Source: an uncultured Acidimicrobiaceae bacterium (lineage in GTDB: Bacteria > Actinomycetota > Acidimicrobiia > Spongiisociales > ZC4RG35). Taken from it: a DNA stretch of 64,000 nucleotides. The DNA is taken from positions 4,862-68,861 of the forward strand of contig CAZTXD010000002.1 in assembly GCA_964617995.1 (NCBI GenBank), in the 5' to 3' direction. Below the pieces are notes generated by a model, which worked only from the letters and a program-made list of their open reading frames with translations, was not told where the DNA came from and ran no database searches. Position numbers and translations under genes: made by a program. This document shows, one piece after another, positions 1 through 64,000 of this stretch; within the stretch, counting starts at the first letter, position 1; each line of letters opens with the position of its first letter.

Positions 1-2
1 GG

Positions 3-698
3 CACTTCTGTCTGGCGGAAAGCATCATCGGTGGTCGCCAGTGCACCCTGGAGGGATACTCCTTCGAGGGAACCGTCCGCCCGTTCGGGATCATCGACTC
101 CGTTCGCTACCAGAACGGCAGCAGCTTCTTCCGCTACGAATACCCTTCCACCCTCCCCGATGTGGTTCGGGAGAAGATGGTCGAGATCACCCGGACGGTG
201 ATTCGCCATATCGGCTTCGACAACTCGGCTTTCAACGTCGAGTTCTTCTGGGACAGGCAGCGCAACCACGTATGGCTGCTCGAGATCAACACCCGGGTCT
301 CGCAGTCTCACAGCGACATCTTCGAGAAGGTAGACGGCCAGACGAACCAGCAGGTGACCGTGCAGGTAGCGTGCGGAGAGGAACCGGATTTCGCTCACCG
401 GCGAGGTGTGTACTCGTGCGCCGCCAAGTTCTTCTGGCGCACCTTCGACGGTGACGCCAACGTCACTCGCGTCCCTACCGCCGAGGAAGTTGCCGCGGTG
501 TCCGAGCGTTTCCCATCTGCGGTGGTGAAACCACAGGTGGCGGAGGGAATGAGGCTGTCCGACCTGTTGGAACAGGACAGTTACAGTTACGCCATCTGTC
601 TGATCTATCTCGGCGGAGACGACACCAAGAATCTCCTCGACAAGTACCTCGCGTGCCAGGAGATGCTGCCCTTCGAGTTAGCGCCGATCCCCCATTGA
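3..698 (+). CDS. ATP-grasp domain protein, 5'-truncated at window edge
   Basis: Reading frame open from position 3 to stop at 698 (ORF track shows only 162-698 after an internal Met); translated C-terminal part contains WLLEINTR-type ATP-grasp signature. Confidence 0.6.
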   Translation, partial: HFCLAESIIGGRQCTLEGYSFEGTVRPFGIIDSVRYQNGSSFFRYEYPSTLPDVVREKMVEITRTVIRHIGFDNSAFNVEFFWDRQRNHVWLLEINTRVSQSHSDIFEKVDGQTNQQVTVQVACGEEPDFAHRRGVYSCAAKFFWRTFDGDANVTRVPTAEEVAAVSERFPSAVVKPQVAEGMRLSDLLEQDSYSYAICLIYLGGDDTKNLLDKYLACQEMLPFELAPIPH

Positions 699-2752
699 GC
701 CGCGAGCGCCGTGGTGGGGACGGCCAGGTCACCGAGGTGGTGACGGAGTTCCCGCGTCCGGTCCGGGAGATCTTCCACACCTGGATTCCCCTCTCCGATG
801 GTACCCGGCTGGCAGCCAGGATCTGGTTGCCCGAGGACGCCGAGGAGTCCCCCGTTCCGGGCGTGCTCGAGTACATCCCCTACCGAAAGAACGACCTCAC
901 GGCGACACGCGACGTACCCCACTACACCTACGTCGCCGGGCATGGCTACGCCTGCGTTCGCGTGGACCTGCGTGGAAGCGGAGAGTCGGAGGGGGTGTTG
1001 CGAGATGAGTATCTCCAACAAGAGCTGGACGACGGCGTGGAGGTGATCCGCTGGATCTCCGAGCAGTCATGGTGCTCGGGTCGGGTGGGGATGATCGGGA
1101 TCTCCTGGGGCGGGTTCAACGGCCTGCAGATCGCCGCCCTCCGACCGCCCCAGCTCGGTGCGGTCATCACCCTCTCTTCCACCGACGACCGCTATTCCGA
1201 CGATGTCCACCACATGGGAGGGTGTCTGCTCGGCGACAATCTCTCGTGGGCTTCGACGATGCTATCGCACAACAGCATCCCGCCCGATCCCCGAGTCGTG
1301 GGTGACGAATGGCGGAAAATGTGGCTGGAGCGCCTGGAGGGAAGCGGGTTGTGGTTGGCCGAGTGGCTTCGTCATCAGCGCCGGGATCCCTACTGGCGGC
1401 ACGGATCCGTGTGCGAGGACTACGAGGCCATCCGGTGTCCCGTCATGGTGGTCAGCGGCTGGGCCGACGGCTACTCCAACTCGGTGTTCCGACTCATGGA
1501 GAACCTGAGTGTTCCTCGTCGAGGTCTGATAGGCCCGTGGCGTCATCTATATCCCCATCTCGGCCGGCCCGGTCCCGCCGTTGGCTTTCTGCAGGAAGAA
1601 GTGCGGTGGTGGGACCAGTGGCTCAAGGATCTTGAGACTGGTGTCACAGACGAACCCATGCTCACGGTATGGATGCAGGACAGTGTGCCCCCCACCACCG
1701 ACTACGAGATACGCCCGGGACGATGGGTCGTGGAGGAGGTCTGGCCTGCCGTCGACATCGAAGAAGCGGAGTTCGGGCTGGCTCGAGGCCGGCTGGTGAT
1801 GGACGACACCCCCCATGACGACCAACCGCTGAGCATTCGTTCCCCCTTGAGCTGCGGTCTCTTCGCCGGCAAGTGGTGTTCCTACGGAGCGCCGCCCGAC
1901 CTGCCCCACGACCAGCGTGAGGATGACGGAGGGGCGCTCGTGTTCGAGACGGAGCCGCTCGAAGACGATATAGAGATGCTCGGTGCTCCCGTCGTGGAGC
2001 TGGAGGTGGAGGTCGACCGTCCGGTGGCGATGGTGGCCGTCCGGCTGTCGGACGTACTGCCCGACGACCGGGCCACCCGGGTGACGTACGGACTTCTCAA
2101 CCTCACCCACCGCAACAGCGACGAGCATCCCGAACGCCTGCAACCGGGAGAGCGATACGGGATCCGCGTCCGGATGAATGACATCGCCCAGAAGGTTCCC
2201 ACCGGGCACCGCCTTCGCCTGTCCGTTTCCACCGTGTACTGGCCGCTGGCCTGGCCTGCTCCCGAGCCCGTCAAACTCACCCTCTATCCGGAGTCGAGCC
2301 GCATGACTCTCCCACTCAGGACCGTCCGCGCCGAAGACGAGCGGGATTCGCCCTTTGGGCCGCCCGAGGCAGGACCACCACTGGAGAAGACCGTCGTGCG
2401 GATGCCCGAGCAGTCCTGGACCGTCGTGCGGGACCTCGTCCGGGATGAGTCGCGGCTGGAGGTGGTCAACGACGTGGGGGTGTACCGGATCGATGCCGTC
2501 GACCTGGAGATCGAGACCCGGGCGACGGAGACGTACAGCTTCCGGGCCGACGACCACGAGTCCCTGCGGGGGGAGACGTGGTGGATGCGTCGATTCAAGC
2601 GTGGGAGTTGGGAGGTTCGCACCGTTGCCCACACGGTCCTGAGCTCGGACGCCGAGGAGTTCCGGATCCAGGCCCAACTCGACGCATACGAGGGAGACGC
2701 CCGAATCCGTTCCATGAGCTGGGACGATCGCATCGAACGCGACCACGTTTGA
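653..2752 (+). CDS. CocE/NonD family hydrolase (S15 X-Pro dipeptidyl-peptidase-like alpha/beta hydrolase)
   Basis: 699-aa ORF; N-terminal 'IPLSDGTRLAARIWLPED', GISWGG nucleophile elbow, C-terminal beta-sandwich region typical of CocE/NonD family; true start probably GTG at 737/740 (VTEFPRP...) because 653 overlaps upstream gene. Confidence 0.8.
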   Translation: MPGDAALRVSADPPLSRERRGGDGQVTEVVTEFPRPVREIFHTWIPLSDGTRLAARIWLPEDAEESPVPGVLEYIPYRKNDLTATRDVPHYTYVAGHGYACVRVDLRGSGESEGVLRDEYLQQELDDGVEVIRWISEQSWCSGRVGMIGISWGGFNGLQIAALRPPQLGAVITLSSTDDRYSDDVHHMGGCLLGDNLSWASTMLSHNSIPPDPRVVGDEWRKMWLERLEGSGLWLAEWLRHQRRDPYWRHGSVCEDYEAIRCPVMVVSGWADGYSNSVFRLMENLSVPRRGLIGPWRHLYPHLGRPGPAVGFLQEEVRWWDQWLKDLETGVTDEPMLTVWMQDSVPPTTDYEIRPGRWVVEEVWPAVDIEEAEFGLARGRLVMDDTPHDDQPLSIRSPLSCGLFAGKWCSYGAPPDLPHDQREDDGGALVFETEPLEDDIEMLGAPVVELEVEVDRPVAMVAVRLSDVLPDDRATRVTYGLLNLTHRNSDEHPERLQPGERYGIRVRMNDIAQKVPTGHRLRLSVSTVYWPLAWPAPEPVKLTLYPESSRMTLPLRTVRAEDERDSPFGPPEAGPPLEKTVVRMPEQSWTVVRDLVRDESRLEVVNDVGVYRIDAVDLEIETRATETYSFRADDHESLRGETWWMRRFKRGSWEVRTVAHTVLSSDAEEFRIQAQLDAYEGDARIRSMSWDDRIERDHV

Positions 2753-2983
2753 TCGTCGGCAAGGAGCTAGACGAACCATCCTGCTGCAATCCGGAGTGGA
2801 CGGCGAGACCAGTCTCTGTGGTCTGCAATTGGCTGGGCTACACCATTGAGTCCGTCGACGGCTCGTGGACGATCGACCTCGAGTTCAGTAACATCGGAGA
2901 AGTCCCCAACCGCTGATCCAGCGGTCTCTCCAGTGGGATCGTTGACGCATGCATTCATCTCTGCTTTGACAGACTCGTTTGAG

Positions 2984-3076
2984 ATGGCCCAGATCCGCCA
3001 CAAGCTCGAACCCAACCCCAGCCGGCCGATCTACTTCATCACCGAACCCGGAATGGGCTACCGATTCCTCGGCTAG
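2984..3076 (+). pseudogene. Remnant of the C-terminus of a KdpE/OmpR-class response regulator (about 30 aa)
   Basis: Translation ...EMAQIRHKLEPNPSRPIYFITEPGMGYRFLG* matches the extreme C-terminal winged-helix end of KdpE-type regulators (..HLRQKLEQDPARPRHFITETGIGYRF..); upstream in-frame sequence shows no receiver domain, so only a fragment survives. Confidence 0.4.
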
Positions 3077-3090
3077 AGTCGAATGTCAAC

Positions 3091-3145
3091 GGCGATGGGG
3101 CTCGCCGAGAACCGCCTTGATGGCTGATGGCTCCTGAATCCTCAG
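3091..3145 (+). promoter_or_regulatory. Fluoride riboswitch (crcB RNA motif) upstream of crcB genes
   Basis: GGCGATGGGGCTCGCC GAGAACCGCC TTGAT GGCTGATGGCTCCT matches the conserved crcB-motif consensus (GGCGAUGG..UCGCC...AACCGCC...CUGAUGGCUCCU); loop GGGGCU can pair with downstream GGCUCC (pseudoknot); immediately precedes crcB ORF. Confidence 0.75.
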
Positions 3146-3149
3146 AGCC

Positions 3150-3572
3150 ATGCCACCACCCCAATCGCCAAAGCGCCGATCACCTCTCCTAGCCAGGTAC
3201 TGGCGTCCCTGGGCTCCCGTTCTAGGAGGTGGGCTCATCGGATCCGCGGCACGTACTGGAATCAGCCACTACCTCCCCGTTGCGCCAGGACGTTTCCCGG
3301 TAGCGACCCTGGTGGTGAACCTGACCGGCTCGCTGCTGCTCGGCTTTTATCTGGCGCGCAGAGAACAGACGGTCACCGCTCCCTGGTCACTCACATTTTG
3401 GGGTATAGGCGTTTTCGGGTCCTTCACCACGTTCTCGACCTTCAGTATCGAGGTCTTCCTCCTCCTCGACCACGGGAACGCCTTCACCGCTGCTGGATAC
3501 GTGACGGCCTCAATGGTGGGTGGCCTCATCCTTGCACTCGTGGGTCAACGTGTCGGGTCGGGAATCGGATGA
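3150..3572 (+). CDS. crcB: Fluoride ion channel CrcB/Fluc, subunit 1
   Basis: Small membrane protein with GxxxN..GSFTTFSTF motif; riboswitch directly upstream; start uncertain (ATG 3150 abuts riboswitch, an internal start near 3215 is possible). Confidence 0.8.
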   Translation: MPPPQSPKRRSPLLARYWRPWAPVLGGGLIGSAARTGISHYLPVAPGRFPVATLVVNLTGSLLLGFYLARREQTVTAPWSLTFWGIGVFGSFTTFSTFSIEVFLLLDHGNAFTAAGYVTASMVGGLILALVGQRVGSGIG

Positions 3573-3916
3573 TCGTTGTCGCTGCCCTGGCGGGCGCAGT
3601 TGGGGCCTTGTGTCGTTACATGATCTCAGGCGCCGTGCAGCAGCGCATCGATACAGGGCTCCCAGTCGGCACGTTGGCCGTCAATCTCTCCGGCGCTTTC
3701 CTCATTGGCATCGTTGCCGGGATCGACAGCCTCCAATCCAGCTCCACGGCCATAGCTGCGGGGTTTCTCGGCGGGTTCACCACCTTCTCCACCTGGATGA
3801 TCGAAACCGTGCGTCTCGGTATCCCACCGTTGAGAAGTAGACCTTTCATCAATCTCATCTCGACGCTCATAGCCGGTGCCGCGCTTGCCGGCGCCGGCTA
3901 CCACCTCACCCACTGA
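3569..3916 (+). CDS. crcB: Fluoride ion channel CrcB/Fluc, subunit 2
   Basis: ATG at 3569 overlaps stop of crcB-1 (ATGA); 116-aa membrane protein with GGFTTFSTW motif; paralogous to upstream gene (heterodimeric Fluc arrangement). Confidence 0.85.
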   Translation: MIVVAALAGAVGALCRYMISGAVQQRIDTGLPVGTLAVNLSGAFLIGIVAGIDSLQSSSTAIAAGFLGGFTTFSTWMIETVRLGIPPLRSRPFINLISTLIAGAALAGAGYHLTH

Positions 3917-3931
3917 CGAAGGGCCCAATAT

Positions 3932-4270
3932 ATGGACCAACACACCGACGCCAGACTCCTCCGAATCTTCATCGGCGAGTCCGACACCCACGACGGCCGT
4001 CCGCTCTATCAGGCCATTGTCGAGACCCTCCGCCGACAGGGACTCGCCGGTGCCACGGTCCTCCGTGGCATCGAAGGGTTCGGCAAGTCCAGTCGACTCC
4101 ACATCGCCCATATCCTGCGCCTGTCCGAAGACCTCCCCATCGTCATCGAATGCGTGGACACCGACGAGAAGATCAAAGGTGTCCTCCCCGCACTCGACAT
4201 CATGATCGGCGACGGTCTCGTCACCCTGGAAAGAGTGGAGGTGCGCGTCTATCGGGCCGACGGATCATGA
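3932..4270 (+). CDS. DUF190 (PII-like) domain protein commonly linked to crcB
   Basis: 112-aa soluble protein 'RLLRIFIGESDTHDGRPLYQAIVETLRRQGLAGATVLRGIEGFG' typical of DUF190/COG1993; 15 bp after crcB-2. Confidence 0.7.
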   Translation: MDQHTDARLLRIFIGESDTHDGRPLYQAIVETLRRQGLAGATVLRGIEGFGKSSRLHIAHILRLSEDLPIVIECVDTDEKIKGVLPALDIMIGDGLVTLERVEVRVYRADGS

Positions 4271-4806
4271 CGCTGGGGTACCGCTCCATCGCGCGTCCAT
4301 CGCGCGAGAGGGTGCGATGGGACGGTCAAGAACGCGAAATGACGCGAACGAGAAATGGTGTTTGAGCAGGCATCTCTCCCATTCTCGCTGGTCAGCGACC
4401 CCCCGGACTCGCTCATATGCACTCCGACCCTAGGCGAAACATCACCCGTTGTCCGTGCATATCCAGGGAGGATTGTTTCCCATCGTAAGGTCGGATCAAC
4501 AGGACCTGGGGCAAATCCCGCCCCCTATGACAGGGAACCCAGGCCCACCTGAGAGTACGATCGGTGGCCTTGCGTGTCAGATGAGGGTTGACATTGAGGA
4601 CGATAGATCGTGCCTATTGCGGCTCGAGCAATGCCTCGATCGCGTCGAGGAGCAAGTCGAGCCCGTACTCAAAGTCCTCGTTGGGTCCGGCGTCCGTGAC
4701 GAACACGCCGGCTTCGACGAGACGGACTAGGGCAGGATGGCGCCCATCGGCCACCACCTTCTGAAGCAATGGAACAGAGTCCCGACCGAAGGGGCCCACG
4801 TGATGC

Positions 4807-5379
4807 TCAGTCCCCGCCCGGCTTGGGGTCGGGCAGGGTCTGGTAGTCGGTGGGGAAGAGGCCGGCGACGAAGGCGTAGACGGTGTCGCCGGAGCGGGGG
4901 ATCTCTCCGAACTCGTGGGTGAGGTCGAAGACCCTCTCCCAGAACTCGGCGGCGTGTTCGGCGGGGATCCGGGCTCTCCTCAGGATGGCCCGGAGATGGT
5001 CGGCCTCGTGGGCGGCCTGGGACTTGTGGGCGGCGATAGCGAGGAGATTGGGCAGCTCGGCGGCCTGTTCGGGTGTGATCTCCCCGACGTAGAAGATGCG
5101 GGCGGTGCGGCCGTAGAAGCGCTCCTCGACGGCGCGCACCTTCCTGGTCCTCACCACCTGGAGCATGCCGGCGTCGACCAGGACTCCGACGTGGTAGGCG
5201 ACGGTGCTGGGAGGTCGGCCGATCGTCTCCGCCAGCTCGTGGACTGTCGCGGCACGGTCGAGAACCAGGTCGAGGACCCGACTCCGCACCCTGTGCCCCA
5301 TGGCCCGCAGCTCTTTCGGAGAAGAAACCACCTTGACGTCTTCGAGGTCGTAGTCGGGAATTCGATTATCGTTCGACAT
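4807..5379 (-). CDS. ArsR-family winged helix-turn-helix transcriptional regulator
   Basis: 190 aa; HTH_20-like segment 'LRAMGHRVRSRVLDLVLDRAATVHELAETIGRPPSTVAYHVGVLVDAGML'. Confidence 0.7.
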   Translation of the reverse strand: MSNDNRIPDYDLEDVKVVSSPKELRAMGHRVRSRVLDLVLDRAATVHELAETIGRPPSTVAYHVGVLVDAGMLQVVRTRKVRAVEERFYGRTARIFYVGEITPEQAAELPNLLAIAAHKSQAAHEADHLRAILRRARIPAEHAAEFWERVFDLTHEFGEIPRSGDTVYAFVAGLFPTDYQTLPDPKPGGD

Positions 5380-5455
5380 TTTTCGATCGTTCCGGTATCT
5401 TCCACAATGTAATGATCAAGAAAAGTCGATCGTAGCTGTCGTAGAAGGGAGACAC

Positions 5456-6154
5456 ATGGACATTATCCTCGTTCCGGGTCTCTGGCTCGACGCCGCCTCC
5501 TGGGACGCGGTGGTGCCCCATCTCGAGGAGGCGGGCCACCGGGTCCGTCCCCTCACCTTGCCCGGGATGGAGTCGAAGGACTCCGACCGCTCGCAGGTGA
5601 CGAGGAGCGACTGTGTCGACGCCATCGTCTCCGCCATCGACTCGTCCGCAGGGCAGGTCGTCTTGGTCGGCCACTCCATGGGTGCCGGACTGGCCCACGC
5701 CGCCGTCGACGCCCGACCCGACCGGGTGGCCCGCGCCGTCTACATCGGCGGCTTTCCCGATGGCGACGGATCAACCTCCGAGTTCCCGTCCGAGAACGGC
5801 GAGATTCCCCTCTTCGACTGGTCCGAGTTCGACGAGGCCGACCTGAGGGACCTCGACGAGGCCGCCCTCGCCGATTTCATGGAGCGGGCCATCCCCTCGC
5901 CTGCCCGCATCGTCAGCGACCCTCAGCGGCTCACCGACCCACGGCGCTACCAGGTGCCTGTCACCATGGTCTGTCCCGAGTTCGACGCCGAGACGCTAAA
6001 GACGTGGATCGCCGACGACATGGAGCCGGTGCGCGAGTTCAAAGAGATCGAGGACGTCACCTATGTCGACCTCCCCACCGGCCACTGGCCCCAATTCACC
6101 CGACCGGAACAACTGGCGATGATCATCCTCGACACCATCGACCCCGAGCGATGA
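5456..6154 (+). CDS. Alpha/beta hydrolase
   Basis: 232 aa; GHSMGAG nucleophile elbow; divergent from ArsR-like regulator. Confidence 0.8.
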   Translation: MDIILVPGLWLDAASWDAVVPHLEEAGHRVRPLTLPGMESKDSDRSQVTRSDCVDAIVSAIDSSAGQVVLVGHSMGAGLAHAAVDARPDRVARAVYIGGFPDGDGSTSEFPSENGEIPLFDWSEFDEADLRDLDEAALADFMERAIPSPARIVSDPQRLTDPRRYQVPVTMVCPEFDAETLKTWIADDMEPVREFKEIEDVTYVDLPTGHWPQFTRPEQLAMIILDTIDPER

Positions 6155-6804
6155 CCGATCCAGTCGGCCCATCCCGGTTCCACCAGGCAGCGGGGACCGG
6201 AGACTGGGAGGTGGTCGGTGACGGGGCCTCCGCTTACTTCCGCACCGGTTCGTACGCCGAAGGGGCCGGCCTCGTGCAGGCGATCGCCGAGTTCGCCGGG
6301 AAGACCCGCCCCCTTCCCGACGCCGATATCCGGCCCCAGGGGGTAACCCTGCGTCTCGTCACGGTCTCCGACGAGTTCTGTGGGCTCACTGAAGAGCACC
6401 TGGAGGTGGCCAGGGACATCTCAGACCTGGTCCGGAGCAGGGGTCTCGTCGCCGATCCTTCGGCGGTGCTGATGGTGCAGGTGACGGTCGGCGCCCACCT
6501 CCCTTCCGAGATCATGTCGTTCTGGAAGGAGGTCCTCGGCTATGACCAGATCGGGGAGGAGGACCTCATCGATCCGCAGCGGAGGGGAGCACCATTCTGT
6601 TCCAGCAGTTGCGAAAGCCCCGGGAGCACCGCAACCGTATCCACGTCGACGTCTTCGTCTCCCACGACCAGGCGGAGGCGAGAGTGGCGGCGGCGATCGC
6701 CGCCGGCGGACGGCTCCTCGACGACAGCAACGCACGGCGTGGTGGACCCTGGCCGACCCCACCGGCAACGTGGCGGACGTCGCCACCCAGGAGGGACGCG
6801 AGTA
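6151..6804 (+). pseudogene. Pterin-4a-carbinolamine dehydratase-like / VOC fusion protein, disrupted by two frameshifts
   Basis: N-part in frame of ORF 6004-6840 (DWEVVGDGASAYFRTGSYAEGAGLVQAIAEF...), then frame of 6609-6848 (HRNRIHVDVFVSHDQAEARVAAAIAAGGRLLDDSNAR), then frame of 6542-6805 (AWWTLADPTGNVADVATQEGRE*); all three segments align collinearly with intact paralogue at 35813-36475; shifts near 6590 and 6738. Confidence 0.6.
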
Positions 6805-7236
6805 GCCGCGGTGACTCTCTGGCGACGGTGGCGACGGTGATCAGGTAAGCCAGATCCGGACGGATCGATTCACCCATTCTCCACCTACGTGGACGGGCAA
6901 CGGGCTTCTCTGGGTGCATCGACCTTTCCTAGCGATGCCCGCTCAGCTTCATCCTCGCTTAGAAGCCGCCTGCAGGTGATGGCTGACAGAGGATGCCATC
7001 TTCCGGCTGGCTGAACCGGGGGGAAGAGCTTCGATGAGCCGCTCGCCGACCTCAGCGAGGCGCTCGAGCCCTACTTCGTGGGTCCAACCCGCGGCACGAG
7101 GTGGAGGCCTGACAGGCAGGCCACAGCCACCTGTTCCGTCTGGCGGCGGATCGCACACCCTGAACACCGTCTGAACGGGTTGGTGGCGCGTCACGCGCCT
7201 TAGATCCGCACAGAACGGGTTTAGCATGGCCGGTTC

Positions 7237-8220
7237 ATGAATGCGGTCGAGGCCCACAACATCGTCAAGACGTTCGGTGATGTGGTCGCCCTCGACGGAG
7301 TCAGTGTCACCTTCGAAGAAGGAATCGTCTACGGGTTGCTGGGCCCAAACGGGGCGGGCAAGACCACTCTGATCAGGGTGCTGACGACGCTCCTCAAAGC
7401 AGACTCGGGGACGGCCAGGGTCGTCGGTGTCGACGTGGTCGCCGACCCGGTGGGGGTGCGTCACAAGATCGGGCTCGCCGGCCAATTCGCCGCGGTGGAC
7501 GACTTCCTCACCGGGAGGGAGAACGTGGAGATGGTCGGCCGCCTCTACAACCTGTCCAAGACGGACGCTGCGCGCCGGGCCGGGGAGGTCCTCGAGCGTA
7601 TCCATCTCATCGAATCCGCCGATCGAGCGGTGCGCACCTATTCCGGAGGCATGAGACGACGTCTCGACCTCGCCGCGTCCATGGTGGGCCGTCCCGAGGT
7701 CCTGTTTCTCGACGAGCCCACCACGGGTATCGATCCTGGCAGCCGGCTCGACCTGTGGGATCTGATCGAGGAGCTCGTCGATGCCGGAACCACTCTTCTC
7801 CTCACCACCCAGTACCTCGACGAGGCCGACCGACTTGCCGACCGCATCGGTGTCATCGATCGGGGGCGTCTCATCGACGAGGGCACATCCGACGAGCTGA
7901 AAGACCGGCTCGGTGGCAACGTCGTCGAGGTCCATGTCACCGGGGACGACCGGGCCACCGCGGCGGGAGCCCTCACAGCCGTCGCGGGCGGCGAGTTGAT
8001 TATCGAGAGTCACGCACTTGTCATCCCGGCCGTCGACGGAGCCCGGACACTGACCGCGGCAGTAAGGGCACTCGATGACGCGGGAATCGAGCTCCAGGAC
8101 ATCGGTCTACGTCGTCCCACCCTCGACGATGTCTTTCTGACTCTCACCGGGCACCGCGCGGAGGAAAGAGGCGACACCGGTGCCGGGGAAGCCCCCGGAC
8201 GCCGAGACCAACGGGTATGA
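7237..8220 (+). CDS. ABC transporter ATP-binding protein (DrrA-like, ABC-2 exporter)
   Basis: Walker [10 protein letters not shown], signature SGGMRRRL, Walker B LFLDEPT. Confidence 0.9.
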   Translation: MNAVEAHNIVKTFGDVVALDGVSVTFEEGIVYGLLGPNGAGKTTLIRVLTTLLKADSGTARVVGVDVVADPVGVRHKIGLAGQFAAVDDFLTGRENVEMVGRLYNLSKTDAARRAGEVLERIHLIESADRAVRTYSGGMRRRLDLAASMVGRPEVLFLDEPTTGIDPGSRLDLWDLIEELVDAGTTLLLTTQYLDEADRLADRIGVIDRGRLIDEGTSDELKDRLGGNVVEVHVTGDDRATAAGALTAVAGGELIIESHALVIPAVDGARTLTAAVRALDDAGIELQDIGLRRPTLDDVFLTLTGHRAEERGDTGAGEAPGRRDQRV

Positions 8221-9062
8221 CCACCGTCACGAGTCATCGACAGCGGGTCGCGTTGGCCGCGGCGTTGGCTCATACAGCAGTCATCACCAAACGCAACACG
8301 TTGCGGGTGGTGCGTCTACCCCAACTCCTGTTGTTCTCGACCATCCAGCCGGTGATGTTCCTTCTCTTGTTCAACTACGTGTTCGGTGGTGCGATCTCGA
8401 TTGGAGGTCCGACAGGTGCAGTCTCGGGGAGCGCTGACTACATCAATTGGCTGATACCCGGCATCCTCGTCCAGACCGCGGTGTTCGGGGCCACCGCCAC
8501 CGCTCTAGGGCTGACCGAGGATCTGGGAGCGGGAGTCATCGACCGGTTCCGGTCGCTGCCAATGGCCCGGTCGGCGGTCCTCGCCGGACGCACCATCGCC
8601 GACCTCGTCCGCAACACGTTCGTGAACACCCTGATGCTGGTTGTCGGGTTCCTCATGGGATGGCGGTTCGAGCAAGGGATTCCAAAGATGCTCCTTGGCG
8701 TGGCCCTGGCTCTCCTCTTCGGCTATGCGTTCTCGTGGGTGATGGCCACGATCGGACTCGTGGCCAAGACCCCTGAGGCGGCCCAGTCGGCTGGATTCCT
8801 CCCCATCTTCCCTCTGGTTTTCGCGTCGTCGGTGTTCGTGCCGACCCAAACGATGCCACAGTGGCTTCAGGTCTTCGCCGAGAACCAGCCCGTGTCGGTC
8901 ATCGCCAACGCGGTGCGTTCCCTGATGATCCCCGAGCAGGCGCTCGGTGCTCTCGGTCTCGAACAGACCACGCTGATATGGCAGTCCTTCGCCTGGATTG
9001 CAGTCATCATCGCCGTCTTCGGCCCCCTGGCGGTTCGTCAGTACCGCCGGTCCGTGGGTTAG
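8217..9062 (+). CDS. ABC-2 type transporter permease
   Basis: ATGA overlap with ATPase; 281-aa hydrophobic protein with 6 predicted TM segments by eye. Confidence 0.85.
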   Translation: MTTVTSHRQRVALAAALAHTAVITKRNTLRVVRLPQLLLFSTIQPVMFLLLFNYVFGGAISIGGPTGAVSGSADYINWLIPGILVQTAVFGATATALGLTEDLGAGVIDRFRSLPMARSAVLAGRTIADLVRNTFVNTLMLVVGFLMGWRFEQGIPKMLLGVALALLFGYAFSWVMATIGLVAKTPEAAQSAGFLPIFPLVFASSVFVPTQTMPQWLQVFAENQPVSVIANAVRSLMIPEQALGALGLEQTTLIWQSFAWIAVIIAVFGPLAVRQYRRSVG

Positions 9063-9386
9063 GACTTCCTCCCTCCCTTCTGTGAACGCTGGACGCGCCT
9101 GAGCCGCGTACTCGATCAAGAAATGGAACCGTGACGGAACAGGCCTTCCCGGGTCGGATTCCAGTCTTGTACTCATCGGTCCTTTCACCGGGGCGCTCAC
9201 TTCAGGAACCTGGAGAGAACGGCACACCTCTTTCGCCGGGCCGGGCGGGTGCTTCCTCGGGTCAGGGGCCCGATAGGAGATGTGGTTACCGTCGTCACCA
9301 TCGAAGCTCACACAGGATGGACAGTCACTGCTGCCGGGGTTGCTGCCTTCGGGTAGGACTGTTGGTCCCTCGGGTGCGACGAGGCG

Positions 9387-9575
9387 TCAGTCCTCGTGGA
9401 CGAGGATCGCTCCGGTGGGACAGGAGTCTGCGGCCAATCTGACCTCGTCGTGGAGGGGCGGGTCGGGATGCTCCACCTTCACCTCCGACACCAGGTCGAC
9501 CTCGAAGACCTCAGGGCAGATCATCTCACACTGCCCGGTGGCCGCACAGAGACTCTCGTCGACGGTGACTCGCAT
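9387..9575 (-). CDS. Small ferredoxin (single Fe-S cluster, P450-type redox partner class)
   Basis: 62 aa; C..GQCEMICP ... SCPTGAI cysteine pattern. Confidence 0.75.
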   Translation of the reverse strand: MRVTVDESLCAATGQCEMICPEVFEVDLVSEVKVEHPDPPLHDEVRLAADSCPTGAILVHED

Positions 9576-10021
9576 CTACTGAATCCTACGGAGGAATCGC
9601 CGGTTCGCGTCAGAAGGTTGAGCCTGACCATGATCGATCCGGCATCGCTTGCGCTTGCCGACCTGGAGGCGAATCCGCATCCGATCCTCGCCCACCTGTC
9701 TGAGCTTGCTTCGGCGAGATCCGTCCCGGACAGCGACACGTAGCTGGAAATGGGTGGGGACCCAGTTCCACCTTTTTAGGTGACCGCCCCACTGGTCGCG
9801 GCCTGGTGCGATGCGGGTGGCGACAGGAAGCTGGTCGAGGCAGGCGTCCACCCCGGGGAGTTGATCAACGAGACCGCCCTTCTGGTCGGGGGTGTGTCCG
9901 GCCCGCCCTGGAGCGGATGCTCGACTGTCGCTCGGCCGCCTCGACCACTCCGATCGCCGTTTGGCCCGCATCCACCCCTGCCGACATCTAGGGTCTAGCC
10001 ATCTGGCGACGAGGAGGCGCG

Positions 10022-11461
10022 ATGGCCAGTCATGACGGGTCCGGTGTAAGGCTCGAGGCGGCGGCGGTCGGCTTTCCGACGGCCCTGGCCACCGCGGTTG
10101 GGTTGATCATCGCGGGCTCGGTGTTGCTCACCGCCCAAACCGGGTTCGGGGCGGGCGGGTACATATTTGCCTGGGCGATCCTCATCGCCTACGTCTTGAT
10201 GGTCGCCCAGTCGGCCAGCTTCTCGGAGGCGGCGGGCATCCTCCCCACCGCCGGGTCGGTCTACGACTACGTGGCGGCGGGGATGGGCAGGTTCTTTGCG
10301 ATCACGGCAAGTCTCGCCGCCTATCTGCTGGTCCACGTCTTCGCCGGTGTGGCGGAGACGGCCACAGCCGGGGTCTTCGCCTCGTTCAACTTCGGGTTCC
10401 TCGATGGCTTCCAGGAGTCGGGCTCGTGGTGGGTCGGTGTCGTCCTGGTTGTGATCCTCGCCATCGTCAACATGCTAGGCATCAGACCCTATGCATCCAC
10501 CGAGATAGCCATGACCGCTGTCATGTGGGGGACACTGATCATCTTCGGTCTCGCCGGTCTGTTGGCCTCGAAGAAGTCTGACATCACCGGCGTGTTCGGG
10601 GAGTCCTTTGTCGGGACAGATGTCGAGGCCATCCTCGCCATGGTCGGCCTCGCTCTCTTCCTGTTCGTGGGTGTCGAGTACGTGACGCCGCTGGCCTCCG
10701 AGCTCAAGGACTCGGCCCGGACCATTCCCAGGGCCATGTACCTCGGGGTGACGGCCGTGGCACTTGCCATGTTCATGTATGGAGCCGCCGTGGCACGTCA
10801 GGTGCCGAACATCGACCTGGGCGACGGCACCTTCATCCTCGACACCCCGCTGGCGATACCGGCGTTTGCCCAGGCGGTCATGGGCGGCGTCGGCCAGGCG
10901 TGGCTGGGGATTGCGGTGCTGCTGGCCTCGGCGGCGACGTTGAACACGGTCATCGCCGGGGTTTCCAGGATCTTTTACGGGATGGCCAAGGACGGGAGCC
11001 TGCCCAAGATCTTCGGATATCTGCATCCGAGGTACAAAGAGCCATGGGTGGGCATCGTCCTGGTGGCAGCCATCGCCATCGTCGGTGCGATCGTCCTCGA
11101 CGGCGATGTGCCCTCGATCATCAACCTGATCCTGGCGGCGGTAATGGCTTGGATCTTCAGTTACATCCTGGTGAATATCTCGGTGATGGTGCTGCGCTCG
11201 AGACGTTCCGACATCGAGCGGCCCTACAGGACGCCGTTGTATCCCCTGCCTCAGATCTTGGCGTCGGTGGGTCTGCTGGTGGCTGCCTGGTTCATCGCCC
11301 CACCGGGAACGACTCGGGCCGAGATCTACACACCGTTCTTCATCATGTTGGGCATCTGCGCGGTGTACGCCCTCATCTGGACCTACGGGGTGCAGAAGGC
11401 CAACCCTTGGAAACCGGTTGATCCCGAGTTGCTAAAGGCTGAGGAGGGCATCGAGGCGTAG
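10022..11461 (+). CDS. APC-family amino acid/polyamine permease
   Basis: 479 aa, about 12 hydrophobic segments; 'GSVYDYV', 'F.GVEY' features of APC transporters. Confidence 0.75.
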   Translation: MASHDGSGVRLEAAAVGFPTALATAVGLIIAGSVLLTAQTGFGAGGYIFAWAILIAYVLMVAQSASFSEAAGILPTAGSVYDYVAAGMGRFFAITASLAAYLLVHVFAGVAETATAGVFASFNFGFLDGFQESGSWWVGVVLVVILAIVNMLGIRPYASTEIAMTAVMWGTLIIFGLAGLLASKKSDITGVFGESFVGTDVEAILAMVGLALFLFVGVEYVTPLASELKDSARTIPRAMYLGVTAVALAMFMYGAAVARQVPNIDLGDGTFILDTPLAIPAFAQAVMGGVGQAWLGIAVLLASAATLNTVIAGVSRIFYGMAKDGSLPKIFGYLHPRYKEPWVGIVLVAAIAIVGAIVLDGDVPSIINLILAAVMAWIFSYILVNISVMVLRSRRSDIERPYRTPLYPLPQILASVGLLVAAWFIAPPGTTRAEIYTPFFIMLGICAVYALIWTYGVQKANPWKPVDPELLKAEEGIEA

Positions 11462-12018
11462 TGCGTCGAACGGGGTCCCGGCCCGGTCCGCCTTCGTCAC
11501 GTCTGGTTGCCTTGATCGCCGGCGACCTGCCGGGTCACCGGCGCGAGACGGGTGACGGGGGACGGATCCGCTTCGTTTCCAGCGAGGGCGGCCCGGACCT
11601 GGAGGTCTCTTCTCGTATCGAAAAGAGGTTTCTGGGGCGCACCGAGATCGCGGTGTTCGAGGCGGACCTCGTTGTTTCATGGCCCGAGGAGTCGACCATC
11701 GAACTGAGACACACCGGCGGTCTCCGGCGCTCAGGGGTCACCGCGACTCTGGTTGCAGGTGGCGATGCCGCCCGGCGGGCGGCAGCGGCGCTGGCCTCCG
11801 ACCGCCGGCTGACCCAGGCTCTACTGCCGCTCGACTTCACCAGGTTCGAGATCCATGGTGGTCCGGCCGGATGCCGGGCCAGGGTGGACCTGATGGGGGC
11901 GAGCCACGTGGCGATCGCCCTCCCCCCGATCCGTTCTTACGTTCATCTCCATCCGGATCAGCGGGCGGCGATGGTTGCCGGGCTGGAGGAGGTGCGCAGG
12001 GTCCTCCGGTCGATGTGA
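11461..12018 (+). CDS. Hypothetical protein (start overlaps permease stop)
   Basis: 185-aa ORF, GTG at 11461 overlapping TAG of permease; no recognised motif. Confidence 0.45.
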   Translation: MRRTGSRPGPPSSRLVALIAGDLPGHRRETGDGGRIRFVSSEGGPDLEVSSRIEKRFLGRTEIAVFEADLVVSWPEESTIELRHTGGLRRSGVTATLVAGGDAARRAAAALASDRRLTQALLPLDFTRFEIHGGPAGCRARVDLMGASHVAIALPPIRSYVHLHPDQRAAMVAGLEEVRRVLRSM

Positions 12019-12133
12019 CTCCCCCTACCCGTCGTTCCGGTGTTTCCCGGACTCCAGCCCTCGAGAAGAGCTCCCCCAGCTCGGGGAGGTCCTCACGGCG
12101 CAGCGGGTTCAGTTGGCCATGGCCACACCTGGC

Positions 12134-13393
12134 TCAAGCCAGCTGCACTCTCACCGGCAGATGCTTGACGCCTCTGATGAAGTTGGAGCGAAGCCGCTGC
12201 ACCGGACCCACGATCTTCAAGTCGGCCAGTCTCGGCAGCAGCTCCTCCAGCGTCACCCTGACTTCGAGACGGGCCAGCCACGCACCGAGGCAGAGATGTC
12301 GGCCGGACCCGAAGGCGAGATGGTCGGTCGGGTTGCGGTGGATGTCGAACCGGTACGGGTCCGGGTAGTGGTCCTCGTCGAAGTTGGCCGAGACGTAGTA
12401 GACGACCACCTTGTCACCCTCGGAGATCGAGACCCTTCGCAGCTCGGTGTCTTTGGTGGCGGTTCGCCGGAAATGCATCGTCACCGATGAGTAGCGGAGG
12501 ATCTCCTCGGCGGCTGAGGGCATCAGCTCGGGGTTCTCACGTAGCTCCTCCATCTGGTCCCGGTGCTCCAACAAGAAGGTGAGCCCGTGGCTGAGGGTGT
12601 GACGGGTCGTCTCGTTCCCCGCGACCATGAGCAACGAGAAGAAGTTCTTGAACTCGAGATCGGTCAGCGGCACGCCGTCCGGCTCGGCGGTGAGCAGCGT
12701 GGTGATGATGTCGTCCTGGGGGTTCACCCTTCGCTCGTTCGCCATCTCCTCCGCGAATTCGAAAACCTCCAATGCGGCAGGGCTGCGAAACGGGAGCAGC
12801 CGGTAATCCTCGGTATCGACCTGGTCAACGACGAACTGCGTGTACTCGGGGTCGGTGTGGCTGATCATCTGGTCGCCCCACCTCACGAGACGATCCGCAT
12901 CGTCCTCAGGGACCCCAAGAAGGCGACACAGGAGTCGAATGGGGAGCTCGCGTGCGATCTCGGTCACGAAGTCGAACTCGCCGAGCGGAAGGACTCGGTC
13001 CAGGACCTGGCGCGCCAGCGATCGAAAGGCGTTCTCGTAGGTGGCGATCACCCGCGGCGTGAAGCCTCTGGAGACGAGTCGACGGAGCCTGGTGTGCTCG
13101 GGCGGATCGAACTCCATCATCGTGCGGCGGGCTTCCAGCTCGTCGGGTGCCATCTCCTCGAGCCTGATCCCCCGAGTCGTGGTGAAGGTCTCGTGATCCC
13201 TGCTCACCTGGCCAACGTCGTCGTATTTGGTTACTGCCCAGAAACCGGCGTTGGGGGCTTTCTCCTCGATCCAAGCGATGGGGCTTTCCCGGCGGAGTCG
13301 GGCGAATGTGGCATGGGGGACGTCGGCGAGATAGGTGTCGTGATCGACGATGTCGGCGTAAGCGTCGCCCAGGTGGACATCGATTGCGGTCAC
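12134..13393 (-). CDS. Cytochrome P450
   Basis: 419 aa; heme-binding loop FGSGRHLCLG, EXXR (ETTRH), AGNETT I-helix motif. Confidence 0.9.
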   Translation of the reverse strand: MTAIDVHLGDAYADIVDHDTYLADVPHATFARLRRESPIAWIEEKAPNAGFWAVTKYDDVGQVSRDHETFTTTRGIRLEEMAPDELEARRTMMEFDPPEHTRLRRLVSRGFTPRVIATYENAFRSLARQVLDRVLPLGEFDFVTEIARELPIRLLCRLLGVPEDDADRLVRWGDQMISHTDPEYTQFVVDQVDTEDYRLLPFRSPAALEVFEFAEEMANERRVNPQDDIITTLLTAEPDGVPLTDLEFKNFFSLLMVAGNETTRHTLSHGLTFLLEHRDQMEELRENPELMPSAAEEILRYSSVTMHFRRTATKDTELRRVSISEGDKVVVYYVSANFDEDHYPDPYRFDIHRNPTDHLAFGSGRHLCLGAWLARLEVRVTLEELLPRLADLKIVGPVQRLRSNFIRGVKHLPVRVQLA

Positions 13394-13632
13394 CTGGCTC
13401 CTATGGTCGTGGACCCGGTGAAGTCTATCGGAGGGTCCACGGCTCTAACCTTGCGGCCATGTTGCGTCCTGGAAACTGGACCAACCCAGCGGGTGTGAGT
13501 CCCGTCCGGGTCGTCGCCGGAGTCGCTGGCGGCAGTGCGCTCGCTCAACTTCTATCCGACAACGGCACGCACGGATTGAAAGGAGAATGGGGAAACGTGC
13601 CCGCACCGCTGGAAGCGCGCCCCTGACTGCCA

Positions 13633-14766
13633 ATGGTTCGTAGTCCAGCCCGGGCCGAGATGGTCGGCAGCCTGCTCAGGCCGGAAAAGCTGAAGGCTGC
13701 CGCAGATGCTTTCTATGGAGAAGGGCACCGAGCCGTTCTCGACGATGAGCGCGCCAAGAGCTCCGAGGAGCTCCGCCGCCTGGAGGACGAGGCGATCGCC
13801 GAGGTGGTGCAACGCCAGATCGAGCTCGGGCTGGACGTGGTCACCGATGGTGAGTTCCGGCGTTACATGTTCCTCAACTCTTTCTGGGATGCGGTGCGGG
13901 GATTCTCCACCGATGACAACCCGGTCGAGTTCCGCAACGACCGGGGCGAGACGGTCGTGTGGCATGTTCACAAGGTCACAGACAGGTTGGAGAAGGTTGA
14001 CAGCCCGGTCTCCCGGGAGGCCGCCTTCATGGCAGAGTGCACCGCTCATCCGTTCAAGGTCACCGTCCCGGCTGGGTCGATCTTCTCCAACCCGTACACC
14101 TGGAAGCCGGGAGTGAACGACCATGCCTACCCCACGAGACAGGAACTCACCGACCATGCCGTCGCCATCGAGCGAGAGCTGGTGGCCGACGCCGTAGCGG
14201 AAGGGGCGCGGTATATCCAGTTCGACTTTCCCATGTATCCGTTCCTGGTCGATGAGCGGTGGCGTCAGCAGATGGTGGCGGACGGGTTCGACCTCGACCA
14301 GGTGATGGAGGAGGCGATCTCCGCCGACCAGGCCGTACTCTCGGGGATACCGGAAGGGGTCACCACCGGTCTCCACATCTGCCGGGGCAACTACCGGTCG
14401 AAGTACTTGTGTGAGGGGTCGCTCGAGCCCCTGGCAGAGCGGGTCTTCAACGAGCTCGGCTACGACGTGTTCCTCGTCGAGTGGGAGGATCCCGATCGCA
14501 TGGGCGATGTCTCACCGATCCGCCACGTCCCTGGGGGCAAGACTCTGGTGCTGGGTGTGGTCGATTCCAAGACGCCTCGGATTCGAACCGACGCCGAGCT
14601 GCTGGGGCGCCTCGAGGAGGCAGCCCAGTATCTCGACCCGGATCAATTGGCTATCTCACCACAGTGCGGGTTTGCCTCTGTGATCGACGGCAACGAGATC
14701 GGAGAGAACGCCCAATGGGAGAAGCTCGCAGCGGTGGGTCGGGTCGCGGAGCGCTTCTGGGGATGA
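13633..14766 (+). CDS. Cobalamin-independent methionine synthase (MetE) C-terminal-domain-like methyltransferase
   Basis: 377 aa; UroD/MetE-fold motifs 'VVTDGEFRR', 'HICRGNY', 'QCGFAS'. Confidence 0.7.
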   Translation: MVRSPARAEMVGSLLRPEKLKAAADAFYGEGHRAVLDDERAKSSEELRRLEDEAIAEVVQRQIELGLDVVTDGEFRRYMFLNSFWDAVRGFSTDDNPVEFRNDRGETVVWHVHKVTDRLEKVDSPVSREAAFMAECTAHPFKVTVPAGSIFSNPYTWKPGVNDHAYPTRQELTDHAVAIERELVADAVAEGARYIQFDFPMYPFLVDERWRQQMVADGFDLDQVMEEAISADQAVLSGIPEGVTTGLHICRGNYRSKYLCEGSLEPLAERVFNELGYDVFLVEWEDPDRMGDVSPIRHVPGGKTLVLGVVDSKTPRIRTDAELLGRLEEAAQYLDPDQLAISPQCGFASVIDGNEIGENAQWEKLAAVGRVAERFWG

Positions 14767-14797
14767 GGACGCTCGTACCAGTTGGGTTCTCGCAGCG

Positions 14798-15733
14798 ATG
14801 AAGCGCCCTCGCATCATTCTCGTCCTCAGCGAGAACTGGACCCTCGTCGATCCGGGGCATCCCGACCGGCTGCTCGACATGGCACGCGTCGCCGACGACA
14901 CCGGGATCGACGCGGTGATGCTGTCGGAGCACGTCGTCCTTGGGCCTACCGCGGGAGCATCGGGGGTAATGGGGAACCCCCGTGACTATGCCATGCCGGG
15001 CAATCAGGATCCGGCGATGCCCTGGCCCGATTCCGTGGTCCTGGCGGCGGCGATCGCTGCCGTTACCACGAGGATCAGGATCGCACTCGCTGCGGTCATC
15101 GCCCCGTTGCGTCATCCGCTCCTGCTCGCCAAGCAGCTGGCCACGCTCGACTTGTTGACCCGGGGCCGTCTTGTCGTCCAGCCAACCGTCAGCTGGCATG
15201 AGGACGAGTACCGGGCCCTCGGTGTGCCATTCGAGGAACGGGGACGACGACTCGACGAGCATCTGGCGATCTGGAGGCGGGTTTGGGCCGGCTCCCCGGC
15301 CTCATACAACGGGCAGCATTACCGGTTCGAAGAGGTGTACCTCGAGCCGAAGCCCACACGTCCCGAGGGGCCGCCACTGTGGATCGGGGGAAGCTCAGCG
15401 CACCCGGCGGTGATTCGTCGACTCGTGGAGCATGGCAGCGGTTTCCACCCGCTGGGACAGCCCGGCGATGGCGAGCTGGCTCATCTGCGCAGGCTCTTAC
15501 GCGAGGCTGGTCGTGACCCTGATGAGCTGGAATGGGTCGGTGGGGTGAGGGGTCGGTTCCGGGACGATCGCTCGCCGGCCGATCTGGATGAGGCCCTGGA
15601 GCAGGTTCCGATCCAGGTGAGCCGGGGCTTCGTGTCGATCTGCATCAAGCCATCGCAGTTCATCGACAGCCCAGACGAGCTTCCCCGTTTCTGTGCCCGG
15701 GTGGTACGACGCTGTACGGAACTGGTGTCGTGA
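14798..15733 (+). CDS. LLM-class (luciferase-like) F420/flavin-dependent oxidoreductase
   Basis: 311 aa; TIM-barrel LLM features 'GIDAVMLSEHV', 'LDLLTRGRL'. Confidence 0.7.
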   Translation: MKRPRIILVLSENWTLVDPGHPDRLLDMARVADDTGIDAVMLSEHVVLGPTAGASGVMGNPRDYAMPGNQDPAMPWPDSVVLAAAIAAVTTRIRIALAAVIAPLRHPLLLAKQLATLDLLTRGRLVVQPTVSWHEDEYRALGVPFEERGRRLDEHLAIWRRVWAGSPASYNGQHYRFEEVYLEPKPTRPEGPPLWIGGSSAHPAVIRRLVEHGSGFHPLGQPGDGELAHLRRLLREAGRDPDELEWVGGVRGRFRDDRSPADLDEALEQVPIQVSRGFVSICIKPSQFIDSPDELPRFCARVVRRCTELVS

Positions 15734-16518
15734 TGGCGGTCGAGCGTGTTGCAATCGTCACCGGCGCCGGCTCGGGTATCGGCGCGGCGACGGCCACCGC
15801 CCTGGCGAGGGGCGGCGCCAAGGTAATCGTGACGGGTCGGAGACAGGAGCCACTCGAGGCTGTAGCGGACCGCCTCGGTGGTCTGGCCGTGGTCGCGGAC
15901 GTCGCCAAGGAAGAAGATTGGGATCGCCTTGTCGCAACGGCGACGGAGCAATTCGGCGGTGTCGACGTCCTCGTGGCCAACGCCGGGATCGAGGCCTTCG
16001 GCTCGGTCGTGACGGTGCAACTCGATGAGTGGCGCGCCGTACAGCAGACGAATGTCGACGGTGTTCTCCTCGGCATTCGGGCGGTGGCGCCCCTGATGCG
16101 GGAGCGAGGCGGCGGGAGCATCGTGGTGGTCTCCTCAGTCGCCGGGCTGACCTCGGGACCCGAGTACGCCGCCTATGTCACCTCCAAGACCGCCATCCTC
16201 GGTCTCGTTCGGTCCGCCGCCGTCGACCTCGGACCAGACCGAATCCGGGTCAATGCCGTGTGCCCGGGATGGACACGAACCGAGATGAGCCAGCGCGAGA
16301 CAGAACACATCGCCGCCGAACAGGGGATCACCGCCGAACAACTATGGGCGCGACTTGTGGCGCCGTTGCCACTCGGCCGCGCCGCTGAACCAGAAGAGAT
16401 CGCCGCCTGCATCGAGTTTCTCACCGGACCAGGGGCTTCATTCGTAACGGGCACCGTCGTCGTAGCCGACGGAGGGGGCGCGGCCGTAGATGTCGGAACC
16501 CTCGGCTTTCGCGGTTGA
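15730..16518 (+). CDS. SDR family oxidoreductase
   Basis: TGAGSGIG cofactor motif, catalytic Y..YVTSK; start overlaps LLM stop. Confidence 0.9.
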   Translation: MMAVERVAIVTGAGSGIGAATATALARGGAKVIVTGRRQEPLEAVADRLGGLAVVADVAKEEDWDRLVATATEQFGGVDVLVANAGIEAFGSVVTVQLDEWRAVQQTNVDGVLLGIRAVAPLMRERGGGSIVVVSSVAGLTSGPEYAAYVTSKTAILGLVRSAAVDLGPDRIRVNAVCPGWTRTEMSQRETEHIAAEQGITAEQLWARLVAPLPLGRAAEPEEIAACIEFLTGPGASFVTGTVVVADGGGAAVDVGTLGFRG

Positions 16519-16668
16519 GCACTCAGAGGACCGGGTCATGACCGGATGCAAGGGCTATTGCGACGGGCAGCCTCTGGAGGAGATAGTCCAACGGATCCTC
16601 GCGATTGGGTGGGTGATCTACCGATAAGACGCCACTGTGATCCTCCCAGGCCGTTCAGTGCATCGAAA

Positions 16669-17730
16669 CTACTCGGAGAGGAAGTACCCGTATGGCCCGG
16701 GGCTCGCTCCATTGCGCTGCGGATTCATGTAGAAGCGGGTGTATAGAGCCGCACACAGCTCGCCTCGGGTAGCGGTGTCGGTCTTGGCGAAAACCGACTT
16801 CAGGTGGTCCTGCACCGTGTATTGGGATATCTCGAGGCGGCGGGAGATCTGCTTGGTGACCAGCCCTTCGAGCACCAGCTCGGTCACGTCCCGCTCCCGC
16901 GGTGTGAGGTCGTAGGCGGCAACGACGAGAGAGGTGAGATGGATGGGCCTGGGATACTCGACGATCACCGAGTACTCATCTTCCTCTCCTTTGAGGGGGG
17001 TGGCGTGGAAGGTCAGTGGGCCGGCCTGCCCGTTCACGGTCATGGTGGTGGTGCCGGTTCGGTCGGCGCCCACCGCCAGGGCACGGTTGAGGGTCGACAG
17101 ACGGTCCCGGTCGACCGTGTCGAGCCATCTTTCGGCTGTACCGGTAGTGGTGACGAAGCGGCCTTCCCGATCGATCGTGAACGCGCCCGGGGGACGCTCC
17201 ATGTCTCCGGGTTGTTGGACGGCAGCGTGCAGGAAAGCCCGCCTGAATCCGCGGGCCAATGGGGCGGACAGTCGGGCGGCCTCGTCCACCTCTGTCTCGG
17301 TGAAGGCTCGCGACCCGACCCGTCGGTAGCCAGACAGGGTCGCCCACCACGTGCCGTTGGCGATGCATGCGAGACGTAGCTCGTCGTAGCCGCCGTTCGG
17401 TTCGAAGATCTCCACGTAGCGTCGCACCCTTGCCGGGTCCGTGGATAGCCGCAACGCAGCGGCCGGTTGGGGGGACTGGGCAAGCTCGTGGTACCGCAGA
17501 GGATCATCGGAGAACCACTCCAGTTCGAAGATCCGCAGCTCCCGCGCGGGGTCCTTGGGCAGGCCGAAAACCTCACAGCTGGTCTGCAGCCCGGACGCCG
17601 GATCAACGGAGGAGAGGACACAGATGTCAAGACCCAGAAATGACGACAACTCCGCAGTGGACTTGTCCAAGAACGATTCCAGATCGGGTCCGGCTGTATC
17701 GAGGGTCTCTGCTACCCGCACGAGGGCCAT
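16669..17730 (-). CDS. LuxR-family transcriptional regulator with N-terminal GAF-like sensor domain
   Basis: C-terminal 'LTPRERDVTELVLEGLVTKQISRRLEISQYTVQDHLKSVFAKT' LuxR HTH. Confidence 0.8.
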   Translation of the reverse strand: MALVRVAETLDTAGPDLESFLDKSTAELSSFLGLDICVLSSVDPASGLQTSCEVFGLPKDPARELRIFELEWFSDDPLRYHELAQSPQPAAALRLSTDPARVRRYVEIFEPNGGYDELRLACIANGTWWATLSGYRRVGSRAFTETEVDEAARLSAPLARGFRRAFLHAAVQQPGDMERPPGAFTIDREGRFVTTTGTAERWLDTVDRDRLSTLNRALAVGADRTGTTTMTVNGQAGPLTFHATPLKGEEDEYSVIVEYPRPIHLTSLVVAAYDLTPRERDVTELVLEGLVTKQISRRLEISQYTVQDHLKSVFAKTDTATRGELCAALYTRFYMNPQRNGASPGPYGYFLSE

Positions 17731-17754
17731 TCTGGCACCCCCCAGACATCTGGG

Positions 17755-18252
17755 ATGGCCAGGGCGCCTCCCGCCGGGCAGGCTGTGGCCTCCGTGAGTG
17801 AAGGAGCAAACGTGAAGCCGCTCAGCCGGTGGATGAAAGTCGTAGGCGTCCTCTACGTCCTCAACGGAATCGGCCTGGTCGTCTCATACGTCGTACCGGC
17901 CATAGGCGAAGCATCGGTGCGCCAGCGGGTGCCCGGGGCGGATCTCGCCAACCCGCTCTACGGCTTCGCCATGGACACCTGGCTCATGTTCGCCCTCGAG
18001 ATGCTGGTCGTTGGTGGGGCTCTCGTAGTGGCGTCCAGGGCCGCCTGGAGCAACCGGATCCTCGCATTCACTGTCGTCGCTCTGGAGCTGATACGGGGCA
18101 TCCTCGACGACTTGATCTGGATCGCAAACGGTTACCCGGCTGCGATGTATATGGGATGGATCGGCTTCCACGCCGTGGTCATCGTCACCGGAGTCCGGGC
18201 GCTGCGACGAGCCCAGGCGCATGAGCAGTCTGAACCGCTGGTTCCGGCATGA
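17755..18252 (+). CDS. Small integral membrane protein, unknown function
   Basis: Four hydrophobic helices; start more likely GTG about 17812. Confidence 0.5.
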   Translation: MARAPPAGQAVASVSEGANVKPLSRWMKVVGVLYVLNGIGLVVSYVVPAIGEASVRQRVPGADLANPLYGFAMDTWLMFALEMLVVGGALVVASRAAWSNRILAFTVVALELIRGILDDLIWIANGYPAAMYMGWIGFHAVVIVTGVRALRRAQAHEQSEPLVPA

Positions 18253-18782
18253 CCAGAGGCCTCAACCACGACGGGGACGTCGCCACCTCGACTTCCCCTA
18301 TCGGGAGTGTGTTCGGTATCTCCGTCAAGGCTTGGGTGGCGCTGGCGTTCGCCGCCAGCATCTGGCATGCGTTCATCGATGCCCAGATCGGACTGCTGGG
18401 ACCCACCTCGGAAACGATGACGTTGGCACAGGGTGCGGCCTTGATCATCGACGCTTTGCTCATCGGATGGTGGGTCTATGTTGCGCTGGAGGGGTTCTCA
18501 GGGAACGAGCGCGCGCTGGGCGCCTTGGCACTCCTATTGCTGGTGGAGCCGGTGCTGTTCGACGGTCTGGTGGCATTCATGGTGGCTCCGCCCCCGTCTG
18601 CGGCATTCCCCTATCAGGACCTGGCTCGTTCCCTCTCACTCATCTCAGGGATCGTTGCGTTGGTGGCGCTTCGCAGGTCGGTGGGCTGGGGGAGATGGGG
18701 ATGGCCGAGCTGGGTCGCTCTAGGCTTGACGATCGTTGGTAGCGCTGTTGTTTCCGTGGTGTTCCTTTCCCTACCACGATGA
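18249..18782 (+). CDS. Small integral membrane protein, unknown function
   Basis: ATGA overlap with upstream membrane protein; 177 aa, multiple TM helices. Confidence 0.5.
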   Translation: MTRGLNHDGDVATSTSPIGSVFGISVKAWVALAFAASIWHAFIDAQIGLLGPTSETMTLAQGAALIIDALLIGWWVYVALEGFSGNERALGALALLLLVEPVLFDGLVAFMVAPPPSAAFPYQDLARSLSLISGIVALVALRRSVGWGRWGWPSWVALGLTIVGSAVVSVVFLSLPR

Positions 18783-18873
18783 CCACCAGCTGTCTCGAGG
18801 GCTTACAGCAGAACCAGACACACAACTCGCCCTGGTGGTCGACGCCGGGAATGAGACGAGGAAAGAGAGGCGC

Positions 18874-19326
18874 ATGATGCCAACCGTCGAACGCAGCGCA
18901 ATCGTTCCGCTGCCGCTCGAGGAGACCTGGGAGGCCTTCTTCGGCAACGACATGCAGAACTGGTGCGAACTGTCGGACATTGTCAGCGAGGTCCGTGACT
19001 TCCGGTTCCGTGACGACGGCACACCCGAGTACGTGATGGTGAACCGGATGGGGCCGATGCGGGCCAGCCACCGGTCCGACTATGTGTTCTACGAACCGCC
19101 CCACCGGGCGGAAGACGACACCCTGGAGAGCGCGCTCGGGGGCCGTTGGGTCACCCTCCACGAATCGGTCGACGTTGGAACGCGGGTCACCCACAGGTGG
19201 GACGTCGAGCCACACGGGATGATGAAGCTGCTGTTCCCCCTCATCCGCCCCGGTTTCCAACGCTCCTTCCAACGCGACCTCGACACCATGGTGGACCGCA
19301 TCACAGCGCAGACAACCGGGCCCTGA
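18874..19326 (+). CDS. SRPBCC (polyketide cyclase/START-like) family protein
   Basis: 150 aa from ATG 18874 with GAAAGAGAGG RBS; SRPBCC-like fold inferred from composition/length. Confidence 0.5.
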   Translation: MMPTVERSAIVPLPLEETWEAFFGNDMQNWCELSDIVSEVRDFRFRDDGTPEYVMVNRMGPMRASHRSDYVFYEPPHRAEDDTLESALGGRWVTLHESVDVGTRVTHRWDVEPHGMMKLLFPLIRPGFQRSFQRDLDTMVDRITAQTTGP

Positions 19327-19351
19327 CGTCGGTGGTGGAGATGACGTCAAG

Positions 19352-19738
19352 ATGATGACAGCCTCCACCCGGCTCTCGATGGTTGTCGCTCTGGGAGTGT
19401 CGACGTTGGGTGGCGTATACCACAACAGCCAGGAGTTCCTGGGGATGCCCCTTACCGCCCCGGAGATGCTCTCCGGAATCGTTCCCACTGTCCTCCTCGC
19501 CGTGTGGTGGCTGGTCCGTCCCGGACGGGCCTTGTGGTGGGTCACCCTGGTCTGGGTAGGGCTCCTCAACCTGGCGGTGGGTGCGGTCCTCACTGTTCTC
19601 CCACTCCCATTCCTCCCGTTCCAACCCGAACAGTCCTGGAGCCACTACACCACCCACGTCATATACGCCGCTGCCCAGGGTCCCGCCCTCTACCTGCTGG
19701 TGATACGGCAGCCCGGCCGGGAGGGACTCGTGACATGA
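19352..19738 (+). CDS. Small membrane protein
   Basis: 128 aa, three to four hydrophobic helices. Confidence 0.45.
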   Translation: MMTASTRLSMVVALGVSTLGGVYHNSQEFLGMPLTAPEMLSGIVPTVLLAVWWLVRPGRALWWVTLVWVGLLNLAVGAVLTVLPLPFLPFQPEQSWSHYTTHVIYAAAQGPALYLLVIRQPGREGLVT

Positions 19739-20337
19739 AAGCCCGGCTCTACGACTGGATCTACCGGATCGGCGCACCCTGGGACCGGGTAGGGGTTCGC
19801 ACCGATCTCGTCGACCTGATCTCCTCCGGCGTGGTCCATCCCGAGAGCCACCCCCGCTCCATCGACCTCGGCTGCGGCACCGGCGCCAACGTCGTCTACC
19901 TGGCCGAGCAAGGCTTCGACTCCCACGGCGTCGACTTCTCACCCGTGGCGGTAGACAAGGCGCGACGCCGAGCGGAGACCGCCGGAGTCGGCGTCCATCT
20001 GATCGTCGCTGATCTGACCGCCGGCACCATTCCGGAACTGCAAGGCCCCTTCGACCTCGTCATCGACTTCGGCACCCTCGACGACCTGCGAGGCGACGAC
20101 CGTCGCGCCATGGCAGACCTCATCACCGAGATCGCCCGGCCCGGAACACGGTTCCTCGAATGGTGCTTCTACGGCAACACCGACCAACTCCCCATGATCA
20201 GCTTCCGGGGTACCTCGAAGATGAGCCACATCGCCCCCGGAGAGCTGGAGGACCTCTTCGGCGACGCCTGGGAGATCCAACCCTTCTCAGCCAACGAGGA
20301 GTGGCGAACCGCATGCTTCCTCCTCACCCTTCGGTAG
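19735..20337 (+). CDS. Class I SAM-dependent methyltransferase
   Basis: Motif I 'IDLGCGTGAN', ATG 19735 overlapping upstream stop. Confidence 0.8.
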   Translation: MKARLYDWIYRIGAPWDRVGVRTDLVDLISSGVVHPESHPRSIDLGCGTGANVVYLAEQGFDSHGVDFSPVAVDKARRRAETAGVGVHLIVADLTAGTIPELQGPFDLVIDFGTLDDLRGDDRRAMADLITEIARPGTRFLEWCFYGNTDQLPMISFRGTSKMSHIAPGELEDLFGDAWEIQPFSANEEWRTACFLLTLR

Positions 20338-20673
20338 AAGCCCAATCAGCACTCGACGGTCGGCATCCCGAGGTGAACCGGCCAATAACGGAGGTCGGCA
20401 AGCATGGCCGTCGATACCGACGTCGCTGGTGACAGGTGCTCCGATACCCGCGCCGACCTCATCCGAGGTCGAACAGGCGAGCCTCGGCGGCATCGAGGCT
20501 GAGCCGGATCGCCCCCAGAGTCGCCGCCTCCTCCCCGAGTCTGGAGAGACGCGAGTTTGGTTCTCCGTAACACCCGCTCCGCGACCAGCCTTTGGACGAC
20601 GTCGAACAACGGTCGCCAATCAGCGGTGCCGTCCCCCCGAGCACCATCACACGTGCATCGAGGACGAGCACCA

Positions 20674-21965
20674 ATGCGCTCTATGGATAGTATCGAAGTT
20701 GTGCTGGGCCCCCCAGGAATCACCACCCTCGCTGTCATAGGTGGGGGACACCGGGGATCGACGCTCGCTCGCCATGCCATCGAGAGTGGGCGGGGACGGG
20801 TCAGCGCAGTCGCCGAGCCGGATGAGGGTCGCCGCCAGTCGCTCATGGACTTCCCCGGTCTCGGGCCCGGCCAAGGGTTCGAATCGTGGGAACAGCTAGT
20901 CGCTCGAGAGCAGCTCGGCGACGCAGCGATCGTGGCGACCCATGACACCGATCACGCCGAGCCCGCGATCGCACTGGCGGAGAGCGGGTATCACGTTCTC
21001 CTGGAGAAGCCCATGGCCGGCAACGAGTTCGATGCCGCCCGTATAGTGAAGACTGCCCGGGAGTGCGGCGTCCTTTTGGCCGTGTGTCTGGTCCTCCGCT
21101 ATGCCCCCTACACCGGTCGTCTCCGGCGGGTGATCGACTCAGGCGTCCTCGGGGAGATCGTCAGCGTTGATCATCTCGAACCGGTCGGCTGGTGGCACCA
21201 GGCGCATTCCTATGTACGCGGTCCCTGGCGAAACGAGTCCGCGTCGTCGCCCATGCTGCTGGCCAAGTCGGTTCACGACATCGACTGGATCGTCGACATA
21301 GTCGGACATCGGGCCCGCCGGGTCTCCTCCTTCGGCAGCCTCTACCACTTCCGTCCCGAGCAGGCCCCCGAGGGTGCGGCGGACAACTGCCTCGACGTCC
21401 GGTGGAGCCGACATGTCCCTACTCCGCTCCCCGTCTATACCTGTCCTGCCTGGGTGACCCCTCCGCCGAGGACTGGCCGCTGTCGACGGTCACAGACGCC
21501 CGGACACGCGAAGGTGTGCTAAACGCGCTCCGAACGAGTCCCTACGGCAGGTGCGTCTACTCATGCGACAACGACGTGGTCGACCATCAGGTGGTAGCAC
21601 TCGAGTTCGAGAAGGGCATCACCGCTTCCTTCACGATGGCCGCCTTCACACCAAAGCGATTTCGCCAGACCCGCATCTTCGGAACCCACGGCTACGCCGA
21701 AGGAGACGGCCACGAGATTCAGATACACAACTTCCGCACGCAGGAACGTCAGGCCGTTGAGGGATTCGACCAGCTGGAGCTGGTCGGAGCCCACGGTGGG
21801 GGTGATCGGGGTCTCGTCGTCGCCTTCCTCGATGCGGTCGCTCGGAACGACGGCTCAGGTCTGGCACCACCGGAAGAGAGCTTGGAGTCACACCGTGTGG
21901 CATGGGCCGCCGAGGAGGCCCGCCGCCGCGGACAGGTCGTCGACCTGGCGCCGAACGGCGCGTAA
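20674..21965 (+). pseudogene. Gfo/Idh/MocA family oxidoreductase with internal +/-1 frameshift (or sequencing indel)
   Basis: N-terminal Rossmann part in frame of ORF 20557-21522 ('LAVIGGGHRG', 'EKPMAGN'), C-terminal part in frame of ORF 21192-21965 ('TCPYSAPRLYL..'); switch near 21385-21395. Confidence 0.6.
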
Positions 21966-21983
21966 CCGAGGATTTACCAAACC

Positions 21984-22370
21984 ATGCTTCCGCAAGATGA
22001 CGCGGACGCAGCACTGGCGTTCTCCCGGGATACCCTCGGCTTCGAGGTCCGCAACGACGTCGAACACGGCGGGATGCACTGGATCACGGTCGGCCCGGCC
22101 GACCAGCCCGGCACATCCATCGTCCTGTATCCGCCATCCGCCGCTCCCGGTCTCACCGACGACGAGCGGCGCACCCTTTCCGAGATGATGGCCAAGGGGA
22201 CCTTCGCCAGCATCAACCTGGCCACCACCGACCTCGACGGCACCTTCGAGCAGCTGCAAACAAGTGACGCGGCCGAGGTGGTCCAGGAGCCGACCGACCA
22301 GCCGTACGGAGTTCGCGATTGCGCCTTCCGCGATCCCGCGGGAAACCTGATCCGCATCCAGGAGCTCTGA
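21984..22370 (+). CDS. VOC/glyoxalase family protein
   Basis: 128 aa glyoxalase/bleomycin-resistance-like paired beta-alpha-beta-beta-beta modules. Confidence 0.65.
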   Translation: MLPQDDADAALAFSRDTLGFEVRNDVEHGGMHWITVGPADQPGTSIVLYPPSAAPGLTDDERRTLSEMMAKGTFASINLATTDLDGTFEQLQTSDAAEVVQEPTDQPYGVRDCAFRDPAGNLIRIQEL

Positions 22371-22418
22371 TTGATCTCACCGGGATGTGGTTCACAGCCG
22401 GGACGTGGCTGTTTTCTG

Positions 22419-22790
22419 CTAGCCGAAGAACTCTGTGATCGCCTGGGTGTCGTCCGACATCGACCAGCGCTCTGTGATCTTCCCGTCTGAGACATGAAGC
22501 ACCTCGGCGGTCCGATAGCTGAGCTCCTTACCGCCGGTCTTCACGTTGGTCTCGACGAGAGCAACCACATGATCGTCGTTTCCCACCACATCGTGAAGGT
22601 TTCCCGAGAATTCGACTCCCTCCATCTCGCCCAAGCTGGCCGCTAAAGCCTCCTTGCCCCTGACGGTTCGGCCACCGATCTCATGCCACAGGACATCGTC
22701 GGCGATGACTTGATCCCACTGGCTCATGTCGCCCGCCATGAACGCCTCCATGGCCTGGCGGACCAATGCTGCGTTGGGATGATCTCCCAT
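22419..22790 (-). CDS. SnoaL-like / NTF2-like domain protein
   Basis: 123 aa; ketosteroid-isomerase-like pattern. Confidence 0.6.
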   Translation of the reverse strand: MGDHPNAALVRQAMEAFMAGDMSQWDQVIADDVLWHEIGGRTVRGKEALAASLGEMEGVEFSGNLHDVVGNDDHVVALVETNVKTGGKELSYRTAEVLHVSDGKITERWSMSDDTQAITEFFG

Positions 22791-23085
22791 ATCGTCCTCC
22801 TTTGATCGCGCAAGACAAACCTACACATGCTCGATCGAGGCGTTCCACGAGTGTGCATCCGTCATCCCGCTCGGATGCTCCCTGCACGCTCGAGTGGCGG
22901 TGTCAGGCGGCGGGCTGAGTGCTATGGCGGACGGTGCGCCGACGGAAACGGCAGACCGGCAGGAACCTGGCCGCCATTCCGGCCGTCGTCAGGGCTGGTC
23001 GGAGCGTGCCAACCGTCGCCGATGGGGACTGGGAAGGCGGCCTCCCTAACCTGACCGACAGCCACCAGATGGAGACACGATAGGA

Positions 23086-25464
<2,379 letters not shown>

Positions 25465-25467
25465 CCG

Positions 25468-25932
25468 ATGGCCCCGCGACCTCAGACGATCAGCTGGGGT
25501 GAGTTCGCCAAGCGTGAGCCGGAGCTGGCGCGGTTCGGGGCAGGCAGATTGACCGCAGCGCCTGCATATCTGGCGACGGTTCGTCGGTCGGGGGCGCCTC
25601 GTGTGCATCCGGTGACACCGATCTTCACTGTTGTCGGGCTGTTCCTGTTCATGGAGCCGACCTCTCCCAAAGGGAGAGACCTCCGGGAGCGGGGACGGTT
25701 CTCCTTGCACAATGGTGTCCCGGACAATGCAGGCTCCGGTGGCGAGTTCTATGTCGGGGGCCGTGGCCTCGCGGTGGAAGACCTGGACGTCTGGTCCCAC
25801 GTGGCCGACTCGGCCAGTTATGCGCCCGCCGACCGCTACATCCTGTTCGAGTTGCAGCTGAGCGAGGCGCGTTGTAACGGGTACGGCGACGCGCCCTTGC
25901 CCTCCACTCAGAGGTGGTCGGTCGACCAATAG
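25468..25932 (+). CDS. PPOX-class (pyridoxamine 5'-phosphate oxidase-like) FMN/F420-binding protein
   Basis: 154 aa split-barrel-like sequence; 3 bp after UvrA-like gene. Confidence 0.55.
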   Translation: MAPRPQTISWGEFAKREPELARFGAGRLTAAPAYLATVRRSGAPRVHPVTPIFTVVGLFLFMEPTSPKGRDLRERGRFSLHNGVPDNAGSGGEFYVGGRGLAVEDLDVWSHVADSASYAPADRYILFELQLSEARCNGYGDAPLPSTQRWSVDQ

Positions 25933-26095
25933 GCAGTAACAGGTTCCCCATAGCAACAGGTGGTGGTTTCGAGACGTGTTGCACGCTCGACTTCGAACGC
26001 AAGAGTCGCGACGTTGCTGACCGGAGATTTGCTGTCGGCCCAATCCTGCGGCCCCTGGTCAGGAATGGCGTCCCGACAACTGATCAATTGTTACG

Positions 26096-27304
26096 TCAGG
26101 AGCGCGGGTGCAGGTATTGATCCCGAAGCAGCGTACGACGCTCGCCGTAGCGCCAGGTCTCGAAGGCGACCATGACCCACAGCATGGTCGTGACTCCGGC
26201 CAATGTGGCTAGCGAATCGAGGCTACCGACCACCGGGATCACGGCGAGCAAGACAAAGGCGAGGATCAGACGCTGATAGTTGATCGAATGCGCGTTCCGC
26301 AGCCGTAACGCTACGTGAGCCAGCAGGTAGATGGCCACCCCGCCCAGCATCGCGAACGCCGCCTCCGTGTTCAGCGGGTCGTCGACATGGGAGAGCGTGT
26401 TCTCCAGACCGACGGCGACGAGGACGATCCCGGCTGCCATCGGGTAGTGGAGATAAGAGTATGAGTCGCGGGCCAGGGTATTTCGCACTCGTCCCTCGGC
26501 GGCGGCAGCCAGGCGGCGCTCTGTGACCACTGCGACCACGTCGAAGTAGATCCACCACAACGCGGCCGCCACGCCGACGCCGAGGACCGCAGCAACGATC
26601 ACTGCCCTGCTGAAACCGACCTCGGCACCGACGCCCAACGCCACGATCGACTCCCCCAGTGCCAGGATGATGATCAGGCCGTGCCGCTCGGCGAAGTGTG
26701 CCGGCACCAGATTCCAGCCTTCCACCCCGAAGATGGCCGGACCGCCGAAGTCGATTAGGATGGCAAGCCCCCACATCGCCAGTCGTGCGCCCTCGTCCAC
26801 GAACGATGCGCCGACCAGGAGTCCGATGCCTATCGCCGAGCTCGCCGCCAGCGTGGCCACCGAGTGGCGAAGACTCGGATTGTCACGGCTGGCGATAACG
26901 AACAGGGCAAGGTGTGCCGCCCGGACCAAACCGTAGGCAATGGCGAATGGGAGCGCTCTCTCACCGAAAGCTTCGGGCACAGTCAAGGCCACGACCAATA
27001 ACGCGGCCATGGTCCCGAACATCACGAAACGGACTTCTCCCTCCTCCGGGTCTACGACGCTGGTCAGCCAGGCAAACCCGGCCCATGCCCACCACAGAAT
27101 GGCGAGGACGAAGAGCCCTTGAATGATCCCCACCAAGGAGAGATGCTCCACTATCAGAGCGGTGCATTGAGTGAACGCCAAGACGAAGACCAAGTCGAAG
27201 AAGAGTTCCAGGAACCGCACCTTCGACTCGTCGCGGAGCACCGCGCGAATTCGTGGTCGCGGTGCACGGGCATTCCCCGGGGTGTTGCCATCGCGGTCAG
27301 TCAT
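26096..27304 (-). CDS. Low-temperature-requirement A (LtrA) family membrane protein
   Basis: 402 aa; 'LELFFDLVFVLAFTQ' hallmark, polytopic. Confidence 0.75.
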   Translation of the reverse strand: MTDRDGNTPGNARAPRPRIRAVLRDESKVRFLELFFDLVFVLAFTQCTALIVEHLSLVGIIQGLFVLAILWWAWAGFAWLTSVVDPEEGEVRFVMFGTMAALLVVALTVPEAFGERALPFAIAYGLVRAAHLALFVIASRDNPSLRHSVATLAASSAIGIGLLVGASFVDEGARLAMWGLAILIDFGGPAIFGVEGWNLVPAHFAERHGLIIILALGESIVALGVGAEVGFSRAVIVAAVLGVGVAAALWWIYFDVVAVVTERRLAAAAEGRVRNTLARDSYSYLHYPMAAGIVLVAVGLENTLSHVDDPLNTEAAFAMLGGVAIYLLAHVALRLRNAHSINYQRLILAFVLLAVIPVVGSLDSLATLAGVTTMLWVMVAFETWRYGERRTLLRDQYLHPRS

Positions 27305-27493
27305 TGCGGTGTTTCCGCTTTGGTCGAGCCAATGGCTATCCGTTGAAGGCGACTGCGAGATCTAGCCGCGGTCATCGCCGACACCGTACCGCCCACTAAT
27401 CGAGTTAACGAGACACGCGCAGGACTGTCCCCGTGAACGTCGTCGTGGAGGCGCCAAAGCAGCGGTGGGTACGGTCTTTTCGTCGCGCTCGCC

Positions 27494-28366
27494 TCAACCT
27501 CGCGAAAGGGGCGCCGGCTCGTCAAGGCGGGCGAGCTTGTGCGGGTTGCGGATCGCGTAGATGCGGGTGATCCGGCCGTTCTCGATGGCCAGGCTGACCG
27601 CGGTGTCCAGCACGCCGGCCTGGTCGATCCGCACCGCCGGGGCTCCGTTGAGCCACATGGTGGAGGCCACCGCGTCGGGCGCGACCCGTCTGAGGCCGGA
27701 GAGCGCCGTTGCCACCTGCTCCATGCCCTCGATGGGGCGCCGGAAGGCGGGCGCGAGACCGCCGCCGTCCGCGATTAGAACCACGTCCGGGGCCATCACA
27801 TCCATCAGGCCCTGCACATCACCGGAGGTGATCGCGGTCAGGAAATGCTCCACGACCTGCTGCTGCTCGGTCCGGCTGACCTCCATCCGCGGGCGTCGAG
27901 CGGCAACGTGGCCCCGCGCCCGATTGGCGATCTGTCGCACGGCTGCCGGCTTCTTGCCGACCGCCTCGGCGATCTCGTCGTAGGGCGTGTCGAAGACCTC
28001 GCGCAGCACGAACACCGCTCGCTCGGCCGGGCCGAGCGTCTCGAGCACGGTGAGCATCGCAATCGAGACGCTCTCCGCGAGCTCGACGTCCTCGGCGACG
28101 TCGGGGCTGGTCAGCAGCGGCTCCGGCAACCACTCTCCCACGTACTCCTCCCGCCGGCGGGAGAGCGTGCGTAGACGGTTGAGCGCCTGTCGGGTCACGA
28201 TCCGCACCAGGTACGCACGAGGGTCGCGCACCCCGGCGTGGTCGACGTCGGCCCACCGCAGCCAGGTCTCCTGCACGACGTCCTCGGCGTCGGCCGCCGA
28301 GCCGAGCATCGCGTAGGCGACCGTGAAGAGCAGGCCGCGGTGGGTGACGAACGGGTCGTCGCTCAT
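27494..28366 (-). CDS. ECF RNA polymerase sigma factor, SigJ-like with C-terminal SnoaL-like extension
   Basis: sigma2 'DAEDVVQETWLRW', sigma4 'YDEIAEAVGKKPAAVRQIANRARGHV', approx 110-aa C-terminal extension. Confidence 0.85.
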   Translation of the reverse strand: MSDDPFVTHRGLLFTVAYAMLGSAADAEDVVQETWLRWADVDHAGVRDPRAYLVRIVTRQALNRLRTLSRRREEYVGEWLPEPLLTSPDVAEDVELAESVSIAMLTVLETLGPAERAVFVLREVFDTPYDEIAEAVGKKPAAVRQIANRARGHVAARRPRMEVSRTEQQQVVEHFLTAITSGDVQGLMDVMAPDVVLIADGGGLAPAFRRPIEGMEQVATALSGLRRVAPDAVASTMWLNGAPAVRIDQAGVLDTAVSLAIENGRITRIYAIRNPHKLARLDEPAPLSRG

Positions 28367-28963
28367 CCTGAGGACGCTACCCCGTGCCGGGCGGTCGGCT
28401 CTGCCAACGGCTTCAGGTCACACGCCGCCGCGAAGCCGTCCGACTCGATTCCGAACGCCACGTTGGACCGCGCATAGAAGTTGGCCAGTGAAATGAACGC
28501 GGTCAGTTCGACCATCGCCGCCGCCCCGAGTTGCTCCAGCAGCCGGGCGGACACCACGTCGGTGACCGTGGGCGGCGTCTGGCTCATCGCTTCCGCGTAC
28601 CCCATCACTTCGCGCTCCAGCGGGGTGAAGACGTCCGACTCCCGCCAGCGGGGCACCTCGCGCGCTTTATCCAGGTCGAGGTCCTCGTTGTGGGCCTGGA
28701 AATAGCCGAAGTCGAGGCACCAGGTGCAGCCCACCAGCGACGCCACTGCCATGTGGGCGAACGACTTCAGGCTGGGGTCGCACGCCTCCCACTTGTGGGC
28801 CTTGCCGCTGATCGCGAAATAGCCCTTGAGCACAGCGCGGTTGTTCCAATACACCCCGAGGGGCGACGGCACCTCGCCGAGCAACTTCTTGCTGAACCGT
28901 TTCACCATTGCCCCGTAGACGCCGGTGATCTCTGTCTTTGGGATCCTCGTGCTGTTGGCCATG
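28363..28963 (-). CDS. Carboxymuconolactone decarboxylase (AhpD-like) family protein
   Basis: Start ATG (MANSTRIPK) preceded by GGAGG; 'GCTWCLDFG' CxxC-type AhpD-core motif; stop overlaps sigma-factor start. Confidence 0.7.
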
Positions 28964-29179
28964 TCGCCTCCTTGGGGCGATGGGTTCGTCATCCCTCTGA
29001 CATGAAGACACCGGACGGCACAGATTTGTGACAGATCGCCCACGTACCTGGACAATGCTGACCGGCACCGACAACGCCGAGGCGATCAGCCATGGCGTGT
29101 ACGACACCAAGCGGCCTCTCCTCGTCGCCCCTACGACGGGCGAGCGCCGTCGATTCCACCCCACTGGTCGAACAGATCG

Positions 29180-29953
29180 ATGATCGCCACGACGCTCCCA
29201 GGGAGAGTCCCACCGCAACCTCGACCTTCTTATCTTCGAAGTCAGCGGCGGCCGCATAGCATCCGGTCGGTGAGCGAGCGTATCGACCTCGGGGCGAGCT
29301 ATCGACGGGCCCATGAGACTGTGGCCGAGCTCGTCCGGACTCTGAGCCCCCAACAACTCCAGACCTCGGTCCCGGCATGTCCCGGATGGTCGGTTCATGA
29401 CGTCGTCTCGCATCTGACGGGAGTCGTCACCGATGTCGTCGGCGGCCGGCCGTATGTCGGGCATGACGAGCAGGCTGCCTCTCAGGTGGGGGAGCGAGCG
29501 GAGACCCCCACCTCGGTGGTGTTGCGGGAGTGGGAGCGATCCGCATCGCAGTTCGAGGTGGTTCTCAGCCGATCCGGGGTGTCTGACCTCACGCCGGTGT
29601 TGGACGTCGCCGTTCACGAGCAGGACATCCGCGGCGCCCTCGGCCTCCCTGGCAACCGAGACGGCGAGCTCATCCAACTGGCCGTCGAGCGTGCCGCTCA
29701 ACTCCTGCTGAGCAAGTTGGAGAGTGCCGGGCTGGACCCAGTCGTCATCATGGACGACGCCGGCTCAGTGGTCGCCGGCCACTCCGATGCGCCCGTGTCC
29801 ATTCGGATGTCACCCTTCGAGTACTTCAGAGCGGCTTACGGTCGTCGGAGCCGAGCCCAGATAGAGCGTCGCATCCATGGCACACGCGAGGCCGGCTTCT
29901 ACGTGCCCTTGCTCTGTGTCTCCGGGCCGGCGGAGGCTGACATCATCGAGTAG
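29180..29953 (+). CDS. Mycothiol-dependent maleylpyruvate isomerase N-terminal domain (DinB_2-like) family protein
   Basis: 'ETVAELVRTLSPQQLQTSVPACPGWSVHDVVSHLT' hallmark; true start probably internal (about 29270). Confidence 0.65.
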   Translation: MIATTLPGRVPPQPRPSYLRSQRRPHSIRSVSERIDLGASYRRAHETVAELVRTLSPQQLQTSVPACPGWSVHDVVSHLTGVVTDVVGGRPYVGHDEQAASQVGERAETPTSVVLREWERSASQFEVVLSRSGVSDLTPVLDVAVHEQDIRGALGLPGNRDGELIQLAVERAAQLLLSKLESAGLDPVVIMDDAGSVVAGHSDAPVSIRMSPFEYFRAAYGRRSRAQIERRIHGTREAGFYVPLLCVSGPAEADIIE

Positions 29954-30104
29954 TGAGCCGGCGCCGCCGCAACTTGTCGGTCAAGCGGTGGGCCAGGCCG
30001 GTCGGGTCGTCTGACGGATGGGACGTGGTCTCGACGGCATCCGGTCATTCACATGCCGGTGGTAGGGATCGTCCCTCCTGGTGAGCACCGACGCCTTTCC
30101 GTCG

Positions 30105-30776
30105 TCAAGCCTCGGTTCGGATGGCGTCGAGCGCCTCGAGGACGAGATTGAGACCGAACGCGAACTCGGTGTCATAGTCGAAGACGGAGGTCGTTTCCTG
30201 CAGGGCGGCGAATTCGGCGAGATGGGAGTACTCATCGCTCTGGAAGTGTTCGAGGCGGTCTTCGGACGTCTCTCCGGGCCCGTTCGCGGCGTCGAAGGGC
30301 AGGCTCATCTCTTGGATGACATGACCGTAGACATAGCTGTCCAACACCCAGAAGGCGTGGGCGGCGGCCTCCACCGAGAAGCCACCTGCCCGCAGACTGG
30401 CGATGATGGCGTCGAGGTAGCGCAATACCGTCGGCCCGGTGGAGCCTCGGGACTCAAAAAGCCCGATCGCCCATGGATGGCGGCGCAACACCTGCCGTGC
30501 CGACACCGCCCGTTTTCGCATCGCCGTTTTCCAGTCGGACCCGGGTGTCGGGATCTCTATCTCCGTCACAACCAGGTCGACGATCCCGTCGAGGATCTCA
30601 TCCTTGTTGGCCACGTGTTTGTAGAGCGACATCGCCTCGACACCGAGCTCACGACCGAGCCGGCGCATGGTCAGGGAGTCGAGACCGCTTCGGTCGGCTA
30701 GGGCCACCGCGGCTCTCAGGACACGTTGTCTGGTCAACGGACGCCGGGGGACCGGGTTCTCCTCGTCGCGCTCCAT
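30105..30776 (-). CDS. TetR/AcrR family transcriptional regulator
   Basis: N-terminal HTH 'LTMRRLGRELGVEAMSLYKHVANKDEIL', TetR_C-type C-terminal domain. Confidence 0.85.
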   Translation of the reverse strand: MERDEENPVPRRPLTRQRVLRAAVALADRSGLDSLTMRRLGRELGVEAMSLYKHVANKDEILDGIVDLVVTEIEIPTPGSDWKTAMRKRAVSARQVLRRHPWAIGLFESRGSTGPTVLRYLDAIIASLRAGGFSVEAAAHAFWVLDSYVYGHVIQEMSLPFDAANGPGETSEDRLEHFQSDEYSHLAEFAALQETTSVFDYDTEFAFGLNLVLEALDAIRTEA

Positions 30777-30784
30777 CTTGACAG

Positions 30785-30816
30785 CTTACTAAGTACACCC
30801 TAGATTACTTAGTAAG
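30785..30816. promoter_or_regulatory. Perfect 11-bp inverted repeat (candidate TetR operator) in divergent promoter region
   Basis: CTTACTAAGTA-N10-TACTTAGTAAG between TetR (30776, minus) and membrane protein gene (30839, plus). Confidence 0.6.
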
Positions 30817-30838
30817 CCAACACGGAGACAGATGTGAC

Positions 30839-31354
30839 ATGTCCGCGAGGACGAACAATCCAAGAAAGCAGAGGGTACGAATGACCGCAGAAACGAAGTT
30901 CGACCCGTCCACCGTGAGCGTGAGGGTCAAAATCTCGGCGCTCTGGACGTCGATGCTGTTCGTCTTCGCCTACGTCGACCTCTTCAGCCTCTACCGACCC
31001 GACTTCCGGGCCGACATCGAGGCTGGCGAAATCAGTGGGTTCGCCGTCAACCAGGCGTTCCTTTTCGCGACCACCGCCTATGTTGTCATTCCCAGTCTCA
31101 TGGTGTTCTGCGCGCTCATCCTGCGACCACGAGTCAACCGAATCCTCAACGTCGCGCTGAGCATCATCTACGCGCTCACCATCATCGCCGGCGCGATCGG
31201 CGAGTGGAGCTACTACGTCTTCGGCAGCGCGACCGAGGTGGCCCTCCTCGCGGCCATCGCGTACTACGCCTGGACCTGGCCGAAAGAAACCCCATCAACC
31301 GCCACGACCGGACCAGAGCCGACCCCTCACCACATCCAACCCAGCGCTCCGTAG
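30839..31354 (+). CDS. Small membrane protein (DUF6326-like)
   Basis: 171 aa, four hydrophobic helices; divergent from TetR. Confidence 0.5.
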   Translation: MSARTNNPRKQRVRMTAETKFDPSTVSVRVKISALWTSMLFVFAYVDLFSLYRPDFRADIEAGEISGFAVNQAFLFATTAYVVIPSLMVFCALILRPRVNRILNVALSIIYALTIIAGAIGEWSYYVFGSATEVALLAAIAYYAWTWPKETPSTATTGPEPTPHHIQPSAP

Positions 31355-31540
31355 CGCACCAGCAGGCCGCCACCTTCGTCCGCCCCGACGCGCTGGTCCA
31401 ACGGTGCGAGTCGTGCAATCCCGGTCCGGTCACCGAAATCGAACGGGGCCGGTCGCGCCCTGGATCAGGCGGGCTCTCTTGCAGATGGCATCGCTTTCCC
31501 TGGTCAGCCAGTACCCCGGCCTGCTGATACGCTGCGCTGC

Positions 31541-32506
31541 ATGACAGACACCGTTGTGGTGATCGACTGGCTTCTCGACTCCGACCCTTCGATCAGGTGG
31601 CAGGTGATGCGCGACTTGCTCGACGCTCCGGAGTCGGAGTGGACGGCGGAACGAGCCAAGGTGGAGACCGACGGCTGGGGAGCCCGGCTCCTGTCCTACG
31701 AGGACGAGGACGGGCAATGGGCGGGTGGCGCCTTTCTCCCCAGAGATTTCGACGTCCGCGAGTGGCGCGAGGTCGGTCAGCCGTGGACGGCCACGACATA
31801 CTCGTTGTCGCAGCTCCGGGAGTTTGGTTTCGATCCCACGTCGGAGCGGGCCAAACGAGCTGTCGAATTGATCGGCGCCAACTCACGCTGGGATCACGAC
31901 GGCCAGCCCTTCTGGGAGGGGGAAGTCGAGGAGTGCATCAACGGCCGGACCGTTGCCGACGGCGCCTATTTCGGAGTCGACATTTCGTCCATTGTCGACA
32001 GGCTGATAGGCGAGCGTCTCGACGACGGCGGCTGGAACTGTGAGAGGATCAACGGCTCGGTCCGCTCGTCATTCGCCAGCACGATCAACGTGCTGGAAGG
32101 GCTCCTCGAATACGAGAGAGCCACCGGGGGCACGCCTGAATCCCGGGAGGCGCGCCAGTCGGGTGAGGAGTATCTCCTGGAGCGCAACCTCTTCCGCCGT
32201 CTCAGCACGGGTGAGCCGGCAGACGAGCGCTTTCTCCTGTTCCTGCATCCGAACCGCTGGCGCTACGACGTCCTCCGAGCACTGGACTACTTCCGGTCTG
32301 CCGCCATCCTGACCGGGGCCGCCCCCGACCCGCGGCTCGGCGAGGCTATCGACCACGTTCGTTCCAGACGATTGGAGGATGGCACCTGGCCTCTCGACTG
32401 GAGCCTGCCGGGGCGGGTGTGGTTCGATGTCGACGACGGGGAGGACCAGCCCTCCCGTTGGGTGACCTTTCGGGCGATGCGGGTGCTCAGATGGTGGGAG
32501 GGTTAG
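31541..32506 (+). CDS. Prenyltransferase/squalene-oxidase-repeat (terpene-cyclase-like alpha-alpha toroid) protein
   Basis: 321 aa with repeated QW-type motifs (DEDGQWAGG, DDGGWNCE, EDGTWPLDW). Confidence 0.55.
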   Translation: MTDTVVVIDWLLDSDPSIRWQVMRDLLDAPESEWTAERAKVETDGWGARLLSYEDEDGQWAGGAFLPRDFDVREWREVGQPWTATTYSLSQLREFGFDPTSERAKRAVELIGANSRWDHDGQPFWEGEVEECINGRTVADGAYFGVDISSIVDRLIGERLDDGGWNCERINGSVRSSFASTINVLEGLLEYERATGGTPESREARQSGEEYLLERNLFRRLSTGEPADERFLLFLHPNRWRYDVLRALDYFRSAAILTGAAPDPRLGEAIDHVRSRRLEDGTWPLDWSLPGRVWFDVDDGEDQPSRWVTFRAMRVLRWWEG

Positions 32507-32718
32507 CGCCGATCGGGAAACTCCCACCAGGTCCACCAACGTTCCCTCTGGTGTGAGATCTCACCTGCTCGTACCGGTGGCGAGGAACGGTGGGTCACCT
32601 CGCCGGTGGCGAGGTCGATGACAAGAAAGGTCTCCTCGGGCATGGCCGGCTCACAGGGGCCTTTACGACTTTCAGTTCGAGCAAGTCCCGGTAACGCTCC
32701 CCCTCGGGGTTTTCACCT

Positions 32719-34662
32719 ATGGCGGCGCTTCATCGGCGGCGACAGACTGCCGATATGGGGCAACCCGAAGAGATGACCGTGATGGCGCAACAACCGATCT
32801 ACATCACCGGAGTCGGCGCTTACCTGCCCGGCGAGCCGGTCGACAACGACCACGTCGAGGCACGTCTGGGTGCCCTGACTCAGGGTTCCGACCGGCTACG
32901 GACCCGGATGCTGGAGGCGAACGGCATCATCACCCGCCACTACGCCCTCGACGGGAACGGGAACACCACGATGCTCAACGAGGAGCTGGCAGCGCGGGCC
33001 ATCCGCGCGGCAGTCGAGCATCGCGGCATCGGGCTGGAGGAGGTTGGGATGCTGGCCGTCGGCACCACCCAGGGTGACCTGCCGGTCCCCGGATTCGCCT
33101 CGATGGTCCATGGGCGGCTGGGAGGAGGCCCCAAGGAGATCCTGTCGGCCGGGGGCGTGTGCTGCTCGGGCGTCGCCGCCCTCTCAGCCGCCGGGGACGC
33201 CGTCCGGCTGGGGCGTCACCGGACGGCGGTGGCGGCCGGGTCGGAGCTGGTGTCCCGGGCGTTGCGAGCCTCGAGGATGGAGCAGGCGATGAACCGGGAC
33301 AGGCGGTCGGCGTTCGGAGCGGAGTTCCTCCGCTGGATGCTGTCGGACGGCGCCGGGGCGATGGTCGTCGAGGACCGGCCCCGCGCCGACGGCCCGTCCC
33401 TACGCATCGACTGGTCGCTCCTCGAGTCGCACGCCCACCGGTTCCCCGTGTGCATGTACGCCGGCGCCGTCGATGCCGACTCGGTGCGGGCGGGAAGCAC
33501 GTGGCAGGACATGTCCACGGCGTCGGAGGCCGATGCCGGGGCGCTGCTCAACCTGCGCCAGGATGTCGCCCTCCTCGACGGCGTGGTGGCCTTGGGGGTG
33601 GAGCGCTACATCGAGCTGGTCCGGGACGGTCACCTCGACCCGGACGGCATCGACCACCTCCTCTGCCATTACAGCTCGGAGCATTTCCGAGGCGACATCG
33701 TCAAGCTGATGTCGGAGGCGGGCCTGATGATCCCCGAGGATCGATGGTTCACCAACCTCCACACCAAGGGCAACACCGGTGCAGCCAGCATCTACATCAT
33801 GCTGGATGAGGCGCTCAGGACCGGCCGGTTCGCCGAGGGCGACCGGATCCTGCTGATGGTGCCCGAGTCGGGGAGGTTCTCTGTCTCGTTCGTCCAGCTC
33901 ACCTGCGTGGGTCCCGATCGGCCCGACCAGGTCGAAACCGGACCCCGAGTGGCTGTCGCCGACCCGGCCCCGATCCATCCCGTCACCTCTCCTTCGGGCT
34001 CCCCCAACGAGTGGCTGCTGGCGGAGCTGGGGCTGGTGTGGGCCCGCTTCGAGCAACGCTTGAGCCGGGTCCCGATGGTGAGCCGCATCGAGAACCGCGC
34101 CGCCACCCGGGAGGACTACCTCCGTCTCCTCTTGAACATGCGCCAGCAGGTGATGGAGGGCGCTCGCTGGATAACCCGGGCGGCCTCCAACCTCACGGTC
34201 GAGCACACCGATCTGCGTGCCGAGTTCATCCAGCACGCCGCCGAGGAGCAACGCGACTTCCGCATGCTCGAGAACGACTACGTGGCCTGCGGAGGGGACC
34301 GGGAGGAGATCATCTCGGGGGAGAAGAACGTGGGCTCGGAGGCGCTGTCGGCGTTCATGTTCCAGCAGGCGGACCAGGTCAACCCGCTCGACCTGCTGGG
34401 GGGGATGTACATCATCGAGGGCCTGGGGGCCAACAAGGCCGACCGCTGGGTCGACCTCCTCCGCGAGCAGCTCGACCTGAGTGACGACCAGGTGACGTTC
34501 CTGCGCTACCACGGGGGCGCCGACCAGGCGCACACCGAGGAGATGTTCGAGGTACTTCGCTCCGACATCATCACGTGGGAGGTTGCCCGCTCGATAGTCA
34601 AGACGGCCAAGGTCGTCGCCCGCCTCTACGCCCTCCAGCTGGAGGAGATCGACCATGTCTGA
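32719..34662 (+). CDS. 3-oxoacyl-ACP synthase III (FabH-like) fused to C-terminal heme-oxygenase-like (TenA/PqqC/HDO-fold) domain
   Basis: N-terminal ~380 aa: FabH-like triad context GGVCCSGVAAL (Cys), LLCHYSSEH (His), NTGAASI (Asn); C-terminal ~240 aa with ExxH/DxxH pairs (EFIQHAAEE, DQAHTEE) like diiron HDO enzymes; start probably internal (MTVMAQQPIYITGVG). Confidence 0.7.
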   Translation: MAALHRRRQTADMGQPEEMTVMAQQPIYITGVGAYLPGEPVDNDHVEARLGALTQGSDRLRTRMLEANGIITRHYALDGNGNTTMLNEELAARAIRAAVEHRGIGLEEVGMLAVGTTQGDLPVPGFASMVHGRLGGGPKEILSAGGVCCSGVAALSAAGDAVRLGRHRTAVAAGSELVSRALRASRMEQAMNRDRRSAFGAEFLRWMLSDGAGAMVVEDRPRADGPSLRIDWSLLESHAHRFPVCMYAGAVDADSVRAGSTWQDMSTASEADAGALLNLRQDVALLDGVVALGVERYIELVRDGHLDPDGIDHLLCHYSSEHFRGDIVKLMSEAGLMIPEDRWFTNLHTKGNTGAASIYIMLDEALRTGRFAEGDRILLMVPESGRFSVSFVQLTCVGPDRPDQVETGPRVAVADPAPIHPVTSPSGSPNEWLLAELGLVWARFEQRLSRVPMVSRIENRAATREDYLRLLLNMRQQVMEGARWITRAASNLTVEHTDLRAEFIQHAAEEQRDFRMLENDYVACGGDREEIISGEKNVGSEALSAFMFQQADQVNPLDLLGGMYIIEGLGANKADRWVDLLREQLDLSDDQVTFLRYHGGADQAHTEEMFEVLRSDIITWEVARSIVKTAKVVARLYALQLEEIDHV

Positions 34663-35500
34663 CAGCTCACTTGTAGCCTTCGTCGACCGTCCCGGGCCGT
34701 CTATCTGGGATGCCCTTGCCGGGGATCCCACCCACCACCTCAGCCGGCATTCGTTGTCGTTGCTGGAACGCGACGCCAACCGTTGGTCCGCCCGCTACCT
34801 GCGACCTCCCGCCCGGCTGATATCGAGGGTCCTCGTGGGGATCATCACCCTCCTCAAGCGGCTCCTGCCCGGGGACATGTCGTCACACCGCACGCTCGAC
34901 AGGCTCGGCGTCTGGTTCATGTCTAGATTCGTTTCGGAGGAGGGCGGGGAACTGCTCATGCGCCATTTCATCCTCGAGACCAACGTGCTGGCCTTCATCG
35001 CTCGCAACGCCGGTCTGGAGGAGCCGACCCTGCGACCTACCACCCTCGGTCAGCTCGGCGACAACGCGGTGGTGGTCCACGACGTCAACGTGTACGAGCT
35101 GCTCAGCGGGTTGGCCAACAAGCCGCTGCCGAGACCGGAGGACAGGACGTCGCCGCTCGATTTCACGATGCTCGATGTGACCCCCGTCGACACCACCGGC
35201 AAGCGGCGATGGATGCGTCTCGACCTGGAGACCGCCCTGGCGTGCATGAATGTGGCGTTCGCCCTCTTCACTACTGCCGAGGAATACCGGCGGGCGGTCC
35301 ACTCGCTGCAACTCGACGAGTCGTTGCTCGGGTGCCTTGCCGAGCTCACCGGCGATGAGCTGTTCCGAATCTGGAGGCCGGCCGGCTACGTGGCGATCGT
35401 GCGGACCAACCGCGACGTGCCCCGTGACCTGTTCGCCCACGCCATCGTCCACGAGTACGCCCATGCCCGCCTCGAGTGGCATGCCCGGAGGGCCGGTTAG
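34655..35500 (+). CDS. Hypothetical protein, translationally coupled to FabH-HDO fusion
   Basis: ATGTCTGA overlap (start 34655, upstream stop 34662); 281 aa, no recognised motif. Confidence 0.55.
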   Translation: MSDSSLVAFVDRPGPSIWDALAGDPTHHLSRHSLSLLERDANRWSARYLRPPARLISRVLVGIITLLKRLLPGDMSSHRTLDRLGVWFMSRFVSEEGGELLMRHFILETNVLAFIARNAGLEEPTLRPTTLGQLGDNAVVVHDVNVYELLSGLANKPLPRPEDRTSPLDFTMLDVTPVDTTGKRRWMRLDLETALACMNVAFALFTTAEEYRRAVHSLQLDESLLGCLAELTGDELFRIWRPAGYVAIVRTNRDVPRDLFAHAIVHEYAHARLEWHARRAG

Positions 35501-35812
35501 AGGCGTGCTCCGCGGGGAGGCTGTCCGTGTCGCCCAATTCCGGGCACCCCACGAGGAGAGCGCCGATACCACAACGGCCTGGGGTGGTCTCGAGGAGCAC
35601 CTCGACCCGGACAGATGGTCGTCGATAAGCTGAACGCCCAATCTCGAGCCGTACAACAGGTGGCACGCGGGTGACGAATGACGCGGAGATCCATGTATTA
35701 GGCGAGGCTTCCGCGGGCAGGATCGATGAGATGTCCATCGTATCATCGCACGGGATTGCGATTGGGGCGGACCGGCGGTCTCGATCCCGAAGTTCACCGA
35801 GGAGGTGTCTCG

Positions 35813-36475
35813 ATGAGTGAGAGAAGAACCACGGCCCGGGTGTTCCACGAAGCGGACGGGGTCGATGACTGGCGGGTCCTCTATTGGGGTGCGTACGCCT
35901 ACTACCGCACCGGGTCGTTCTCCGAGGGGGCGCGCTTCGTCGCCGCGGTCGCCGAGATTGCTGAGACAACAGGGCATTTCCCCGACGTCGACCTGCGCCC
36001 GGAGGGGGTGACGGTCCGGACGTTCTCACGCGAGGACGGATCGCTGAGCGAGCGCGACATCGACTTGGCTACGCGCATTTCGGCGGTGGCTCGGGAAAAC
36101 GGACTCGAGTCCGATCCATCGCAGGTGCAGGCCGTCGGCATCGCTGTGGCACACGACGCCGGTGTCGACGTGCGGCCCTTCTGGGCGGCGGCGTTCGGCT
36201 ATCGACACCTCGGAGCGGAGGACGCGATCGACCCGCACCGGCGCAACCCGCATCTCTGGTTCCACGAGCTCGACCCCCCGAAGCCCAGAAGGGGTCGCGT
36301 CCACATAGACGTCAGCGTTCCGGCCGATCAGGCGAAGGTGCGGGTAGCGGCTGCGCTCGCCGCGGGCGGACGAATCGTCGACGACTCCCACGTGCCCGGA
36401 TGGTGGACGCTCGTCTCTCCCGAGAACCACGGAGTCGACATAGCAGCGTGGCCGGACTTCGAGGACGAAGGCTGA
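35813..36475 (+). CDS. Pterin-4a-carbinolamine dehydratase-like / VOC fusion protein (intact paralogue of 6151-6804)
   Basis: ATG 35813 after GGAGG; PCD-like 'TGHFPDVDLRPEGVTVRT', C-terminal VOC-like 'RVHIDVSVPADQAKVRVAAALAAGGRIVDD'. Confidence 0.65.
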   Translation: MSERRTTARVFHEADGVDDWRVLYWGAYAYYRTGSFSEGARFVAAVAEIAETTGHFPDVDLRPEGVTVRTFSREDGSLSERDIDLATRISAVARENGLESDPSQVQAVGIAVAHDAGVDVRPFWAAAFGYRHLGAEDAIDPHRRNPHLWFHELDPPKPRRGRVHIDVSVPADQAKVRVAAALAAGGRIVDDSHVPGWWTLVSPENHGVDIAAWPDFEDEG

Positions 36476-36670
36476 GACCCAATCGACGCGAGGCGGAGCA
36501 CCCAGTGGTATCGATGCCACGCACAGGGCGGCCACGAACACCACCCACGAGATGGAGTGATCCTCCCCGGTTTCCACAGGCGCGGTACTCGAGTCTCGAC
36601 CGCCCAACGGTCAGAAGAGGGAGGACGGCCCATGCCCCCTCCCTCGACCGTGTTCAGGAGGCGATGACTG

Positions 36671-37432
36671 CTAGCCGCTGACGGTGAACTCCCGCACCAT
36701 GCCCTGGATGAAGTGCGGGGGCCCGTCGGCGGCCTCTGCCTCCTCGAAGGAGGTGGCCCCGGTGGGGATGAAGCAGATGATGACGTAGCGTCCGGACTCG
36801 AGGTCGGCGTACAAGGTCGACCCGTCACCCGGAGCTGCGAACGCCACCCCTCTGAACGTTGCCTTGTCCTCCACCTCCTCCTCGGGCAGCTCGAGCAGCT
36901 CCTCGATGGTCTCGGTGGTGTCGTCGTTGATCCGGATCAACGCCATCTCGTGCAACTCGGTCCCGTTGTTGGTGAAGTCGAAAGCGGTCATGCCCCCACC
37001 AACGGCATCGAGGTCGGCGTCGTAGGCATAGTCGATGGCGTCCACCTCGACGGTGGCGAACCCGCACTCGTCTCCGATGAACCCGTCGACGACCGCCGAG
37101 TCCTCGGCGAAGCTCGCCGATTCCGTAACGACGAAGAACGCCTCCTCGTCGAGGTCGGCTACCGGCGCGAGAAGGGCGTCGGCCATCCCGTTGACGGCTG
37201 AAGCTATCTCCGTCGGGGCGTTGGACTTGAGATCCTCGAGGCCGGCGGTGACTTCCTCGACCCACGGCACGGGATCGGCCTCATCTGGGCCGAAGTCGAG
37301 CAGCGTGCTGACTTCGATGTAGTCGTCGCAGAAGGCCCCCACCTCGGCACTGGGGCCGCTGCTACAAGCGCCAATCGTCAATCCAGCCACCAAGACCATG
37401 ACTCCTACCGTGGACGTGCGCGAAGCACTCAC
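36671..37432 (-). CDS. Secreted lipoprotein, acidic, unknown function
   Basis: Signal peptide with lipobox LTIGAC; Asp/Glu-rich mature protein. Confidence 0.6.
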   Translation of the reverse strand: MSASRTSTVGVMVLVAGLTIGACSSGPSAEVGAFCDDYIEVSTLLDFGPDEADPVPWVEEVTAGLEDLKSNAPTEIASAVNGMADALLAPVADLDEEAFFVVTESASFAEDSAVVDGFIGDECGFATVEVDAIDYAYDADLDAVGGGMTAFDFTNNGTELHEMALIRINDDTTETIEELLELPEEEVEDKATFRGVAFAAPGDGSTLYADLESGRYVIICFIPTGATSFEEAEAADGPPHFIQGMVREFTVSG

Positions 37433-37498
37433 TCATTCCTCCATTCGGATTTGGAGTGCAATTGCTAGAGGAGGGCCGCTACGGATTCGTTACGGGTC

Positions 37499-40230
37499 TC
37501 ACCACTGCCGCAGCAGCCAGAGCTCCGGCTCCCAGTCGCCCGAGGCGATGTCGGCGAAGAGCGTGACCGCCTGGGTCAGAGAATTCTCGGCCTCCTCCTT
37601 CCGTCCCGACTGGTGGTGGAGGTCAGCAAGGTGATTGAGGAGTGCCGCCTGATGGTGGCGGTATCCGGCCCGGTCGGCGATGGCCACCGCCTCGGTGACC
37701 ATCTCGACGGCCTCATCCAGCTCTCCGGCATCAGCGAGCAGATGTGCCTTGTTGTTGAGAGCTGCGATCCGGGCCGGTTCCGTGGAGCCGGCCATCTCCA
37801 GGGCATCGTCGACATGCTCTGTCGCCTTCTCCGGGTCGGGGTCGACGACGGCCAAGATGTTGTAGGCGCGGGCGACGAGCACGGGGTCTCGTTTCGCCTC
37901 TGCGGCTTCGAGAGCGGTCGTGGCGAAGGAGATGGCGGCTTCGGCGTCGCCCGTCCGGTGCTTGAGCAGCGCCCAATCGGCATACAGATCCGCCGGCTCA
38001 GGGTGGTCACGGCGAGCACGGGTGAAGCTCTCCTCGGCGAGTTCGAACCTACCGAGGATGCGGTAGAGGTCGCCGATGCGGTGTTCGACCAGGGCAAGAT
38101 CCGCGCCGGTGAAGTGTGAGGCGGCGGCGCGCAGTTCGCGCTTGGCCACCTGATAGTCGCCTCGGGCCATCGCTAGCTCACCGAGGGCAAGGCGCAGCCG
38201 TCCCATGTCGGGATGGCCGAGGGCGATCGCCATCTCATAGGAGGTGACCGCCTCGTCGTGGGCGTAGACAGCGCGGGCCAGATCTCCCGCCGACATGTAC
38301 CACGAAGCTGCGTCCTCACTGCCGGCTGCGTGCAGCTGGGCGGCGGCGGCCGTGGCCAGACGTGCATCGGACCGGACTCTGGGTTTCGCCAGGAGGGCCT
38401 CGGCGGCACGCCTGTGCAGGAGACGACGTCGGATCAACGACGTGGACTCGTAGCACATCGTCTCCAGGGCATCGAGGGTGAATCCGAGCTTGCCGTCTTC
38501 GTGTTCCCGCAGAAGGCCCGCTGAGATGAGCTCTTCGACCGCTTCGACTATCTCGTCTTCGGTGCGTCCGCTGGTGTCGCGCAGGAGCTGGGCGTCGCAG
38601 ATCCCGTCGAGGACTGCCGCCGCCGCCATTATCTGATGGGCGAGATCGGAGAGACGTCGACGTTTCGAGTCCATGTACTTCTGAACGCTCTCCGCGTCGG
38701 GGTTCACCACTCCGTCCGAGTCGAGTGCTTTCTTGACCAGGAGCGGTATGCCGCCGGTGGCGGCGATGATGGCTTCAACGTCGGTCTTCGGGTAGTCGTC
38801 GTGCAGGCTGGACGGGGTGAGAGGGTCGAGGACGAGCATCTCGTCGGGCTCTGTTGCGATCTCCCTGACGGCGGGATGCAGCGAGCCCACGTCTCGGGTG
38901 GCGACGACGAGAAGGAGAGGCAGGTTCCCAGCGCGTCGATGCACATAGGACACGAGGTGGGCCGACGCCGCGTCCATCCACTGGGCATCATCGATGGTCA
39001 CCACCACCGGCCCATTGGCAGTGGCCGGCTCCATCAACTCGAGGAAGGCCTCACGGAGACGGAGCTCTCCGAGGCTGCCCGATTCGCCTTCGGCCGCACC
39101 AGGCGCCAGCTTGGGATCGAGTCGGGTGAGCTCGGTGAGCGCCCACTCGGGGACGTTCAACTCGCCGCCGTTGTTGCTCGACACGAAGCCATCCAACAGC
39201 TGGGTGGCGACCCCGTATGGGAGTTGCGAGTCGGGACTGAAGGCCCTGCCTGAGACGATGGAGACTCCGAGATCTCGGGAGAACTGCACGAGGTACTCGA
39301 TCAATCGGGTCTTTCCCATCCACGAAGCTCCGGAAATCACCAAGAGCTTCCCCGGCGGGGAGATCGTATCGACGAGTCGGCGCAGCGTCTCCATCGCCTC
39401 CTCACGGCCGATCATCCCTGCCTCGACCGGCGACTCGGCGAGGCGGTGGGCCCTGACCGGCTTCCTCACTCCCGGGGCCGGCGGCAGATCCTCGTCGAGG
39501 ATGGCCTCGAAGAGCTCGGTGGTCTCATCGAGTGGGGGGACACCGAGCTCGCGATCGAGGACCGCCACACAATCGCGATAGGCCTGGATCGATCCCGGTC
39601 GATCACCGGCCCAGGCACAGAGAAGCATCAACAACCGGTGAGCGGGCTCGTGCAGCTCGTCGAGACGGATCCACCGAATCGCCGCAGCAGTCGCCTCGCC
39701 GTAGTCGCCGGAGCCAGCATTCCCCATCGCAAGACGTTGGAACACGTCTCCGGCCTCGAGACGGAGTGACTCTGTGACCATTCGGGCCCAGTCCTCGAAG
39801 TCCGGTGCCTCTCTCACCGAGAAGGCGCCGAGAAAGTCACCTCGGTAGAGGTCGGCCGCTTTACGGAGATGGGGAAGACAAGCCGGGCACACGTCGTGGA
39901 CGTCGTGATCATGTTGCCCGGTGGCCTCGACTTCGGTCCGGAACTGGTGGACGTCACAGATGAACCCGTCCTCGATCGTCACCCGGTTCCGATCGGCGTT
40001 GATCCAGTCCGCCCCGATCCCGCTGCGGAGAGCAGAGAGCGTCCGGCGCAAGGTGGCCCTCGACCTCTCCGGGGATGAATCGGCCCAGAAGAGCCCGGCG
40101 AGAGCATCACGGTCGGCACTGCGCTCGATGGCTAGATAGGCGAGCATGGCGATGGCCTTGCGCGTGTCCACCTCGACGTACGCCGAGTCGGCGGTCACCT
40201 CCGGCGACCCGAACAACCGTATTTCGAGCA
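37499..40230 (-). CDS. SARP/AfsR-family regulator (OmpR-type DNA-binding + BTAD + NB-ARC ATPase + TPR)
   Basis: Start placed at MLEIRLFGSPEV (ATG 40230); P-loop GASWMGKT; C-terminal TPR-like repeats. Confidence 0.85.
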
Positions 40231-40360
40231 TGCGATGACTTTCCCATTCGAAAATAGTCGATGCGTTACGGCAAGCGGATCTCGGCCACTTCGTGACGGG
40301 GCCAGCGACTGAGGCCATTTCCGTTGCGCTTACGTAACGAGGTCATGGCATCGTTGCGCC

Positions 40361-41548
40361 GTGATCGATCCCAGGAGAGTGGTTAGTCGGCGCGTAGCCC
40401 TCCACACCAGAGTCGTTTTGATCGCGGCGTCGACGGCCTTGATCGCGTATCTCCTCGGAGGGGCGCTCGGATGGTGGTCCGCGCTGGAGGGCGTGGAATC
40501 GTTGGTGATCATTGGGGCGTCGCTGATCTTCGTCGCTGTCGGTTCCTTGATCATCGGTAAGGCGGACTCGAACCGGGTTGGCTGGGTATTCGCCCTGGTC
40601 GGGATATCCATCCTGTTGTCCGGCGTGACCGGAGGGCTCGCCGACCGGGGCCTCCTCGTGTTCGACGCCATCGGTGGGGCGTTCTGGCTCTCCTGGCTCG
40701 CCGCGGTCGGGTTGGTGGTTCTCTGGTATCCCACCGGAAGACCAGCCAGTTCGCGATGGATCTGGGTCCAGTGGCTGGGATTTGTGTTGATCGGGCTCAC
40801 CTTCGTTCTCTATGTGTTTGCTGAAGAACTGTGCTCGGAATTCTCGGAGCCCCAAGGGTGCATCGGCTACGTGGCGAATCCGATCGGTGTCCCCGCTGTC
40901 CCCAATCCGGAGTTCGGCTGGATATCAGGCCCGCTCTTCGCTGGCGTCGCTGTGTTCCTCCTGTCATCGTTGGCGTCCCTGGTAACGAGATTTCGCCGAG
41001 CCAGGGGGGTGGAACGTCTTCAGCTCAAGTGGTTCCTGCTCGCCTGCACGGTCTTCGCAGTCGCGTTCGCGGGGACGATCTCCTACGAAGCGTGGTCCGG
41101 TCGGGCTTCCCCCTTTTGGCTCGGCATTCTCTTCCAAGTGGCGATCCTGGCGATGCCGGTGACAGCGACCCTGGCCATTCTCCGCTATCGGCTCTACGAG
41201 ATCGACCGGATCATCTCCCGGACGGTGTCGTATGCGCTGGTGGTGGGTCTGCTCGGGTTGCTGGTGGCCGGTGTGGCCGCGGTCGCCGGCTCGCAGTTCG
41301 AGACACCTTGGGTGGTGGCGGCCACCACGCTGGGGATGGCGGCGTTGTTCAACCCGGTGCGGAGGAGAATGCAGATCTGGGTGGATCGTCGTTTCAACCG
41401 GTCTCGCTATGACGCCCAGCGGGTGATGGACGAGTTCGCCGGTTCGTTGCGTGAGCGCGTGGACGCCGATGAGGTGGTTGAGGGATGGCTCGGGGTGGTC
41501 GACTCCACGATGCAACCTGCGGCTGTGGGTGTGTGGGTGAGGCAGTGA
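40361..41548 (+). CDS. Polytopic membrane protein, paralogue 1 of five-member tandem family (conserved C-terminal module)
   Basis: GTG 40361; FPTGR motif (YPTGRP), RLQLKW, C-terminal ILRYRLYEIDRIISRTVSYALV...VDRRFNRSRYDAQRVMDEFAGSLRERVD...QPAAVGVWVRQ. Confidence 0.8.
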   Translation: MIDPRRVVSRRVALHTRVVLIAASTALIAYLLGGALGWWSALEGVESLVIIGASLIFVAVGSLIIGKADSNRVGWVFALVGISILLSGVTGGLADRGLLVFDAIGGAFWLSWLAAVGLVVLWYPTGRPASSRWIWVQWLGFVLIGLTFVLYVFAEELCSEFSEPQGCIGYVANPIGVPAVPNPEFGWISGPLFAGVAVFLLSSLASLVTRFRRARGVERLQLKWFLLACTVFAVAFAGTISYEAWSGRASPFWLGILFQVAILAMPVTATLAILRYRLYEIDRIISRTVSYALVVGLLGLLVAGVAAVAGSQFETPWVVAATTLGMAALFNPVRRRMQIWVDRRFNRSRYDAQRVMDEFAGSLRERVDADEVVEGWLGVVDSTMQPAAVGVWVRQ

Positions 41549-42708
41549 TGGCGACGGACTCGATGCGTCGCCTCGGAGGAATCGCCATGGCTGTCTCGGC
41601 TCTTCTGCTGGGTGGGGTGAGTTTCGTATCGGCCCCGGAAGAACCGGTGGCGGTGGTGGTACAGCAGTTGGTGTTTGCCCTGGTCACGATGGGTGTGGGG
41701 CTGCTCCTCGTGTTGAGGCGGCCCGGGCACAGGATTGGCTTCGTGATGCTGGCCCTTGGCCTTTCCTTTTCGATGATGGGCATGGGTCAGGCACTGACAC
41801 GCGTCTCTCACCAGGTCGGAGACATGAGCCGAGCAGTCATTTGGGCTCAGTTCGAAGGAGTCGGTTGGGTCTTCTTCATCCTGACACTGTTCAACCTACT
41901 CCCTCTGTGGTTTCCCACGGGGAGGACGGCCAACGTCTTCGGGCAGTGGGTCCTCAGAGTCGCGCTGGCCGTGGCCATCGTTGGGGTGTTGGGCACTGTC
42001 TTTGCCGAAAGAACTTGCGTCTCTTGGCCGGCTGGGGGTGTCGGTGACGACTGTCTTGAGTTCGCCGCCAGCTCCTGGGGGTTCCTGGAGTACTCTGTCG
42101 GTGAGGTTGCCGGTCAGGCCGTCTTGCTGCTCACGGGCCTGATATCGCTCCTCACCCTCGGATATCGCTTCGTCCGCGCCAGGGGAACGGAGCGACAGCA
42201 GTTGAAATGGTTCGCTTTCGGATTCGCTTTGTTCGTCGTGGCCCTGGGGGCATCGCTGGTTCTGGGTACCAACATGGACTTGGTCATCTGGACCGCCATC
42301 GGTGTGGTGCCAGCTTCGATAGCGCTGGCGGTGCTTCGCTATCGCCTCTACGAGATCGACCGGATCGTTTCGAGGACGGTGTCGTACGCCCTGGTCGCAG
42401 GTCTGCTCGGGTTGCTGGTGGCAGCGGTGGCCGCGGTCGCCGGGTCGCAGTTCGAGACCCCTTGGGTGGTGGCGGCGACCACTCTGGCGGTGGCTGCAAT
42501 GTTCAACCCGCTTCGGCGGAGGGTTCAGGGATGGGTGGACCGTCGTTTCAACCGGTCTCGATACGACGCCCAGCGGGTGATGGATGACTTCGTCGGGTCG
42601 TTGCGGGATCGCGTCGACGCCGACGAGGTGGTCGAGGGCTGGCTCGGGGTCGTCGATTCCACGATGCAACCGGCAGCCGTGGGCGTGTGGGTGAAGGTAC
42701 CGGGGTGA
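41548..42708 (+). CDS. Polytopic membrane protein, paralogue 2
   Basis: ATG overlaps upstream TGA (TGATG); same motif set (FPTGR, RQQLKW, RYRLYEIDRIVSRT, DRRFNRSRYDAQRVMDDF, GVWVK). Confidence 0.8.
   Translation: MATDSMRRLGGIAMAVSALLLGGVSFVSAPEEPVAVVVQQLVFALVTMGVGLLLVLRRPGHRIGFVMLALGLSFSMMGMGQALTRVSHQVGDMSRAVIWAQFEGVGWVFFILTLFNLLPLWFPTGRTANVFGQWVLRVALAVAIVGVLGTVFAERTCVSWPAGGVGDDCLEFAASSWGFLEYSVGEVAGQAVLLLTGLISLLTLGYRFVRARGTERQQLKWFAFGFALFVVALGASLVLGTNMDLVIWTAIGVVPASIALAVLRYRLYEIDRIVSRTVSYALVAGLLGLLVAAVAAVAGSQFETPWVVAATTLAVAAMFNPLRRRVQGWVDRRFNRSRYDAQRVMDDFVGSLRDRVDADEVVEGWLGVVDSTMQPAAVGVWVKVPG
42463..42584 (+). repeat. ~122-bp tract identical to 44729-44850 (paralogue 2 vs paralogue 4)
   Basis: TGGGTGGTGGCGGCGACCACTCTGGCGGTGGCTGCAATGTTCAACCCGCTTCGGCGGAGGGTTCAGGGATGGGTGGACCGTCGTTTCAACCGGTCTCGATACGACGCCCAGCGGGTGATGGA present in both copies. 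Confidence 0.85.
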
Positions 42709-43844
42709 GCAGACACCAGCGGGAGACCGTGAATATGGCCCTACTCGTGATGGCGGTGGTCCTGGCGATGCTCGGTGTGTTGGCCGGTGTCTTTTTCGGC
42801 GGGCTGGAGCCGGGCGACGAGCTGTGGCCACTCGGATGGGTGATGTGGGCACCCGTCGGCGCTCTCATCCTCTGGAGACGGCCCAGCAACGGAGTCGGAA
42901 CGATCATGCTGGCCATCGGCCTGTGTTGGGGGCTCGGCTTCCTTGCAGTTGCGTTGGCCGAAAGCCCGGCTCAGTTAGGCGTCCGGGTGTGGGCCGAGCT
43001 GGTCAGTCTCCTGCTCGGTGTGCTTCCCTGGCTCGGGATCATCTGGCTCCTTCTCGTCTTCCCCACAGGACGGCTTCACGGGCGTCTGGAGCGGATCACA
43101 GGGCTCGGGTTGTTGGCGCTCGCCATCCTCGGGGTCGTCTCCTTTGCGAGCAGCCCTGAACCCATGGAATCGACGGGTGTGCAGAGTCCGCTCGCCGTAC
43201 CGTGGATGGAGTCCTTGACCACCTGGTTCATCAGCGAGAGCGGGTTTCTCGTCGTGATCGTCGTCATAGCGGCTTCCATCGTCTCGCTGGCTCTTCGCTG
43301 GCACGCGAGCAGCGGGATCGAAAGACACCAGTACCGATGGCTCCTCCTCGGGGCACTCTTGTTCGTCTCGATCCTCGGCATTGGTCAGGTGGTCCCCGAA
43401 GACAGCCTCGCCGGGTTCACCTGGGTCGTGGCCGGGGCCGCCATACCGGTGTCTGTGGGCGTCGCCGTGTCTCGATACCGCCTGTTCGAGATCGATCGGA
43501 TCATCTCTCGGACGGTGTCGTATGCGTCGGTGGTTGCGGTGCTGGCTGCCGCGGTCGCCGGCGTAGCTGCCCTGGCGGGCTCCCAGTTCCAGGAGCCCTG
43601 GGTGGTGGCCGCCACCACGCTCGGGGTGGCGGCCACGTTCAATCCGGTGCGGAAGCGAGTTCAGAGCATCGTCGATCGTCGATTCAATCGATCGAAGTAC
43701 GACGCCGAGCGGGTGGTCGCCGAGTTCGCCGGGTCGTTGCGTGACCGTGTCGACACCGACGAAGTGGTCGAGGGCTGGCTCGGTGTTGTCGACTCGACGA
43801 TGGAACCGGCAGCCGTCGGCGTGTGGCTGAGGGGGGCACGATGA
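42705..43844 (+). CDS. Polytopic membrane protein, paralogue 3
   Basis: GTG overlapping upstream stop (GTGA) or ATG 42735; motifs FPTGR, RHQYRW, RYRLFEIDRIISRT, DRRFNRSKYDAERVVAEF, GVWLR. Confidence 0.8.
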   Translation: MSRHQRETVNMALLVMAVVLAMLGVLAGVFFGGLEPGDELWPLGWVMWAPVGALILWRRPSNGVGTIMLAIGLCWGLGFLAVALAESPAQLGVRVWAELVSLLLGVLPWLGIIWLLLVFPTGRLHGRLERITGLGLLALAILGVVSFASSPEPMESTGVQSPLAVPWMESLTTWFISESGFLVVIVVIAASIVSLALRWHASSGIERHQYRWLLLGALLFVSILGIGQVVPEDSLAGFTWVVAGAAIPVSVGVAVSRYRLFEIDRIISRTVSYASVVAVLAAAVAGVAALAGSQFQEPWVVAATTLGVAATFNPVRKRVQSIVDRRFNRSKYDAERVVAEFAGSLRDRVDTDEVVEGWLGVVDSTMEPAAVGVWLRGAR

Positions 43845-44977
43845 ATCGATCCCCGATGGCGTCGATCGGATTGGCCCTGACCTTCGCGATGGTCGCTGGA
43901 ATGGTCACCGTCGCTGCGGTCGGTGGCCAACTGGTGGCAACGTACCTGGTGGCGGGGCTGCTGATGTCGATCGTCGGTTGGCGAATACTGATATCGCATC
44001 CCCGTCATGGCGTGGGTCGCCTGCTGATGGTGGCCGGAGTCTCGGGCACCGCCCTCTCGTTCTGCATGCCGTACGCGCAGCTCTCCTTGTCGAGTGGGCG
44101 GCTTCCGGGGGAGTGGGTAGCAGCATGGGCCGGTTCGTGGATCTGGGCGGTCCAACTCGCATGCCTGCCGGCCTTGCTATTCGTCTATCCGTCGGGACGG
44201 GCATTGGGGAGGTGGCGATGGGTCTTCAGGGTGTGGGTGGCGGCTGTGGCTGCGGTCATCTTGACCGGCGCCGTGCAGCTGGTTGGGACCAGCGCCGGTG
44301 AGATGGTCGCCCAAGCCCGGCCCGGTGCTCCCGAGCTTCCCGAATATCGGTTTCTCAACGACGCCGCGCCATTGCTGATCATGTTCCTGGGCTTTCCCCT
44401 TGGGGGCGTTTCCTTCTCGCGACGTTGGGTAGGCGGGGGTCTGGAGACTCGTCACCAGATGAAGTGGCTGGCTCTCGGCCCCGTGGCGATGGCGATGGCC
44501 CTGGTGACGATGGAGGTGCTGGACGCACCGCCGGTGGTGTCCGGCGTGGCCTGGGCCACCGCACTGACCGTGTTCCCCCTTGCGATCGGTATGGCGATCC
44601 TCCGCTATCGCCTCTACGACATCGACCGGATCATCTCGAGGACGGTCTCGTATGCCCTGGTCGTTGGACTGCTCGCCCTGGCCGTAGCAGCGGTGGCGGC
44701 CGTCGCCGGGTCGCAGTTCGAGACTCCCTGGGTGGTGGCGGCGACCACTCTGGCGGTGGCTGCAATGTTCAACCCGCTTCGGCGGAGGGTTCAGGGATGG
44801 GTGGACCGTCGTTTCAACCGGTCTCGATACGACGCCCAGCGGGTGATGGACGACTTCGCCGGCTCGCTCCGGGACCCGGTCGATGCTGATGGTGTGATCG
44901 ACGGCTGGGTGTGGGTAGTGAGGGGCACGATGGAGCCGGGGGCCATCGGAGTCTGGGTCAGGGACCACCCCGAATGA
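43841..44977 (+). CDS. Polytopic membrane protein, paralogue 4
   Basis: ATGA overlap; motifs YPSGR, RHQMKW, RYRLYDIDRIISRT, DRRFNRSRYDAQRVMDDF, GVWVRD. Confidence 0.8.
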   Translation: MNRSPMASIGLALTFAMVAGMVTVAAVGGQLVATYLVAGLLMSIVGWRILISHPRHGVGRLLMVAGVSGTALSFCMPYAQLSLSSGRLPGEWVAAWAGSWIWAVQLACLPALLFVYPSGRALGRWRWVFRVWVAAVAAVILTGAVQLVGTSAGEMVAQARPGAPELPEYRFLNDAAPLLIMFLGFPLGGVSFSRRWVGGGLETRHQMKWLALGPVAMAMALVTMEVLDAPPVVSGVAWATALTVFPLAIGMAILRYRLYDIDRIISRTVSYALVVGLLALAVAAVAAVAGSQFETPWVVAATTLAVAAMFNPLRRRVQGWVDRRFNRSRYDAQRVMDDFAGSLRDPVDADGVIDGWVWVVRGTMEPGAIGVWVRDHPE

Positions 44978-46119
44978 GCCTTCGTTCCTCGCTGATCGTC
45001 GTGGCCGCGGTGGCATACGTCGTGGCTGCGGTGACCGTCACCCTCATGTCGGGGCCCATTCCGCCGTTCCCGTGGGATCCGTTCTGGCTCAACTGGGTCG
45101 GTTTCCCGGTGGTGGGAGCCCTGATTCTCCTCAAGAAACCGGGGAACAACATCGGCAGGATCCTTCTCGCCGTCGGCGTGACCGTTGCCATCTCCAATGG
45201 GTCCGTGCTCGCCGAGCTACTCGGTGCGCCCCGGTCCGACCTCTACGCGTTGGCCAGCCAGCTCGCCCTGATGCCGATAGCCGTGTTGATCCCGAGCCTC
45301 GTACTCCTGTTCCCAACCGGGTTGATCCCAACGCGATGGTGGCGGCATGGCATCCGGCTTGCCTGGGGCGCCGACGCTCTGCTCATCATGTGGTACATAG
45401 TGCGGCCTCACCCAAACCCAGGGGCAACAGAAGGCGTCTGGCACCCGAACCCACTCGGGGTCGAGGCCTTACGCTCCCTGGAGGGTGCGGTTGTCGGGTC
45501 GGCCGGGGTGGTGTTGGCTGTCTTTGCGGCCGCGACGGTGACCCACGCGGTGGTCAGCTACCGGAGGGGCTCGGCCATCGAGAGGCATCAGGTGAGGTGG
45601 GTCCTGTTCGCCGCGGTGGTGACGCCACTCCTGTACCTCGTCGGCACCTTCCTCGAATCCCAGGTGTTGTGGCTGGGAAACGCATTGGTCGCCTCTGGCT
45701 TGCTCCTGGGAGCCAACGCGGTGGCGGTCGCGATCGGGGTGGCGGTGTTCAAATACCGGCTCTTCGACATCGACCGGCTCATCTCGAGGACGGCTTCTTA
45801 CGGGTTCGTGGTGACTCTCCTCGCGTTCGGGTTCTTCGGGATCTCTGCCCTGGTGGGTTCCCGGACCTCGGAGAGGCCGCTGTTCGTGGCCGCGGCCACC
45901 CTCGTTGCTGCCGCCCTGTTCAACCCGCTGAGAACCCGTATGCAGCGCTGGGTCAACCGACGGTTCAACCGATCGACCTATGACGCCGAGATGGTCATGT
46001 CCGAGTTCGCTGGCTCGCTGCGCGAGGGCATCGACATCGAAGGTGTCATCGATGGCTGGGTGGGTGTCGTGGGAGAGACCATGGAGCCGGGAGCCATCGG
46101 GGTATGGGTCCGGGACTGA
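44974..46119 (+). CDS. Polytopic membrane protein, paralogue 5
   Basis: ATGA overlap; motifs FPTGL, RHQVRW, KYRLFDIDRLISRT, NRRFNRSTYDAEMVMSEF, GVWVRD. Confidence 0.8.
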   Translation: MSLRSSLIVVAAVAYVVAAVTVTLMSGPIPPFPWDPFWLNWVGFPVVGALILLKKPGNNIGRILLAVGVTVAISNGSVLAELLGAPRSDLYALASQLALMPIAVLIPSLVLLFPTGLIPTRWWRHGIRLAWGADALLIMWYIVRPHPNPGATEGVWHPNPLGVEALRSLEGAVVGSAGVVLAVFAAATVTHAVVSYRRGSAIERHQVRWVLFAAVVTPLLYLVGTFLESQVLWLGNALVASGLLLGANAVAVAIGVAVFKYRLFDIDRLISRTASYGFVVTLLAFGFFGISALVGSRTSERPLFVAAATLVAAALFNPLRTRMQRWVNRRFNRSTYDAEMVMSEFAGSLREGIDIEGVIDGWVGVVGETMEPGAIGVWVRD

Positions 46120-46444
46120 TCACCCCAATCGTTACCGGCTCATCTCATCTGAGTGGGGATTGGCATATGCGACGCGTGGTGGTGATGGCCCGGTTGGGCG
46201 GGAGCGATGTCGCCGGCGTAGCGGAGGCAGAGGAGTCAGGAGTGGTCGACGACTCCCACTCCTCGGAAAGTTCGACAGTTGAGGCACACCACCTCCGCGA
46301 TCGCCGGGCGCCCTGCCCGGCCATAATGGCTCCTCTGCCGGCTCCCCGGTTCGCCGGCCTCACCACGCCATCCTCCCCGCAGGTTTGGGACCTGTCCTGA
46401 AGAGGTAAGGGGAGGTGACGTTCGCGGATCTTGGAGGAGCTGTG

Positions 46445-47752
46445 ATGCGACGTGACACCCCTTCTCTCACGCTGCTGGCGGCGGTGCTGGCCCTGCTGCT
46501 GGCCATGGTGCTGCCGGCCGCTGCCCATCCCGCGGAGGACCCCGACGACGGCAAGGCCAAGTCTGGTCTCACCGTGGAGGACATCCAGGCCATGCCCACC
46601 GCCGATTTGGAGGCCATGGGACCTGCCGAGTGTGTCGACGGTATGGCCGCCATCTTTCCCTGTGACAACGTCGACCTGGCCGCCTTCGTCCCACTCGAGG
46701 AGCTGGGTGGGGTCAACGGGAGCGACATCTGGGGGTGGGAGGATCCGCTCACCGGCCGTGAGTACGCCATCATGACCACCGGGGAAGGAACGGCATTCGT
46801 AGACGTCACCGAGCCCACAGCCCCGGTGGTGGTGGGGATCTTGCCCACCGAGAGCGTGGACAACAGGATCCTGTGGCGCGACGTCAAGGTCCACGCCGAC
46901 CACGCCTTCATCGTGTCCGAGATCGGGACCCACGGCATGCAGGTATTCGATCTGACCCGGTTGCGCGGCGTCGCATTGACCCCCGCCCTCTTCACAGCAG
47001 ACGCCGTATACCGCGGGTTCGGCAACGCCCACAACGTGGCTGTCAACCCCGACACCGGTTTCGCCTACGCCGTGGGCTCCAACACCTGCGACGGAGGCCT
47101 GCACATGGTGGACGTCCAGGACCCGAAGAACCCCACGTTCGCCGGCTGCGCCGACGAAGACGGCTACGTCCACGACGTGCAATGTGTCATCTACGAGGGT
47201 AAGGACGGCCGTTTCCGCGGCCGGGAGATCTGCTTCGGTTCCAACGAGGACACGGTGACCCTCTACGACGTCACTGACAAGGCCAACCCCGTTGTCCTCT
47301 CCCGCACCGGCTACCCCAGCGCCGCCTACACCCACCAGGGCTGGCTGACGCCGGACCAGCGCTGGTTCCTGTTCGGCGACGAGCTGGATGAGCTGAACGG
47401 CACGGTGGGCAACACCACCACCTACATCATGAAGGTGGAGAAGCTGGACCGGCCGGCGCGGGTGACCCCATTCACCCACTCGACGCGAACCATCGACCAC
47501 AACCTCTACATCCACGGCCCCCACGTCTATGAGGCCAACTATGTGGAAGGCTTGCAGATCCTCTCCTACGACCGCAAGACCCTGGAGAAAGGCGAGCTGA
47601 CCCGGGTCGGCTACTTCGACGTGGTGCCGGGCGTGGACGAGGCGGTTTTCGGGGGCGCGTGGAGCAACTATCGCTTCGACTCGGGGACCACGGTGGTCAG
47701 CGCCATCGAGAGCGGTCTCTTCGTTCTCATTCCCGATCTCGCTGGGTCCTGA
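46445..47752 (+). CDS. Secreted LVIVD-repeat beta-propeller protein (choice-of-anchor B-like)
   Basis: Signal peptide MRRDTPSLTLLAAVLALLLAMVLPAAAHP; repeats '..GLHMVDVQDPKNP', 'TVTLYDVTDKANP', 'GLQILSYD'. Confidence 0.65.
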   Translation: MRRDTPSLTLLAAVLALLLAMVLPAAAHPAEDPDDGKAKSGLTVEDIQAMPTADLEAMGPAECVDGMAAIFPCDNVDLAAFVPLEELGGVNGSDIWGWEDPLTGREYAIMTTGEGTAFVDVTEPTAPVVVGILPTESVDNRILWRDVKVHADHAFIVSEIGTHGMQVFDLTRLRGVALTPALFTADAVYRGFGNAHNVAVNPDTGFAYAVGSNTCDGGLHMVDVQDPKNPTFAGCADEDGYVHDVQCVIYEGKDGRFRGREICFGSNEDTVTLYDVTDKANPVVLSRTGYPSAAYTHQGWLTPDQRWFLFGDELDELNGTVGNTTTYIMKVEKLDRPARVTPFTHSTRTIDHNLYIHGPHVYEANYVEGLQILSYDRKTLEKGELTRVGYFDVVPGVDEAVFGGAWSNYRFDSGTTVVSAIESGLFVLIPDLAGS

Positions 47753-47957
47753 GGCCTGGGGGGTGGGCCGGTAGTGGGGCCGGTCCACCCTCTGGGATGA
47801 GTGGCGCCGATAGACCGGTGCCCGGTGGCTCAACACGATCGTGGAGTGCCGGATTGACCCATTCGTCGACACGTTCCGTGAGAGGCCGGATGAAGTCGGT
47901 CCTCTCGTAACGCTCCCGTACCGGTCGTGTGGCATATCTGGGAGCGAAAGGAGCGAC

Positions 47958-48476
47958 ATGATCCACTACATGTTCGAGACAGAGTGGGTGCTGACGGCAC
48001 CGGTCGAGCGGGTGTTCGAGCTTCTTTCCCATCCCGAGGGTTACGCCTCGTGGTGGCCGTCGGTGAGAGAGTCGGTACTCCTGGAAGAGGGTGACTCCCG
48101 AGGCGTAGGTAGGAGCGCCTCGTTCACGGTGCACGGTCCGTTGCGATCAACTCTGCGCCTTCAGCTGAGGGCGATCGAGGTCGATCGCCCCCGTCGGGTC
48201 CACAACGTCGTCCGAGGAGACCTGGTCGGCACCGGGACACATCATCTCGAGGCGCATCCCGACGGCACCCGAGTGAGATTCCACTGGTATGTGTCGACCA
48301 CGAGAGCCTGGATGAGCACGGTGGCCAGGATCGGCAGGCCGTTCTTCGCCCTCGCTCACAAGTACGTGATGCACCAGGGTTGCGAGGGGATGGCCAAATA
48401 CCTCGGGGCGAGGCTCCTGATGGCCAGGTCGACGGTGGTCGACTCACCGACCCCGATTCCGGTGCCACAGAGTTAG
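47958..48476 (+). CDS. SRPBCC (polyketide cyclase/dehydrase-like) family protein
   Basis: ATG 47958 after AAAGGAG; 172 aa with 'WVLTAPVERVFELLSHPEGYASWWP' typical SRPBCC N-terminus. Confidence 0.65.
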   Translation: MIHYMFETEWVLTAPVERVFELLSHPEGYASWWPSVRESVLLEEGDSRGVGRSASFTVHGPLRSTLRLQLRAIEVDRPRRVHNVVRGDLVGTGTHHLEAHPDGTRVRFHWYVSTTRAWMSTVARIGRPFFALAHKYVMHQGCEGMAKYLGARLLMARSTVVDSPTPIPVPQS

Positions 48477-48552
48477 ATTGCGGTCGTGAAGGATTCCTGT
48501 TGAACCGGGGAGTCGTAACGATCTCGGGACGGTTTCGAGGGAAGATGAGGAG

Positions 48553-50142
48553 ATGTTTCAGGTGAGAAATCGCCCCAAGAAGACCAAGGCGACCCGTGAA
48601 GAGTCGTTCTCACCCGCACCGGCTTCGAAGACACGCCACGTCGACGCCATCGAGATACCACCAGGCGACACCCTGGAGACGATCCTGTTGTCTGCCGGTG
48701 GCCCGGTGGAAGTCGCCGGCATCGAGGTCGAGTCGGACACCATCGACCGATTGCGTGAGCAGGAAGTCGAGCTGGTCGTTCCCCTCATCGGCCAGGGGGA
48801 GCTCCTCGGCGCTCTCTATCTAGGCCGTCGTCTCTCCGATCAGCCCTACTCGACCGACGATCGACGTCTTCTTGGCAACCTCGCCTCTCAGGTCGCTCCC
48901 GCGATGAAGGTGGCCCAGCTCGTCCGCGAGCAGCAGACCGAAGCGAAGGAGAAAGAGCGCATCGAGCAGGAGCTCAAGGTGGCCGCCCTGATCCAACAGA
49001 CCCTGCTCCCCAAGGAGCTGCCCTCGATCAACGGCTGGAATGTAGATGCCTTCTACCGGCCTGCCCGTGCCGTGGGTGGTGACTTCTACGACTTCATCGA
49101 GTTGGGAGATCATCGTCTCGGAGTCGTCATCGGAGACGTCACCGACAAGGGCGTGCCAGCGGCGCTCGTGATGGCCACCTCCCGCTCGATGCTGCGTGCC
49201 GCCGCACTCCAGCACGACTCCCCATCCGAGGTGCTGGCAGCAGTCAACGAGAACCTCGTGCCCGAGATACCGGACGCGATGTTCGTGACCTGTCTGTACG
49301 CGATCATCGACACCGAGGTCGGCGAGGTCGTCTTTGCCAATGCCGGGCACAACCTTCCATACGTCCGGACCAGCGAAGGAGTCCTGGAGCTACGGGCGAC
49401 AGGGATGCCTCTGGGACTCATGCCGGGCATGATTTACGAGGAGCGAACGCACGGTCTTGGAGACGGCGATGTAATGGTCCTGACCAGCGACGGTATAACC
49501 GAGGCACACAGCCCGCAAGGCGAGATGTATGGCTTCTCTCGGCTGATGGGACGGGTCGCCAAGAAGACCAGAGGCGAGGACATCTGCAGCGCCCTCGTCG
49601 CGGATCTGGAGAGCTGGACCGGGCCGGGCGCCGAGCAGGAGGACGACATCACCCTGGTGGTCATCCGGCGAACCGCATCGGCCAGTGCGTCTGCGGGCGC
49701 CTTCGACACCGGCGAGGATGTGCTGATTGAGTTCACGCTTCCCAGTGTCGAGGGCAACGAGCGGCTGGCCATCAAGAGGGTTGCCGATGCGGTCGGTCAT
49801 CTCGGGCTCGACGGCTCGCGGCTCGAGAAGCTGAAGACAGCCGTCGGGGAAACCGTGATGAACGCCATCGAGCACGGAAACGAGAACAACCCCGAGCTCG
49901 ACGTCGCGGTGAAGGTGGCGGTGAGCCCCGAGCGCGTGATCGTGCGCGTCGTAGACGAGGGTGGCGTCGAGGATATCCCCGAGGCGGCCACCCCCGACCT
50001 GGAAGCAAAACTCGCCGGGGAGCAACCCCCGAGGGGCTGGGGGCTCTTTCTGGTCGAGCAGATGGTGGACGAGGTCAACACGTCCCGTGAGAACGGGCAT
50101 CACATTGTCGAGCTGGTCATGAACCGGGGAGGAGAAGCCTGA
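48553..50142 (+). CDS. PP2C/SpoIIE-type serine phosphatase (RsbU-like) fused to RsbW-like anti-sigma-factor kinase (HATPase_c) domain
   Basis: GAF-like remnant, PP2C motifs 'GDFYDF', 'GDVTDKGVPAALVMA', 'LTSDGITEA'; C-terminal N-box 'ETVMNAIEHG', G1 'VVDEGGV', G2 'GWGLFLV'. Confidence 0.8.
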   Translation: MFQVRNRPKKTKATREESFSPAPASKTRHVDAIEIPPGDTLETILLSAGGPVEVAGIEVESDTIDRLREQEVELVVPLIGQGELLGALYLGRRLSDQPYSTDDRRLLGNLASQVAPAMKVAQLVREQQTEAKEKERIEQELKVAALIQQTLLPKELPSINGWNVDAFYRPARAVGGDFYDFIELGDHRLGVVIGDVTDKGVPAALVMATSRSMLRAAALQHDSPSEVLAAVNENLVPEIPDAMFVTCLYAIIDTEVGEVVFANAGHNLPYVRTSEGVLELRATGMPLGLMPGMIYEERTHGLGDGDVMVLTSDGITEAHSPQGEMYGFSRLMGRVAKKTRGEDICSALVADLESWTGPGAEQEDDITLVVIRRTASASASAGAFDTGEDVLIEFTLPSVEGNERLAIKRVADAVGHLGLDGSRLEKLKTAVGETVMNAIEHGNENNPELDVAVKVAVSPERVIVRVVDEGGVEDIPEAATPDLEAKLAGEQPPRGWGLFLVEQMVDEVNTSRENGHHIVELVMNRGGEA

Positions 50143-50477
50143 TGTCAGGCGAGGAGTTTTCCGCCATGGTGAAACGGTCCGAGAAGGGCTCGGTGATCGA
50201 GCTGGTCGGCACCGTCAACCGGACGTCGAAGGAAGGGATGGAGGCCGCGTATGCGGAGGCATCACGGTCTCCGGGCGAGATCCTGCTCGACTTCAACCGA
50301 GTCGACTACATCAATTCCACCGGTATCGCGATCATCGTCGGGGTGCTGGCGATGGCCCGTGCGGAACAGCGGGAGGTGGGCGCGTTCGGTCTCACCGATC
50401 ATTACAAGGAAGTCTTCGAGATCACCCGTCTCGCCGACTTCATCCACATCTACGAGGACACGACGTCAATCAACTGA
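50142..50477 (+). CDS. STAS-domain anti-sigma-factor antagonist (RsbV/SpoIIAA-like) 1
   Basis: 111 aa; ATG overlaps upstream stop; 'LDFNRVDYINSTGIAIIVGVL'. Confidence 0.8.
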   Translation: MSGEEFSAMVKRSEKGSVIELVGTVNRTSKEGMEAAYAEASRSPGEILLDFNRVDYINSTGIAIIVGVLAMARAEQREVGAFGLTDHYKEVFEITRLADFIHIYEDTTSIN

Positions 50478-50491
50478 GAGAGGGGAAGGCG

Positions 50492-50836
50492 ATGCCGACA
50501 GCGAATCTGACCATGAACATCCGGGAGGTATCCGAAGGGGTACGCGTCATCGACGTAGTCGGTGAGATCACTACCTTCTCGGAACAGCAGATCGCCGAGG
50601 CCCACGAGGAGGCGGGCGAGGGGGCGACGGCCGTGATCCTCAACTTCGAAGGTCTCGAGTACATGAACAGTGGCGGTATCGGGTTGCTGGTCACCACTCT
50701 CATCCGGGCCCAGAGAGCTGGTCATGCCTTGCGGGCATACGGTCTGACCGACCACTACCGGGAGATCTTCTCCCTGACCCGTCTCGACGAGGCGATCGCC
50801 ATCTACGTCGACGAAGCGGCGGCCATCGCCGGGTGA
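50492..50836 (+). CDS. STAS-domain anti-sigma-factor antagonist 2
   Basis: 114 aa; 'LNFEGLEYMNSGGIGLLVTTL', paralogous to upstream STAS protein. Confidence 0.8.
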   Translation: MPTANLTMNIREVSEGVRVIDVVGEITTFSEQQIAEAHEEAGEGATAVILNFEGLEYMNSGGIGLLVTTLIRAQRAGHALRAYGLTDHYREIFSLTRLDEAIAIYVDEAAAIAG

Positions 50837-51222
50837 CCCGTGCCGGCTGTACGGCGGGCGGAATGAGTGAGACGACCTTTCGACCTGCCTATAGCAGTTG
50901 GCCCCGTACAACCGGCTCCTCCACGACGTTGTGACGGCCAGGACCGAGGAGCACCCGGCGACACGCCCTTCTCCCGAGGCTCGGCCTATCTGAAGACTGG
51001 GTTCGGCGGTTCTCGTACCCCACCGATCTTTCCACCAGCAGAGCCTTCCATCCAGAGCGCGCCAACCCGGCAAGCCGCGGCCAGGCCGTCCGGTCCCGCC
51101 CCCGCGCGTCGAAGTCGCCATCGACCTGATGTGGCTGTTCGGCGTTACGAACGGATGTCTCGAAGCCCGTAACGATTGCGGAACGACCACCACGTAGAAG
51201 TAGGGGACGAAAGGAGCACGCA

Positions 51223-51903
51223 ATGACCGAACCGAGAGACGCAGGCAACTGGGCGAAGCCGATCGACGAGTTCCACGTCGTAGACCTGGCCGAGGGGGTT
51301 TTCAAAGGCAACGTCGAAGGCAGGAAGCCGACCGGGCCGCTTCAAGGGTTCGGCCAGCTCTGGCAGAAGACCTATCAGGTATCGATACCCGGACCCAGCC
51401 CCGAGGCCGTCATCCAGACCTGGAAGGACCACTTCGGCGACTTCTGGTACCCATCCAACAAGTTCTACGCCCCTGCCGCCGGGATAGCCCCGGGCGAGAT
51501 CGCGGTGGTCGCCGGAGGCCGGGGGCCCACCAAGGTGACTACGGGAGTCCGTGTCATCTACGCCGACGACACCTCATGGTCGTACATGACACCCGAGGGT
51601 CACCCCTGGGCGGCGATCATCACATTCAGCGCCCACGAGGAGGAGGCGGGCACAGCGGCCCGGATCCATCTGCTGGTCCGGGCCAACGACCCGCTCTACG
51701 AAGCCAGCTTCCGGCTCTACACCAGCCGGCTCGAGGACAAGATCTGGACCCACACTCTCACCCGGCTCGCCGCCCATTTCGGGAGTTCGGAGCATATCGA
51801 GCTACAGGCGGCGTTGATCGACAAGAAACGTCAGTGGGCTCAGTTCGGCAACATCTGGAAGAACTCTGCGATCAGGACGCTACTTCGCCGGGATCGCAGG
51901 TAG
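51223..51903 (+). CDS. Hypothetical protein (possibly DUF1990-like)
   Basis: 226 aa ORF preceded by GGGGACGAAAGGAG; family assignment uncertain. Confidence 0.5.
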   Translation: MTEPRDAGNWAKPIDEFHVVDLAEGVFKGNVEGRKPTGPLQGFGQLWQKTYQVSIPGPSPEAVIQTWKDHFGDFWYPSNKFYAPAAGIAPGEIAVVAGGRGPTKVTTGVRVIYADDTSWSYMTPEGHPWAAIITFSAHEEEAGTAARIHLLVRANDPLYEASFRLYTSRLEDKIWTHTLTRLAAHFGSSEHIELQAALIDKKRQWAQFGNIWKNSAIRTLLRRDRR

Positions 51904-51974
51904 TGGGGGAGGCAACCGTTTCTGCGCCGATTCGGGGAGCCTGTAGCTCCTCGAACTGACACAGAACGGCGCAA

Positions 51975-52008
51975 GAGAAGCCGGGCCTGCTGGCGGGCCC
52001 GGCTTCTC
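51975..52008 (+). terminator. GC-rich hairpin (13-bp perfect stem) downstream of 51223-51903
   Basis: GAGAAGCCGGGCC-TGCTGGCG-GGCCCGGCTTCTC; no U-tract (common in high-GC genomes). Confidence 0.4.
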
Positions 52009-52032
52009 GGTTCACCGAGCAGCTGGAGAGCC

Positions 52033-53199
52033 ATGGGTCTCCGGTTTCGTGGCCGGAAGTCCCGCCTGGTCGGAACCCTGGACGAACGGGAGCCTGGCCT
52101 ATCCTCACGGGCTGTGACCATCCACCACCTCGACCGAACCCAGGCACGACGCCTCGCAGTGAGAGCCCAGATGCTGGATGCCACCAGACCCACCGGTCTC
52201 GTCGAGACGGTCGAGCAACTGACCCTGCTTCAGATCGACCCCACCGCGGCGATAGCACCCAGTGCGGACCTGGTGGCCTGGAGTCGCCTCGGTGAGGCGT
52301 ATCGACCCGAGGATCTGCGACGGGCGCTGGAGGAGGAGCGCTCGCTCTACGAGTTCAACGCCTTGGTGCGGCCGATCAGCGATCTACGGCTCTATCTCGC
52401 CGACATGGCGACCTGGCCCCGTTATCGGGACGCCCGGGAGTGGCTGCAGGTCAACGACACCTTCCGGCGGGACATCCTCGACCTTCTCGGGTCGTCGGGA
52501 CCTCTGTTGTCACGCGACATCCCCGACACCAGCGTCGAGCCCTGGCGATCGACGGGTTGGACCAACGCCCGGAACGTCACCCAGATGCTGGAGTTCCTGA
52601 TGATGCGGGGCGAAGTCGCCATTGCGGGGCGGCAGGGCAGACAGAGGTTGTGGGACGTGGCGGAACGTGTCTACCCGCACGACGTCGAGGCGGTGCCTGC
52701 AGAGGAGGCGAGAAGGCTTCGTGACGAGCGGCGCCTCCGTGCGCTGGGTATCGCACGATCGAAGATGCCTGCGCAGCCGCTCGAGCCATACGACGTCGGA
52801 GAGGTGGGTGAGGCCGCGACGGTGGAAGATGTCCCGGGGGAGTGGCGGATCGACCCGGCGCTGTTGGACGGGTCATTCCGGGGGCGGACGGCTCTGCTGT
52901 CGCCCTTCGATCGGCTCATCCACGACCGGAGACGCACCGAGGAGCTATTCGAGTATGAGTACGTGCTCGAGATGTACAGGCCGGCGTCCAATCGCCGCTG
53001 GGGATACTTCGCTCTGCCGATCCTGCACGGAGACCGCCTGGTGGGGAAGCTCGACGCCAAGGCCGATCGGAAGGCGGGGGTGTTGCAGGTCAACGCGGTT
53101 CACGAGGACCCACCGTTCGACCGGGAGACGCGCTCGGGTGTGCACCAGGAGATAGAGAGCCTGGCCGAATGGCTGGGTCTGGAGCTGACCGGGCTCTGA
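52033..53199 (+). CDS. YcaQ/AlkZ-family winged-helix DNA glycosylase-like protein (DUF1006)
   Basis: 388 aa; family-typical C-terminal 'FALPILHGDRLVGKLDAKADRKAGVLQVNAVHED'; true start probably internal (about 52110). Confidence 0.6.
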   Translation: MGLRFRGRKSRLVGTLDEREPGLSSRAVTIHHLDRTQARRLAVRAQMLDATRPTGLVETVEQLTLLQIDPTAAIAPSADLVAWSRLGEAYRPEDLRRALEEERSLYEFNALVRPISDLRLYLADMATWPRYRDAREWLQVNDTFRRDILDLLGSSGPLLSRDIPDTSVEPWRSTGWTNARNVTQMLEFLMMRGEVAIAGRQGRQRLWDVAERVYPHDVEAVPAEEARRLRDERRLRALGIARSKMPAQPLEPYDVGEVGEAATVEDVPGEWRIDPALLDGSFRGRTALLSPFDRLIHDRRRTEELFEYEYVLEMYRPASNRRWGYFALPILHGDRLVGKLDAKADRKAGVLQVNAVHEDPPFDRETRSGVHQEIESLAEWLGLELTGL

Positions 53200-53322
53200 A
53201 CCGGCCGGTCAGGTACCGGTGAGTCGGGGGTTCCGTTCTCCACGATAGCTTGGATTGCCTCCATGAGATCGTTGGAGACGAGGAACGACGACTTCCTTTC
53301 GGGCAGGCTCGGCGGGGAACTG

Positions 53323-53348
53323 TTGATCAAACTGGATTGTTCGATCAA
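53323..53348. promoter_or_regulatory. AT-rich imperfect inverted repeat, candidate ArsR operator, overlapping putative promoter
   Basis: TTGATCAAAC-TGGAT-TGTTCGATCAA about 30 bp upstream of arsR-arsC fusion start; TATAGT -10-like hexamer at 53361. Confidence 0.4.
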
Positions 53349-53374
53349 CTAGGTTTGATGTATAGTCCGCTTCT

Positions 53375-54148
53375 GTGAATATGGAGGTTCGCTGCCAGGT
53401 TCCGGCACCAAGCCTTTTCCGGCTGGCTGCACACCCGGTGCGTTGGCGACTCCTCAGCGAGTTGGCGTATAGCGACCGCCAGGTGCGGGAGCTCACCACC
53501 CTGGTGGGGAAGCCGCAGAGCCTGGTTTCCTACCACCTGGGGCAGCTGCGGGCGGGCCGGCTGGTGTCGACGCGGCGCAGTTCCGCCGATGGCCGCGACG
53601 CCTACTACAGCCTCGACCTTGCCCGCTGCGGGGAGCTGCTGGCGGAAGCCGGCGGGGCGCTCCACCCCGGGCTCAGCCTCGGCCCGCCGCTAGCGGAGTT
53701 AGGAGCCGGTTCGGAGCGACGGACCCGGGTGTTGTTCTTGTGCACCGGCAACAGCACCCGTTCGCAGTTGGCCGAAGCGCTGCTCCGGCACCTCGCGGGT
53801 GACACGGTGGAGGTGGCCAGTGCGGGCAGCCATCCCAAGCCGGTGCATCCGAACGCGGTGCGGGTGATGCAGGAACGGGGGATCGATCCTGCGGGGAGCC
53901 GGTCGAAGCATCTCGGAGACTTCACCAGGCGGCGGTTCGACTACGTGATCACCCTGTGCGACAAGGTCCGGGAGGTGTGCCCAGAGTTCCCAAGAGCCCG
54001 GCGCATACACTGGAGCATCCCGGACCCAGCCCTCGAAGGGGACACCGTCGAGGAGACCTACCCGGCGTTCCAGCGGACCGCTTCAGAGATCGAAACCAGG
54101 GTTCGGTTCCTGGCCCACACGATCGGACAGCAACCTGCAAGGAGGTAA
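53375..54148 (+). CDS. ArsR-family regulator fused to low-molecular-weight phosphotyrosine-phosphatase-type arsenate reductase
   Basis: N-terminal ArsR HTH ('RELTTLVGKPQSLVSYHLGQLRAGRLV'), C-terminal LMW-PTP P-loop 'VLFLCTGNSTRS' (CX5R). Confidence 0.8.
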   Translation: MNMEVRCQVPAPSLFRLAAHPVRWRLLSELAYSDRQVRELTTLVGKPQSLVSYHLGQLRAGRLVSTRRSSADGRDAYYSLDLARCGELLAEAGGALHPGLSLGPPLAELGAGSERRTRVLFLCTGNSTRSQLAEALLRHLAGDTVEVASAGSHPKPVHPNAVRVMQERGIDPAGSRSKHLGDFTRRRFDYVITLCDKVREVCPEFPRARRIHWSIPDPALEGDTVEETYPAFQRTASEIETRVRFLAHTIGQQPARR

Positions 54149-54153
54149 GCAAC

Positions 54154-54537
54154 GTGGCTGAAGACACCGTGAATGTCCGCTATATGGTCGATGACGTCGA
54201 TACGGCCGTCGACTTCTACACGAAGCTTTTCGGCTTCACTCTCCGCTCCACCGCCGCTCCCGCTTTCGCCGACGTCGTCCGCGGCAACCTGCGCCTGCTG
54301 CTCAGCGGTCCAACCAGCTCAGCCGGGCGTCCCATGCCCGACGGTCGCACGCCCGAACCCGGTGGCTGGAACCGGATCCACTTCGTCGTGGACGACATCG
54401 AGAGCGAGGTGGAGCGTCTTCGCGCCGAGGGGGTGCGCTTCCGCAACGACATCGTCACCGGTCCGGGAGGGAAGCAGGTCCTGGTCGAGGACCCTGCCGG
54501 CAACCCGATCGAGGTCTTCCAACCTGCCAGCAGGTAA
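54154..54537 (+). CDS. VOC/glyoxalase family protein
   Basis: GTG 54154 after GGAGG; 127 aa glyoxalase-fold sequence. Confidence 0.65.
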   Translation: MAEDTVNVRYMVDDVDTAVDFYTKLFGFTLRSTAAPAFADVVRGNLRLLLSGPTSSAGRPMPDGRTPEPGGWNRIHFVVDDIESEVERLRAEGVRFRNDIVTGPGGKQVLVEDPAGNPIEVFQPASR

Positions 54538-54760
54538 CCGACCATGAGCTCAGAGAAATGGGTGGCGGGTGGTGGCACCCGGCGAGTGCTACAGCATGCG
54601 TTCGTGGACACCACGTGCCGCTCGACGGGTCGCAGTTGTGCATGCACTACTTCGACTCGCGCGGCGTGTTCCGCGTCTACAACGTGGCCGTCGACGACGA
54701 GGGGTGGCGCCTCTGGCGGGACTCACCCGGGTTCTCTCGATCAGTCCCGTCCGCATCTCG

Positions 54761-55957
54761 CTAACGGAATCGGCGGAAGAACTCGCGTATGTCCCCGACG
54801 AGCAGGCCGGGTACCTCCATGGCCGGGAAGTGGCCGCCACGGTCGAACTCGGTCCAGTGCACGATGTTGTGGGTGCGGGCGGCGAGGTGACGGATGGAAA
54901 CGGAGACCTCCCCGGGGAACACGGCCACTCCGATGGGCACGGCGGAGGGCGCGTCGCTCCGCACGAAGTCGGTATCCGTCTGATGGTGGCGGCCAGACGA
55001 GTCGGCCGCGCCTGCCATCCGGCTCAGCGTGGCGTCCTCCTTGTAGAAGCGGGCGGACGAACCCGCCGTGGCGGTCAGCCAGTACAGGGTCACATTGGTG
55101 AGGAGCCAGTCACGATCGACTGCGTCCTCGGGCACCTCATCAGAGTCGGTCCATTCCTTGAACTTCTCCACGATCCAGGCCAGCTGACCGACAGGTGAGT
55201 CGGTGAGCGCGTAAGCCACGGTCTGAGGCCGGGTGGCTTGGAGCACTGCATATCCTCGCTGGTCACGCCAGAAGCGGCCAAGATCCTGGAGGCGCTGTCG
55301 CTCGGATTCGGTGAGAGTCGCCGCCTGGTCCTTGGTCGGCGCACTGGAGAGCCCGTTGACGTGTACGCCGACGACGCGGTCGGGGTGGAGGCGACCCAAG
55401 GCAGGGGAGACCAGCGAGCCGAAGTCGCCGCCGTGGGCGCCGTATCGGTCGTACTCCAGCCGCTCCATCAGCTCGGCGAACACGACGGTGACACGGTTCA
55501 GGTCCCAACCGGTCCCATGAGTGGGCCCGGAGAAACCGAAGCCCGGTATCGAAGGCGCCACCACGTGGAAGGCATCGGCGGAGTCGCCCCCGTGTGCCCG
55601 TGGGTCGGTGAGGGGACCAATGATTTCGGAGAACTCAACGATCGACCCCGGCCAGCCGTGGATGATAACCAGCGGCAGGGCGTCGGGCTCTGCTGAGCGA
55701 ACGTGCAGGAGATGGACGTCTTGTCCGTCGATCGGGGTGGTGAACTGGGAGAACTCGTTGAGGCGGGCTTCGTGCTCTCGCCAGTCGTAGCTGGTGCGCC
55801 AATACTCGGCCAGCTCCCGCAGATAGCCGAGCGGCACTCCGTAATCCCCGCCGACCCCGGGCGGCCCGGTGGGCCAGCGCGTGCGGGCCAGGCGTTCGCG
55901 TAGGTCGTCGAGATCCGCTTCGGGGACATCGATGCGGAAGGGTCGGACCTCACTCAC
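54761..55957 (-). CDS. Epoxide hydrolase (microsomal-type, alpha/beta hydrolase with EH N-terminal domain)
   Basis: Start at VSEVRPFRIDVPEADLDDLRERL; HGWPGS oxyanion motif, GGDFGS nucleophile motif. Confidence 0.85.
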   Translation of the reverse strand: MSEVRPFRIDVPEADLDDLRERLARTRWPTGPPGVGGDYGVPLGYLRELAEYWRTSYDWREHEARLNEFSQFTTPIDGQDVHLLHVRSAEPDALPLVIIHGWPGSIVEFSEIIGPLTDPRAHGGDSADAFHVVAPSIPGFGFSGPTHGTGWDLNRVTVVFAELMERLEYDRYGAHGGDFGSLVSPALGRLHPDRVVGVHVNGLSSAPTKDQAATLTESERQRLQDLGRFWRDQRGYAVLQATRPQTVAYALTDSPVGQLAWIVEKFKEWTDSDEVPEDAVDRDWLLTNVTLYWLTATAGSSARFYKEDATLSRMAGAADSSGRHHQTDTDFVRSDAPSAVPIGVAVFPGEVSVSIRHLAARTHNIVHWTEFDRGGHFPAMEVPGLLVGDIREFFRRFR

Positions 55958-55973
55958 GGGCCACCGTCTGCAG

Positions 55974-56459
55974 TCACAGGAAGGGATCGGGGAACGTGAA
56001 TGTGCCACGCATGGCGTCGTTGAAGGCGGTGAGGGGGCGCATGAGGAAGTAAGGCCGCCATCCGCCCACCGGAGGAGTGATGCCGTATTCCTCGGCCGGG
56101 CGGAAGCCGAACCGGGAGTAGTACCCGGGAGGTATGGCGACCAGGCCGACCAGCGATTCATCGAGGGCGTCGGCGGCTCCGAGCACGGCATGCATGAGAG
56201 CCTGTCCTACACCCCGGTCACGTTCTTCAGGATCGACGCTGGGCGGTACCAGTGCCAACGCGTGGGCCGATCCGACCTGGCCCCGTGTGGCCGCGACGTG
56301 TCCGACGACGTCATCGTCTCGGTCGATGACGACGAAGGACAGGGCTGGGAGCCAGGAACTGTCGGTATGGAGCTTGTCGAAGAAGACCTCCGAGGAGACA
56401 TTGGAGAACAGGGCTTGGATCGCCTCGGTGTCGCTCGGGAGTTCGCGTCGGATGATCAT
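55974..56459 (-). CDS. GNAT family N-acetyltransferase
   Basis: 162 aa from ATG (MIIRRELP) overlapping upstream permease stop (ATGA); acetyl-CoA-binding 'RDRGVGQAL'. Confidence 0.75.
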   Translation of the reverse strand: MIIRRELPSDTEAIQALFSNVSSEVFFDKLHTDSSWLPALSFVVIDRDDDVVGHVAATRGQVGSAHALALVPPSVDPEERDRGVGQALMHAVLGAADALDESLVGLVAIPPGYYSRFGFRPAEEYGITPPVGGWRPYFLMRPLTAFNDAMRGTFTFPDPFL

Positions 56460-57220
56460 CGGTCTTCGGTGAAGCGGTAGAAGACCGTGGCGGCGGCGAA
56501 TGCGGCGATCAGCCAGCCGGCTCCGATCAGCAGCTGTCGGCCGTAGCCGGTGACGTCGTCCCCGGTGAGGGTGATCCCGCGGATGATCTCGATGAGGGCG
56601 GTGTGGGGCACGGCGTAGAGGACGATGTCGGGGAGGGCTCCGGGGAGCGCCACTATGGGGAAGAGGACACCGGAGAATCCGAACATGAGGAACGTGACGG
56701 CGGCGCCGACGTTGCTGGCCGTCTGCGGGTTGGGGGTGAGCCCGGCGATGGCGTATCCCAGCGCGATCGAGGTAATGGCCACCACCGAAATCAGGGGGAT
56801 GAGCCACAAGAGGTTCCAGGTCATCGCGATGTTCCCGCCGACCAGCCGGCCGATGGCCAGCACCAGCAGCGAAGCACCAACGCCCAGGGCCACATAAGTG
56901 GCGGACTGGACGGCAATGAACCGGAGAGGGCGCAGAGGTGTCGTGGCCAGCCGTTTGAGGATGCCGCGGGCTTTGAAGCTGGAGCCGATCGCCACGGTGA
57001 TGTCCTGTATCTGGTAGACCATCAGGAAGACGGCGAAGCCGGGGAGGACGAAGTCGAAGAATTCGATGGTTTGGTCGCCGATGCCGAAGTCGAGGTCCTC
57101 GATGAGCCCGAAGAAGGCGATATACAACGACGAGGTGATGATGGCGAAGATGACCCCGCGGGAGCGGAGCATCATCTTCCAGCTCGCACTGAACAGGGGC
57201 AGGGTCGGCGTGGTAGTCAT
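56456..57220 (-). CDS. ABC-2 transporter permease
   Basis: Start MTTTPTLPLF; 6 TM helices. Confidence 0.8.
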   Translation of the reverse strand: MTTTPTLPLFSASWKMMLRSRGVIFAIITSSLYIAFFGLIEDLDFGIGDQTIEFFDFVLPGFAVFLMVYQIQDITVAIGSSFKARGILKRLATTPLRPLRFIAVQSATYVALGVGASLLVLAIGRLVGGNIAMTWNLLWLIPLISVVAITSIALGYAIAGLTPNPQTASNVGAAVTFLMFGFSGVLFPIVALPGALPDIVLYAVPHTALIEIIRGITLTGDDVTGYGRQLLIGAGWLIAAFAAATVFYRFTEDR

Positions 57221-57228
57221 CGCGACTC

Positions 57229-57990
57229 TCATTTGACGAATCGGTAGACGCGTGTGGCCGTCACCATGAGGACCACGATCCAGATGACCGCAATGGCGAG
57301 CTCCGGTCCGAAGTCGGTCAGCGGTCGACCGTCGAGGAGGACTCCGCGCACGGTGGTGATGAGGCCGGTGTAGGGGATGAACTGAGCGATTTGTTCCAGC
57401 CAGTCGGGGAAGGCGGCGAGGGGAAACAAGGCACCGGTGAACAGGTAGAGCGGCCAATTGACTGCGGTGTCCATGGCGTTGGCATTCTGGGGGGTCTTGG
57501 TGATGCCGGCGACGGTGAACGCCACGCCGAGCCCGGTGAAAGTGACCATCACCATCACTGGAAGCACCTCCCACAGCTCTCCGCCCAGCTTGATGCTGGC
57601 GCCGAGGGCGTTTCCCACCGCCAGGAAACCGACGAGGGTGATCATCCCCAGGAGGGCACGTGGGATCACTTCCCCGACGATGAGCTGACCGGGGGTGATC
57701 GGAGTTACCGATATCCGCTTGAGCACACCGCCCGCCTTCCATGTGGAGATGGTGGCCAGGAAGGCGTGCCCGTTGCCCAGCGCCACTCCGAGCACTCCCA
57801 AGCCGGTGACCCAGAAGTCCATGATCGAGACTCCCTCCTGGCCGAACTCGAACTGGAGCTCGGAGAAGAGCCACAGCATGGCGAGTAGAACGCCGGGGAA
57901 GAGAAGCATGGTTGCCCACAGCTCGCTGGAGCGGACGACCTGTCGGGAGCTGGCCGACGCCAGACGAAGGGTGCCGACGAGGGCGGTCAT
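57229..57990 (-). CDS. ABC-2 transporter permease
   Basis: 253 aa, 6 TM; start overlaps ATPase stop. Confidence 0.8.
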   Translation of the reverse strand: MTALVGTLRLASASSRQVVRSSELWATMLLFPGVLLAMLWLFSELQFEFGQEGVSIMDFWVTGLGVLGVALGNGHAFLATISTWKAGGVLKRISVTPITPGQLIVGEVIPRALLGMITLVGFLAVGNALGASIKLGGELWEVLPVMVMVTFTGLGVAFTVAGITKTPQNANAMDTAVNWPLYLFTGALFPLAAFPDWLEQIAQFIPYTGLITTVRGVLLDGRPLTDFGPELAIAVIWIVVLMVTATRVYRFVK

Positions 57991-58952
57991 TCCCGGAGCT
58001 CCCGCCCGGTGAGACTCAGAAACACGTCCTCGAGGGTGCCGGGCACCACCTCCAGACCCCGCAGCTCGATACCACGGCCCTCCGACCAGTTGAGCAGGGA
58101 GGTGACCGCCGCTCTCGGATCGGTGACCTCCATCTTGTAGGTCGGAGGGGTCAGCGTCCCGTCACCGCTGCTGGAGACCGAGGCGACGCCAGACAGATGC
58201 GTCAACTCGGTGTTGTCGATGGGCGAGGAGGCGGCGAACTCTATGTGTCCCACCCCGTCGAGTCGGGCGATCAGGTTGCGCGGGGTGTCGATCGCCTTGA
58301 TCTGACCGTGGTCGATGATGGCCACCCGGTCGGCCAGCAGCTCGGCCTCCTCCATGTAATGGGTGGTGAGAACGATCGTCTTGCCCTCAGAGTGGTTGAG
58401 CCGGCGCAGCAGCTCCCACAGGCTGTGACGCATCTGCGGGTCGAGACCGGTGGTGGGCTCATCCAGGAAGAGGACATCGGGGTCGTTGACCAGGGCCGCC
58501 GCCACCGAGAAGCGTCGCTGCTGGCCTCCCGACAGCTGGCGGACATAGGCCTTCCCCTTTTCCTGTAGCCCGACGATGTCGAGCAGCTCGTCCGGTGGGC
58601 GTCGCTTCGGATAGAACGACCCGAACAGCTCGAGGATCTCGGTGATTGTCAGGAGGCTGAAATAGGAGGCGGCCTGGAGCTGCACTCCGATCATCCGCTT
58701 CACCTGATCGAGATCCTTCCGCGGGTCGACACCGAGCACATGGACCCGCCCCGAGTTGGGCTTGCGGATGCCTTCGATGATCTCCAGCGTGGTGGTCTTA
58801 CCCGCCCCGTTCGGGCCGAGGAACCCGAAGAACTCGCCGCGAGCCACCTCGAAGCTGATCCCATCCAGCGCCCTGAGGCTGCCGCCGCCCGGGCTGGGGT
58901 AGACCTTGACCAGGTCCCGCACCTCCACGGCAGGTGGTGAGATGGATGACAT
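57987..58952 (-). CDS. ABC transporter ATP-binding protein
   Basis: [24 protein letters not shown]. Confidence 0.9.
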   Translation of the reverse strand: MSSISPPAVEVRDLVKVYPSPGGGSLRALDGISFEVARGEFFGFLGPNGAGKTTTLEIIEGIRKPNSGRVHVLGVDPRKDLDQVKRMIGVQLQAASYFSLLTITEILELFGSFYPKRRPPDELLDIVGLQEKGKAYVRQLSGGQQRRFSVAAALVNDPDVLFLDEPTTGLDPQMRHSLWELLRRLNHSEGKTIVLTTHYMEEAELLADRVAIIDHGQIKAIDTPRNLIARLDGVGHIEFAASSPIDNTELTHLSGVASVSSSGDGTLTPPTYKMEVTDPRAAVTSLLNWSEGRGIELRGLEVVPGTLEDVFLSLTGRELRE

Positions 58953-59046
58953 TACAAAATCCTCGTACGATTGAGTCCTACACTGTAGACATGTACCATA
59001 CGTGCGGGCCGGCTAGGCTGTCAATCCCCACAATGGAGCGACTCAC

Positions 59047-59715
59047 ATGACCAGCAATACGTCCACCCGAGAGCGCCTCGACAGACGCCGAGTCCTCGAA
59101 GCCGCCCTCGAGGTGATCGACCGGGACGGTCTCGATGCGCTGACCATGCGGGCCCTGGCGGCGGACCTCAACGTCGATCCCATGACCGTCCACCACCACG
59201 CCAAGGGCAAAGACAGCCTCCTGGACGGGGTCGCCGAGCTCCTCTGGGAAGAGATCGAGCATCCTGGGCGATCACGGGACCCCAAGGACGTGCTTCGCAC
59301 GCTGGCTCACTCCACCAGAGCCCTGTTCCACCGTCACCCAGAAGCAGCGCCCCTTGTCCTCCGCTGCACCGAACTGTCCCGGTCCGAGCTGGAGCTGTGG
59401 CGGGTTTACCTAGACGCCCTCTCCGCTTCGGGTCTCGACCAGCCGGCCACGGTGCTGCGACCCGTGCTCACCTACGCCCTGGGCACCGGGTACGCAGAGG
59501 TGGCCATGCTGGGAGTCGCCTGCGAGCCGGATCGAAGTCGGAGATACACCGACCGGGAGGTGCTGGTCTACCTGGGGCAGGCCCTCCCTCCTGGGACCCC
59601 ACCCGAACTGGCGTCGGCTGCGGTGGAAATGGTCGCCGACTGCGATCCCGACCGCTGCTTCACGGATGGTCTCGAGCTGATGCTGGCCGGGCTGGCGACG
59701 AGAGGGGGCGGTTGA
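59047..59715 (+). CDS. TetR family transcriptional regulator
   Basis: HTH 'LTMRALAADLNVDPMTVHHHAKGKDSLL', TetR_C-like C-terminus. Confidence 0.85.
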   Translation: MTSNTSTRERLDRRRVLEAALEVIDRDGLDALTMRALAADLNVDPMTVHHHAKGKDSLLDGVAELLWEEIEHPGRSRDPKDVLRTLAHSTRALFHRHPEAAPLVLRCTELSRSELELWRVYLDALSASGLDQPATVLRPVLTYALGTGYAEVAMLGVACEPDRSRRYTDREVLVYLGQALPPGTPPELASAAVEMVADCDPDRCFTDGLELMLAGLATRGGG

Positions 59716-59717
59716 AG

Positions 59718-60536
59718 ATGCCCCGGGCATCGCGTGACAGTGGTCGCTCGGAGGTTGACTGCTGCTGCGAGCCGTCCGTGGCGGAAGGCAGTCAAGACAG
59801 CGTCGAGTTTGGTGATCATCGTCTCGACCCGATACAGCTGAGGGTGAGAGCGACTGCCTTCAAGCTCTTCCTCCATACGGGCCAACCGGCGCACGTGGGC
59901 TCGATAGCAGAAGCCGCCGGCGTCGACCTGGCCGCCACCATCGAGGTGCTGGGAGGGTTCACCAGAACCGGCAACGTCTCCATGACGGGGGAGCGGGTGG
60001 TGGGCATCGCCGGGTTGAGCGTCGAACCAACCAGGCATCGCATCGAACTCGAGCTCGGTAGACGGTGGACTTGGTGTGCCCTCGATGCGGTTGGGATAGT
60101 CGGTGCCATCGGCGACGGTGTCATCCACTCCGAGACCACCGACGGCCACGTTCGGCTCGAGGTCATGGGCGGTGATGTCGAGTCGAACCATCTCGCCGTG
60201 CTGGTCCCAGACGGCGATGGCATGACCTCGTCTGTCGACCAGTGGTGTCCCCTGGCCAACTTCTTCCCCACGGCCGCAGCCGCCACCGCCTGGGCGGAAG
60301 CAAACGGGGTGAAGGGCCGAGCGATACCCGTTACGACCGTCGCTCCGCAGCTGATCGAACGGTGGCGAAGGGTCCTCGACCGCGAACGGCCTGAGGCTTC
60401 TTTGGATGGGAGCGAACCGTATCCGTTCGTGCAGAACCAAAGAAGCTGGGAACCGTTCCTCCACAACCAGAGAAGGCGTGGCGAAGCTGAGCGAGATCGC
60501 TTCGGGGACCGAAGCGAGGATACGCGCCTCCCCTAA
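59718..60536 (+). CDS. merB: Organomercurial lyase (MerB) family protein with N- and C-terminal extensions
   Basis: Collinear with MerB: 'TWCALDAVG' (Cys-x-x-Asp catalytic pair), 'DQWCPLANFF' (third catalytic Cys region), 'TAAAATAWAEANG'; start could be later (about 59802). Confidence 0.65.
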   Translation: MPRASRDSGRSEVDCCCEPSVAEGSQDSVEFGDHRLDPIQLRVRATAFKLFLHTGQPAHVGSIAEAAGVDLAATIEVLGGFTRTGNVSMTGERVVGIAGLSVEPTRHRIELELGRRWTWCALDAVGIVGAIGDGVIHSETTDGHVRLEVMGGDVESNHLAVLVPDGDGMTSSVDQWCPLANFFPTAAAATAWAEANGVKGRAIPVTTVAPQLIERWRRVLDRERPEASLDGSEPYPFVQNQRSWEPFLHNQRRRGEAERDRFGDRSEDTRLP

Positions 60537-60564
60537 CCTGGGCTCCTATCCCCACGAGGAGTGT

Positions 60565-61602
60565 GTGAGGAGACCGGTGCGATCCATCCTGGCTCCATTG
60601 TTCACCACTGGACTCATCGTCGCCTCGTGTGTTCCAGGGCAGACGGCGGATCCGACGACCACCGCCCCCGCTGCGGAGACCACCACCGTTCCTGATACCA
60701 GCACGGTTCCCGGTAGGACCACCGTCACGGAGTTGCCGGTCCGAGGCCGGGCGGCCGAGCTGCCCCAACCGCGTACCGAGGTGGCCGGAGCGGTATGGGA
60801 GGGCCGCATCGTGGTTGTGGGAGGCCTGGACGAAGGAGCGGCGGTCAGTGAGCGTACCGACATCTACGACCCTGACACCGACACCTGGACTGCCGGGCCG
60901 GACCTCCCCGTGGCGTTGCATCACACCGCAGTGGCGGCTCTCGGTGGCCGGGTCTATGTGGTCGGCGGCTATTCCATCGGTCCGGATGGCTGGATCCCGG
61001 AGGGCACGGTGTGGAGCCTTGGCCCTGATGACGAGAGCTGGCAGCGAGAGCCCGATCTGGGCACTTCTCGGGGGGCGCTGGCCGTGGCCTCCACCGGTGA
61101 CCGCCTGGTAGCGGTGGGCGGAGTTGGGCCCGGTGGGCTCTTGACCTCCACTGAGATACTCGAGGCGGGTGAGCAAGCCTGGCGGCCGGGACCCGATCTG
61201 TCGGAACCCCGCGAGCACCTGGCGGCGGCCGCGGTGGGCGACCACGTGTTTGCGATCGCAGGACGGACCGGTGGCTTCGACACGAACAAGTCCTCCGTCG
61301 AGGTGCTCGGCTCCGCAGGGTGGGATGAGGCGCCGGCGCTGAACTTCTCCCGAGGGGGTATCGGTGCAACCAGGGTGGGGGATGTTCCATGCGTAGCAGG
61401 CGGGGAGGAGCAGGCAGGGACAATCGCAACCATCGAGTGCCTCGTAGACGATTCCTGGCAGGTCGTCGACGAGTTGGAGGTGGCTCGTCACGGTTTGGTC
61501 GTGGTGGCACTCGGCGGGTTCCTTCACGTGATCGGGGGCGGCCCTGAGCCCGGCCTGACGGTGAGCGATGTTCATGAAGTGATCCCGGTCAGCGTGGAGT
61601 AG
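60565..61602 (+). CDS. Kelch-repeat beta-propeller lipoprotein
   Basis: Signal peptide with lipobox IVASC; repeated blades ending in VVGG/AVGG/AIAG; Thr/Pro-rich linker. Confidence 0.7.
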   Translation: MRRPVRSILAPLFTTGLIVASCVPGQTADPTTTAPAAETTTVPDTSTVPGRTTVTELPVRGRAAELPQPRTEVAGAVWEGRIVVVGGLDEGAAVSERTDIYDPDTDTWTAGPDLPVALHHTAVAALGGRVYVVGGYSIGPDGWIPEGTVWSLGPDDESWQREPDLGTSRGALAVASTGDRLVAVGGVGPGGLLTSTEILEAGEQAWRPGPDLSEPREHLAAAAVGDHVFAIAGRTGGFDTNKSSVEVLGSAGWDEAPALNFSRGGIGATRVGDVPCVAGGEEQAGTIATIECLVDDSWQVVDELEVARHGLVVVALGGFLHVIGGGPEPGLTVSDVHEVIPVSVE

Positions 61603-61797
61603 GTACGCCTTCGCTTCCGGCCCCAGACGGCGGTTCGGGGCCGATGCCGTCGGGCCGCCGCTCGTCTGGCGTGTCGGGTTCTTGTCGGCCTCCTTACAGA
61701 GGGGTCGTGATGAGCATGGAGGTGCGGCGCCGAGTACCTCGTCCCCGCCAGCGTCACCGTCCGGGGTGATCAAGCCCGAGAGCTCGACGCGGGCTTG

Positions 61798-62640
61798 TCA
61801 CTCCTTGCGGTGGTACAGATACATGGTGAGTGGCCCGAACACGGCCACGAGGGCGGCACTGATCATCAATACAGTGGCGATCGCCCCGCCAGCGGGTCTT
61901 CCGTGGAAGAGGCCACGCACGGCGGTGGTGAGGATCGTTATCGGGTTGACGTTGGCGAATGCCCGCAACCAGCCCGGCATTGTGTCCAGGGGCACGAACA
62001 CGTTGCTGAGAAACGTGAGCGGAAACATGATCATGTTGCCGGCGGTGAACACCGCGTTCTCCGAGCGCATGATGATCCCCGCCACCGTCCAGATCCAGGA
62101 CAGGCTGAACGAGAACACCAGGAGCAGTCCGAGTCCGGCGAGCACGCCGGTCCCTCCGGCGCCGGGACGGAATCCCAGCGCCATCCCGAGGCCGAGGATG
62201 ACGGCGGTCGCTAGGGCGTAGCGCACCGCGTCGGCGAGCAACGGTCCGACCAGCGTCGCCGGCCGCCAGATCGGCAGCGATCGGAAGCGATCGTGGATCC
62301 CCTTCGTGAGATCACGGTTGAGACTGTGACCGGTGTACATGCTGATCCACGTGACCTGCATGACCACGATGCCCGGAAGCACACTCTGCAGGTAGAGGCC
62401 GGTCGAGCCCGCCACCGCACCGCCGAAGAGGTAGGTGAACATGAGCAGCATCATCACAGGGAAGATCGTGACGTCCATGAGTTGCTCGGGAACGTGCTTG
62501 ATCTTGAGCAACGCTCGCCAGGCGAAGGTGAAGGTAGTTGACACCGGCGAGGGACGCGGGGGGCGGGCACTCGGCGCCAGCGTCACCTCCAGGATCCGCT
62601 CGGCATCGCTCACGGAGACAGTGCCGGGAGCGGCGGTCAT
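61798..62640 (-). CDS. ABC-2 transporter permease
   Basis: Start MTAAPGT overlapping ATPase stop (ATGA); 6 TM. Confidence 0.8.
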
Positions 62641-63659
62641 GCGGCGTCCACCTCCTCCTTGTCGTCTTCGTCGTCGGTCTCGGCCGGGTGCCCGGTCAAG
62701 GCCAGGAACACCTCGTCGAGGCTCGGTAGGCCGAGGGAGTACTCGGTCGTCGCCACCCCTGCCTCGGTCAGCTGTGACAGGGCCGGGGCCACCCATGTCG
62801 GATCCACTACCCGGGCCGAGAGGGCGACGGCGTCGGACTCCAGGTGGACGGGGACGTTCAACGCCTGACTCAACATGTCTGCGGCCTCAGCCCGTCGCTC
62901 GGGGTCACCAACCCGGACGTGGAGAACGCCGACACCAACCGACGCTTTGAGTTCCCCGGTGGTGCCTTCGGCGATCAGCCGACCCTGGTCTATCACCGCC
63001 ACCCGGTCAGCCAGCTTGTCGGCCTCGTCCAGGTACTGGGTGGTGAGCAGGACGGTCGTCCCCCCTGCTACCAGCGCTCGCACGATATCCCACACCTGGC
63101 CCCGGCTGCGCGGGTCCAGTCCGGTCGTCGGCTCGTCGAGGAACAGCAGCTCGGGAGTGACCACGATCGAAGCGGCGATGTCCAGTCTCCGTCGCATCCC
63201 GCCCGAGTACTTCTTCACTTGACGGGAGGCCGCGTCTCCCAGGTCGAACGCCTCCAGAAGGGCACTCGAACGGGCCGTAGCCTCGGCCCGCGAGAAGCCG
63301 AGGAGACGCGCCACCAGGACGAGGTTCTCGAACCCGGTCAGGTCCTCGTCGACCGACGCGAACTGGCCGGTGAGGCTCACCCGGCCACGAACGGCGTCGG
63401 CGTCGGTCACGATGTTCAGGCCGAACACCCGGGCGTGGCCACCGTCGGGCACCAACAGTGTGGCGAGCATCCGCAGGGTGGTGGTCTTCCCAGCTCCGTT
63501 GGGCCCGAGGAAGCCGTACACACCCCCCGTGGGGACCGACAGGTCGACTCCGTCAACGGCCCGCACCTCGCCGAAGGTCTTGACGAGGCCGGTGGCTTCG
63601 ACTGCCACCTCGCTCGTTATGGCCACGATCGTCTCCTCTCTCGTTTCAGCTCTCGGCAT
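62637..63659 (-). CDS. ABC transporter ATP-binding protein (DrrA-like)
   Basis: [24 protein letters not shown]; acidic C-terminal tail. Confidence 0.9.
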
Positions 63660-64000
63660 CAGCGTAGAACTTCAAGTCGGCTTTAAATCAAGCCGGCGGC
63701 TGCCGATCGGCGGAATTGATACCACGCCGTGGTCGGACACCCGGACGATTTTCGGAGGTCGAATCCCGCCACCGCGGCAGGGAAATCGTACCGGCAGCGA
63801 AGACTGAGACCTCGATCTCACCCCGCGGAGCGGTGGGGGATCGGTGTACCCGTGGGTCGCTGCGACGGGACAACCCTTGGGGCGGGACGGGCCTTTTTGT
63901 TCCCGAGCGCGCGGACAGCGGCTGGTGACGCTGACCGGAGTCGGTGGACCGGGTGAGACCAGCCAGCCGTTCCCGATGTGTTCGGTACCGGGAATCCGCG

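What the first reader, a model, noticed from the sequence alone, without database searches (positions are those of the whole stretch)
3091..4270. Fluoride riboswitch controlling a crcB-crcB-DUF190 operon
The 55-nt element at 3091-3145 matches the crcB RNA motif consensus closely (GGCGAUGG...UCGCC...AACCGCC...CUGAUGGCUCCU) and has a plausible pseudoknot pairing (GGGGCU with GGCUCC).

It is followed by two overlapping CrcB/Fluc genes (ATGA junction, implying a heterodimeric channel) and a DUF190 PII-like gene 15 bp later.

The first crcB ATG abuts the aptamer with no spacer. So either the expression platform overlaps the coding start, or the true start is an internal codon near 3215, just after an AGGAGG.
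Basis: partly seen in the sequence, partly recalled or inferred. Interest (0 to 1): 0.55.

Follow-up and report, generated by a model that had tools for sequence, protein, structure and literature searches.

The report
Fluoride riboswitch controlling a fluoride-channel operon
This is a genuine but ordinary fluoride-sensing RNA switch in front of a two-subunit fluoride export channel and a small conserved protein of unknown role; it most likely works by hiding or exposing the first gene's start codon.

Summary
Window 3082-3143 (+) matches the Rfam fluoride riboswitch RF01734 at 52.1 bits against a gathering score of 34. It is the only Rfam hit in the 64 kb. Downstream lie crcB1 (3150-3572), crcB2 (3569-3916, ATGA overlap) and a DUF190 gene (3932-4270, 15-nt gap), all well above their Pfam cut-offs.

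Two details need correcting. There are 14 nt between the aptamer's CUCCU and the ATG, not zero. The proposed internal start is impossible: no in-frame ATG/GTG/TTG exists before codon 55, and AGGAGG 3224-3229 is simply the codons for the conserved L-G-G of TM1.

An 11-bp helix (3121-3133 with 3145-3155) buries the whole AUG. It uses the same bases as the aptamer's P2 and pseudoknot 3' strands. The same design recurs in 11 related, probably Acidimicrobiia, leaders. There GAGCC-AUG-CC is conserved while the spacer around it is not.

No terminator pattern is present, so this is most likely a fluoride-induced translational ON switch. The two CrcB proteins have opposite charge bias, which fits an antiparallel heterodimer. 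This is a new member of a well-known kind, and interest is low.

The parts
3074..3079 (+). -10-like promoter hexamer TAGAGT (TANNNT). The predicted transcript start is a few nt before P1.
   Evidence: A TANNNT hexamer lies 7-12 nt upstream of P1 in all 13 related leaders, although the surrounding sequence cannot be aligned. No full sigma-70 consensus was found. This is inferred; no TSS was mapped.
3082..3143 (+). Fluoride riboswitch aptamer (RF01734). P1 is 3091-3094 with 3103-3106. P2 is 3114-3116 with 3122-3124. The pseudoknot is 3097-3102 with 3129-3134.
   Evidence: 52.1 bits against a gathering score of 34, E 1.4e-11, full-length model match. P1, P2 and pseudoknot pair in 99.4% of cells in 12 related leaders. 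Base identities were checked.
3121..3155 (+). Sequestor (OFF-state) hairpin. UGGC 3121-3124 pairs with GCCA 3152-3155 and AUGGCUC 3127-3133 pairs with GAGCCAU 3145-3151, with UG 3125-3126 bulged. It buries AUG 3150-3152 and shares bases with P2 and the pseudoknot 3' strand.
   Evidence: The hairpin is in the MFE and centroid folds. Its energy alone is -14.4 kcal/mol. With P1 it is -21.2, against -11.3 for P1+P2. Only 0.6% of 2823 background 18-mers pair as well with the 5' strand. The 10 core pairs are kept in 75-100% of 12 leaders, against 24-42% of all cells paired in the slid controls. Unpaired probability of the AUG bases rises from 0.02-0.20 to 0.73-0.97 when the aptamer bases are blocked.
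3150..3572 (+). crcB1 (140 aa), a Fluc subunit with a 23-residue Pro/Ser/Arg-rich N-terminal extension; predicted N-in topology.
   Evidence: PF02537 at 80.8 bits. Matches Fluc Ec2 5a43 at E 1.8e-10. K+R count is 8 on the N/L2/C side and 1 on the L1/L3 side. It is the only canonical in-frame start, and an in-frame UGA at 3135 closes the frame upstream.
3569..3916 (+). crcB2 (115 aa), the second Fluc subunit; its ATG overlaps the crcB1 stop (ATGA); predicted N-out topology.
   Evidence: PF02537 at 78.8 bits. Matches Fluc Bpe 5a40 at E 7.9e-6. K+R count is 0 on the N/L2/C side and 4 on the L1/L3 side.
3932..4270 (+). DUF190 / UPF0166 protein (112 aa), third gene of the operon; molecular role unknown. 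The 'PII-like fold' label is from memory.
   Evidence: PF02641 at 140 bits. Matches PH1503 (2dcl) at E 1.3e-29 and TM0021 (1o51) at 5.7e-21. It sits directly after crcB2 in all 15 clade loci and is 75-90% identical there.
4294..4324 (+). Possible end-of-operon hairpin without a U tract (weak).
   Evidence: Present in the centroid fold of 4262-4345, but z is only -1.3 and the terminator scan found nothing. It is listed for completeness and is not claimed as functional.

Best explanation
A fluoride-responsive translational ON switch drives a three-gene fluoride-resistance operon.

1. Transcription probably starts a few bases before P1, from a -10-like TAGAGT (3074-3079).
2. Without fluoride, the 3' half of the aptamer (UGGC..AUGGCUC, 3121-3133) pairs with GAGCCAU-GCCA (3145-3155). 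This hairpin buries the whole crcB1 start codon, and no usable Shine-Dalgarno sequence is present, so the 30S subunit cannot load.
3. With fluoride (bound as an F-/Mg2+ cluster, as established for this class), P2 (3114-3116 with 3122-3124) and the pseudoknot (3097-3102 with 3129-3134) form. They take the same bases away from the sequestor. The 14-nt spacer and the AUG become single-stranded and crcB1 is translated.
4. crcB2 follows, probably by translational coupling through the ATGA overlap. DUF190 follows 15 nt later.
5. CrcB1 (N-in) and CrcB2 (N-out) assemble into an antiparallel heterodimeric Fluc channel that exports fluoride. DUF190 is a co-regulated accessory of unknown molecular role.

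Shown here: aptamer membership, gene identities, the competing helix and its recurrence in relatives, the absence of a terminator pattern, and the opposite charge bias.
Inferred: fluoride binding, the direction of the switch, the transcript start, the coupling, and channel assembly.

Confidence by part: that this is a fluoride riboswitch operon, about 0.97; that control is translational through occlusion of the start codon, about 0.7.
For: - Aptamer: 52.1 bits against a gathering score of 34.
- Genes: PF02537 twice and PF02641, all above their cut-offs; PDB Fluc and UPF0166 homologues.
- No intrinsic-terminator pattern in 2700-4700.
- The sequestor hairpin is in the MFE and centroid folds. P1+sequestor is -21.2 kcal/mol against -11.3 for P1+P2. 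AUG unpaired probability is 0.02-0.20 free and 0.73-0.97 with the aptamer bases blocked.
- Only 0.6% of background 18-mers pair as well with the aptamer 3' half.
- Eleven related leaders carry RF01734 above the gathering score. They share a conserved island GAGCC-AUG-CC in an otherwise unconserved spacer of 14-25 nt.
- The 10 core pairs are kept in 75-100% of sequences. For the whole 13-pair helix, 79.5% of cells pair against 24-42% when the 3' partners are slid. C-to-U changes keep G-U pairs.
- L054 and L061 lengthen the helix to CUCCU/AGGAG. L059 uses a shifted register (UGGCUGAU/AUCAGCCA) that still ends at the AUG.
- Opposite K+R bias in all 13 loci counted: CrcB1 7-12 vs 0-3, CrcB2 0 vs 3-5.
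- Published work reports that Actinomycetota fluoride riboswitches are nearly all of the translational type and use sequestering hairpins (PMC12667848).
Against: - There is no statistical covariation for the sequestor. Its 5' strand is invariant because it is the aptamer, so shuffles equal the observed value. The only pair with changes on both sides (32-77) is unpaired in 7 of 12 sequences.
- Per-sequence duplex ranks are modest in several relatives (0.10-0.56).
- Whole-leader folding z-scores are weak: -1.6 for the window and about -1 for L054 and L061.
- Pseudoknot energy cannot be computed with the tools, so the ON/OFF balance is only estimated.
- How an mRNA with a leader but no Shine-Dalgarno recruits ribosomes in this organism is unknown.
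- Conservation of GAGCC could in principle reflect a short ribosome-contact motif rather than pairing.
- No experiment was done.
Confidence: 0.75

Rival explanations
1. The riboswitch acts mainly on transcription or mRNA fate (Rho-dependent termination or RNase access in the untranslated state). Start-codon occlusion would then be secondary.
For: Translational riboswitches are often coupled to Rho termination; the work is in the reference list of PMC12667848. The early crcB1 coding region is C-rich and poorly conserved, which could serve as a Rho loading site. This last point is inference only.
Against: No intrinsic-terminator pattern was found. The conserved competing helix ends exactly at the start codon. 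A Rho effect would still depend on the same translational switch.
Confidence: 0.12
2. One reading: the true crcB1 start is an internal codon after AGGAGG (3224-3229). The aptamer would then be separated from the real start by about 90 nt of leader.
For: AGGAGG exists at 3224-3229, and an in-frame ATC at 3237 lies 7 nt after it.
Against: No in-frame ATG/GTG/TTG occurs before codon 55. The Pfam CRCB match starts at residue 24, nt 3219, so a start at 3237 would remove the conserved GGxxG part of TM1. AGGAGG is the codons CTA GGA GGT and is replaced by GGGCGG, GCCGGA and the like in relatives. The reading frame from the conserved AUG stays open in all the relatives compared, despite length variation, and supplies the positive charges that fix N-in topology.
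Confidence: 0.02
3. The aptamer is a decayed or non-regulating relic, and the operon is constitutive.
For: Such states exist in the clade. L048/L049 carry a decayed aptamer below the gathering score, and L055/L056 have the same operon with no aptamer.
Against: The window's aptamer scores 52 bits and matches the capitalised (most conserved) consensus positions shown in the cmscan alignment, apart from one G-for-A change that keeps the pseudoknot pair. P1, P2 and the pseudoknot are intact, and so is the sequestor helix.
Confidence: 0.04

Closest known systems
Fluoride riboswitch (crcB RNA motif, Rfam RF01734), translational type. The examples named as controls in PMC12667848 are Pseudomonas syringae and Burkholderia pseudomallei.
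   Same: It has the same aptamer (P1, P2, pseudoknot, conserved nucleotides) and sits upstream of a fluoride exporter. It has no terminator. Its sequestering hairpin competes with the aptamer's 3' strand. Actinomycetota members are reported to be nearly all translational.
   Different: The hairpin buries the AUG itself (11 bp over -5 to +6) rather than a canonical Shine-Dalgarno sequence. Only a vestigial GAG lies 2 nt from the AUG. A more distant Acidimicrobiia relative (L007) does have GGAGG and sequesters SD and AUG together.
Heterodimeric Fluc (CrcB) fluoride channels encoded by tandem crcB genes, as in many Actinobacteria and Firmicutes. Homodimeric Fluc Ec2 and Bpe have solved structures (5a43, 5a40).
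   Same: Both are four-TM CRCB domains with the TM2 Asn (VNL), the TM1 Arg and the TM3 G(G/S)FTTFST motif. The two paralogs have opposite positive-inside bias, as expected for an antiparallel pair.
   Different: CrcB1 carries a 17-32-residue basic, Pro/Ser-rich N-terminal extension. CrcB2 has Trp in place of the second Phe of the TM3 FSTF motif in 12 of 13 loci, so the two pores may not be equivalent. That last point is inference.
DUF190 / UPF0166 (COG1993) proteins; solved structures PH1503 (2dcl) and TM0021 (1o51). The 'PII-like' description is from memory.
   Same: It is a full-length match (PF02641 at 140 bits; 2dcl at E 1.3e-29).
   Different: No function is assigned. Here it is a fixed third gene of a riboswitch-controlled crcB operon and is more conserved (75-90%) than the channel subunits. 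No paper in the searchable library links it functionally to fluoride.

Membership tests
Fluoride riboswitch RF01734 | Covariance-model score at or above Rfam's gathering score | tested here: met
   52.1 bits against 34, E 1.4e-11, model positions 1-64 of 64.
Fluoride riboswitch RF01734 | P1 and P2 helices plus a pseudoknot between the P1 loop and the 3' tail | tested here: met
   P1 is 3091-3094 with 3103-3106. P2 is 3114-3116 with 3122-3124. The pseudoknot is 3097-3102 with 3129-3134 (6 pairs, two of them G-U). 99.4% of cells pair across 12 relatives.
Fluoride riboswitch RF01734 | Position in the 5' leader of a fluoride-toxicity gene, on the same strand | tested here: met
   crcB1 starts 14 nt after the aptamer core. 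The same layout is seen in 11 relatives.
Fluoride riboswitch RF01734 | Selective fluoride binding and fluoride-dependent gene control | not testable with these tools
   This needs in-line probing and reporter assays with NaF.
Translational (sequestor-hairpin) expression platform | A helix that occludes the ribosome-binding region or start codon and is mutually exclusive with the ligand-bound aptamer | tested here: met
   Helix 3121-3133 with 3145-3155 shares 3122-3124 with P2 and 3129-3133 with the pseudoknot, and pairs all three bases of the AUG. It recurs in relatives.
Translational (sequestor-hairpin) expression platform | Covariation support for the sequestor helix | tested here: inconclusive
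   The 5' strand is invariant. The changes are one-sided G-C to G-U changes at three pairs of the helix (34-75, 41-70, 43-68). The only pair with changes on both sides is unpaired in 7 of 12 sequences. Shuffles reach the observed values.
Translational (sequestor-hairpin) expression platform | Absence of an intrinsic terminator between aptamer and gene | tested here: met
   No terminator-like site in 2700-4700. Only 14 nt separate the aptamer core from the AUG.
Fluc / CrcB fluoride channel (PF02537) | Pfam CRCB domain above the gathering score in both genes | tested here: met
   80.8 and 78.8 bits against 32.9. Both hit solved Fluc chains.
Fluc / CrcB fluoride channel (PF02537) | Antiparallel dimer; for a heterodimer, opposite topologies of the two subunits | tested here: met
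   K+R on the N/L2/C side against the L1/L3 side: CrcB1 8 vs 1 and CrcB2 0 vs 4 in the window. The sign is the same in all 13 loci counted. This is a positive-inside inference, not a structure.
Fluc / CrcB fluoride channel (PF02537) | Fluoride conductance and a resistance phenotype | not testable with these tools
   This needs liposome flux assays or a deletion phenotype.
DUF190 (PF02641) | Pfam domain above the gathering score and homology to solved UPF0166 structures | tested here: met
   140 bits against 23.4. 2dcl at E 1.3e-29 and 1o51 at 5.7e-21.

The most novel reading that the evidence does not exclude
In this clade (probably Acidimicrobiia) the fluoride riboswitch may control an mRNA that has a leader but no Shine-Dalgarno sequence, purely by occluding the AUG. 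If so, start-codon accessibility alone would gate initiation. The co-regulated DUF190 protein is more conserved than the channel itself and fixed as the third gene. It may be a dedicated partner of the heterodimeric Fluc channel, acting in gating, assembly or fluoride-stress signalling, rather than a bystander. The Phe-to-Trp change in CrcB2 may mark one of the two pores as non-equivalent.
Probability: 0.2. Interest if true: 0.5.

Novelty: new member of a known kind. Interest (0 to 1): 0.15.

Why it matters
The practical value is correct annotation.
- It fixes the crcB1 start at 3150.
- It shows that gene callers in related metagenomes wrongly begin crcB1 at the aptamer's own AUG, giving 'MAPETSRAMP...' N-termini.
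- It gives a clean, compact (about 70 nt) natural example of a fluoride switch that acts on the start codon without a Shine-Dalgarno sequence. That could be useful as a minimal translational fluoride sensor for high-GC hosts.

The one open biological question it touches is what DUF190 does. The tight, highly conserved linkage seen here makes that testable, but the linkage alone is not a discovery.

Tried and rejected
1. Internal start after AGGAGG. Rejected: there is no in-frame canonical start, the Pfam domain would be truncated, and AGGAGG is not conserved.

2. A second anti-aptamer pairing between the aptamer 5' strand GGCGAUGGGG (3091-3100) and the early coding sequence CCCCAAUCGCC (3159-3169). 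It is in the window's MFE fold and ranks at 0.027 there and 0.012 in L061. Across 12 leaders the median rank is 0.25, so it is not a conserved feature.

3. The aptamer's own AUG (3127) as a start or conserved uORF. Derived from the coordinates, its distance to the crcB1 AUG falls in frames 0, 1 and 2 in 3, 4 and 5 leaders. Read by eye from the leaders, two of the three in-frame cases hit a stop. Rejected.

4. Intrinsic terminator or full sigma-70 promoter patterns: none found.

5. Covariation proof of the sequestor: not obtainable, because the 5' strand is fixed by the aptamer.

6. Plasmid collection search with the locus: only weak partial hits to DUF190 and to a response regulator, so there is no close known replicon.

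7. Literature on a DUF190 function linked to fluoride or CrcB: nothing functional found. The original 2012 fluoride riboswitch paper could not be retrieved by PubMed id.

8. The one-genome-per-species collection (GTDB representatives) holds nothing closer than 47% identity to CrcB1. Closer relatives came only from metagenomes.

Full report
**1. Observation**

Scanning the whole 64-kb window against Rfam at gathering thresholds gives exactly one hit. It is RF01734 (fluoride riboswitch, crcB motif) at 3082-3143 on the + strand, with 52.1 bits against a gathering score of 34, E 1.4e-11, and the full model matched. The printed alignment matches the capitalised (most conserved) consensus positions, apart from one G-for-A change that keeps the pseudoknot pair.

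In window coordinates (bases verified):
- P1 is 3091-3094 with 3103-3106.
- P2 is 3114-3116 with 3122-3124.
- The pseudoknot is GGGGCU 3097-3102 with GGCUCC 3129-3134.

It is in the register I recall for the solved Thermotoga petrophila aptamer; that is from memory and was not checked here.

The three downstream ORFs are as described:
- crcB1 3150-3572: 140 aa, PF02537, 80.8 bits.
- crcB2 3569-3916: 115 aa, PF02537, 78.8 bits, with an ATGA overlap.
- DUF190 3932-4270: 112 aa, PF02641, 140 bits, after a 15-nt gap.

One detail is wrong: 14 nt (3136-3149) lie between the aptamer's CUCCU and the ATG.

**2. Where translation starts**

The frame of crcB1 is closed by UGA at 3135, inside the aptamer. 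ATG 3150 is the first start codon after it. The next in-frame ATG/GTG/TTG is GTG at codon 55.

The Pfam CRCB match already begins at residue 24. AGGAGG at 3224-3229 is the codons CTA GGA GGT of the conserved V-L-G-G-G of TM1. Relatives write the same motif as GGGCGG, GCCGGA, AGTGGG and so on. The only candidate after it is a non-canonical ATC at 3237, which would delete half of TM1. The internal-start option is therefore rejected.

All the relatives compared keep an open frame from the homologous AUG through a 17-32-codon extension that is variable and rich in Pro, Ser and Arg.

**3. Relatives**

The species-representative genome collection holds nothing closer than 47% identity. Metagenome contigs gave two loci at 62-63% (L027 and L028). 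The large protein collection gave 169 relatives at E <= 1e-10, up to 75% identical. The sources name several of them as Acidimicrobiia MAGs. The window is therefore probably from an Acidimicrobiia (Actinomycetota) genome, by inference.

Twelve look-ups returned loci L047-L061, and every one has crcB1, an overlapping crcB2, then DUF190. RF01734 is above the gathering score in L027, L028, L047, L050, L052, L054, L057, L058, L059, L060 and L061. L048/L049 carry a decayed aptamer, and L055/L056 carry none.

**4. Expression platform**

The unconstrained MFE and centroid folds of 3082-3200 contain a hairpin. UGGC 3121-3124 and AUGGCUC 3127-3133 pair with GAGCCAU 3145-3151 and GCCA 3152-3155. It pairs all three bases of the start codon. 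Its 5' strand is the 3' strand of P2 plus five of the six pseudoknot bases. The hairpin and the ligand-bound aptamer therefore cannot coexist.

| Structure or test | Value |
|---|---|
| Hairpin alone | -14.4 kcal/mol |
| P1 + hairpin | -21.2 kcal/mol |
| P1 + P2 | -11.3 kcal/mol |
| Pseudoknot as an isolated duplex | about -7.8 kcal/mol |

The OFF fold is therefore favoured unless the ligand adds stability. In the partition function the AUG bases are unpaired with probability 0.02-0.20. Forbidding the P2 and pseudoknot bases from other pairing, which mimics the bound state, raises this to 0.73-0.97. Only 0.6% of 2823 background 18-mers from the neighbourhood pair as well with the aptamer 3' half as the real -12..+6 segment does. 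No terminator-like site exists.

**5. Comparative support and its limits**

When the leaders are anchored on the AUG, they are unconserved except for an island GAGCC-AUG-CC at -5 to +5. The spacer after CUCCU varies from 14 to 25 nt and cannot be aligned.

On a 12-sequence alignment, the 10 core pairs of the sequestor are standard pairs in 75-100% of sequences. For the whole 13-pair helix, 79.5% of cells pair, against 24-42% when the 3' partners are slid by 1-3 columns. One-sided G-C to G-U changes at three pairs of the helix keep the pairing.

L054 and L061 lengthen the helix to CUCCU/AGGAG. L059 has lost the usual register but has an 8-bp UGGCUGAU/AUCAGCCA helix ending at the AUG, with z = -3.0. 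These variants argue for pairing rather than for a sequence motif.

True covariation cannot be shown, because the 5' strand is frozen by its aptamer role. Shuffles match the observed values. Several relatives have unremarkable duplex ranks. I therefore rate the platform as well supported but not proven.

A published high-throughput study states that Actinomycetota fluoride riboswitches are nearly all of the translational type and that such platforms are sequestering hairpins (PMC12667848). This design is expected for the phylum.

The one slightly unusual aspect is the lack of a usable Shine-Dalgarno sequence. The only SD-like bases (GAG) end 2 nt from the AUG, so the AUG itself is the main occluded element. 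A more distant Acidimicrobiia locus (L007) has a normal GGAGG that is sequestered together with the AUG.

**6. Promoter**

A TANNNT hexamer lies 7-12 nt upstream of P1 in all 13 leaders. In the window it is TAGAGT at 3074-3079. The flanks around it cannot be aligned. This suggests, by inference, that the transcript starts within a few bases of P1. The consensus scan, which requires both hexamers, finds nothing.

**7. The proteins**

Both CrcB paralogs align to solved Fluc channels (5a43, 5a40). They keep the TM1 Arg, the TM2 VNL Asn and the TM3 G-x-F-T-T-F-S-T motif.

| Subunit | K+R on N-terminus / loop 2 / C-terminus | K+R on loops 1 / 3 |
|---|---|---|
| CrcB1, window | 8 | 1 |
| CrcB2, window | 0 | 4 |
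| CrcB1, 13 loci | 7-12 | 0-3 |
| CrcB2, 13 loci | 0 | 3-5 |

The sign is the same in all 13 loci. By the positive-inside rule the two subunits insert in opposite orientations.

DUF190 matches the solved UPF0166 proteins PH1503 (E 1.3e-29) and TM0021. Its function is unknown, and I found no paper linking it functionally to fluoride.

**8. Verdict**

This is a genuine fluoride riboswitch operon of a well-known kind, from a lineage that has probably not been cultured. The contribution of this second look has four parts:
- confirmation of the riboswitch and the operon;
- a fixed start codon for crcB1;
- a specific, testable model of a translational ON switch that occludes the AUG;
- a few side observations, listed separately.

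A specialist would find nothing here surprising. Interest is low, and the novelty class is 'new member of a known kind'.

Noticed in passing
window 2984-3076 (+): Only the last ~30 codons of an OmpR-type response regulator survive (…QIRHKLEPNPSRPIYFITEPGMGYRFLG*). The Pfam Trans_reg_C match covers profile positions 50-77 only, at 20 bits, below the cut-off. The stretch is about 77% identical at nucleotide level to a Streptomyces response-regulator gene. It is a gene remnant. Its stop codon TAG 3074-3076 lies inside the riboswitch's -10-like TAGAGT.
   Followed up: partly
L048 1942-2000 and L049 (same sequence, two independent assemblies): The aptamer has decayed (…AACCGACTTGACGCCTGATCGCTCCT…) and falls below the Rfam gathering score. 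Its sequestor duplex is only -3.8 kcal/mol. The crcB-crcB-DUF190 operon behind it is intact, so this is probably a naturally constitutive variant.
   Followed up: partly
L055 and L056 (leaders 1900-2000): These loci have the same three-gene operon with no fluoride aptamer at all upstream. Within this clade the riboswitch has therefore been gained or lost.
   Followed up: no
window 3932-4270 and the DUF190 genes of L027, L028 and L047-L061: DUF190 is 75-90% identical in protein sequence across the clade, while CrcB1 is only 55-75% identical. It also sits next to crcB in a Lentilactobacillus locus (L016) and a Streptomyces locus (L018), but is absent from about 40 other crcB loci fetched. The accessory gene is under stronger constraint than the channel.
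   Followed up: partly
window 3785-3796 (CrcB2 residues 73-76) and homologues: CrcB2 reads F-S-T-W where CrcB1 and the solved homodimeric Fluc channels read F-S-T-F. Trp is kept in 12 of 13 loci, and L059 has Leu. From memory, these are the two Phe residues known as the Phe box. The two pores of the heterodimer may therefore not be equivalent.
   Followed up: no
L050 2001-2024; proteins P0005, P0006, P0007, P0010, P0015, P0022: Gene callers start crcB1 at the aptamer's own conserved AUG (CUGAUGGCUCCU), producing 'MAPETSRAMP…' N-termini. This is an annotation artefact: the riboswitch has been read as coding sequence.
   Followed up: yes
window 4271-4610: There is about 340 nt with no convincing ORF after DUF190. 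It begins with a direct repeat TCCATCGCGCG x2 and a hairpin at 4294-4324 without a U tract. The folding z-score is only -1.3, so its significance is unclear.
   Followed up: partly
window 3091-3100 and 3159-3169: The aptamer 5' strand GGCGAUGGGG is complementary to CCCCAAUCGCC in codons 4-7 of crcB1. The pairing is in the MFE fold and ranks at 0.027 against background. A similar match occurs in L061 (0.012) but not across the clade (median rank 0.25). It is either a lineage-specific reinforcement of the OFF state or chance.
   Followed up: yes
L002 2877-3045: A more distant Actinomycetes MAG has a fluoride aptamer (56.3 bits) about 100 nt upstream of its crcB frame. A GGAGG is followed by a TTG in a different frame. 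The contig coverage is about 1x, so a frameshift error is likely.
   Followed up: no

Follow-up and report, generated by a model that had tools for sequence, protein, structure and literature searches.

A two-gene cassette, consisting of a ketosynthase–oxidase fusion gene and a gene for a DUF6999 protein, is the only multi-gene biosynthetic unit in the interval from position 30105 to 36475 of the window, the whole 64,000-nucleotide stretch of DNA from an uncultured Acidimicrobiaceae bacterium that we analysed. The cassette is conserved and, judging from its sequence, probably makes a phenolic lipid. Three other units lie beside it: a TetR/DUF6326 gene pair, a gene for a protein with QW-like motifs and a PCD/VOC fusion gene (Table 1). 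The gene content, catalytic residues, synteny, coupling and regulatory motifs are direct observations. The complete account, in which the four units are independent of one another and the cassette works by the mechanism proposed below, is one that we favour with modest confidence. A first-pass annotation had described the interval as a cryptic biosynthetic-like locus of six genes on one strand behind a TetR operator. Such a unit is indeed present, but it has two genes rather than six and does not stand behind that operator; moreover, the tetR gene is on the minus strand and the other five genes are on the plus strand.

Table 1. Features of the interval, in window coordinates.
Feature	Position	Strand	Basis or remark
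TetR-family repressor, 223 aa	30105..30776	-	TetR_N and TetR_C_1 domains
TetR operator, inverted repeat GCTTACTAAGTA-N10-TACTTAGTAAGC	30784..30817	.	perfect, 12 nt per arm
DUF6326 small membrane protein, 171 aa	30839..31354	+	PF19851, E 2.4e-10
Stand-alone 321-aa protein with QW-like motifs	31541..32506	+	quoted motifs present; no family match
Conserved non-coding 5' element, TCGGGGTTTTCACCTATGGCG...CTTCATC...ACTGCCGA	32704..32760	+	kept in relatives
Ketosynthase domain, StlD/DarB type, residues 1-376	32782..33909	+	NF005293, StlD structure 5GK0
Pro/Ala-rich linker, residues ~377-415	33910..34026	+	poorly conserved
Heme-oxygenase-like diiron oxidase (HDO) domain, residues ~416-626, with stop codon	34027..34662	+	PF14518
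DUF6999 protein, 281 aa	34655..35500	+	PF22523, E 1.7e-70
Pterin_4a (PCD-like) + Glyoxalase_6 fusion	35726..36475	+	Pfam E 5.9e-13 and 1.9e-12

Only two of the six genes stay together across related loci

The comparison set comprised 54 loci carrying the fusion and DUF6999, from 50 species genomes plus metagenome contigs, and reached down to 81–88% identity. Ketosynthase, HDO and DUF6999 were contiguous in all 54, and the TetR, DUF6326, QW and PCD/VOC genes were found within ±10 kb in none. Among these loci are the closest relatives (L003–L005 and L139–L141; 79–88% identity). Conversely, the fusion and DUF6999 occurred in none of 80 loci with DUF6326 homologues, and in none of these did the QW gene lie directly downstream; only L137 had, on the opposite strand and some 2.5 kb upstream, a QW-like match of 48% identity. 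When the ORFs of 52 cassette loci were clustered, the only conserved neighbours were DUF6999, a kinase/regulator pair and an Acyl_transf_3 gene; a DarA/StlC-like aromatase or ACP gene was not among them. A BTAD/AAA/TPR regulator encoded at 37499–40318 was rejected as a cluster regulator, being not conserved near the cassette.

These counts bear directly on the initial view that the six genes make up a single TetR-gated, operon-like biosynthetic cluster combining acyl, isoprenoid-like and oxidative chemistry. Five of the genes do share a strand and follow a TetR operator that is real and overlaps a promoter, with no intrinsic terminator predicted between them. However, the four extra genes are absent from every cassette locus and the cassette from every DUF6326 locus, the intergenic gaps measure 186, 275 and 225 bp, the cassette has a conserved 5' element of its own, no further TetR operator half-site occurs elsewhere in the window, and the QW protein comes without a demonstrated terpenoid fold or family. 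Co-conservation in related strains, on which the annotation had made its cluster depend, fails for four of the six genes; only the fusion and DUF6999 stay together, and the combined chemistry arises from adjacency alone. The six-gene cluster thus appears largely refuted by synteny already, and we hold it to be very improbable. Read-through co-transcription of the cassette with the upstream genes may nevertheless take place in this one organism. Same-strand adjacency behind a good operator is misleading in this case, and comparative synteny shrinks the cluster to two genes.

The neighbouring genes form separate units

The TetR gene was correctly recognised in the first pass, as was the divergent small membrane protein, which belongs to DUF6326 and has about four hydrophobic helices when read by eye. 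The inverted repeat between the two genes is perfect as described, with arms of 12 nt rather than 11. It overlaps a promoter-like TTGACA-N17-TAGATT site at 30778–30806 and is unique in the window (0 matches expected from shuffled sequence). TetR homologues (47–79% identity) divergently adjoin DUF6326 homologues in about 20 of the 80 metagenome loci (16 when adjacency is counted strictly). Of the 20 TetR-adjacent relatives examined, 18 keep the operator motif between tetR and DUF6326. DNA-binding and ligand domains, together with a palindrome in the gene's own divergent promoter that is kept in relatives, mark a TetR repressor and its cognate operator. Because the pair and its conserved operator occur together elsewhere, the comparison assigns TetR and DUF6326 to a separate divergent unit to which the palindromic operator/promoter belongs; the DUF6326 gene is the likely target of the operator, and this module has no connection with the cassette next to it. 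The arrangement resembles the divergent repressor–membrane protein modules of the TetR/TetA type in having a TetR_N/TetR_C_1 repressor divergent from a membrane-protein gene and a palindromic operator that overlaps the promoter, and it is conserved across relatives; it differs in that the partner is a 171-aa DUF6326 protein instead of an MFS pump.

The QW protein does contain the motifs quoted in the annotation as QW repeats, but the proposed prenyltransferase/terpene-cyclase-like fold is unproven. No Pfam or NCBIfam family matched the protein even at E<=10. Its AlphaFold model has a pLDDT of 58, a low confidence attributable to too shallow an alignment in which all sequences are 83–88% identical, and the model matched only alpha/alpha-toroid structures at non-significant E values of 0.1–1 (GH76, alpha2-macroglobulin, oxidosqualene cyclase). 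More than 8000 homologues exist, and the best 120 are 83–88% identical across phyla; some sources name homologues 'squalene cyclase'. The three QW-gene contexts compared were all different. These observations point to a very strongly conserved singleton outside the cassette. The last gene of the interval encodes a PCD-like/VOC fusion, as had been proposed; the PCD-like domain scores 49.2 against Pfam PF01329 (cut-off 26) and 48.7 against the best NCBIfam equivalog (cut-off 80). Its distribution marks it as an unrelated neighbour of the cassette.

An StlD/DarB-type ketosynthase is fused to a diiron oxidase

The fusion ORF spans 32719–34662 on the plus strand, and its true start is probably at 32782, giving a protein of 626 aa. 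The fusion, annotated as FabH–HDO, is real, but "FabH" is imprecise: the ketosynthase is of the StlD/DarB type, scoring 382 bits with NCBIfam NF005293 (StlD/DarB) versus 90 bits with FabH models. The NF005293 score is below the curated cut-off of 450, and the DarB model NF053539 likewise gives 332 bits against a cut-off of 550. Because the domain lies far above the FabH models yet below the StlD/DarB cut-offs, we assign it to a related but distinct subfamily. It aligns over its full length with the StlD structure 5GK0 (residues 5–376, E 1e-75, about 45% identity). The Cys127/His296/Asn331 triad is invariant in all 42 sequences; residue 155 is Glu in 41 and Asp in one. We take Glu155 to be the equivalent of StlD Glu154, a residue that we presume to have a functional role. 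Conservation drops in the linker, where column values are 0.40–0.51 versus 0.6–0.9 in the flanking domains.

The HDO domain matches PF14518 with 46.4 bits, above the gathering score of 28.9. Its ligands H485, E489, E546, H577, D581 and H584 are invariant in all 42 sequences, and H577-x3-D581-x2-H584 matches the HxxxDxxH motif of core helix 3, the helices being assigned by the 3DDE alignment only. A six-ligand scheme with HxxxDxxH is described for HDOs (PMC13133933). Position 459 is always acidic (33 Glu and 9 Asp in the 42 sequences) and could correspond to the 'seventh ligand' (E189 in SznF) that is typical of substrate-independent N-oxygenases and not of decarboxylases. The nearest solved structure, 3DDE, is of unknown function, and a profile search with the HDO domain found this structure only and no characterised HDO. 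The domain shares with UndA, BesC and other PF14518 enzymes (SznF, RohS, CADD) an above-cut-off family match and the full ligand set, distributed over three helices as His/Glu, Glu and HxxxDxxH; unlike them, it is fused to a ketosynthase, has its first-helix ligands in the order H-x3-E, and is too remote for the profile search to connect it with any of them.

DUF6999 is the conserved partner of the fusion

The 281-aa protein listed without a family in the first-pass annotation belongs to DUF6999 (237.7 bits versus a Pfam cut-off of 27), and its ATG overlaps the stop codon of the fusion as stated there (ATGTCTGA, 34655–34662). A stop/start overlap of 4, 8 or 11 nt is present in 50 of 51 loci, a pattern indicative of translational coupling of DUF6999 to the fusion. 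The family is small, with 229 clusters at 50% identity among 1.84 billion representatives. The modelled structure is all-alpha (pLDDT 79), and many His, Glu and Asp residues are invariant. Sequence search, profile search and Foldseek of the model against the PDB gave no significant match to a solved structure. The top Foldseek rows include the HDO PolF at E ~1 and a TM of 0.12, which is meaningless. A divergent HDO was rejected at a profile–profile probability of 0.5%, and an HD-domain protein, although suggested by an H...HD...D pattern, received no support from Pfam (E<=10) or Foldseek. Neither profile nor fold searches thus revealed any relative of the family. Our literature search on DUF6999, ketosynthase–HDO fusions, PF14518 and DarB with diiron enzymes found no prior work on the cassette.

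The cassette is spread over three phyla and is present in metagenomic Acidimicrobiia by the hundreds. Hosts of the fused form are Actinomycetota, and the unfused form is found in Gammaproteobacteria and Cyanobacteria. In Pseudoalteromonas, ketosynthase, HDO and DUF6999 are individual genes lying side by side, with the order unchanged and the 8-nt overlap preserved; Nostoc also has the three parts as separate genes, in a decayed-looking copy. Cultured carriers include Longispora albida DSM 44784, Dactylosporangium spp., Plantactinospora, Luedemannella, Trebonia kvetii and Pseudoalteromonas sp. THAF3.

Regulatory features of the cassette

The conserved 5' element occurs as a single copy in the window and is probably a promoter or regulator-binding site. 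It is shared with L003, L140 and L141 despite different upstream genes, and in the window it takes a variant form of the Acidimicrobiia motif TCGGGG-N4-CCCCGAT-N20-CCGAT(C/G)CTG. In Acidimicrobiia, the element CCCGAT-N20-CCGATCCTG is also seen upstream of the Acyl_transf_3 gene. An RNA hairpin upstream of the cassette was considered; the region had no Rfam match, and a DNA site is favoured because variation in the 5' arm of the palindrome is not matched by compensating changes.

In most Acidimicrobiia cassette loci, genes for a membrane histidine kinase and a NarL/LuxR-type response regulator lie directly downstream, in an operonic or convergent arrangement; the kinase is multi-transmembrane and without an extracellular domain. 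Because the cassette adjoins such a membrane-embedded kinase and regulator, its product in Acidimicrobiia may be a membrane lipid or signal that the pair controls or senses. DesK/DesR is a membrane-sensing two-component system, and the LuxR solo PauR senses DAR/CHD. The possible analogy is with DesK/DesR-like membrane-sensing control of a lipid-modifying gene, since the kinase and the NarL/LuxR-type regulator likewise flank lipid-type biosynthetic genes in the majority of Acidimicrobiia loci. The window departs from both DesK/DesR and PauR in lacking this association: the pair is missing here and from the closest relatives, and the window holds only a weak, generic 33% match to the regulator.

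Cassette expression in the window is uncertain, because the pair is missing and the 5' palindrome is degraded, its inverted repeat being imperfect compared with that of L140. The same two features would suit a silent or decaying remnant that has lost its kinase and regulator while its upstream palindrome degenerated. Yet both reading frames are intact, no catalytic or ligand residue has been lost, and the coupling overlap is still in place. The sub-clade without the kinase and regulator also retains 79–88% identity and the conserved 5' element, and therefore appears to be under purifying selection. We consider a remnant very unlikely.

Proposed chemistry

DarB/StlD enzymes form carboxy-CHDs, which are decarboxylated during aromatisation, and DarB homologues without DarA may not make carboxy-CHDs and may differ in reactivity (PMC6836626). 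UndA and BesC are substrate-triggered HDOs in which the substrate carboxylate serves as a ligand (PMC13133933). For the cassette, we infer as follows which substrates it uses, what it makes and what the HDO domain and DUF6999 do. The ketosynthase would join a beta-ketoacyl thioester and a 2-enoyl thioester from fatty-acid metabolism into a carboxy-dialkylcyclohexanedione, using Michael addition and Claisen cyclisation. The fused HDO domain would bind the carboxylate of this intermediate and aromatise the ring by O2-dependent oxidative decarboxylation, thereby doing the job of the unrelated DarA/StlC aromatases and yielding a dialkylresorcinol-type phenolic lipid. Translational coupling would supply DUF6999 in a fixed ratio to the fusion, probably as a metal-binding helical partner that acts either as a tailoring enzyme or as a cofactor or electron helper for the oxidase.

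The closest known systems are the DarAB(C)/StlCDE pathways for dialkylresorcinols and stilbenes in Pseudomonas, Chitinophaga and Photorhabdus, with BrtCD in cyanobacteria. The cassette shares with them a full-length StlD/DarB homologue with an invariant triad and an oxidative step encoded next to the ketosynthase, and, like the brt cluster, is without dedicated fatty-acid machinery. In contrast, it has no DarA/StlC aromatase and no ACP gene, carries a ketosynthase-fused HDO and a translationally coupled DUF6999 instead, scores below the curated ketosynthase family cut-offs, and resides in Actinomycetota.

In a rival reading, the cassette is real but makes no resorcinol. The cyclohexanedione would then be retained, or a different head-to-head condensate formed; the HDO domain would carry out hydroxylation, desaturation, C–C cleavage or olefin-forming decarboxylation, and DUF6999 would add a metal-dependent step. 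The sub-cut-off ketosynthase scores are consistent with this, as are the possibly altered reactivity of DarA-less DarB homologues (PMC6836626), the great variety of HDO reactions, the resemblance of acidic position 459 to the seventh ligand of substrate-independent HDOs, and the many invariant His, Glu and Asp residues of DUF6999. Weighing against it are the roughly 45% full-length identity to StlD, the invariant triad, the Glu155 shared by 41 of 42 sequences, and the tendency of fusions to link consecutive steps; oxidative decarboxylation of a carboxy-CHD is also the simplest step requiring an oxidase, with no other conserved candidate nearby. Taken together, such a non-aromatic or otherwise diverted product is possible but on balance unlikely, and we retain the dialkylresorcinol route as the preferred proposal.

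The cassette brings a condensing enzyme of the DarB/StlD type together with a diiron oxidase and a member of an uncharacterised protein family. Aromatase-less DarB homologues are a recognised open question (PMC6836626), to which the cassette architecture offers a concrete, testable answer. If the proposed chemistry is true, it would give DUF6999 a first function and the HDO superfamily an added reaction type. A more far-reaching possibility, rather doubtful as a joint claim, is that the two genes, the fusion and DUF6999, suffice by themselves to make oxidised head-to-head lipids of a new class, and that the HDO replaces DarA/StlC, DUF6999 is a new-fold metalloenzyme or HDO helper, and the Acidimicrobiia product is a cue for, or output of, the adjacent intramembrane kinase and regulator. 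If true, an abundant soil lineage, most of it uncultured, would have a lipid-signalling or membrane-adaptation circuit that had not been recognised before.

Conservation of the interval across homologous loci

The interval 30105-36475 had been read in the first-pass annotation as one cryptic locus of six genes on a single strand. All six genes were recovered, and their description proved accurate apart from the TetR strand, the repeat arm length and the ketosynthase type. TetR lies on the minus strand and the other five genes on the plus strand; the perfect inverted repeat proposed as an operator is present with arms of 12 nt, not 11; and the ketosynthase labelled "FabH" is of the StlD/DarB type, scoring 382 bits against the NCBIfam model NF005293 versus 90 bits against FabH models. 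The stop/start overlap between the fusion and the 281-aa gene (ATGTCTGA) is real.

Genes of the interval from ORF listing and family scans
Feature	Position	Strand
TetR gene	30105-30776	-
DUF6326 membrane protein	30839-31354	+
321-aa QW-like-motif protein (QW protein), without family match	31541-32506	+
Ketosynthase/heme-oxygenase-like fusion, longest ORF	32719-34662	+
DUF6999 protein	34655-35500	+
Pterin_4a + Glyoxalase_6 fusion (PCD/VOC)	35726-36475	+

Close homologues of the fusion number in the hundreds, nearly all in Acidimicrobiia metagenome bins, and the same holds for DUF6999; genome contexts were inspected on long contigs. Scanning the DUF6999 alignment against 185,579 species genomes yielded 50 loci from about 31 Acidimicrobiia-type bins, Trebonia, Streptosporangiaceae and cultured Micromonosporaceae (Luedemannella, Longispora, Plantactinospora and Dactylosporangium). 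All window proteins were searched by tblastn against 54 cassette loci, namely these 50 and metagenome contigs. The ketosynthase, the heme-oxygenase-like diiron oxidase (HDO) domain and DUF6999 were contiguous in 54 of 54. TetR, DUF6326, QW, PCD/VOC and the outer flanking genes were not found within 10 kb on either side of the cassette, the sole exceptions being one generic 33% TetR match and two partial, weak BTAD-regulator matches (24-27% identity). Even the nearest relatives (79-88% identity) have flanks unlike those of the window and unlike one another. The cassette was found in none of 80 metagenome loci with DUF6326 homologues, and in none did the QW gene lie directly downstream of DUF6326; a single locus, L137, has a QW-like match (48% identity), which lies on the other strand some 2.5 kb upstream. 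Three QW-protein contexts (Rhizobium and two metagenomes) had nothing in common. Co-conservation in relatives, on which the first-pass annotation had staked its cluster, fails for four of the six genes (TetR, DUF6326, QW and PCD/VOC), and by these comparisons a six-gene cluster is not supported. What is present is a conserved, unstudied two-gene cassette, of three genes where unfused.

Genes 5' of the interval (27494-29953) encode an ECF-type sigma factor whose C-terminal domain is SnoaL_2, a CMD/AhpD-like protein and a member of the mycothiol-dependent MDMPI family; none showed a link to the cassette in other loci. At 40361-46119 on the plus strand, across a region of strongly negative AT skew, lie five paralogous ORFs in tandem, each of about 390 aa (mutual identity 33-56%), multi-transmembrane, sharing a conserved C-terminal tail and without a Pfam match. 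A BTAD-AAA-TPR (SARP/AfsR-like) regulator (37499-40318, minus strand) is divergent from them.

The TetR/DUF6326 module and the QW protein

The inverted repeat, GCTTACTAAGTA-N10-TACTTAGTAAGC (30784-30817), sits in the tetR/DUF6326 intergenic region and overlaps a promoter-like TTGACA-N17-TAGATT. It occurs once in the window, with 0 copies expected by chance, and the window holds no further operator half-sites. Among the 52 DUF6326 loci whose upstream sequence was long enough, 16 have a divergently adjacent TetR homologue when adjacency is counted strictly; including shorter and partial contigs raises this to about 20 (TetR identity 47-79%). The motif TTGACA-(A/G)GCTTACTAAGTAA-N4-8-TTACTTAGTAAGC is kept in the intergenic region of 18 of 20 TetR-adjacent loci (L069-L137; window 30778-30838). 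Judged by this conservation, the predicted operator is genuine and belongs to a self-contained repressor/membrane-protein module. Most other DUF6326 homologues are without this TetR.

The QW protein has no Pfam or NCBIfam match, even at E<=10. Its homologues exceed 8000, called 'squalene cyclase' in some sources; the best 120 are 83-88% identical and span Acidimicrobiia, Rhizobium, Ensifer, Euzebyales and Phytoactinopolyspora, and others at 52-69% identity occur on plasmid and chromosome in Pararhizobium, Nonomuraea and Mycolicibacterium. Its structure was modelled with low confidence (pLDDT 58), and the model gave alpha/alpha-toroid matches only, all non-significant. The gene is always a singleton, in differing contexts; its extreme cross-phylum conservation is curious.

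Architecture of the ketosynthase-HDO/DUF6999 cassette

The ketosynthase domain matches the StlD structure 5GK0 with an E of 1e-75. An alignment of 42 fusion proteins shows no variation at ketosynthase Cys127, His296 or Asn331; the Glu that lines up with StlD Glu154 is kept in 41, with Asp in the remaining one. A poorly conserved linker (residues ~377-415) leads to the HDO domain, where H485, E489, E546, H577, D581 and H584 never vary and residue 459 is acidic throughout. As aligned, the invariant residues fit the published six-ligand HDO scheme, which includes HxxxDxxH (PMC13133933). Characterised HDOs are distant from this domain, whose sole sequence or profile match is 3DDE, of unknown function.

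A tblastn search of plasmids with DUF6999 identified homologues in Pseudoalteromonas sp. THAF3 and Nostoc flagelliforme. The former carries three separate adjacent genes for a StlD/DarB-type ketosynthase (46% identity), an HDO (47%) and DUF6999 (29%), with the gene order and 8-nt HDO/DUF6999 overlap of the window's cassette; this trio (L142 5534-10642) is flanked by genes for a His-rich membrane protein of 185 aa and a hypothetical protein of 634 aa. In Nostoc (L143 5828-8432) the order is unchanged; this copy looks partial, is unannotated and adjoins a cytochrome P450 gene. In the actinobacterial fusion, therefore, genes that lie side by side elsewhere are joined into one, and this strongly supports a common pathway for ketosynthase and HDO.

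In 50 of 51 loci the end of the fusion gene overlaps the start of DUF6999; the overlap measures 8 nt in 39 loci, 4 nt in 8 and 11 nt in 3. A GGAG lies within the conserved fusion C-terminus ...LQLEEID, and together these features indicate that translation of the two genes is obligatorily coupled. The DUF6999 family is small, forming 229 clusters at 50% identity in a set of 1.84 billion representatives; the protein is modelled as all-alpha (pLDDT 79, pTM 0.81), and fold and profile searches returned no relatives. Its many invariant His/Glu/Asp residues are spaced i, i+4 along helices, making a metal site probable.

Putative regulatory elements of the cassette

About 60 nt 5' of ATG 32782 are conserved among the window, L003, L140 and L141, whose upstream genes all differ. 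Because the 647-aa ORF start (32719) falls within this non-coding element, ATG 32782 is supported as the true fusion start, as it also is by the 626-aa protein in the database and by the alignment with relatives. Elsewhere in the Acidimicrobiia the element takes the form (A)TCGGGG-N4-CCCCGAT, then 20 nt (3 variable bases and a 17-nt spacer), then CCGAT(C/G)CTG. Over the 935 kb of loci scanned, it was confined to the coding strand 5' of the fusion, apart from a second copy directly 5' of an Acyl_transf_3 gene (six distinct loci) and a duplicate in L014. As GGG-N-CCCGAT(A/G)NN-N17-CCGAT(C/G)CTG, the two boxes lie at 7932-7975 and 12667-12710 in L001, and also in L012, L017, L019, L021, L053 and L014. 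This distribution suggests a small common regulon. The element had no Rfam match. Changes in its 5' arm are not compensated, and we therefore favour reading it as a promoter or regulator-binding site. In the Micromonosporaceae/Trebonia clade (L035-L052) a different motif lies ~40-110 nt 5' of the fusion start, the palindrome TGAGTA-N4-TACTCA with a CTGAGT half-site downstream.

In most Acidimicrobiia loci with room, ORF clustering and tblastn identified a histidine kinase (~380 aa; we read its N-terminus as multi-transmembrane) and a NarL/LuxR-type response regulator immediately 3' of DUF6999, at 10863-12658 in L001 and at corresponding positions in some 25 loci. The arrangement is either operonic (in L001 the start of the pair overlaps the DUF6999 stop) or convergent, and Trebonia loci carry a pair of 30-40% identity at the same place. 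The window and its closest relatives are without the pair.

Proposed chemistry

DarB/StlD enzymes form carboxy-cyclohexanediones by condensing a beta-ketoacyl thioester with a 2-enoyl thioester, and DarA/StlC aromatise these products with decarboxylation; aromatase-less DarB homologues are widespread, and their products are unknown (PMC6836626; bioRxiv 2022.10.20.513026). Substrate-triggered HDOs, oxidative decarboxylases among them, use the substrate carboxylate as a ligand (PMC13133933). Putting the two together, we infer that the fused HDO domain would oxidatively decarboxylate and aromatise the ketosynthase product to a dialkylresorcinol-type lipid, and that DUF6999 may serve as a metal-dependent tailoring enzyme or helper. 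Ketosynthase scores below the family thresholds (382 against 450 bits for NF005293 and 332 against 550 for the DarB model NF053539), the remoteness of the HDO domain from characterised HDOs and a possible seventh HDO ligand leave room for chemistry other than dialkylresorcinol formation. Among pathways of the DarB/StlD type the cassette is a new variant, and its cultured carriers merit experimental follow-up.

Follow-up and report, generated by a model that had tools for sequence, protein, structure and literature searches.

A widely conserved ketosynthase-HDO fusion coupled to DUF6999: a possible DarA-independent route to resorcinol-type lipids

Introduction

What would a bacterium make with a single polypeptide that joins a ketosynthase (KS) to a heme-oxygenase-like (HDO) domain? 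This question is raised by a gene in the window (the whole 64-kb stretch of DNA that was analysed). The canonical partner of DarB/StlD ketosynthases is an aromatase, DarA/StlC/BrtC, which converts a carboxy-cyclohexanedione to a resorcinol with decarboxylation (PMC6836626; bioRxiv 2022.10.20.513026). DarA is also missing beside some DarB homologues elsewhere, whose products are unknown (PMC6836626). The KS and HDO domains of the fusion both come from known superfamilies, and together they seem to form a route to resorcinol-type lipids that has not been described before and does without the usual aromatase.

Gene Organization

The fusion gene and the DUF6999 gene that follows it are listed in Table 1. 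The real start of the fusion is most likely M22, because homologues begin there, all just ahead of a conserved AYIT motif in the alignment, and because the database copy (P0001, 100% identical to the fusion protein) is 626 aa long. All five motifs quoted in an earlier note on this DNA are present in the ORF translation, namely GGVCCSGVAAL (residues 145-155), LLCHYSSEH (314-322), GNTGAASI (351-358), EFIQHAAEEQRD (502-513) and DQAHTEEMFE (602-611). The division into two domains that the note had claimed was also recovered, with a Pro-rich linker between the KS and the helical domain that differs in both length and sequence between homologues (alignment columns 412-485). Around the fusion gene the G+C content is uniform at ~65%, and an Rfam scan of positions 30000-37000 gave no RNA family or riboswitch match at E <= 0.1.

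Table 1. Features of the fusion locus, in positions of the window.
Feature	Position	Strand	Product or residues	Source
Upstream non-coding region, probable 5' leader of two-gene operon	32507..32781	+		ORF list, Rfam scan
KS-HDO fusion ORF	32719..34662	+	647 aa + stop	ORF list
Probable true start of fusion gene	ATG 32782 (M22)	+	626 aa	
StlD/DarB-like ketosynthase/cyclase domain	32791..33909	+	residues 25-397	
KS key codons	33160-33162; 33244-33246; 33667-33669; 33772-33774	+	Cys148; Glu176; His317; Asn352	
Interdomain linker	33910..34008	+	residues ~398-430; Pro/Ala/Ser-rich	
HDO domain	34009..34659	+	residues 431-647	
Predicted HDO ligand codons	34246; 34255; 34417; 34510; 34522; 34531	+	E510; D513; E567; H598; D602; H605	
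Further invariant HDO residues, codons	34156; 34234; 34339	+	E480; H506; E541	
DUF6999 gene	34655..35500	+	281 aa; 8-nt overlap with the fusion gene's stop	

Conservation and Distribution

The KS-HDO fusion is real and widely conserved. More than 120 protein clusters (65-81% identity), the named ones mostly from Acidimicrobiia MAGs, share the full-length architecture, in agreement with the initial claim of a fusion in one polypeptide. The fusion recurs in hundreds of independent assemblies, which rules out chance and an assembly or frameshift artefact. When the C-terminal domain was searched exhaustively, 438 representatives among 1.84 billion came back, so the HDO subfamily is small; these include ~630-aa fusions down to 33% identity as well as ~240-aa forms. 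In a scan of one genome per species, relatives were detected in 379 species, spanning Acidimicrobiia, Gammaproteobacteria (Steroidobacteraceae), Myxococcota (cultured Myxococcus and Corallococcus), Acidobacteriota, Alphaproteobacteria, Chlorobi-like bacteria, Leptonemataceae and others.

From these species genomes 80 loci were fetched, 43 of them long. In all 80 loci where the sequence extends, the HDO is immediately preceded by a DarB-like KS, and nearly all of them have a DUF6999 homologue (24-88% identity) on the downstream side. Clustering of neighbouring ORFs found only two universal genes in the 43 long loci: the fusion, present as one ORF of ~625 aa in 41 loci from many phyla, and DUF6999, present in all 43. 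No further cluster gene (ACP, ligase, reductase or transporter) is universal among these loci. In Pseudoalteromonas sp. THAF3 and P. ruthenica the KS, HDO and DUF6999 are three separate abutting or overlapping genes, with an HDO of 47% identity, and this split/fused relationship supports the three as one functional unit. KS, HDO and DUF6999 are obligatorily coupled, being linked in every informative locus of the 80.

Other features of the neighbourhood are specific to lineages. A histidine kinase and a LuxR-type regulator accompany the module in Acidimicrobiia, DUF2834 is another such neighbour, and in some Myxococcota and Acidobacteriota a membrane fatty-acid-desaturase-family gene sits between the two core genes. 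One 868-aa protein (P0250) reads on from the fusion into DUF6999, possibly through a sequencing frameshift.

The Ketosynthase Domain

Profile matches and alignments place the N-terminal domain in the StlD/DarB lineage of head-to-head ketosynthase/cyclases, with its predicted active site intact. The NCBIfam model NF005293 (StlD/DarB beta-ketosynthase) matches residues 27-397 end to end at E 3e-114 (382 bits), FabH is the second-best NCBIfam family at E 1e-25, and Pfam gives generic KAS III and thiolase matches only. The domain had been described at the outset as FabH-like, which holds in that it is a KAS III-type Cys-His-Asn enzyme, but its type is StlD/DarB instead of generic FabH. The best solved relative is Photorhabdus StlD (PDB 5gk0, E 2.6e-75), with ~40% identity over 373 residues. 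Identity to StlD and Burkholderia DarB together is ~40-44%, and the global KS-StlD identity of ~40% is comparable to that of Bacteroidota DarB-like proteins against StlD (41-42%). Residues C148, H317 and N352 align with StlD C126, H302 and N337 (native numbering, which is the chain numbering minus 20), and E176 aligns with a conserved StlD glutamate; all four are invariant among 37 fusions from many phyla.

The window KS falls short of the curated NF005293 cutoff (382 vs 450 bits), as do most HDO-linked KSs, while a true Burkholderia DarB scores 600 bits. Among fused orthologues from other phyla, L063 passes at 463.5 bits, and L073 and L057 reach 434 and 433. A Streptomyces KS partnered with a bona fide DarA also scores 382 bits, equal to the window KS. 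Since one fused KS passes and this DarA-linked KS scores no higher than ours, a score under the cutoff does not imply different chemistry. In a simple neighbour-joining tree the DarA-linked Streptomyces KS groups in one clade with the HDO-linked KSs, and StlD, DarB and the Bacteroidota DarB-like proteins make up the sister group. With the HDO-linked KSs in a clade of their own and the window copy under the cutoff, a modified condensation product is therefore possible.

The HDO Domain

The C-terminal domain is predicted to have the seven-helix heme-oxygenase-like fold. For residues 431-647, an AlphaFold model from 17 family sequences came out all-helical and confident (pLDDT 94, pTM 0.89), and residues 482-637 pass Pfam PF14518 (46 bits vs a threshold of 28.9). 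The fold of the model matches CADD and UndA, which bears out the heme-oxygenase-like assignment first made from the letters alone. The structural match values were 25.1 for 3dde, 23.8 for CADD, 20.7 for HrmI, 19.0 for UndA, 17.3 for BesC and 14.5 for SznF. The nearest structural relatives are thus 3dde, of unknown function, and then CADD, not UndA, which has only 12% identity to the domain. By sequence profile the domain reaches CADD, MboA, UndA and BesC more significantly than TenA, with UndA a detectable relative of the subfamily at E 6e-6. A distant HDO relative, P0379, is fused to an enoyl-CoA hydratase.

The earlier note had read the pairing of a KS with an O2-activating domain as the sign of an unusual fatty-acyl-derived product, and this is supported; however, the olefin it offered as an example survives only as a rival reading that we regard as improbable. 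Here the KS would carry out another head-to-head condensation, giving an OleA-like beta-keto acid or a PpyS-like pyrone, and the HDO would convert it to an olefin or ketone by UndA-type chemistry, with no cyclohexanedione or resorcinol formed. The detectable relationship to UndA would fit, as would the separation of the HDO-linked KSs, mostly sub-cutoff, from StlD/DarB, and the hydratase fusion of P0379 suggests acyl-thioester or acid substrates in the subfamily. However, the KS fits StlD/DarB end to end and far above other KS families, one fused orthologue passes the family cutoff, and the DarA-partnered KS of equal score lies in the same clade, which makes the clade compatible with carboxy-cyclohexanedione formation.

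A metal site, probably a variant dimetal one (E-D-E-H-D-H), is very likely present in the domain, because the predicted ligand residues, together with H506, E480 and E541, are invariant across 37 fusions from many phyla. This set runs from Actinomycetota to Proteobacteria and includes a complete H-x3-D-x2-H motif. The columns of E510, D513, E567, H598, D602 and H605 align with the ligand positions of CADD and UndA. The ligands in these columns are E81, H88, E142, H174, D178 and H181 in CADD, and E101, H104, E159, H194, D198 and H201 in UndA. The CADD numbering in the alignment was cross-checked via Lys152, which is named in a review (PMC13108848). Conservation of six metal ligands had been put forward as a check on the diiron assignment; E510, E567, H598, D602 and H605 are kept, but the second position is Asp513, not His. 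Canonical HDO ligands form a 3-His/3-carboxylate set (PMC13108848), and the canonical motif E-H-X-H-D/E-H occurs in ~85% of HDO groups (PMC11363339). An Asp as second ligand is without characterised precedent among the E-H-X-H-D/E-H groups (PMC11363339), and metal content and reactivity could therefore differ. Where the fusions have this Asp, 3dde and more distant stand-alone relatives still show E-E-x-x-H. The invariant H506 sits one helical turn upstream of E510. In some HDOs an auxiliary helix supplies one more carboxylate ligand (PMC13108848), and by analogy the extra invariant E480 and E541 could play this auxiliary role.

It is very unlikely, in our estimate, that the C-terminal domain is anything other than a turnover oxidase, whether metal-free like TenA and PqqC, structural or regulatory, or a CADD-like single-turnover, self-sacrificing protein. 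The heme-oxygenase-like fold does include metal-free enzymes, TenA and PqqC score high structurally, CADD is the second-best structural match and one canonical His ligand is absent. Against this, the ligand helices carry nine His/Asp/Glu residues that do not vary between Actinomycetota and Proteobacteria, among them the full H-x3-D-x2-H motif, and the profile finds the metal enzymes CADD, MboA, UndA and BesC more significantly than TenA.

The Missing DarA and Its Possible Replacements

Two DarA references were taken from annotated plasmid darAB loci of Burkholderia (darA-darB-acp) and Streptomyces (L003 4039-4995 and L004 7151-8116, with the database name "dialkylrecorsinol condensing enzyme"). 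They are homologous to each other, with 36% identity (E 1e-48). The DarA/StlC family has a flavodoxin-like N-terminus and C-terminal hydrophobic helices. Compared with these two references, no DarA homologue was found in the 64-kb window or in the 80 related loci. A dedicated ACP (DarC/StlE) is likewise absent from the conserved neighbours, and the window gave no significant ACP match; this lack is not strictly defining against DarAB(C), because the bartoloside cluster is also without one (PMC6836626).

The partner protein matches Pfam PF22523 (DUF6999) over profile positions 2-272 of 275 (E 1.7e-70, 237.7 bits), and the Pseudoalteromonas partner reaches 322 bits on the same model. It is helical, with a hydrophobic helix, and its conserved polar residues are R103, H104, N118, H142, D143, H262, E267 and H270. 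No match to solved folds and no recognisable catalytic fold or cofactor motif was found in it. That DUF6999 is a divergent DarA is ruled out by BLASTP (E 1.0), hhalign (probabilities of 0.5% and 0.2%) and NCBIfam.

Because DUF6999 is conserved no less universally than the HDO, it could be the aromatase instead. In this reading, the main rival though rather unlikely, the roles are swapped: the KS would make the carboxy-cyclohexanedione, DUF6999 would stand in for DarA as decarboxylase/aromatase or thioesterase, and the HDO would be a tailoring oxygenase that hydroxylates, desaturates or cleaves the ring or side chain, with products such as a hydroxy-quinone or an oxidised cyclohexanedione signal. 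Strict retention of DUF6999 alongside the HDO (43/43 loci) and its conserved His/Asp/Glu residues would be consistent with such roles, known HDOs do hydroxylate, desaturate and cleave C-C bonds (PMC13108848), and the non-canonical Asp ligand may signal chemistry other than that of UndA. However, the lack of a recognisable catalytic fold or cofactor motif in DUF6999 weighs against it, as does an HExxH-like motif that is not conserved in Pseudoalteromonas. The KS is also fused to the HDO and not to DUF6999, which argues that the HDO receives the KS product first.

Proposed Chemistry

We favour, at somewhat short of an even chance, a reading in which the operon (KS-HDO plus DUF6999) is a DarA-independent variant of dialkylresorcinol/cyclohexanedione biosynthesis, with the HDO domain aromatising the KS product in place of DarA. 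The KS would load a beta-ketoacyl thioester on Cys148; Michael addition and Claisen cyclisation with an alpha,beta-enoyl thioester would then give a 2,5-dialkyl-4-carboxy-cyclohexane-1,3-dione. Both substrates probably come from primary fatty-acid metabolism, since no ACP or ligase gene is conserved. The labile beta-keto acid would then be handed directly to the fused HDO domain, where its carboxylate would bind metal site 1, in keeping with other HDOs, whose substrates ligate Fe1 (PMC13108848). UndA, itself an HDO, performs oxidative decarboxylation of fatty acids (PMC11350588). Following O2 activation, a UndA-like oxidative decarboxylation would remove CO2 and the neighbouring C5 hydrogen to make a C4=C5 double bond, and tautomerisation would yield the 2,5-dialkylresorcinol. 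Covalent fusion would provide channelling and outcompete spontaneous non-oxidative decarboxylation to a dead-end cyclohexanedione. DUF6999 may act after or alongside the HDO step; it could release a thioester, tailor the product further or deliver the lipid to the membrane. The chemistry assigned to the HDO and DUF6999 is inferred. The lipid context, a fatty-acid-desaturase gene inside the module in some lineages, was counted in its favour.

A more far-reaching version, which we hold only tentatively and think more probably wrong than right, would make the E-D-E-H-D-H domain a non-canonical dimetal HDO that aromatises a channelled polyketide-like beta-keto acid by O2-dependent oxidative decarboxylation, with DUF6999 as a new-fold enzyme completing resorcinolic or quinonoid lipids or signals of a family not known before. 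The module would then be a single unit spanning phyla, with Acidimicrobiia, Myxococcota, Acidobacteriota, Steroidobacteraceae and Pseudoalteromonas as hosts.

Novelty and Significance

In the literature searched we found no description of DUF6999, a KS-HDO fusion, a DarB-HDO combination or an HDO that takes part in making resorcinols or cyclohexanediones. A March 2026 review of HDOs covers about a dozen validated enzymes, all acting on amino or fatty acids and none of the KS-fused type (PMC13108848). A 2026 preprint still assigns disubstituted resorcinols to a DarB-type ketosynthase plus a DarA-type aromatase, and in the listianol cluster DarA and DarB are of the canonical kind (PMC13192835). 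For one large group of DarB enzymes without DarA, the module offers a concrete and testable answer in the form of an O2-activating HDO joined to the ketosynthase. A KS-fused HDO clade with an unusual ligand motif would broaden the superfamily in its chemistry and in its range of metal sites and, if the proposal is true, a beta-keto acid of polyketide-like type would be a new substrate class for HDOs. Bacteria use dialkylresorcinols and cyclohexanediones as signals and antibiotics, and the product may therefore matter in soil and marine communities. The compact two-gene cassette is experimentally tractable and is present in cultured Myxococcus, Corallococcus and Pseudoalteromonas.

Comparison With Known Systems

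The module resembles DarABC/StlCDE in that its KS is homologous to StlD/DarB over the full length and shares the Cys-His-Asn triad and aligned Glu, in its small and tightly coupled operon, and in its probable use of fatty-acid intermediates as substrates. It differs in having neither a DarA homologue nor a dedicated ACP, in a KS that is fused to an HDO and followed by DUF6999, and in a KS clade that is sister to canonical DarB, with the window copy below the family cutoff. Compared with UndA, which is stand-alone and acts on a linear fatty acid, the HDO domain has Asp rather than His as second ligand, shares little sequence identity, is fused to a KS and has a cyclic beta-keto acid as its presumed substrate. 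The nearest structural relative, 3dde (Sden_3740 of Shewanella denitrificans, a heme-oxygenase-like DUF), keeps the canonical E-x-x-H and is without a KS fusion. CADD/CT610, an Fe/Mn pABA synthase, also lacks a KS and is self-sacrificing, using its own Tyr and Lys. SznF and further multidomain HDOs likewise join the HDO to a second catalytic domain, and in them an auxiliary helix also provides an additional carboxylate ligand (PMC13108848). The partner in SznF, however, is a cupin and the reaction is N-oxygenation of an amino acid, whereas the HDO of the fusion is joined to a thiolase-fold KS, with no sign of nitrogen chemistry.

Fusion Partners of the HDO Subfamily

The ketosynthase (KS) is not the only partner to which the heme-oxygenase-like dimetal oxidase (HDO) domain is joined. 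In P0379, a database protein of 605 aa found in the representative search, an enoyl-CoA hydratase/crotonase domain takes the place of the KS, and the HDO to which it is joined is a distant member of the same subfamily as that of the window (31% identity). This arrangement hints that acyl-thioester chemistry is a general partner of the HDO subfamily. A further database protein, P0250 (NCBI MEZ4288825.1; 868 aa), is an apparent KS-HDO-DUF6999 triple fusion which includes only the N-terminal half of DUF6999. It could be a genuine fusion or a frameshift, because the fusion and DUF6999 genes normally overlap by 4-8 nt.

Genomic Surroundings of the Module

The genes around the module (fusion gene plus DUF6999 gene) vary by lineage (see table below). 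A membrane fatty-acid-desaturase-family gene separates the KS-HDO gene from DUF6999 in Corallococcus terminator and in two MAGs, one of Pyrinomonadaceae and one of Archangiaceae. In Acidimicrobiia the module is often adjoined by a histidine kinase and response regulator pair (11 Acidimicrobiia loci), which could act as a sensor of the module's product; this pair is absent beside the module in the window.

Features around the module in the window and in other loci
Feature	Location	Strand	Description
UvrA-like protein	window 23086-25464	+	792 aa; two ABC/UvrA-like ATPase regions, DnaJ-type CXXCXGXG zinc-finger segment
No-family gene	window 31541-32506	+	321 aa; immediately 5' of module; no Pfam or NCBIfam family
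SARP/AfsR-like large regulator	window 37499-40318	-	939 aa; BTAD + AAA_16 + TPR
Tandem paralogue array	window 40361-46119	+	5 genes, overlapping in part; hydrophobic, ~385-407 aa
Fatty-acid-desaturase-family gene (PF00487)	L074 7626-8504; L080 8645-9520; L081 8647-9519		~290 aa; membrane protein
Histidine kinase + LuxR/GerE-type response regulator	L001 10863-12658; L002 10714-12473		gene pair

Trp/Gly-rich motifs recur in the no-family protein of the window, and the fusion gene of locus L002 is likewise preceded by a no-family gene of similar size. The large regulator lies 2 kb 3' of the module, before the tandem array of membrane proteins, and its linkage to the module is not kept in other genomes. 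The five array proteins share 33-56% identity with one another and have no Pfam family; across the array AT skew is strongly negative (~-0.26) and GC skew positive. The 792-aa protein looks UvrA-paralogue-like.

Taxonomic Labels and Database Names

The taxonomy given for the bins behind loci L013, L016, L020, L023, L026, L032, and L034, and for that behind L050, looks unreliable. Loci with 73-74% identity to the Acidimicrobiia type come from MAGs labeled “uncultured Acidobacteriota,” L026 and L001 are one and the same 617-kb contig, and one locus bears the label of a Methanobacteriota archaeon. Stand-alone heme-oxygenase-like proteins are named “3-oxoacyl-ACP synthase” in PDB and UniRef, as in PDB 3bjd (match rank 24) and the cluster names of the Pseudoalteromonas HDO. 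This is likely a propagated misannotation, the name having probably been carried over from KS-HDO fusions.

Follow-up and report, generated by a model that had tools for sequence, protein, structure and literature searches.

A run of five overlapping, intact paralogous genes at 40361–46119 on the + strand of a 64,000-nucleotide window (the whole stretch of DNA analysed, from an uncultured Acidimicrobiaceae bacterium) raises the question of what a cell does with five versions of one membrane protein. An earlier note on this DNA had described five head-to-tail, overlapping paralogues, and the ORF coordinates agree: paralogue 1 occupies 40361–41548 (395 aa, GTG start), paralogue 2 41548–42708 (386 aa, ATG start), paralogue 3 42705–43844 (379 aa, GTG start), paralogue 4 43841–44977 (378 aa, ATG start) and paralogue 5 44974–46119 (381 aa, ATG start), with the overlaps TGATG, GTGA, ATGA and ATGA at the four junctions, as reported. 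The note had also raised the possibility of pseudogenes. All five full-length proteins match positions 3–391 of the family HMM and the GC3 of their genes is 0.77–0.83, indicating that these are intact genes. It is highly improbable that the array is the non-functional, decaying debris of a duplicated gene in which sensor and phosphatase were once fused: although fragments and tail-only mini-ORFs occur in relatives (L122 6771–7070, L123 7416–7685) and frameshifts in many long-read MAG loci, the five copies here are full length with every family-invariant residue, their orthologues are conserved across genomes at 43–54% identity, and the stop/start overlaps have been kept.

An alignment of the five proteins contains the previously described F/Y-P-[ST]-G and R-x-Q-x-[KR]-W motifs and a conserved C-terminal module of ~125 aa (C-module), and the N-terminal regions, said to have diverged strongly, are 20–31% identical among copies. 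The figure of over 80% identity given for the C-module was too generous, as copies 1–4 share 70–89% and copy 5, the most divergent of the five in this module, shares 54–65% with the rest. AlphaFold2 modelling of paralogue 2 predicts 10 TM helices rather than the proposed 7–8, with both termini in the cytoplasm, the FPTGR motif after TM4 rather than after the second or third helix, and all conserved motifs on the cytoplasmic face. The best fold matches of the membrane bundle are 7TM receptors, with similarity to solved structures of that class. Following the bundle, the segment FNPLRRRVQxWVDRRFNRSRYDA is best explained as a cytoplasmic juxtamembrane helix; it precedes a tail that is the lowest-confidence part of an otherwise good model (pLDDT <50) and so looks as if it depended on a partner, after which the chain ends, and none of the five polypeptides carries an output domain. 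Searches of the five sensors against Pfam, NCBIfam, PDB sequences and PADLOC returned no transporter, enzyme or defence family, only sub-threshold noise. The curated-family searches thus bear out the reported lack of a kinase, transporter or enzyme motif, and together with the 7TM fold matches they uphold the description of the proteins as receptor-like or sensor-like. The best explanation of each array gene is that its product is a membrane receptor module standing alone, whose 10-TM bundle has a GPCR-like core and is distantly related to HisKA_7TM.

The likeness to the membrane-embedded input region of some histidine kinases that the earlier note had pointed out proved to be real. None of the five sensors matches Pfam PF16927 (HisKA_7TM) at E ≤ 0.1 or reaches its gathering score; 6 of 37 family members match it weakly (best E = 2e-5). 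Comparing the sensor family (A2) by hhalign with A5, a set of proteins that carry PF16927 and combine HisKA_7TM and GAF with HisKA_3/HATPase_c, HD_5 or Pkinase, gave 99.3% probability (E = 1.7e-20, 323 columns). On this profile evidence the sensor family is homologous to the HisKA_7TM-type input region found in histidine kinases, in HD-GYP proteins and in Ser/Thr kinases, as well as in SpoIIE-type phosphatases. The homology spans the membrane bundle, an RYRL/RHRL motif and two more TM helices, and continues through the juxtamembrane helix into the beginning of a GAF domain; unlike HisKA_7TM proteins, the array sensors fall below the Pfam threshold, lack a kinase or other output, are tandemly amplified and end after alpha1-beta1 of the GAF. 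The system had been called undescribed, and it is true that no curated model covers the family; the claim holds only in part because the family is enormous (its C-module occurs in 20,434 clusters at 50% identity) and akin to a described sensor domain, HisKA_7TM being listed as such for archaeal and bacterial kinases (PMC5847659). Among the top 150 representatives, nearly all have the module at their extreme C-terminus, the exceptions being tandem double fusions.

A candidate for the missing output lies 2.4 kb downstream of the array, in a conserved module that the earlier note had overlooked. A 529-aa protein (48553–50142, + strand) joins half a GAF domain to a SpoIIE-type PP2C phosphatase and an RsbW-like HATPase_c_2 kinase (Pfam: SpoIIE 177 bits, HATPase_c_2 70 bits), and is followed on the same strand by two Pfam STAS proteins of 111 aa (50142–50477) and 114 aa (50492–50836). 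With phosphorylatable-Ser motifs INSTG in the first STAS protein and MNSGG in the second, the locus holds a partner-switching set of the RsbU/RsbW/RsbV type. The PP2C-kinase, which is 70–87% identical across orthologues, covers only positions 42–132 of the GAF profile, so that the N-terminal third is missing, and in its model one hairpin stands in place of the sheet. In the related loci compared, the conserved cluster encodes neither a sigma factor nor another obvious final target; the nearest ECF-type sigma gene lies 12 kb away (27494–28366) and is not conserved with the cluster.

The piece absent from the PP2C-kinase corresponds to what the sensors carry at their ends. In relatives with a fused output, the family's final ~27 residues make up helix 1 and strand 1 of a GAF domain, and it is precisely at this point that the array sensors stop. 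Among fused homologues, the family's end overlaps with the beginning of the GAF in L106 (family-HMM position 390 at residue 345, Pfam GAF position 1 at residue 319), L105 and L094 (family-HMM position 364 at residue 466, GAF position 3 at residue 468), and hhalign places the tail on the alpha1-beta1 start of the GAF in such relatives. By sequence, the sensor tail is therefore the alpha1-beta1 opening of a GAF domain, and within the cluster half a GAF is found on the PP2C protein alone, which lacks exactly the sensors' piece. Tested alone, the tail matched nothing in Pfam; in chimeras of tail and half-GAF scanned with hmmscan, the GAF match grew longer with the tails of copies 1 and 2 only, gaining 2–3 bits versus 0–1 for shuffled tails, and GAF profile positions ~28–41 (beta2) are covered by neither partner. 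Sensor, GAF and SpoIIE domains also occur in single ORFs on independent JGI metagenome contigs (L086–L091, L094), and the L091 fusion runs from sensor residue 378 straight into PP2C residue 32, with zero gap. These fused relatives lack HATPase_c_2, and none was seen within SARP/STAS clusters.

To place the array in a genomic context, we compared 43 related loci of ≥15 kb. The order SARP regulator, one to nine sensors, (SRPBCC), half-GAF-PP2C-kinase, STAS, STAS recurs in Acidimicrobiia, other Actinomycetota and Chloroflexota. A SARP gene and/or a PP2C-kinase gene stands beside the sensors in 22 of the 43 loci, both in 19; tandem arrays of 2–8 sensors are present in 29/37 of clusters, and 20 of the 21 large loci without either partner hold a single sensor copy. 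Reverse sampling from PP2C-kinase orthologues again found sensors adjoining, in L120 (5 copies), L122 and L123. Lone sensor copies without a conserved neighbour make up about half of the large loci sampled, and no recurrent neighbours were found around them. Since stand-alone sensors are far commoner than the cluster, the tail must also serve elsewhere, or act over a distance. The success and frequent isolation of this form could also mean that the five proteins are autonomous and output-less, acting as scaffolds, as truncated decoys forming heterodimers with full-length 7TM-GAF kinases from other loci, or outside signalling altogether, with adjacency reflecting only co-regulation; their motifs, all cytoplasmic, might then form a site of their own. 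We consider this unlikely, as the proteins match no transporter, enzyme or defence family, tandem amplification is found almost only beside SARP/PP2C, the same module drives PP2C within one polypeptide in the fusions, and the PP2C protein is without exactly the piece that the sensors carry.

The sensors' other conserved partner is encoded divergently. The earlier note had placed a 910-aa SARP-type regulator ~130 bp from the array, and we find BTAD, AAA_16 and TPR domains (Pfam: BTAD 68, AAA_16 67, TPR_12 62 bits) in a SARP/STAND protein at 37499–40231 on the − strand. Homologues align from about Met-30 (residue 28–30) of the longest ORF, which extends to 40318, giving a protein of 910 aa and an intergenic gap of 129 bp; Pfam detected no OmpR-type wHTH at its N-terminus. 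Of the 22 cluster-type loci of ≥15 kb, 20 have the regulator, and its head-to-head pairing with the array is as conserved as the PP2C link, being kept in L062, L069 and L076, where the PP2C module is on the other side. TPR domains commonly bind extended C-terminal peptides, and the sensors might accordingly signal to this SARP-STAND protein instead of the phosphatase, their tail or juxtamembrane helix being bound by the TPR region; this would keep the regulator on the membrane or set it free, and change its ATPase/oligomerisation state. The persistence of the pairing where the PP2C module has moved fits such a scheme, and a C-module homogenised within arrays would suit any single common partner. 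The scheme nevertheless seems quite unlikely to us: we saw zero sensor-SARP fusions, whereas sensor-GAF-PP2C fusions are seamless and recurrent; the tail is a GAF start, and the cluster's only half-GAF is on the PP2C protein; and, with conserved heptamers lying between the two, regulation of the operon by the SARP is the simpler reading of the divergent transcription.

These heptamers lie at 40264–40339 in the divergent promoter: CGTTACG (40264–40270), CGTGACG (40292–40298), CGTTGCG (40322–40328) and, after 4 nt, CGTAACG (40333–40339), the last two starting 11 bp apart. Direct heptamer repeats spaced by one helical turn near the target promoter would be expected of large, AfsR-like SARPs. CGTAACG is found in 24 of 25 SARP-sensor intergenic regions of related loci; 12 of these 24 regions have a partner heptamer at ±11 bp, and 17 have an inverted CGTTACG 55–87 bp upstream (160 bp upstream in one further region). 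The heptamers are therefore a candidate SARP operator.

The N-terminal domains and the C-modules of the sensors have evolved differently. The N-domains of copies 1, 3 and 5 are 43–54% identical to orthologues in other genomes versus 26–34% to their array neighbours; the orthologues of copy 1 hold the first position in the arrays of L036, L022, L083 and L031 (43–50%), and those of copy 3 are in L021, L004 and L031 (49–54%). The C-modules of copies 1–4, by contrast, are 71–89% identical to one another versus 56–71% to the C-modules of those same orthologues, and codon identity at conserved residues is raised to 0.69–0.76 for pairs 1–2 and 2–4, versus 0.28–0.45 in the N-terminal regions. Conservation between loci is higher for the tails of cluster-linked sensors (0.46) than for those of lone sensors (0.36) and equal in the two groups for the juxtamembrane helix (0.68–0.69). 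The earlier note had called the C-terminal module almost invariant; it is indeed common to all five, and its near-invariance is partly family-wide conservation and partly homogenisation within the array.

The analysis thus shows homology, domain boundaries, synteny, natural fusions and this evolutionary mosaic, and we regard a functional coupling of the sensors to the PP2C-kinase as well supported. The five receptors probably plug, singly or together, into the one downstream phosphatase-kinase, and are best read as the interchangeable sensor halves of a split, membrane-tethered partner-switching phosphatase. With their diverged N-terminal bundles, the paralogues would respond to differing cues from the membrane or from outside the cytoplasm, and the homogenised C-module would dock each of them onto the single enzyme, likely by providing the missing alpha1-beta1 element; we infer that the GAF domain is in this way reconstituted in trans. 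Docking would anchor the enzyme at the membrane and set its phosphatase/kinase balance, which would determine the phosphorylation state of the STAS proteins and, through it, the partner-switching output on a presumed final target, while the divergent SARP-STAND regulator probably activates transcription of the operon from the 11-bp-spaced heptamers. In its broadest form, which we put forward tentatively and with some doubt, the GAF is divided between interchangeable receptors (alpha1-beta1), up to nine paralogues of them, and one cytosolic phosphatase-kinase (the remainder), signalling proceeds by natural fragment complementation, so that the paralogue which happens to complete the fold determines the state of the cascade, gene conversion keeps the docking fragments matched to their one partner, and Actinomycetota and Chloroflexota could be using a general principle of wiring that has so far gone unrecognised.

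Parts of this arrangement have known parallels. Bacillus subtilis SpoIIE, with 10 TM helices, works with SpoIIAA and SpoIIAB. As in SpoIIE and membrane RsbU-type PP2Cs, a multi-TM region would here control a PP2C that dephosphorylates STAS proteins, opposed by a HATPase_c_2 kinase, and the fused relatives L087, L090, L091 and L094 have the TM, regulatory domain and SpoIIE domain layout of SpoIIE-type phosphatases. Unlike SpoIIE, however, membrane part and phosphatase are encoded by separate genes, the former in five alternative versions, phosphatase and kinase are fused, and no sigma factor lies alongside; the likeness drawn here is one of architecture. The stressosome contains four paralogous RsbR proteins (PMC11821858). 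Its paralogues (RsbRA–RD, YtvA), feeding RsbT-RsbU, follow the same logic, sensors with a variable N-terminal domain and a conserved C-terminal assembly domain converging on one partner-switching cascade, but it is a cytoplasmic STAS complex with soluble sensors, whereas the sensors here are polytopic membrane proteins whose shared module consists of TM helices and a GAF fragment. A stressosome combines RsbR-type sensors that end in a STAS domain with RsbS and the RsbT kinase. We rejected the array locus as a stressosome, as its only STAS proteins are two of a single domain (111–114 aa) and a separate RsbT is absent. OsaC of Streptomyces coelicolor, which modulates a stress sigma factor, unites an RsbW-like kinase, PP2C and GAF/PAS in a single chain, much like the PP2C-kinase here, although the domain order differs. 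To our knowledge, OsaC does not depend on detached membrane sensors or a split GAF. It binds SigB via its kinase domain (PMC10117811).

The analysis proposes a testable role for a very large family of 'hypothetical' membrane proteins (>20,000 clusters at 50% identity), defines a conserved SARP and partner-switching cluster in the poorly studied Acidimicrobiia and Chloroflexota, and suggests a way to wire many sensors to one phosphatase-kinase without duplicating the enzyme, the cut between receptor and enzyme passing, unusually, through a GAF domain. If the GAF is completed in trans, nature would here offer a rare example of a signalling domain shared out between receptor and effector, and a ready template for modular synthetic sensors.

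Three further genes on the + strand border these components. The gene between the array and the SRPBCC gene (46415–47752) encodes a secreted protein of the choice-of-anchor B family (TIGR04312, 444 bits). It had been singled out earlier as a neighbouring LVIVD propeller; its LVIVD match is weak (E = 0.067), and no homologue was found in any related cluster locus, including the closest five-copy relative, L120. We therefore rejected it as part of the system and regard it as a local insertion specific to the window. The SRPBCC / Polyketide_cyc2 protein (47841–48476, Pfam 47 bits), of a fold that binds hydrophobic ligands, is a facultative member of the cluster, found at the same position in L001, L005, L006, L083, L085, L120 and L122. 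Finally, a conserved 226-aa protein (51223–51903), with no Pfam or PDB match, travels with the cluster, its homologues lying downstream of the STAS pair in >20 loci.

Window positions 40361-46119 hold five plus-strand open reading frames (ORFs) of 395, 386, 379, 378 and 381 aa, joined by the stop/start overlaps TGATG, GTGA, ATGA and ATGA, which confirms the array described in the earlier note. The five copies can be aligned end to end, each matches positions 3-391 of the family HMM, and their GC3 is 0.77–0.83; they are intact genes. The alignment also bears out the motifs reported as common to all five (F/Y-P-[ST]-G, R-x-Q-x-[KR]-W and the conserved C-terminal ~125 residues, here the C-module), as well as the strong N-terminal divergence, with N-terminal regions only 20–31% identical between copies. 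The figure of over 80% identity for the C-module is too high, the values being 70–89% among copies 1–4 and 54–65% between copy 5 and the others. Instead of the 7–8 helices counted earlier, AlphaFold2 predicts ten TM helices for copy 2; the model has a mean pLDDT of 84.4, with values above 90 over the first ~260 residues, and is least confident in the tail, comprising the last ~27 residues (pLDDT below 50). By K + R counts in the loops, the N-terminus, all conserved motifs and the C-terminal region are assigned to the cytoplasmic side. Among the exposed loops only TM5–TM6 reaches ~30 residues, and it contains a Cys pair in copies 1 and 2; the others are short. Across 40001-46000, AT skew is strongly negative (-0.26) and GC skew positive; this bias is confined to the array and is consistent with the T-rich second codon positions of membrane-protein genes; the long antisense ORFs in this interval and at 46145-47959 are high-GC artefacts.

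The absence of any kinase, transporter or enzyme assignment also holds: copies 1–5 gave no match above noise in Pfam, NCBIfam, PDB sequence or PADLOC searches. Relatives are nevertheless abundant. A word-indexed search returned more than 5,233, of which the best 120 are all stand-alone proteins of about 350–480 aa, and the named ones among these 120 are "hypothetical protein" entries from Acidimicrobiia MAGs, with a single exception labelled MFS permease. An exhaustive HMMER search with the C-module only yielded 20,434 representatives (50% identity clusters) at E <= 1e-3 and 10,029 at E <= 1e-10. In essentially all of the best 150 of the 20,434, the C-module occupies the very C-terminus; the long proteins that depart from this are tandem double fusions. 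Two complete sensor units lie head to tail in one polypeptide in the family proteins P0192 (929 aa) and P0320 (961 aa) and in a related locus (L076, 8102-11041), so tandem sensor genes can also occur as covalent dimers. Scanning GTDB species representatives identified at least 575 family loci, most in Acidimicrobiia and others in Cellulomonas, Nocardioidaceae, Mycobacteriales, Chloroflexota and Dormibacterota.

When the family alignment was compared profile to profile with a HisKA_7TM-bearing set, the match had 99.3% probability (E = 1.7e-20) and spanned 323 columns, starting at TM2 and reaching the last residue; 6 of 37 family members also match PF16927 directly, though weakly. At the level of the superfamily, this upholds the likeness to a histidine-kinase input region suggested in the earlier note. 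HisKA_7TM itself has been described as a sensor domain but is functionally uncharacterised (PMC5847659). A first search for fusions, using the junction of L015, a long-read MAG locus with frameshifts, found no full-coverage match; independent, uninterrupted fusions came from a metagenome scan with the L015 junction region and Pfam scans of the ORFs returned. In these ORFs, a complete GAF and an output domain come after the same membrane region and C-module, as in HisKA_7TM + GAF + HD_5 (L102, L106, L112), HisKA_7TM + GAF + PAS_4 + HisKA_3 + HATPase_c (L105), GAF_2 + Pkinase (L117) and full sensor + GAF + SpoIIE (L086–L091, L094); HisKA_7TM + HisKA + HATPase_c (L104) is the sole case without a GAF match. 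The sensor-GAF-SpoIIE fusions are without a kinase domain, and none was found inside SARP/STAS clusters.

These fusions locate the point at which the window's sensors end. In L106, residue 345 corresponds to family-HMM position 390 and residue 319 to Pfam GAF position 1; in L094, residue 466 corresponds to family-HMM position 364 and residue 468 to GAF position 3. Because the two coordinate systems meet in this way, the last ~27 family residues (VVEGWLGVVDSTMQPAAVGVWVK in copy 2) represent, as judged from the profiles, the opening alpha1-beta1 segment of a GAF domain; the window's sensor proteins stop directly after beta1. The mirror image of this truncation is the downstream 529-aa PP2C-kinase (48553-50142), in which a half-GAF precedes SpoIIE-type PP2C and RsbW-like HATPase_c_2 domains: 27 disordered basic residues precede its GAF matches, which start at profile position ~42 (of 133), and an AlphaFold2 model of residues 1–150 (pLDDT 82.5) shows no more than two short helices, a single beta-hairpin and a long C-terminal helix. 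In the natural fusion L091, PP2C residue 32 joins sensor residue 378 with no gap, so that at the sequence level this protein is the two window gene products concatenated, without the disordered leader of PP2C or the kinase domain. Weak points of the split-GAF reading are that GAF positions ~28–41 fall to neither half and that lone sensors are common. In Pfam scans of chimeric tail + PP2C sequences, the tails of copies 1 and 2 alone lengthened the GAF match, adding 2–3 bits, compared with 0–1 bit for shuffled controls. We consider functional coupling of the sensors to the PP2C-kinase likely; completion of the GAF domain in trans by the sensor tail is a tentative proposal, to which we give somewhat less than even chances.

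To survey gene neighbourhoods, six-frame ORFs of all fetched loci were compared with the family HMM and the window's neighbouring proteins. The recurrent order is a divergent SARP regulator, a variable number of sensors, a facultative SRPBCC protein, the GAF-SpoIIE-HATPase_c_2 protein and two STAS proteins, continuing with (optional members in parentheses) a (sensor), a (FAD amine oxidase, on the opposite strand) and a conserved 226-aa protein. The window has every component save the FAD amine oxidase, whose gene lies between STAS 2 and the 226-aa gene in most relatives. The 226-aa protein (51223-51903) has no match in Pfam or PDB; in more than 20 loci, spanning Acidimicrobiia, Nocardioidaceae and Chloroflexota, it follows the STAS pair. 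Among the 43 related loci that reach 15 kb or more, 22 have SARP and/or the PP2C-kinase and 19 have both. Sensor runs of 2–8 copies occur in 29 of 37 cluster loci, copy counts being approximate in the several loci that come from long-read MAGs with frameshifts; among loci of at least 15 kb with neither SARP nor PP2C-kinase, 20 of 21 have a single sensor copy, and no recurrent neighbours were found for these lone copies. Gene tables with Pfam labels bear out the layout in L001, L004, L083, L084 and L085. Reverse sampling from PP2C-kinase orthologues found sensors alongside in L120 (five) and L123 (three plus one), and one copy plus fragments in L122; L121 is cut off by a contig end. Mini-ORFs for just the sensor's cytoplasmic tail, in L122 (6771-7070, family HMM 337-390; directly upstream of the PP2C-kinase gene) and L123 (7416-7685, family HMM 352-391), could be soluble "GAF-cap" peptides or the remains of deletions. 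Encoded at 46415-47752, between the array and the SRPBCC gene, is a secreted protein of the choice-of-anchor B family (TIGR04312), the LVIVD propeller that the earlier note placed downstream of the array; we rejected it as a system member since none of the related clusters carries its gene, including that of L120, the closest five-copy relative.

Sequence comparison across loci separates the histories of the two sensor regions. N-domains of copies 1, 3 and 5 are 43–54% identical to orthologues elsewhere, often at the same array position, and just 26–34% identical to their array neighbours, whereas the C-modules of copies 1–4 are 71–89% identical to each other and 56–71% identical to those of the N-domain orthologues. 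Across all arrays with at least three copies, the best C-module match lies in the same locus for 53 of 129 copies, compared with only 12 of 129 for the N-domain. Pairs 1-2 and 2-4 show elevated codon identity at conserved residues (0.69–0.76 versus 0.28–0.45 in N-terminal regions), which suggests some gene conversion in addition to purifying selection. The tail is more conserved between loci in cluster-linked sensors (0.46) than in lone sensors (0.36), whereas the juxtamembrane helix is equally conserved in both, and PP2C-kinase orthologues are 70–87% identical and all about 529 aa. Such a pattern would be expected where a large set of diverging sensors has to remain compatible with a single conserved partner.

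The SARP gene (37499-40231, minus strand) encodes a BTAD + AAA_16 + TPR (STAND) protein; reading it as anti-phage defence was rejected because of the BTAD domain and the lack of a PADLOC match. Its intergenic region with the sensors carries conserved heptamers at 40264-40339 (CGTTACG, CGTGACG and CGTTGCG-N4-CGTAACG). Of 25 related SARP-sensor intergenic regions, 24 contain CGTAACG; an 11-bp-spaced partner heptamer accompanies it in 12 of these 24, and the distal CGTTACG is its reverse complement, making these repeats a candidate SARP operator. A promoter scan found no sigma-70 consensus, and terminator-like sites were no more frequent than chance. Adjoining the SARP gene, 36671-37432 (minus strand) encodes a 253-aa lipoprotein-like protein without a Pfam match, a homologue of which occupies the same position in L017.

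We propose that copies 1–5 would each supply an alternative sensor half to a split, membrane-tethered RsbU/SpoIIE-like phosphatase, with SARP probably activating the divergent promoter. Signals would be perceived by the variable membrane bundle; since the exposed loops are short except for TM5–TM6, intramembrane or small hydrophobic ligands seem likely cues, and the facultative SRPBCC protein would, speculatively, agree with this idea. The shared C-module would dock on the half-GAF of the PP2C-kinase and may complete the GAF fold; docking would tip the balance between PP2C and HATPase_c_2 acting on the STAS pair. Each STAS protein retains Ser in the expected motif, and the state of the pair would control a target. 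HisKA_7TM-GAF sensor proteins have a homologous input region, fused to output rather than detached as in the window, and SpoIIE and membrane-bound RsbU phosphatases do the same job in one polypeptide. Stressosome RsbR paralogues follow the same many-sensors-one-cascade logic, although the stressosome is soluble and STAS-based (PMC11821858), and the kinase-phosphatase fusion OsaC is among the nearest known systems (PMC10117811). Literature searches turned up neither a split GAF domain nor this cluster. The new elements are a sensor form that is detached, amplified in tandem and devoid of output, a break point inside GAF, and the conserved SARP-linked cluster.

Other genes in the window include an ECF-type sigma factor (Sigma70_r2 + r4_2; 290 aa with a long C-terminal extension) at 27494-28366 (minus strand), 12 kb upstream, which is not an obvious partner-switching target because it is not conserved with the cluster. 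A 647-aa fusion of KAS-III/thiolase-like and Haem_oxygenas_2 "iron-containing redox enzyme" domains (32719-35500) is followed by a DUF6999 protein (238 bits), and the two could form a small biosynthetic pair. Finally, one ORF at 53375-54148 combines an ArsR-type HTH (HTH_5) with a low-molecular-weight phosphotyrosine phosphatase/arsenate reductase-like domain (LMWPc).
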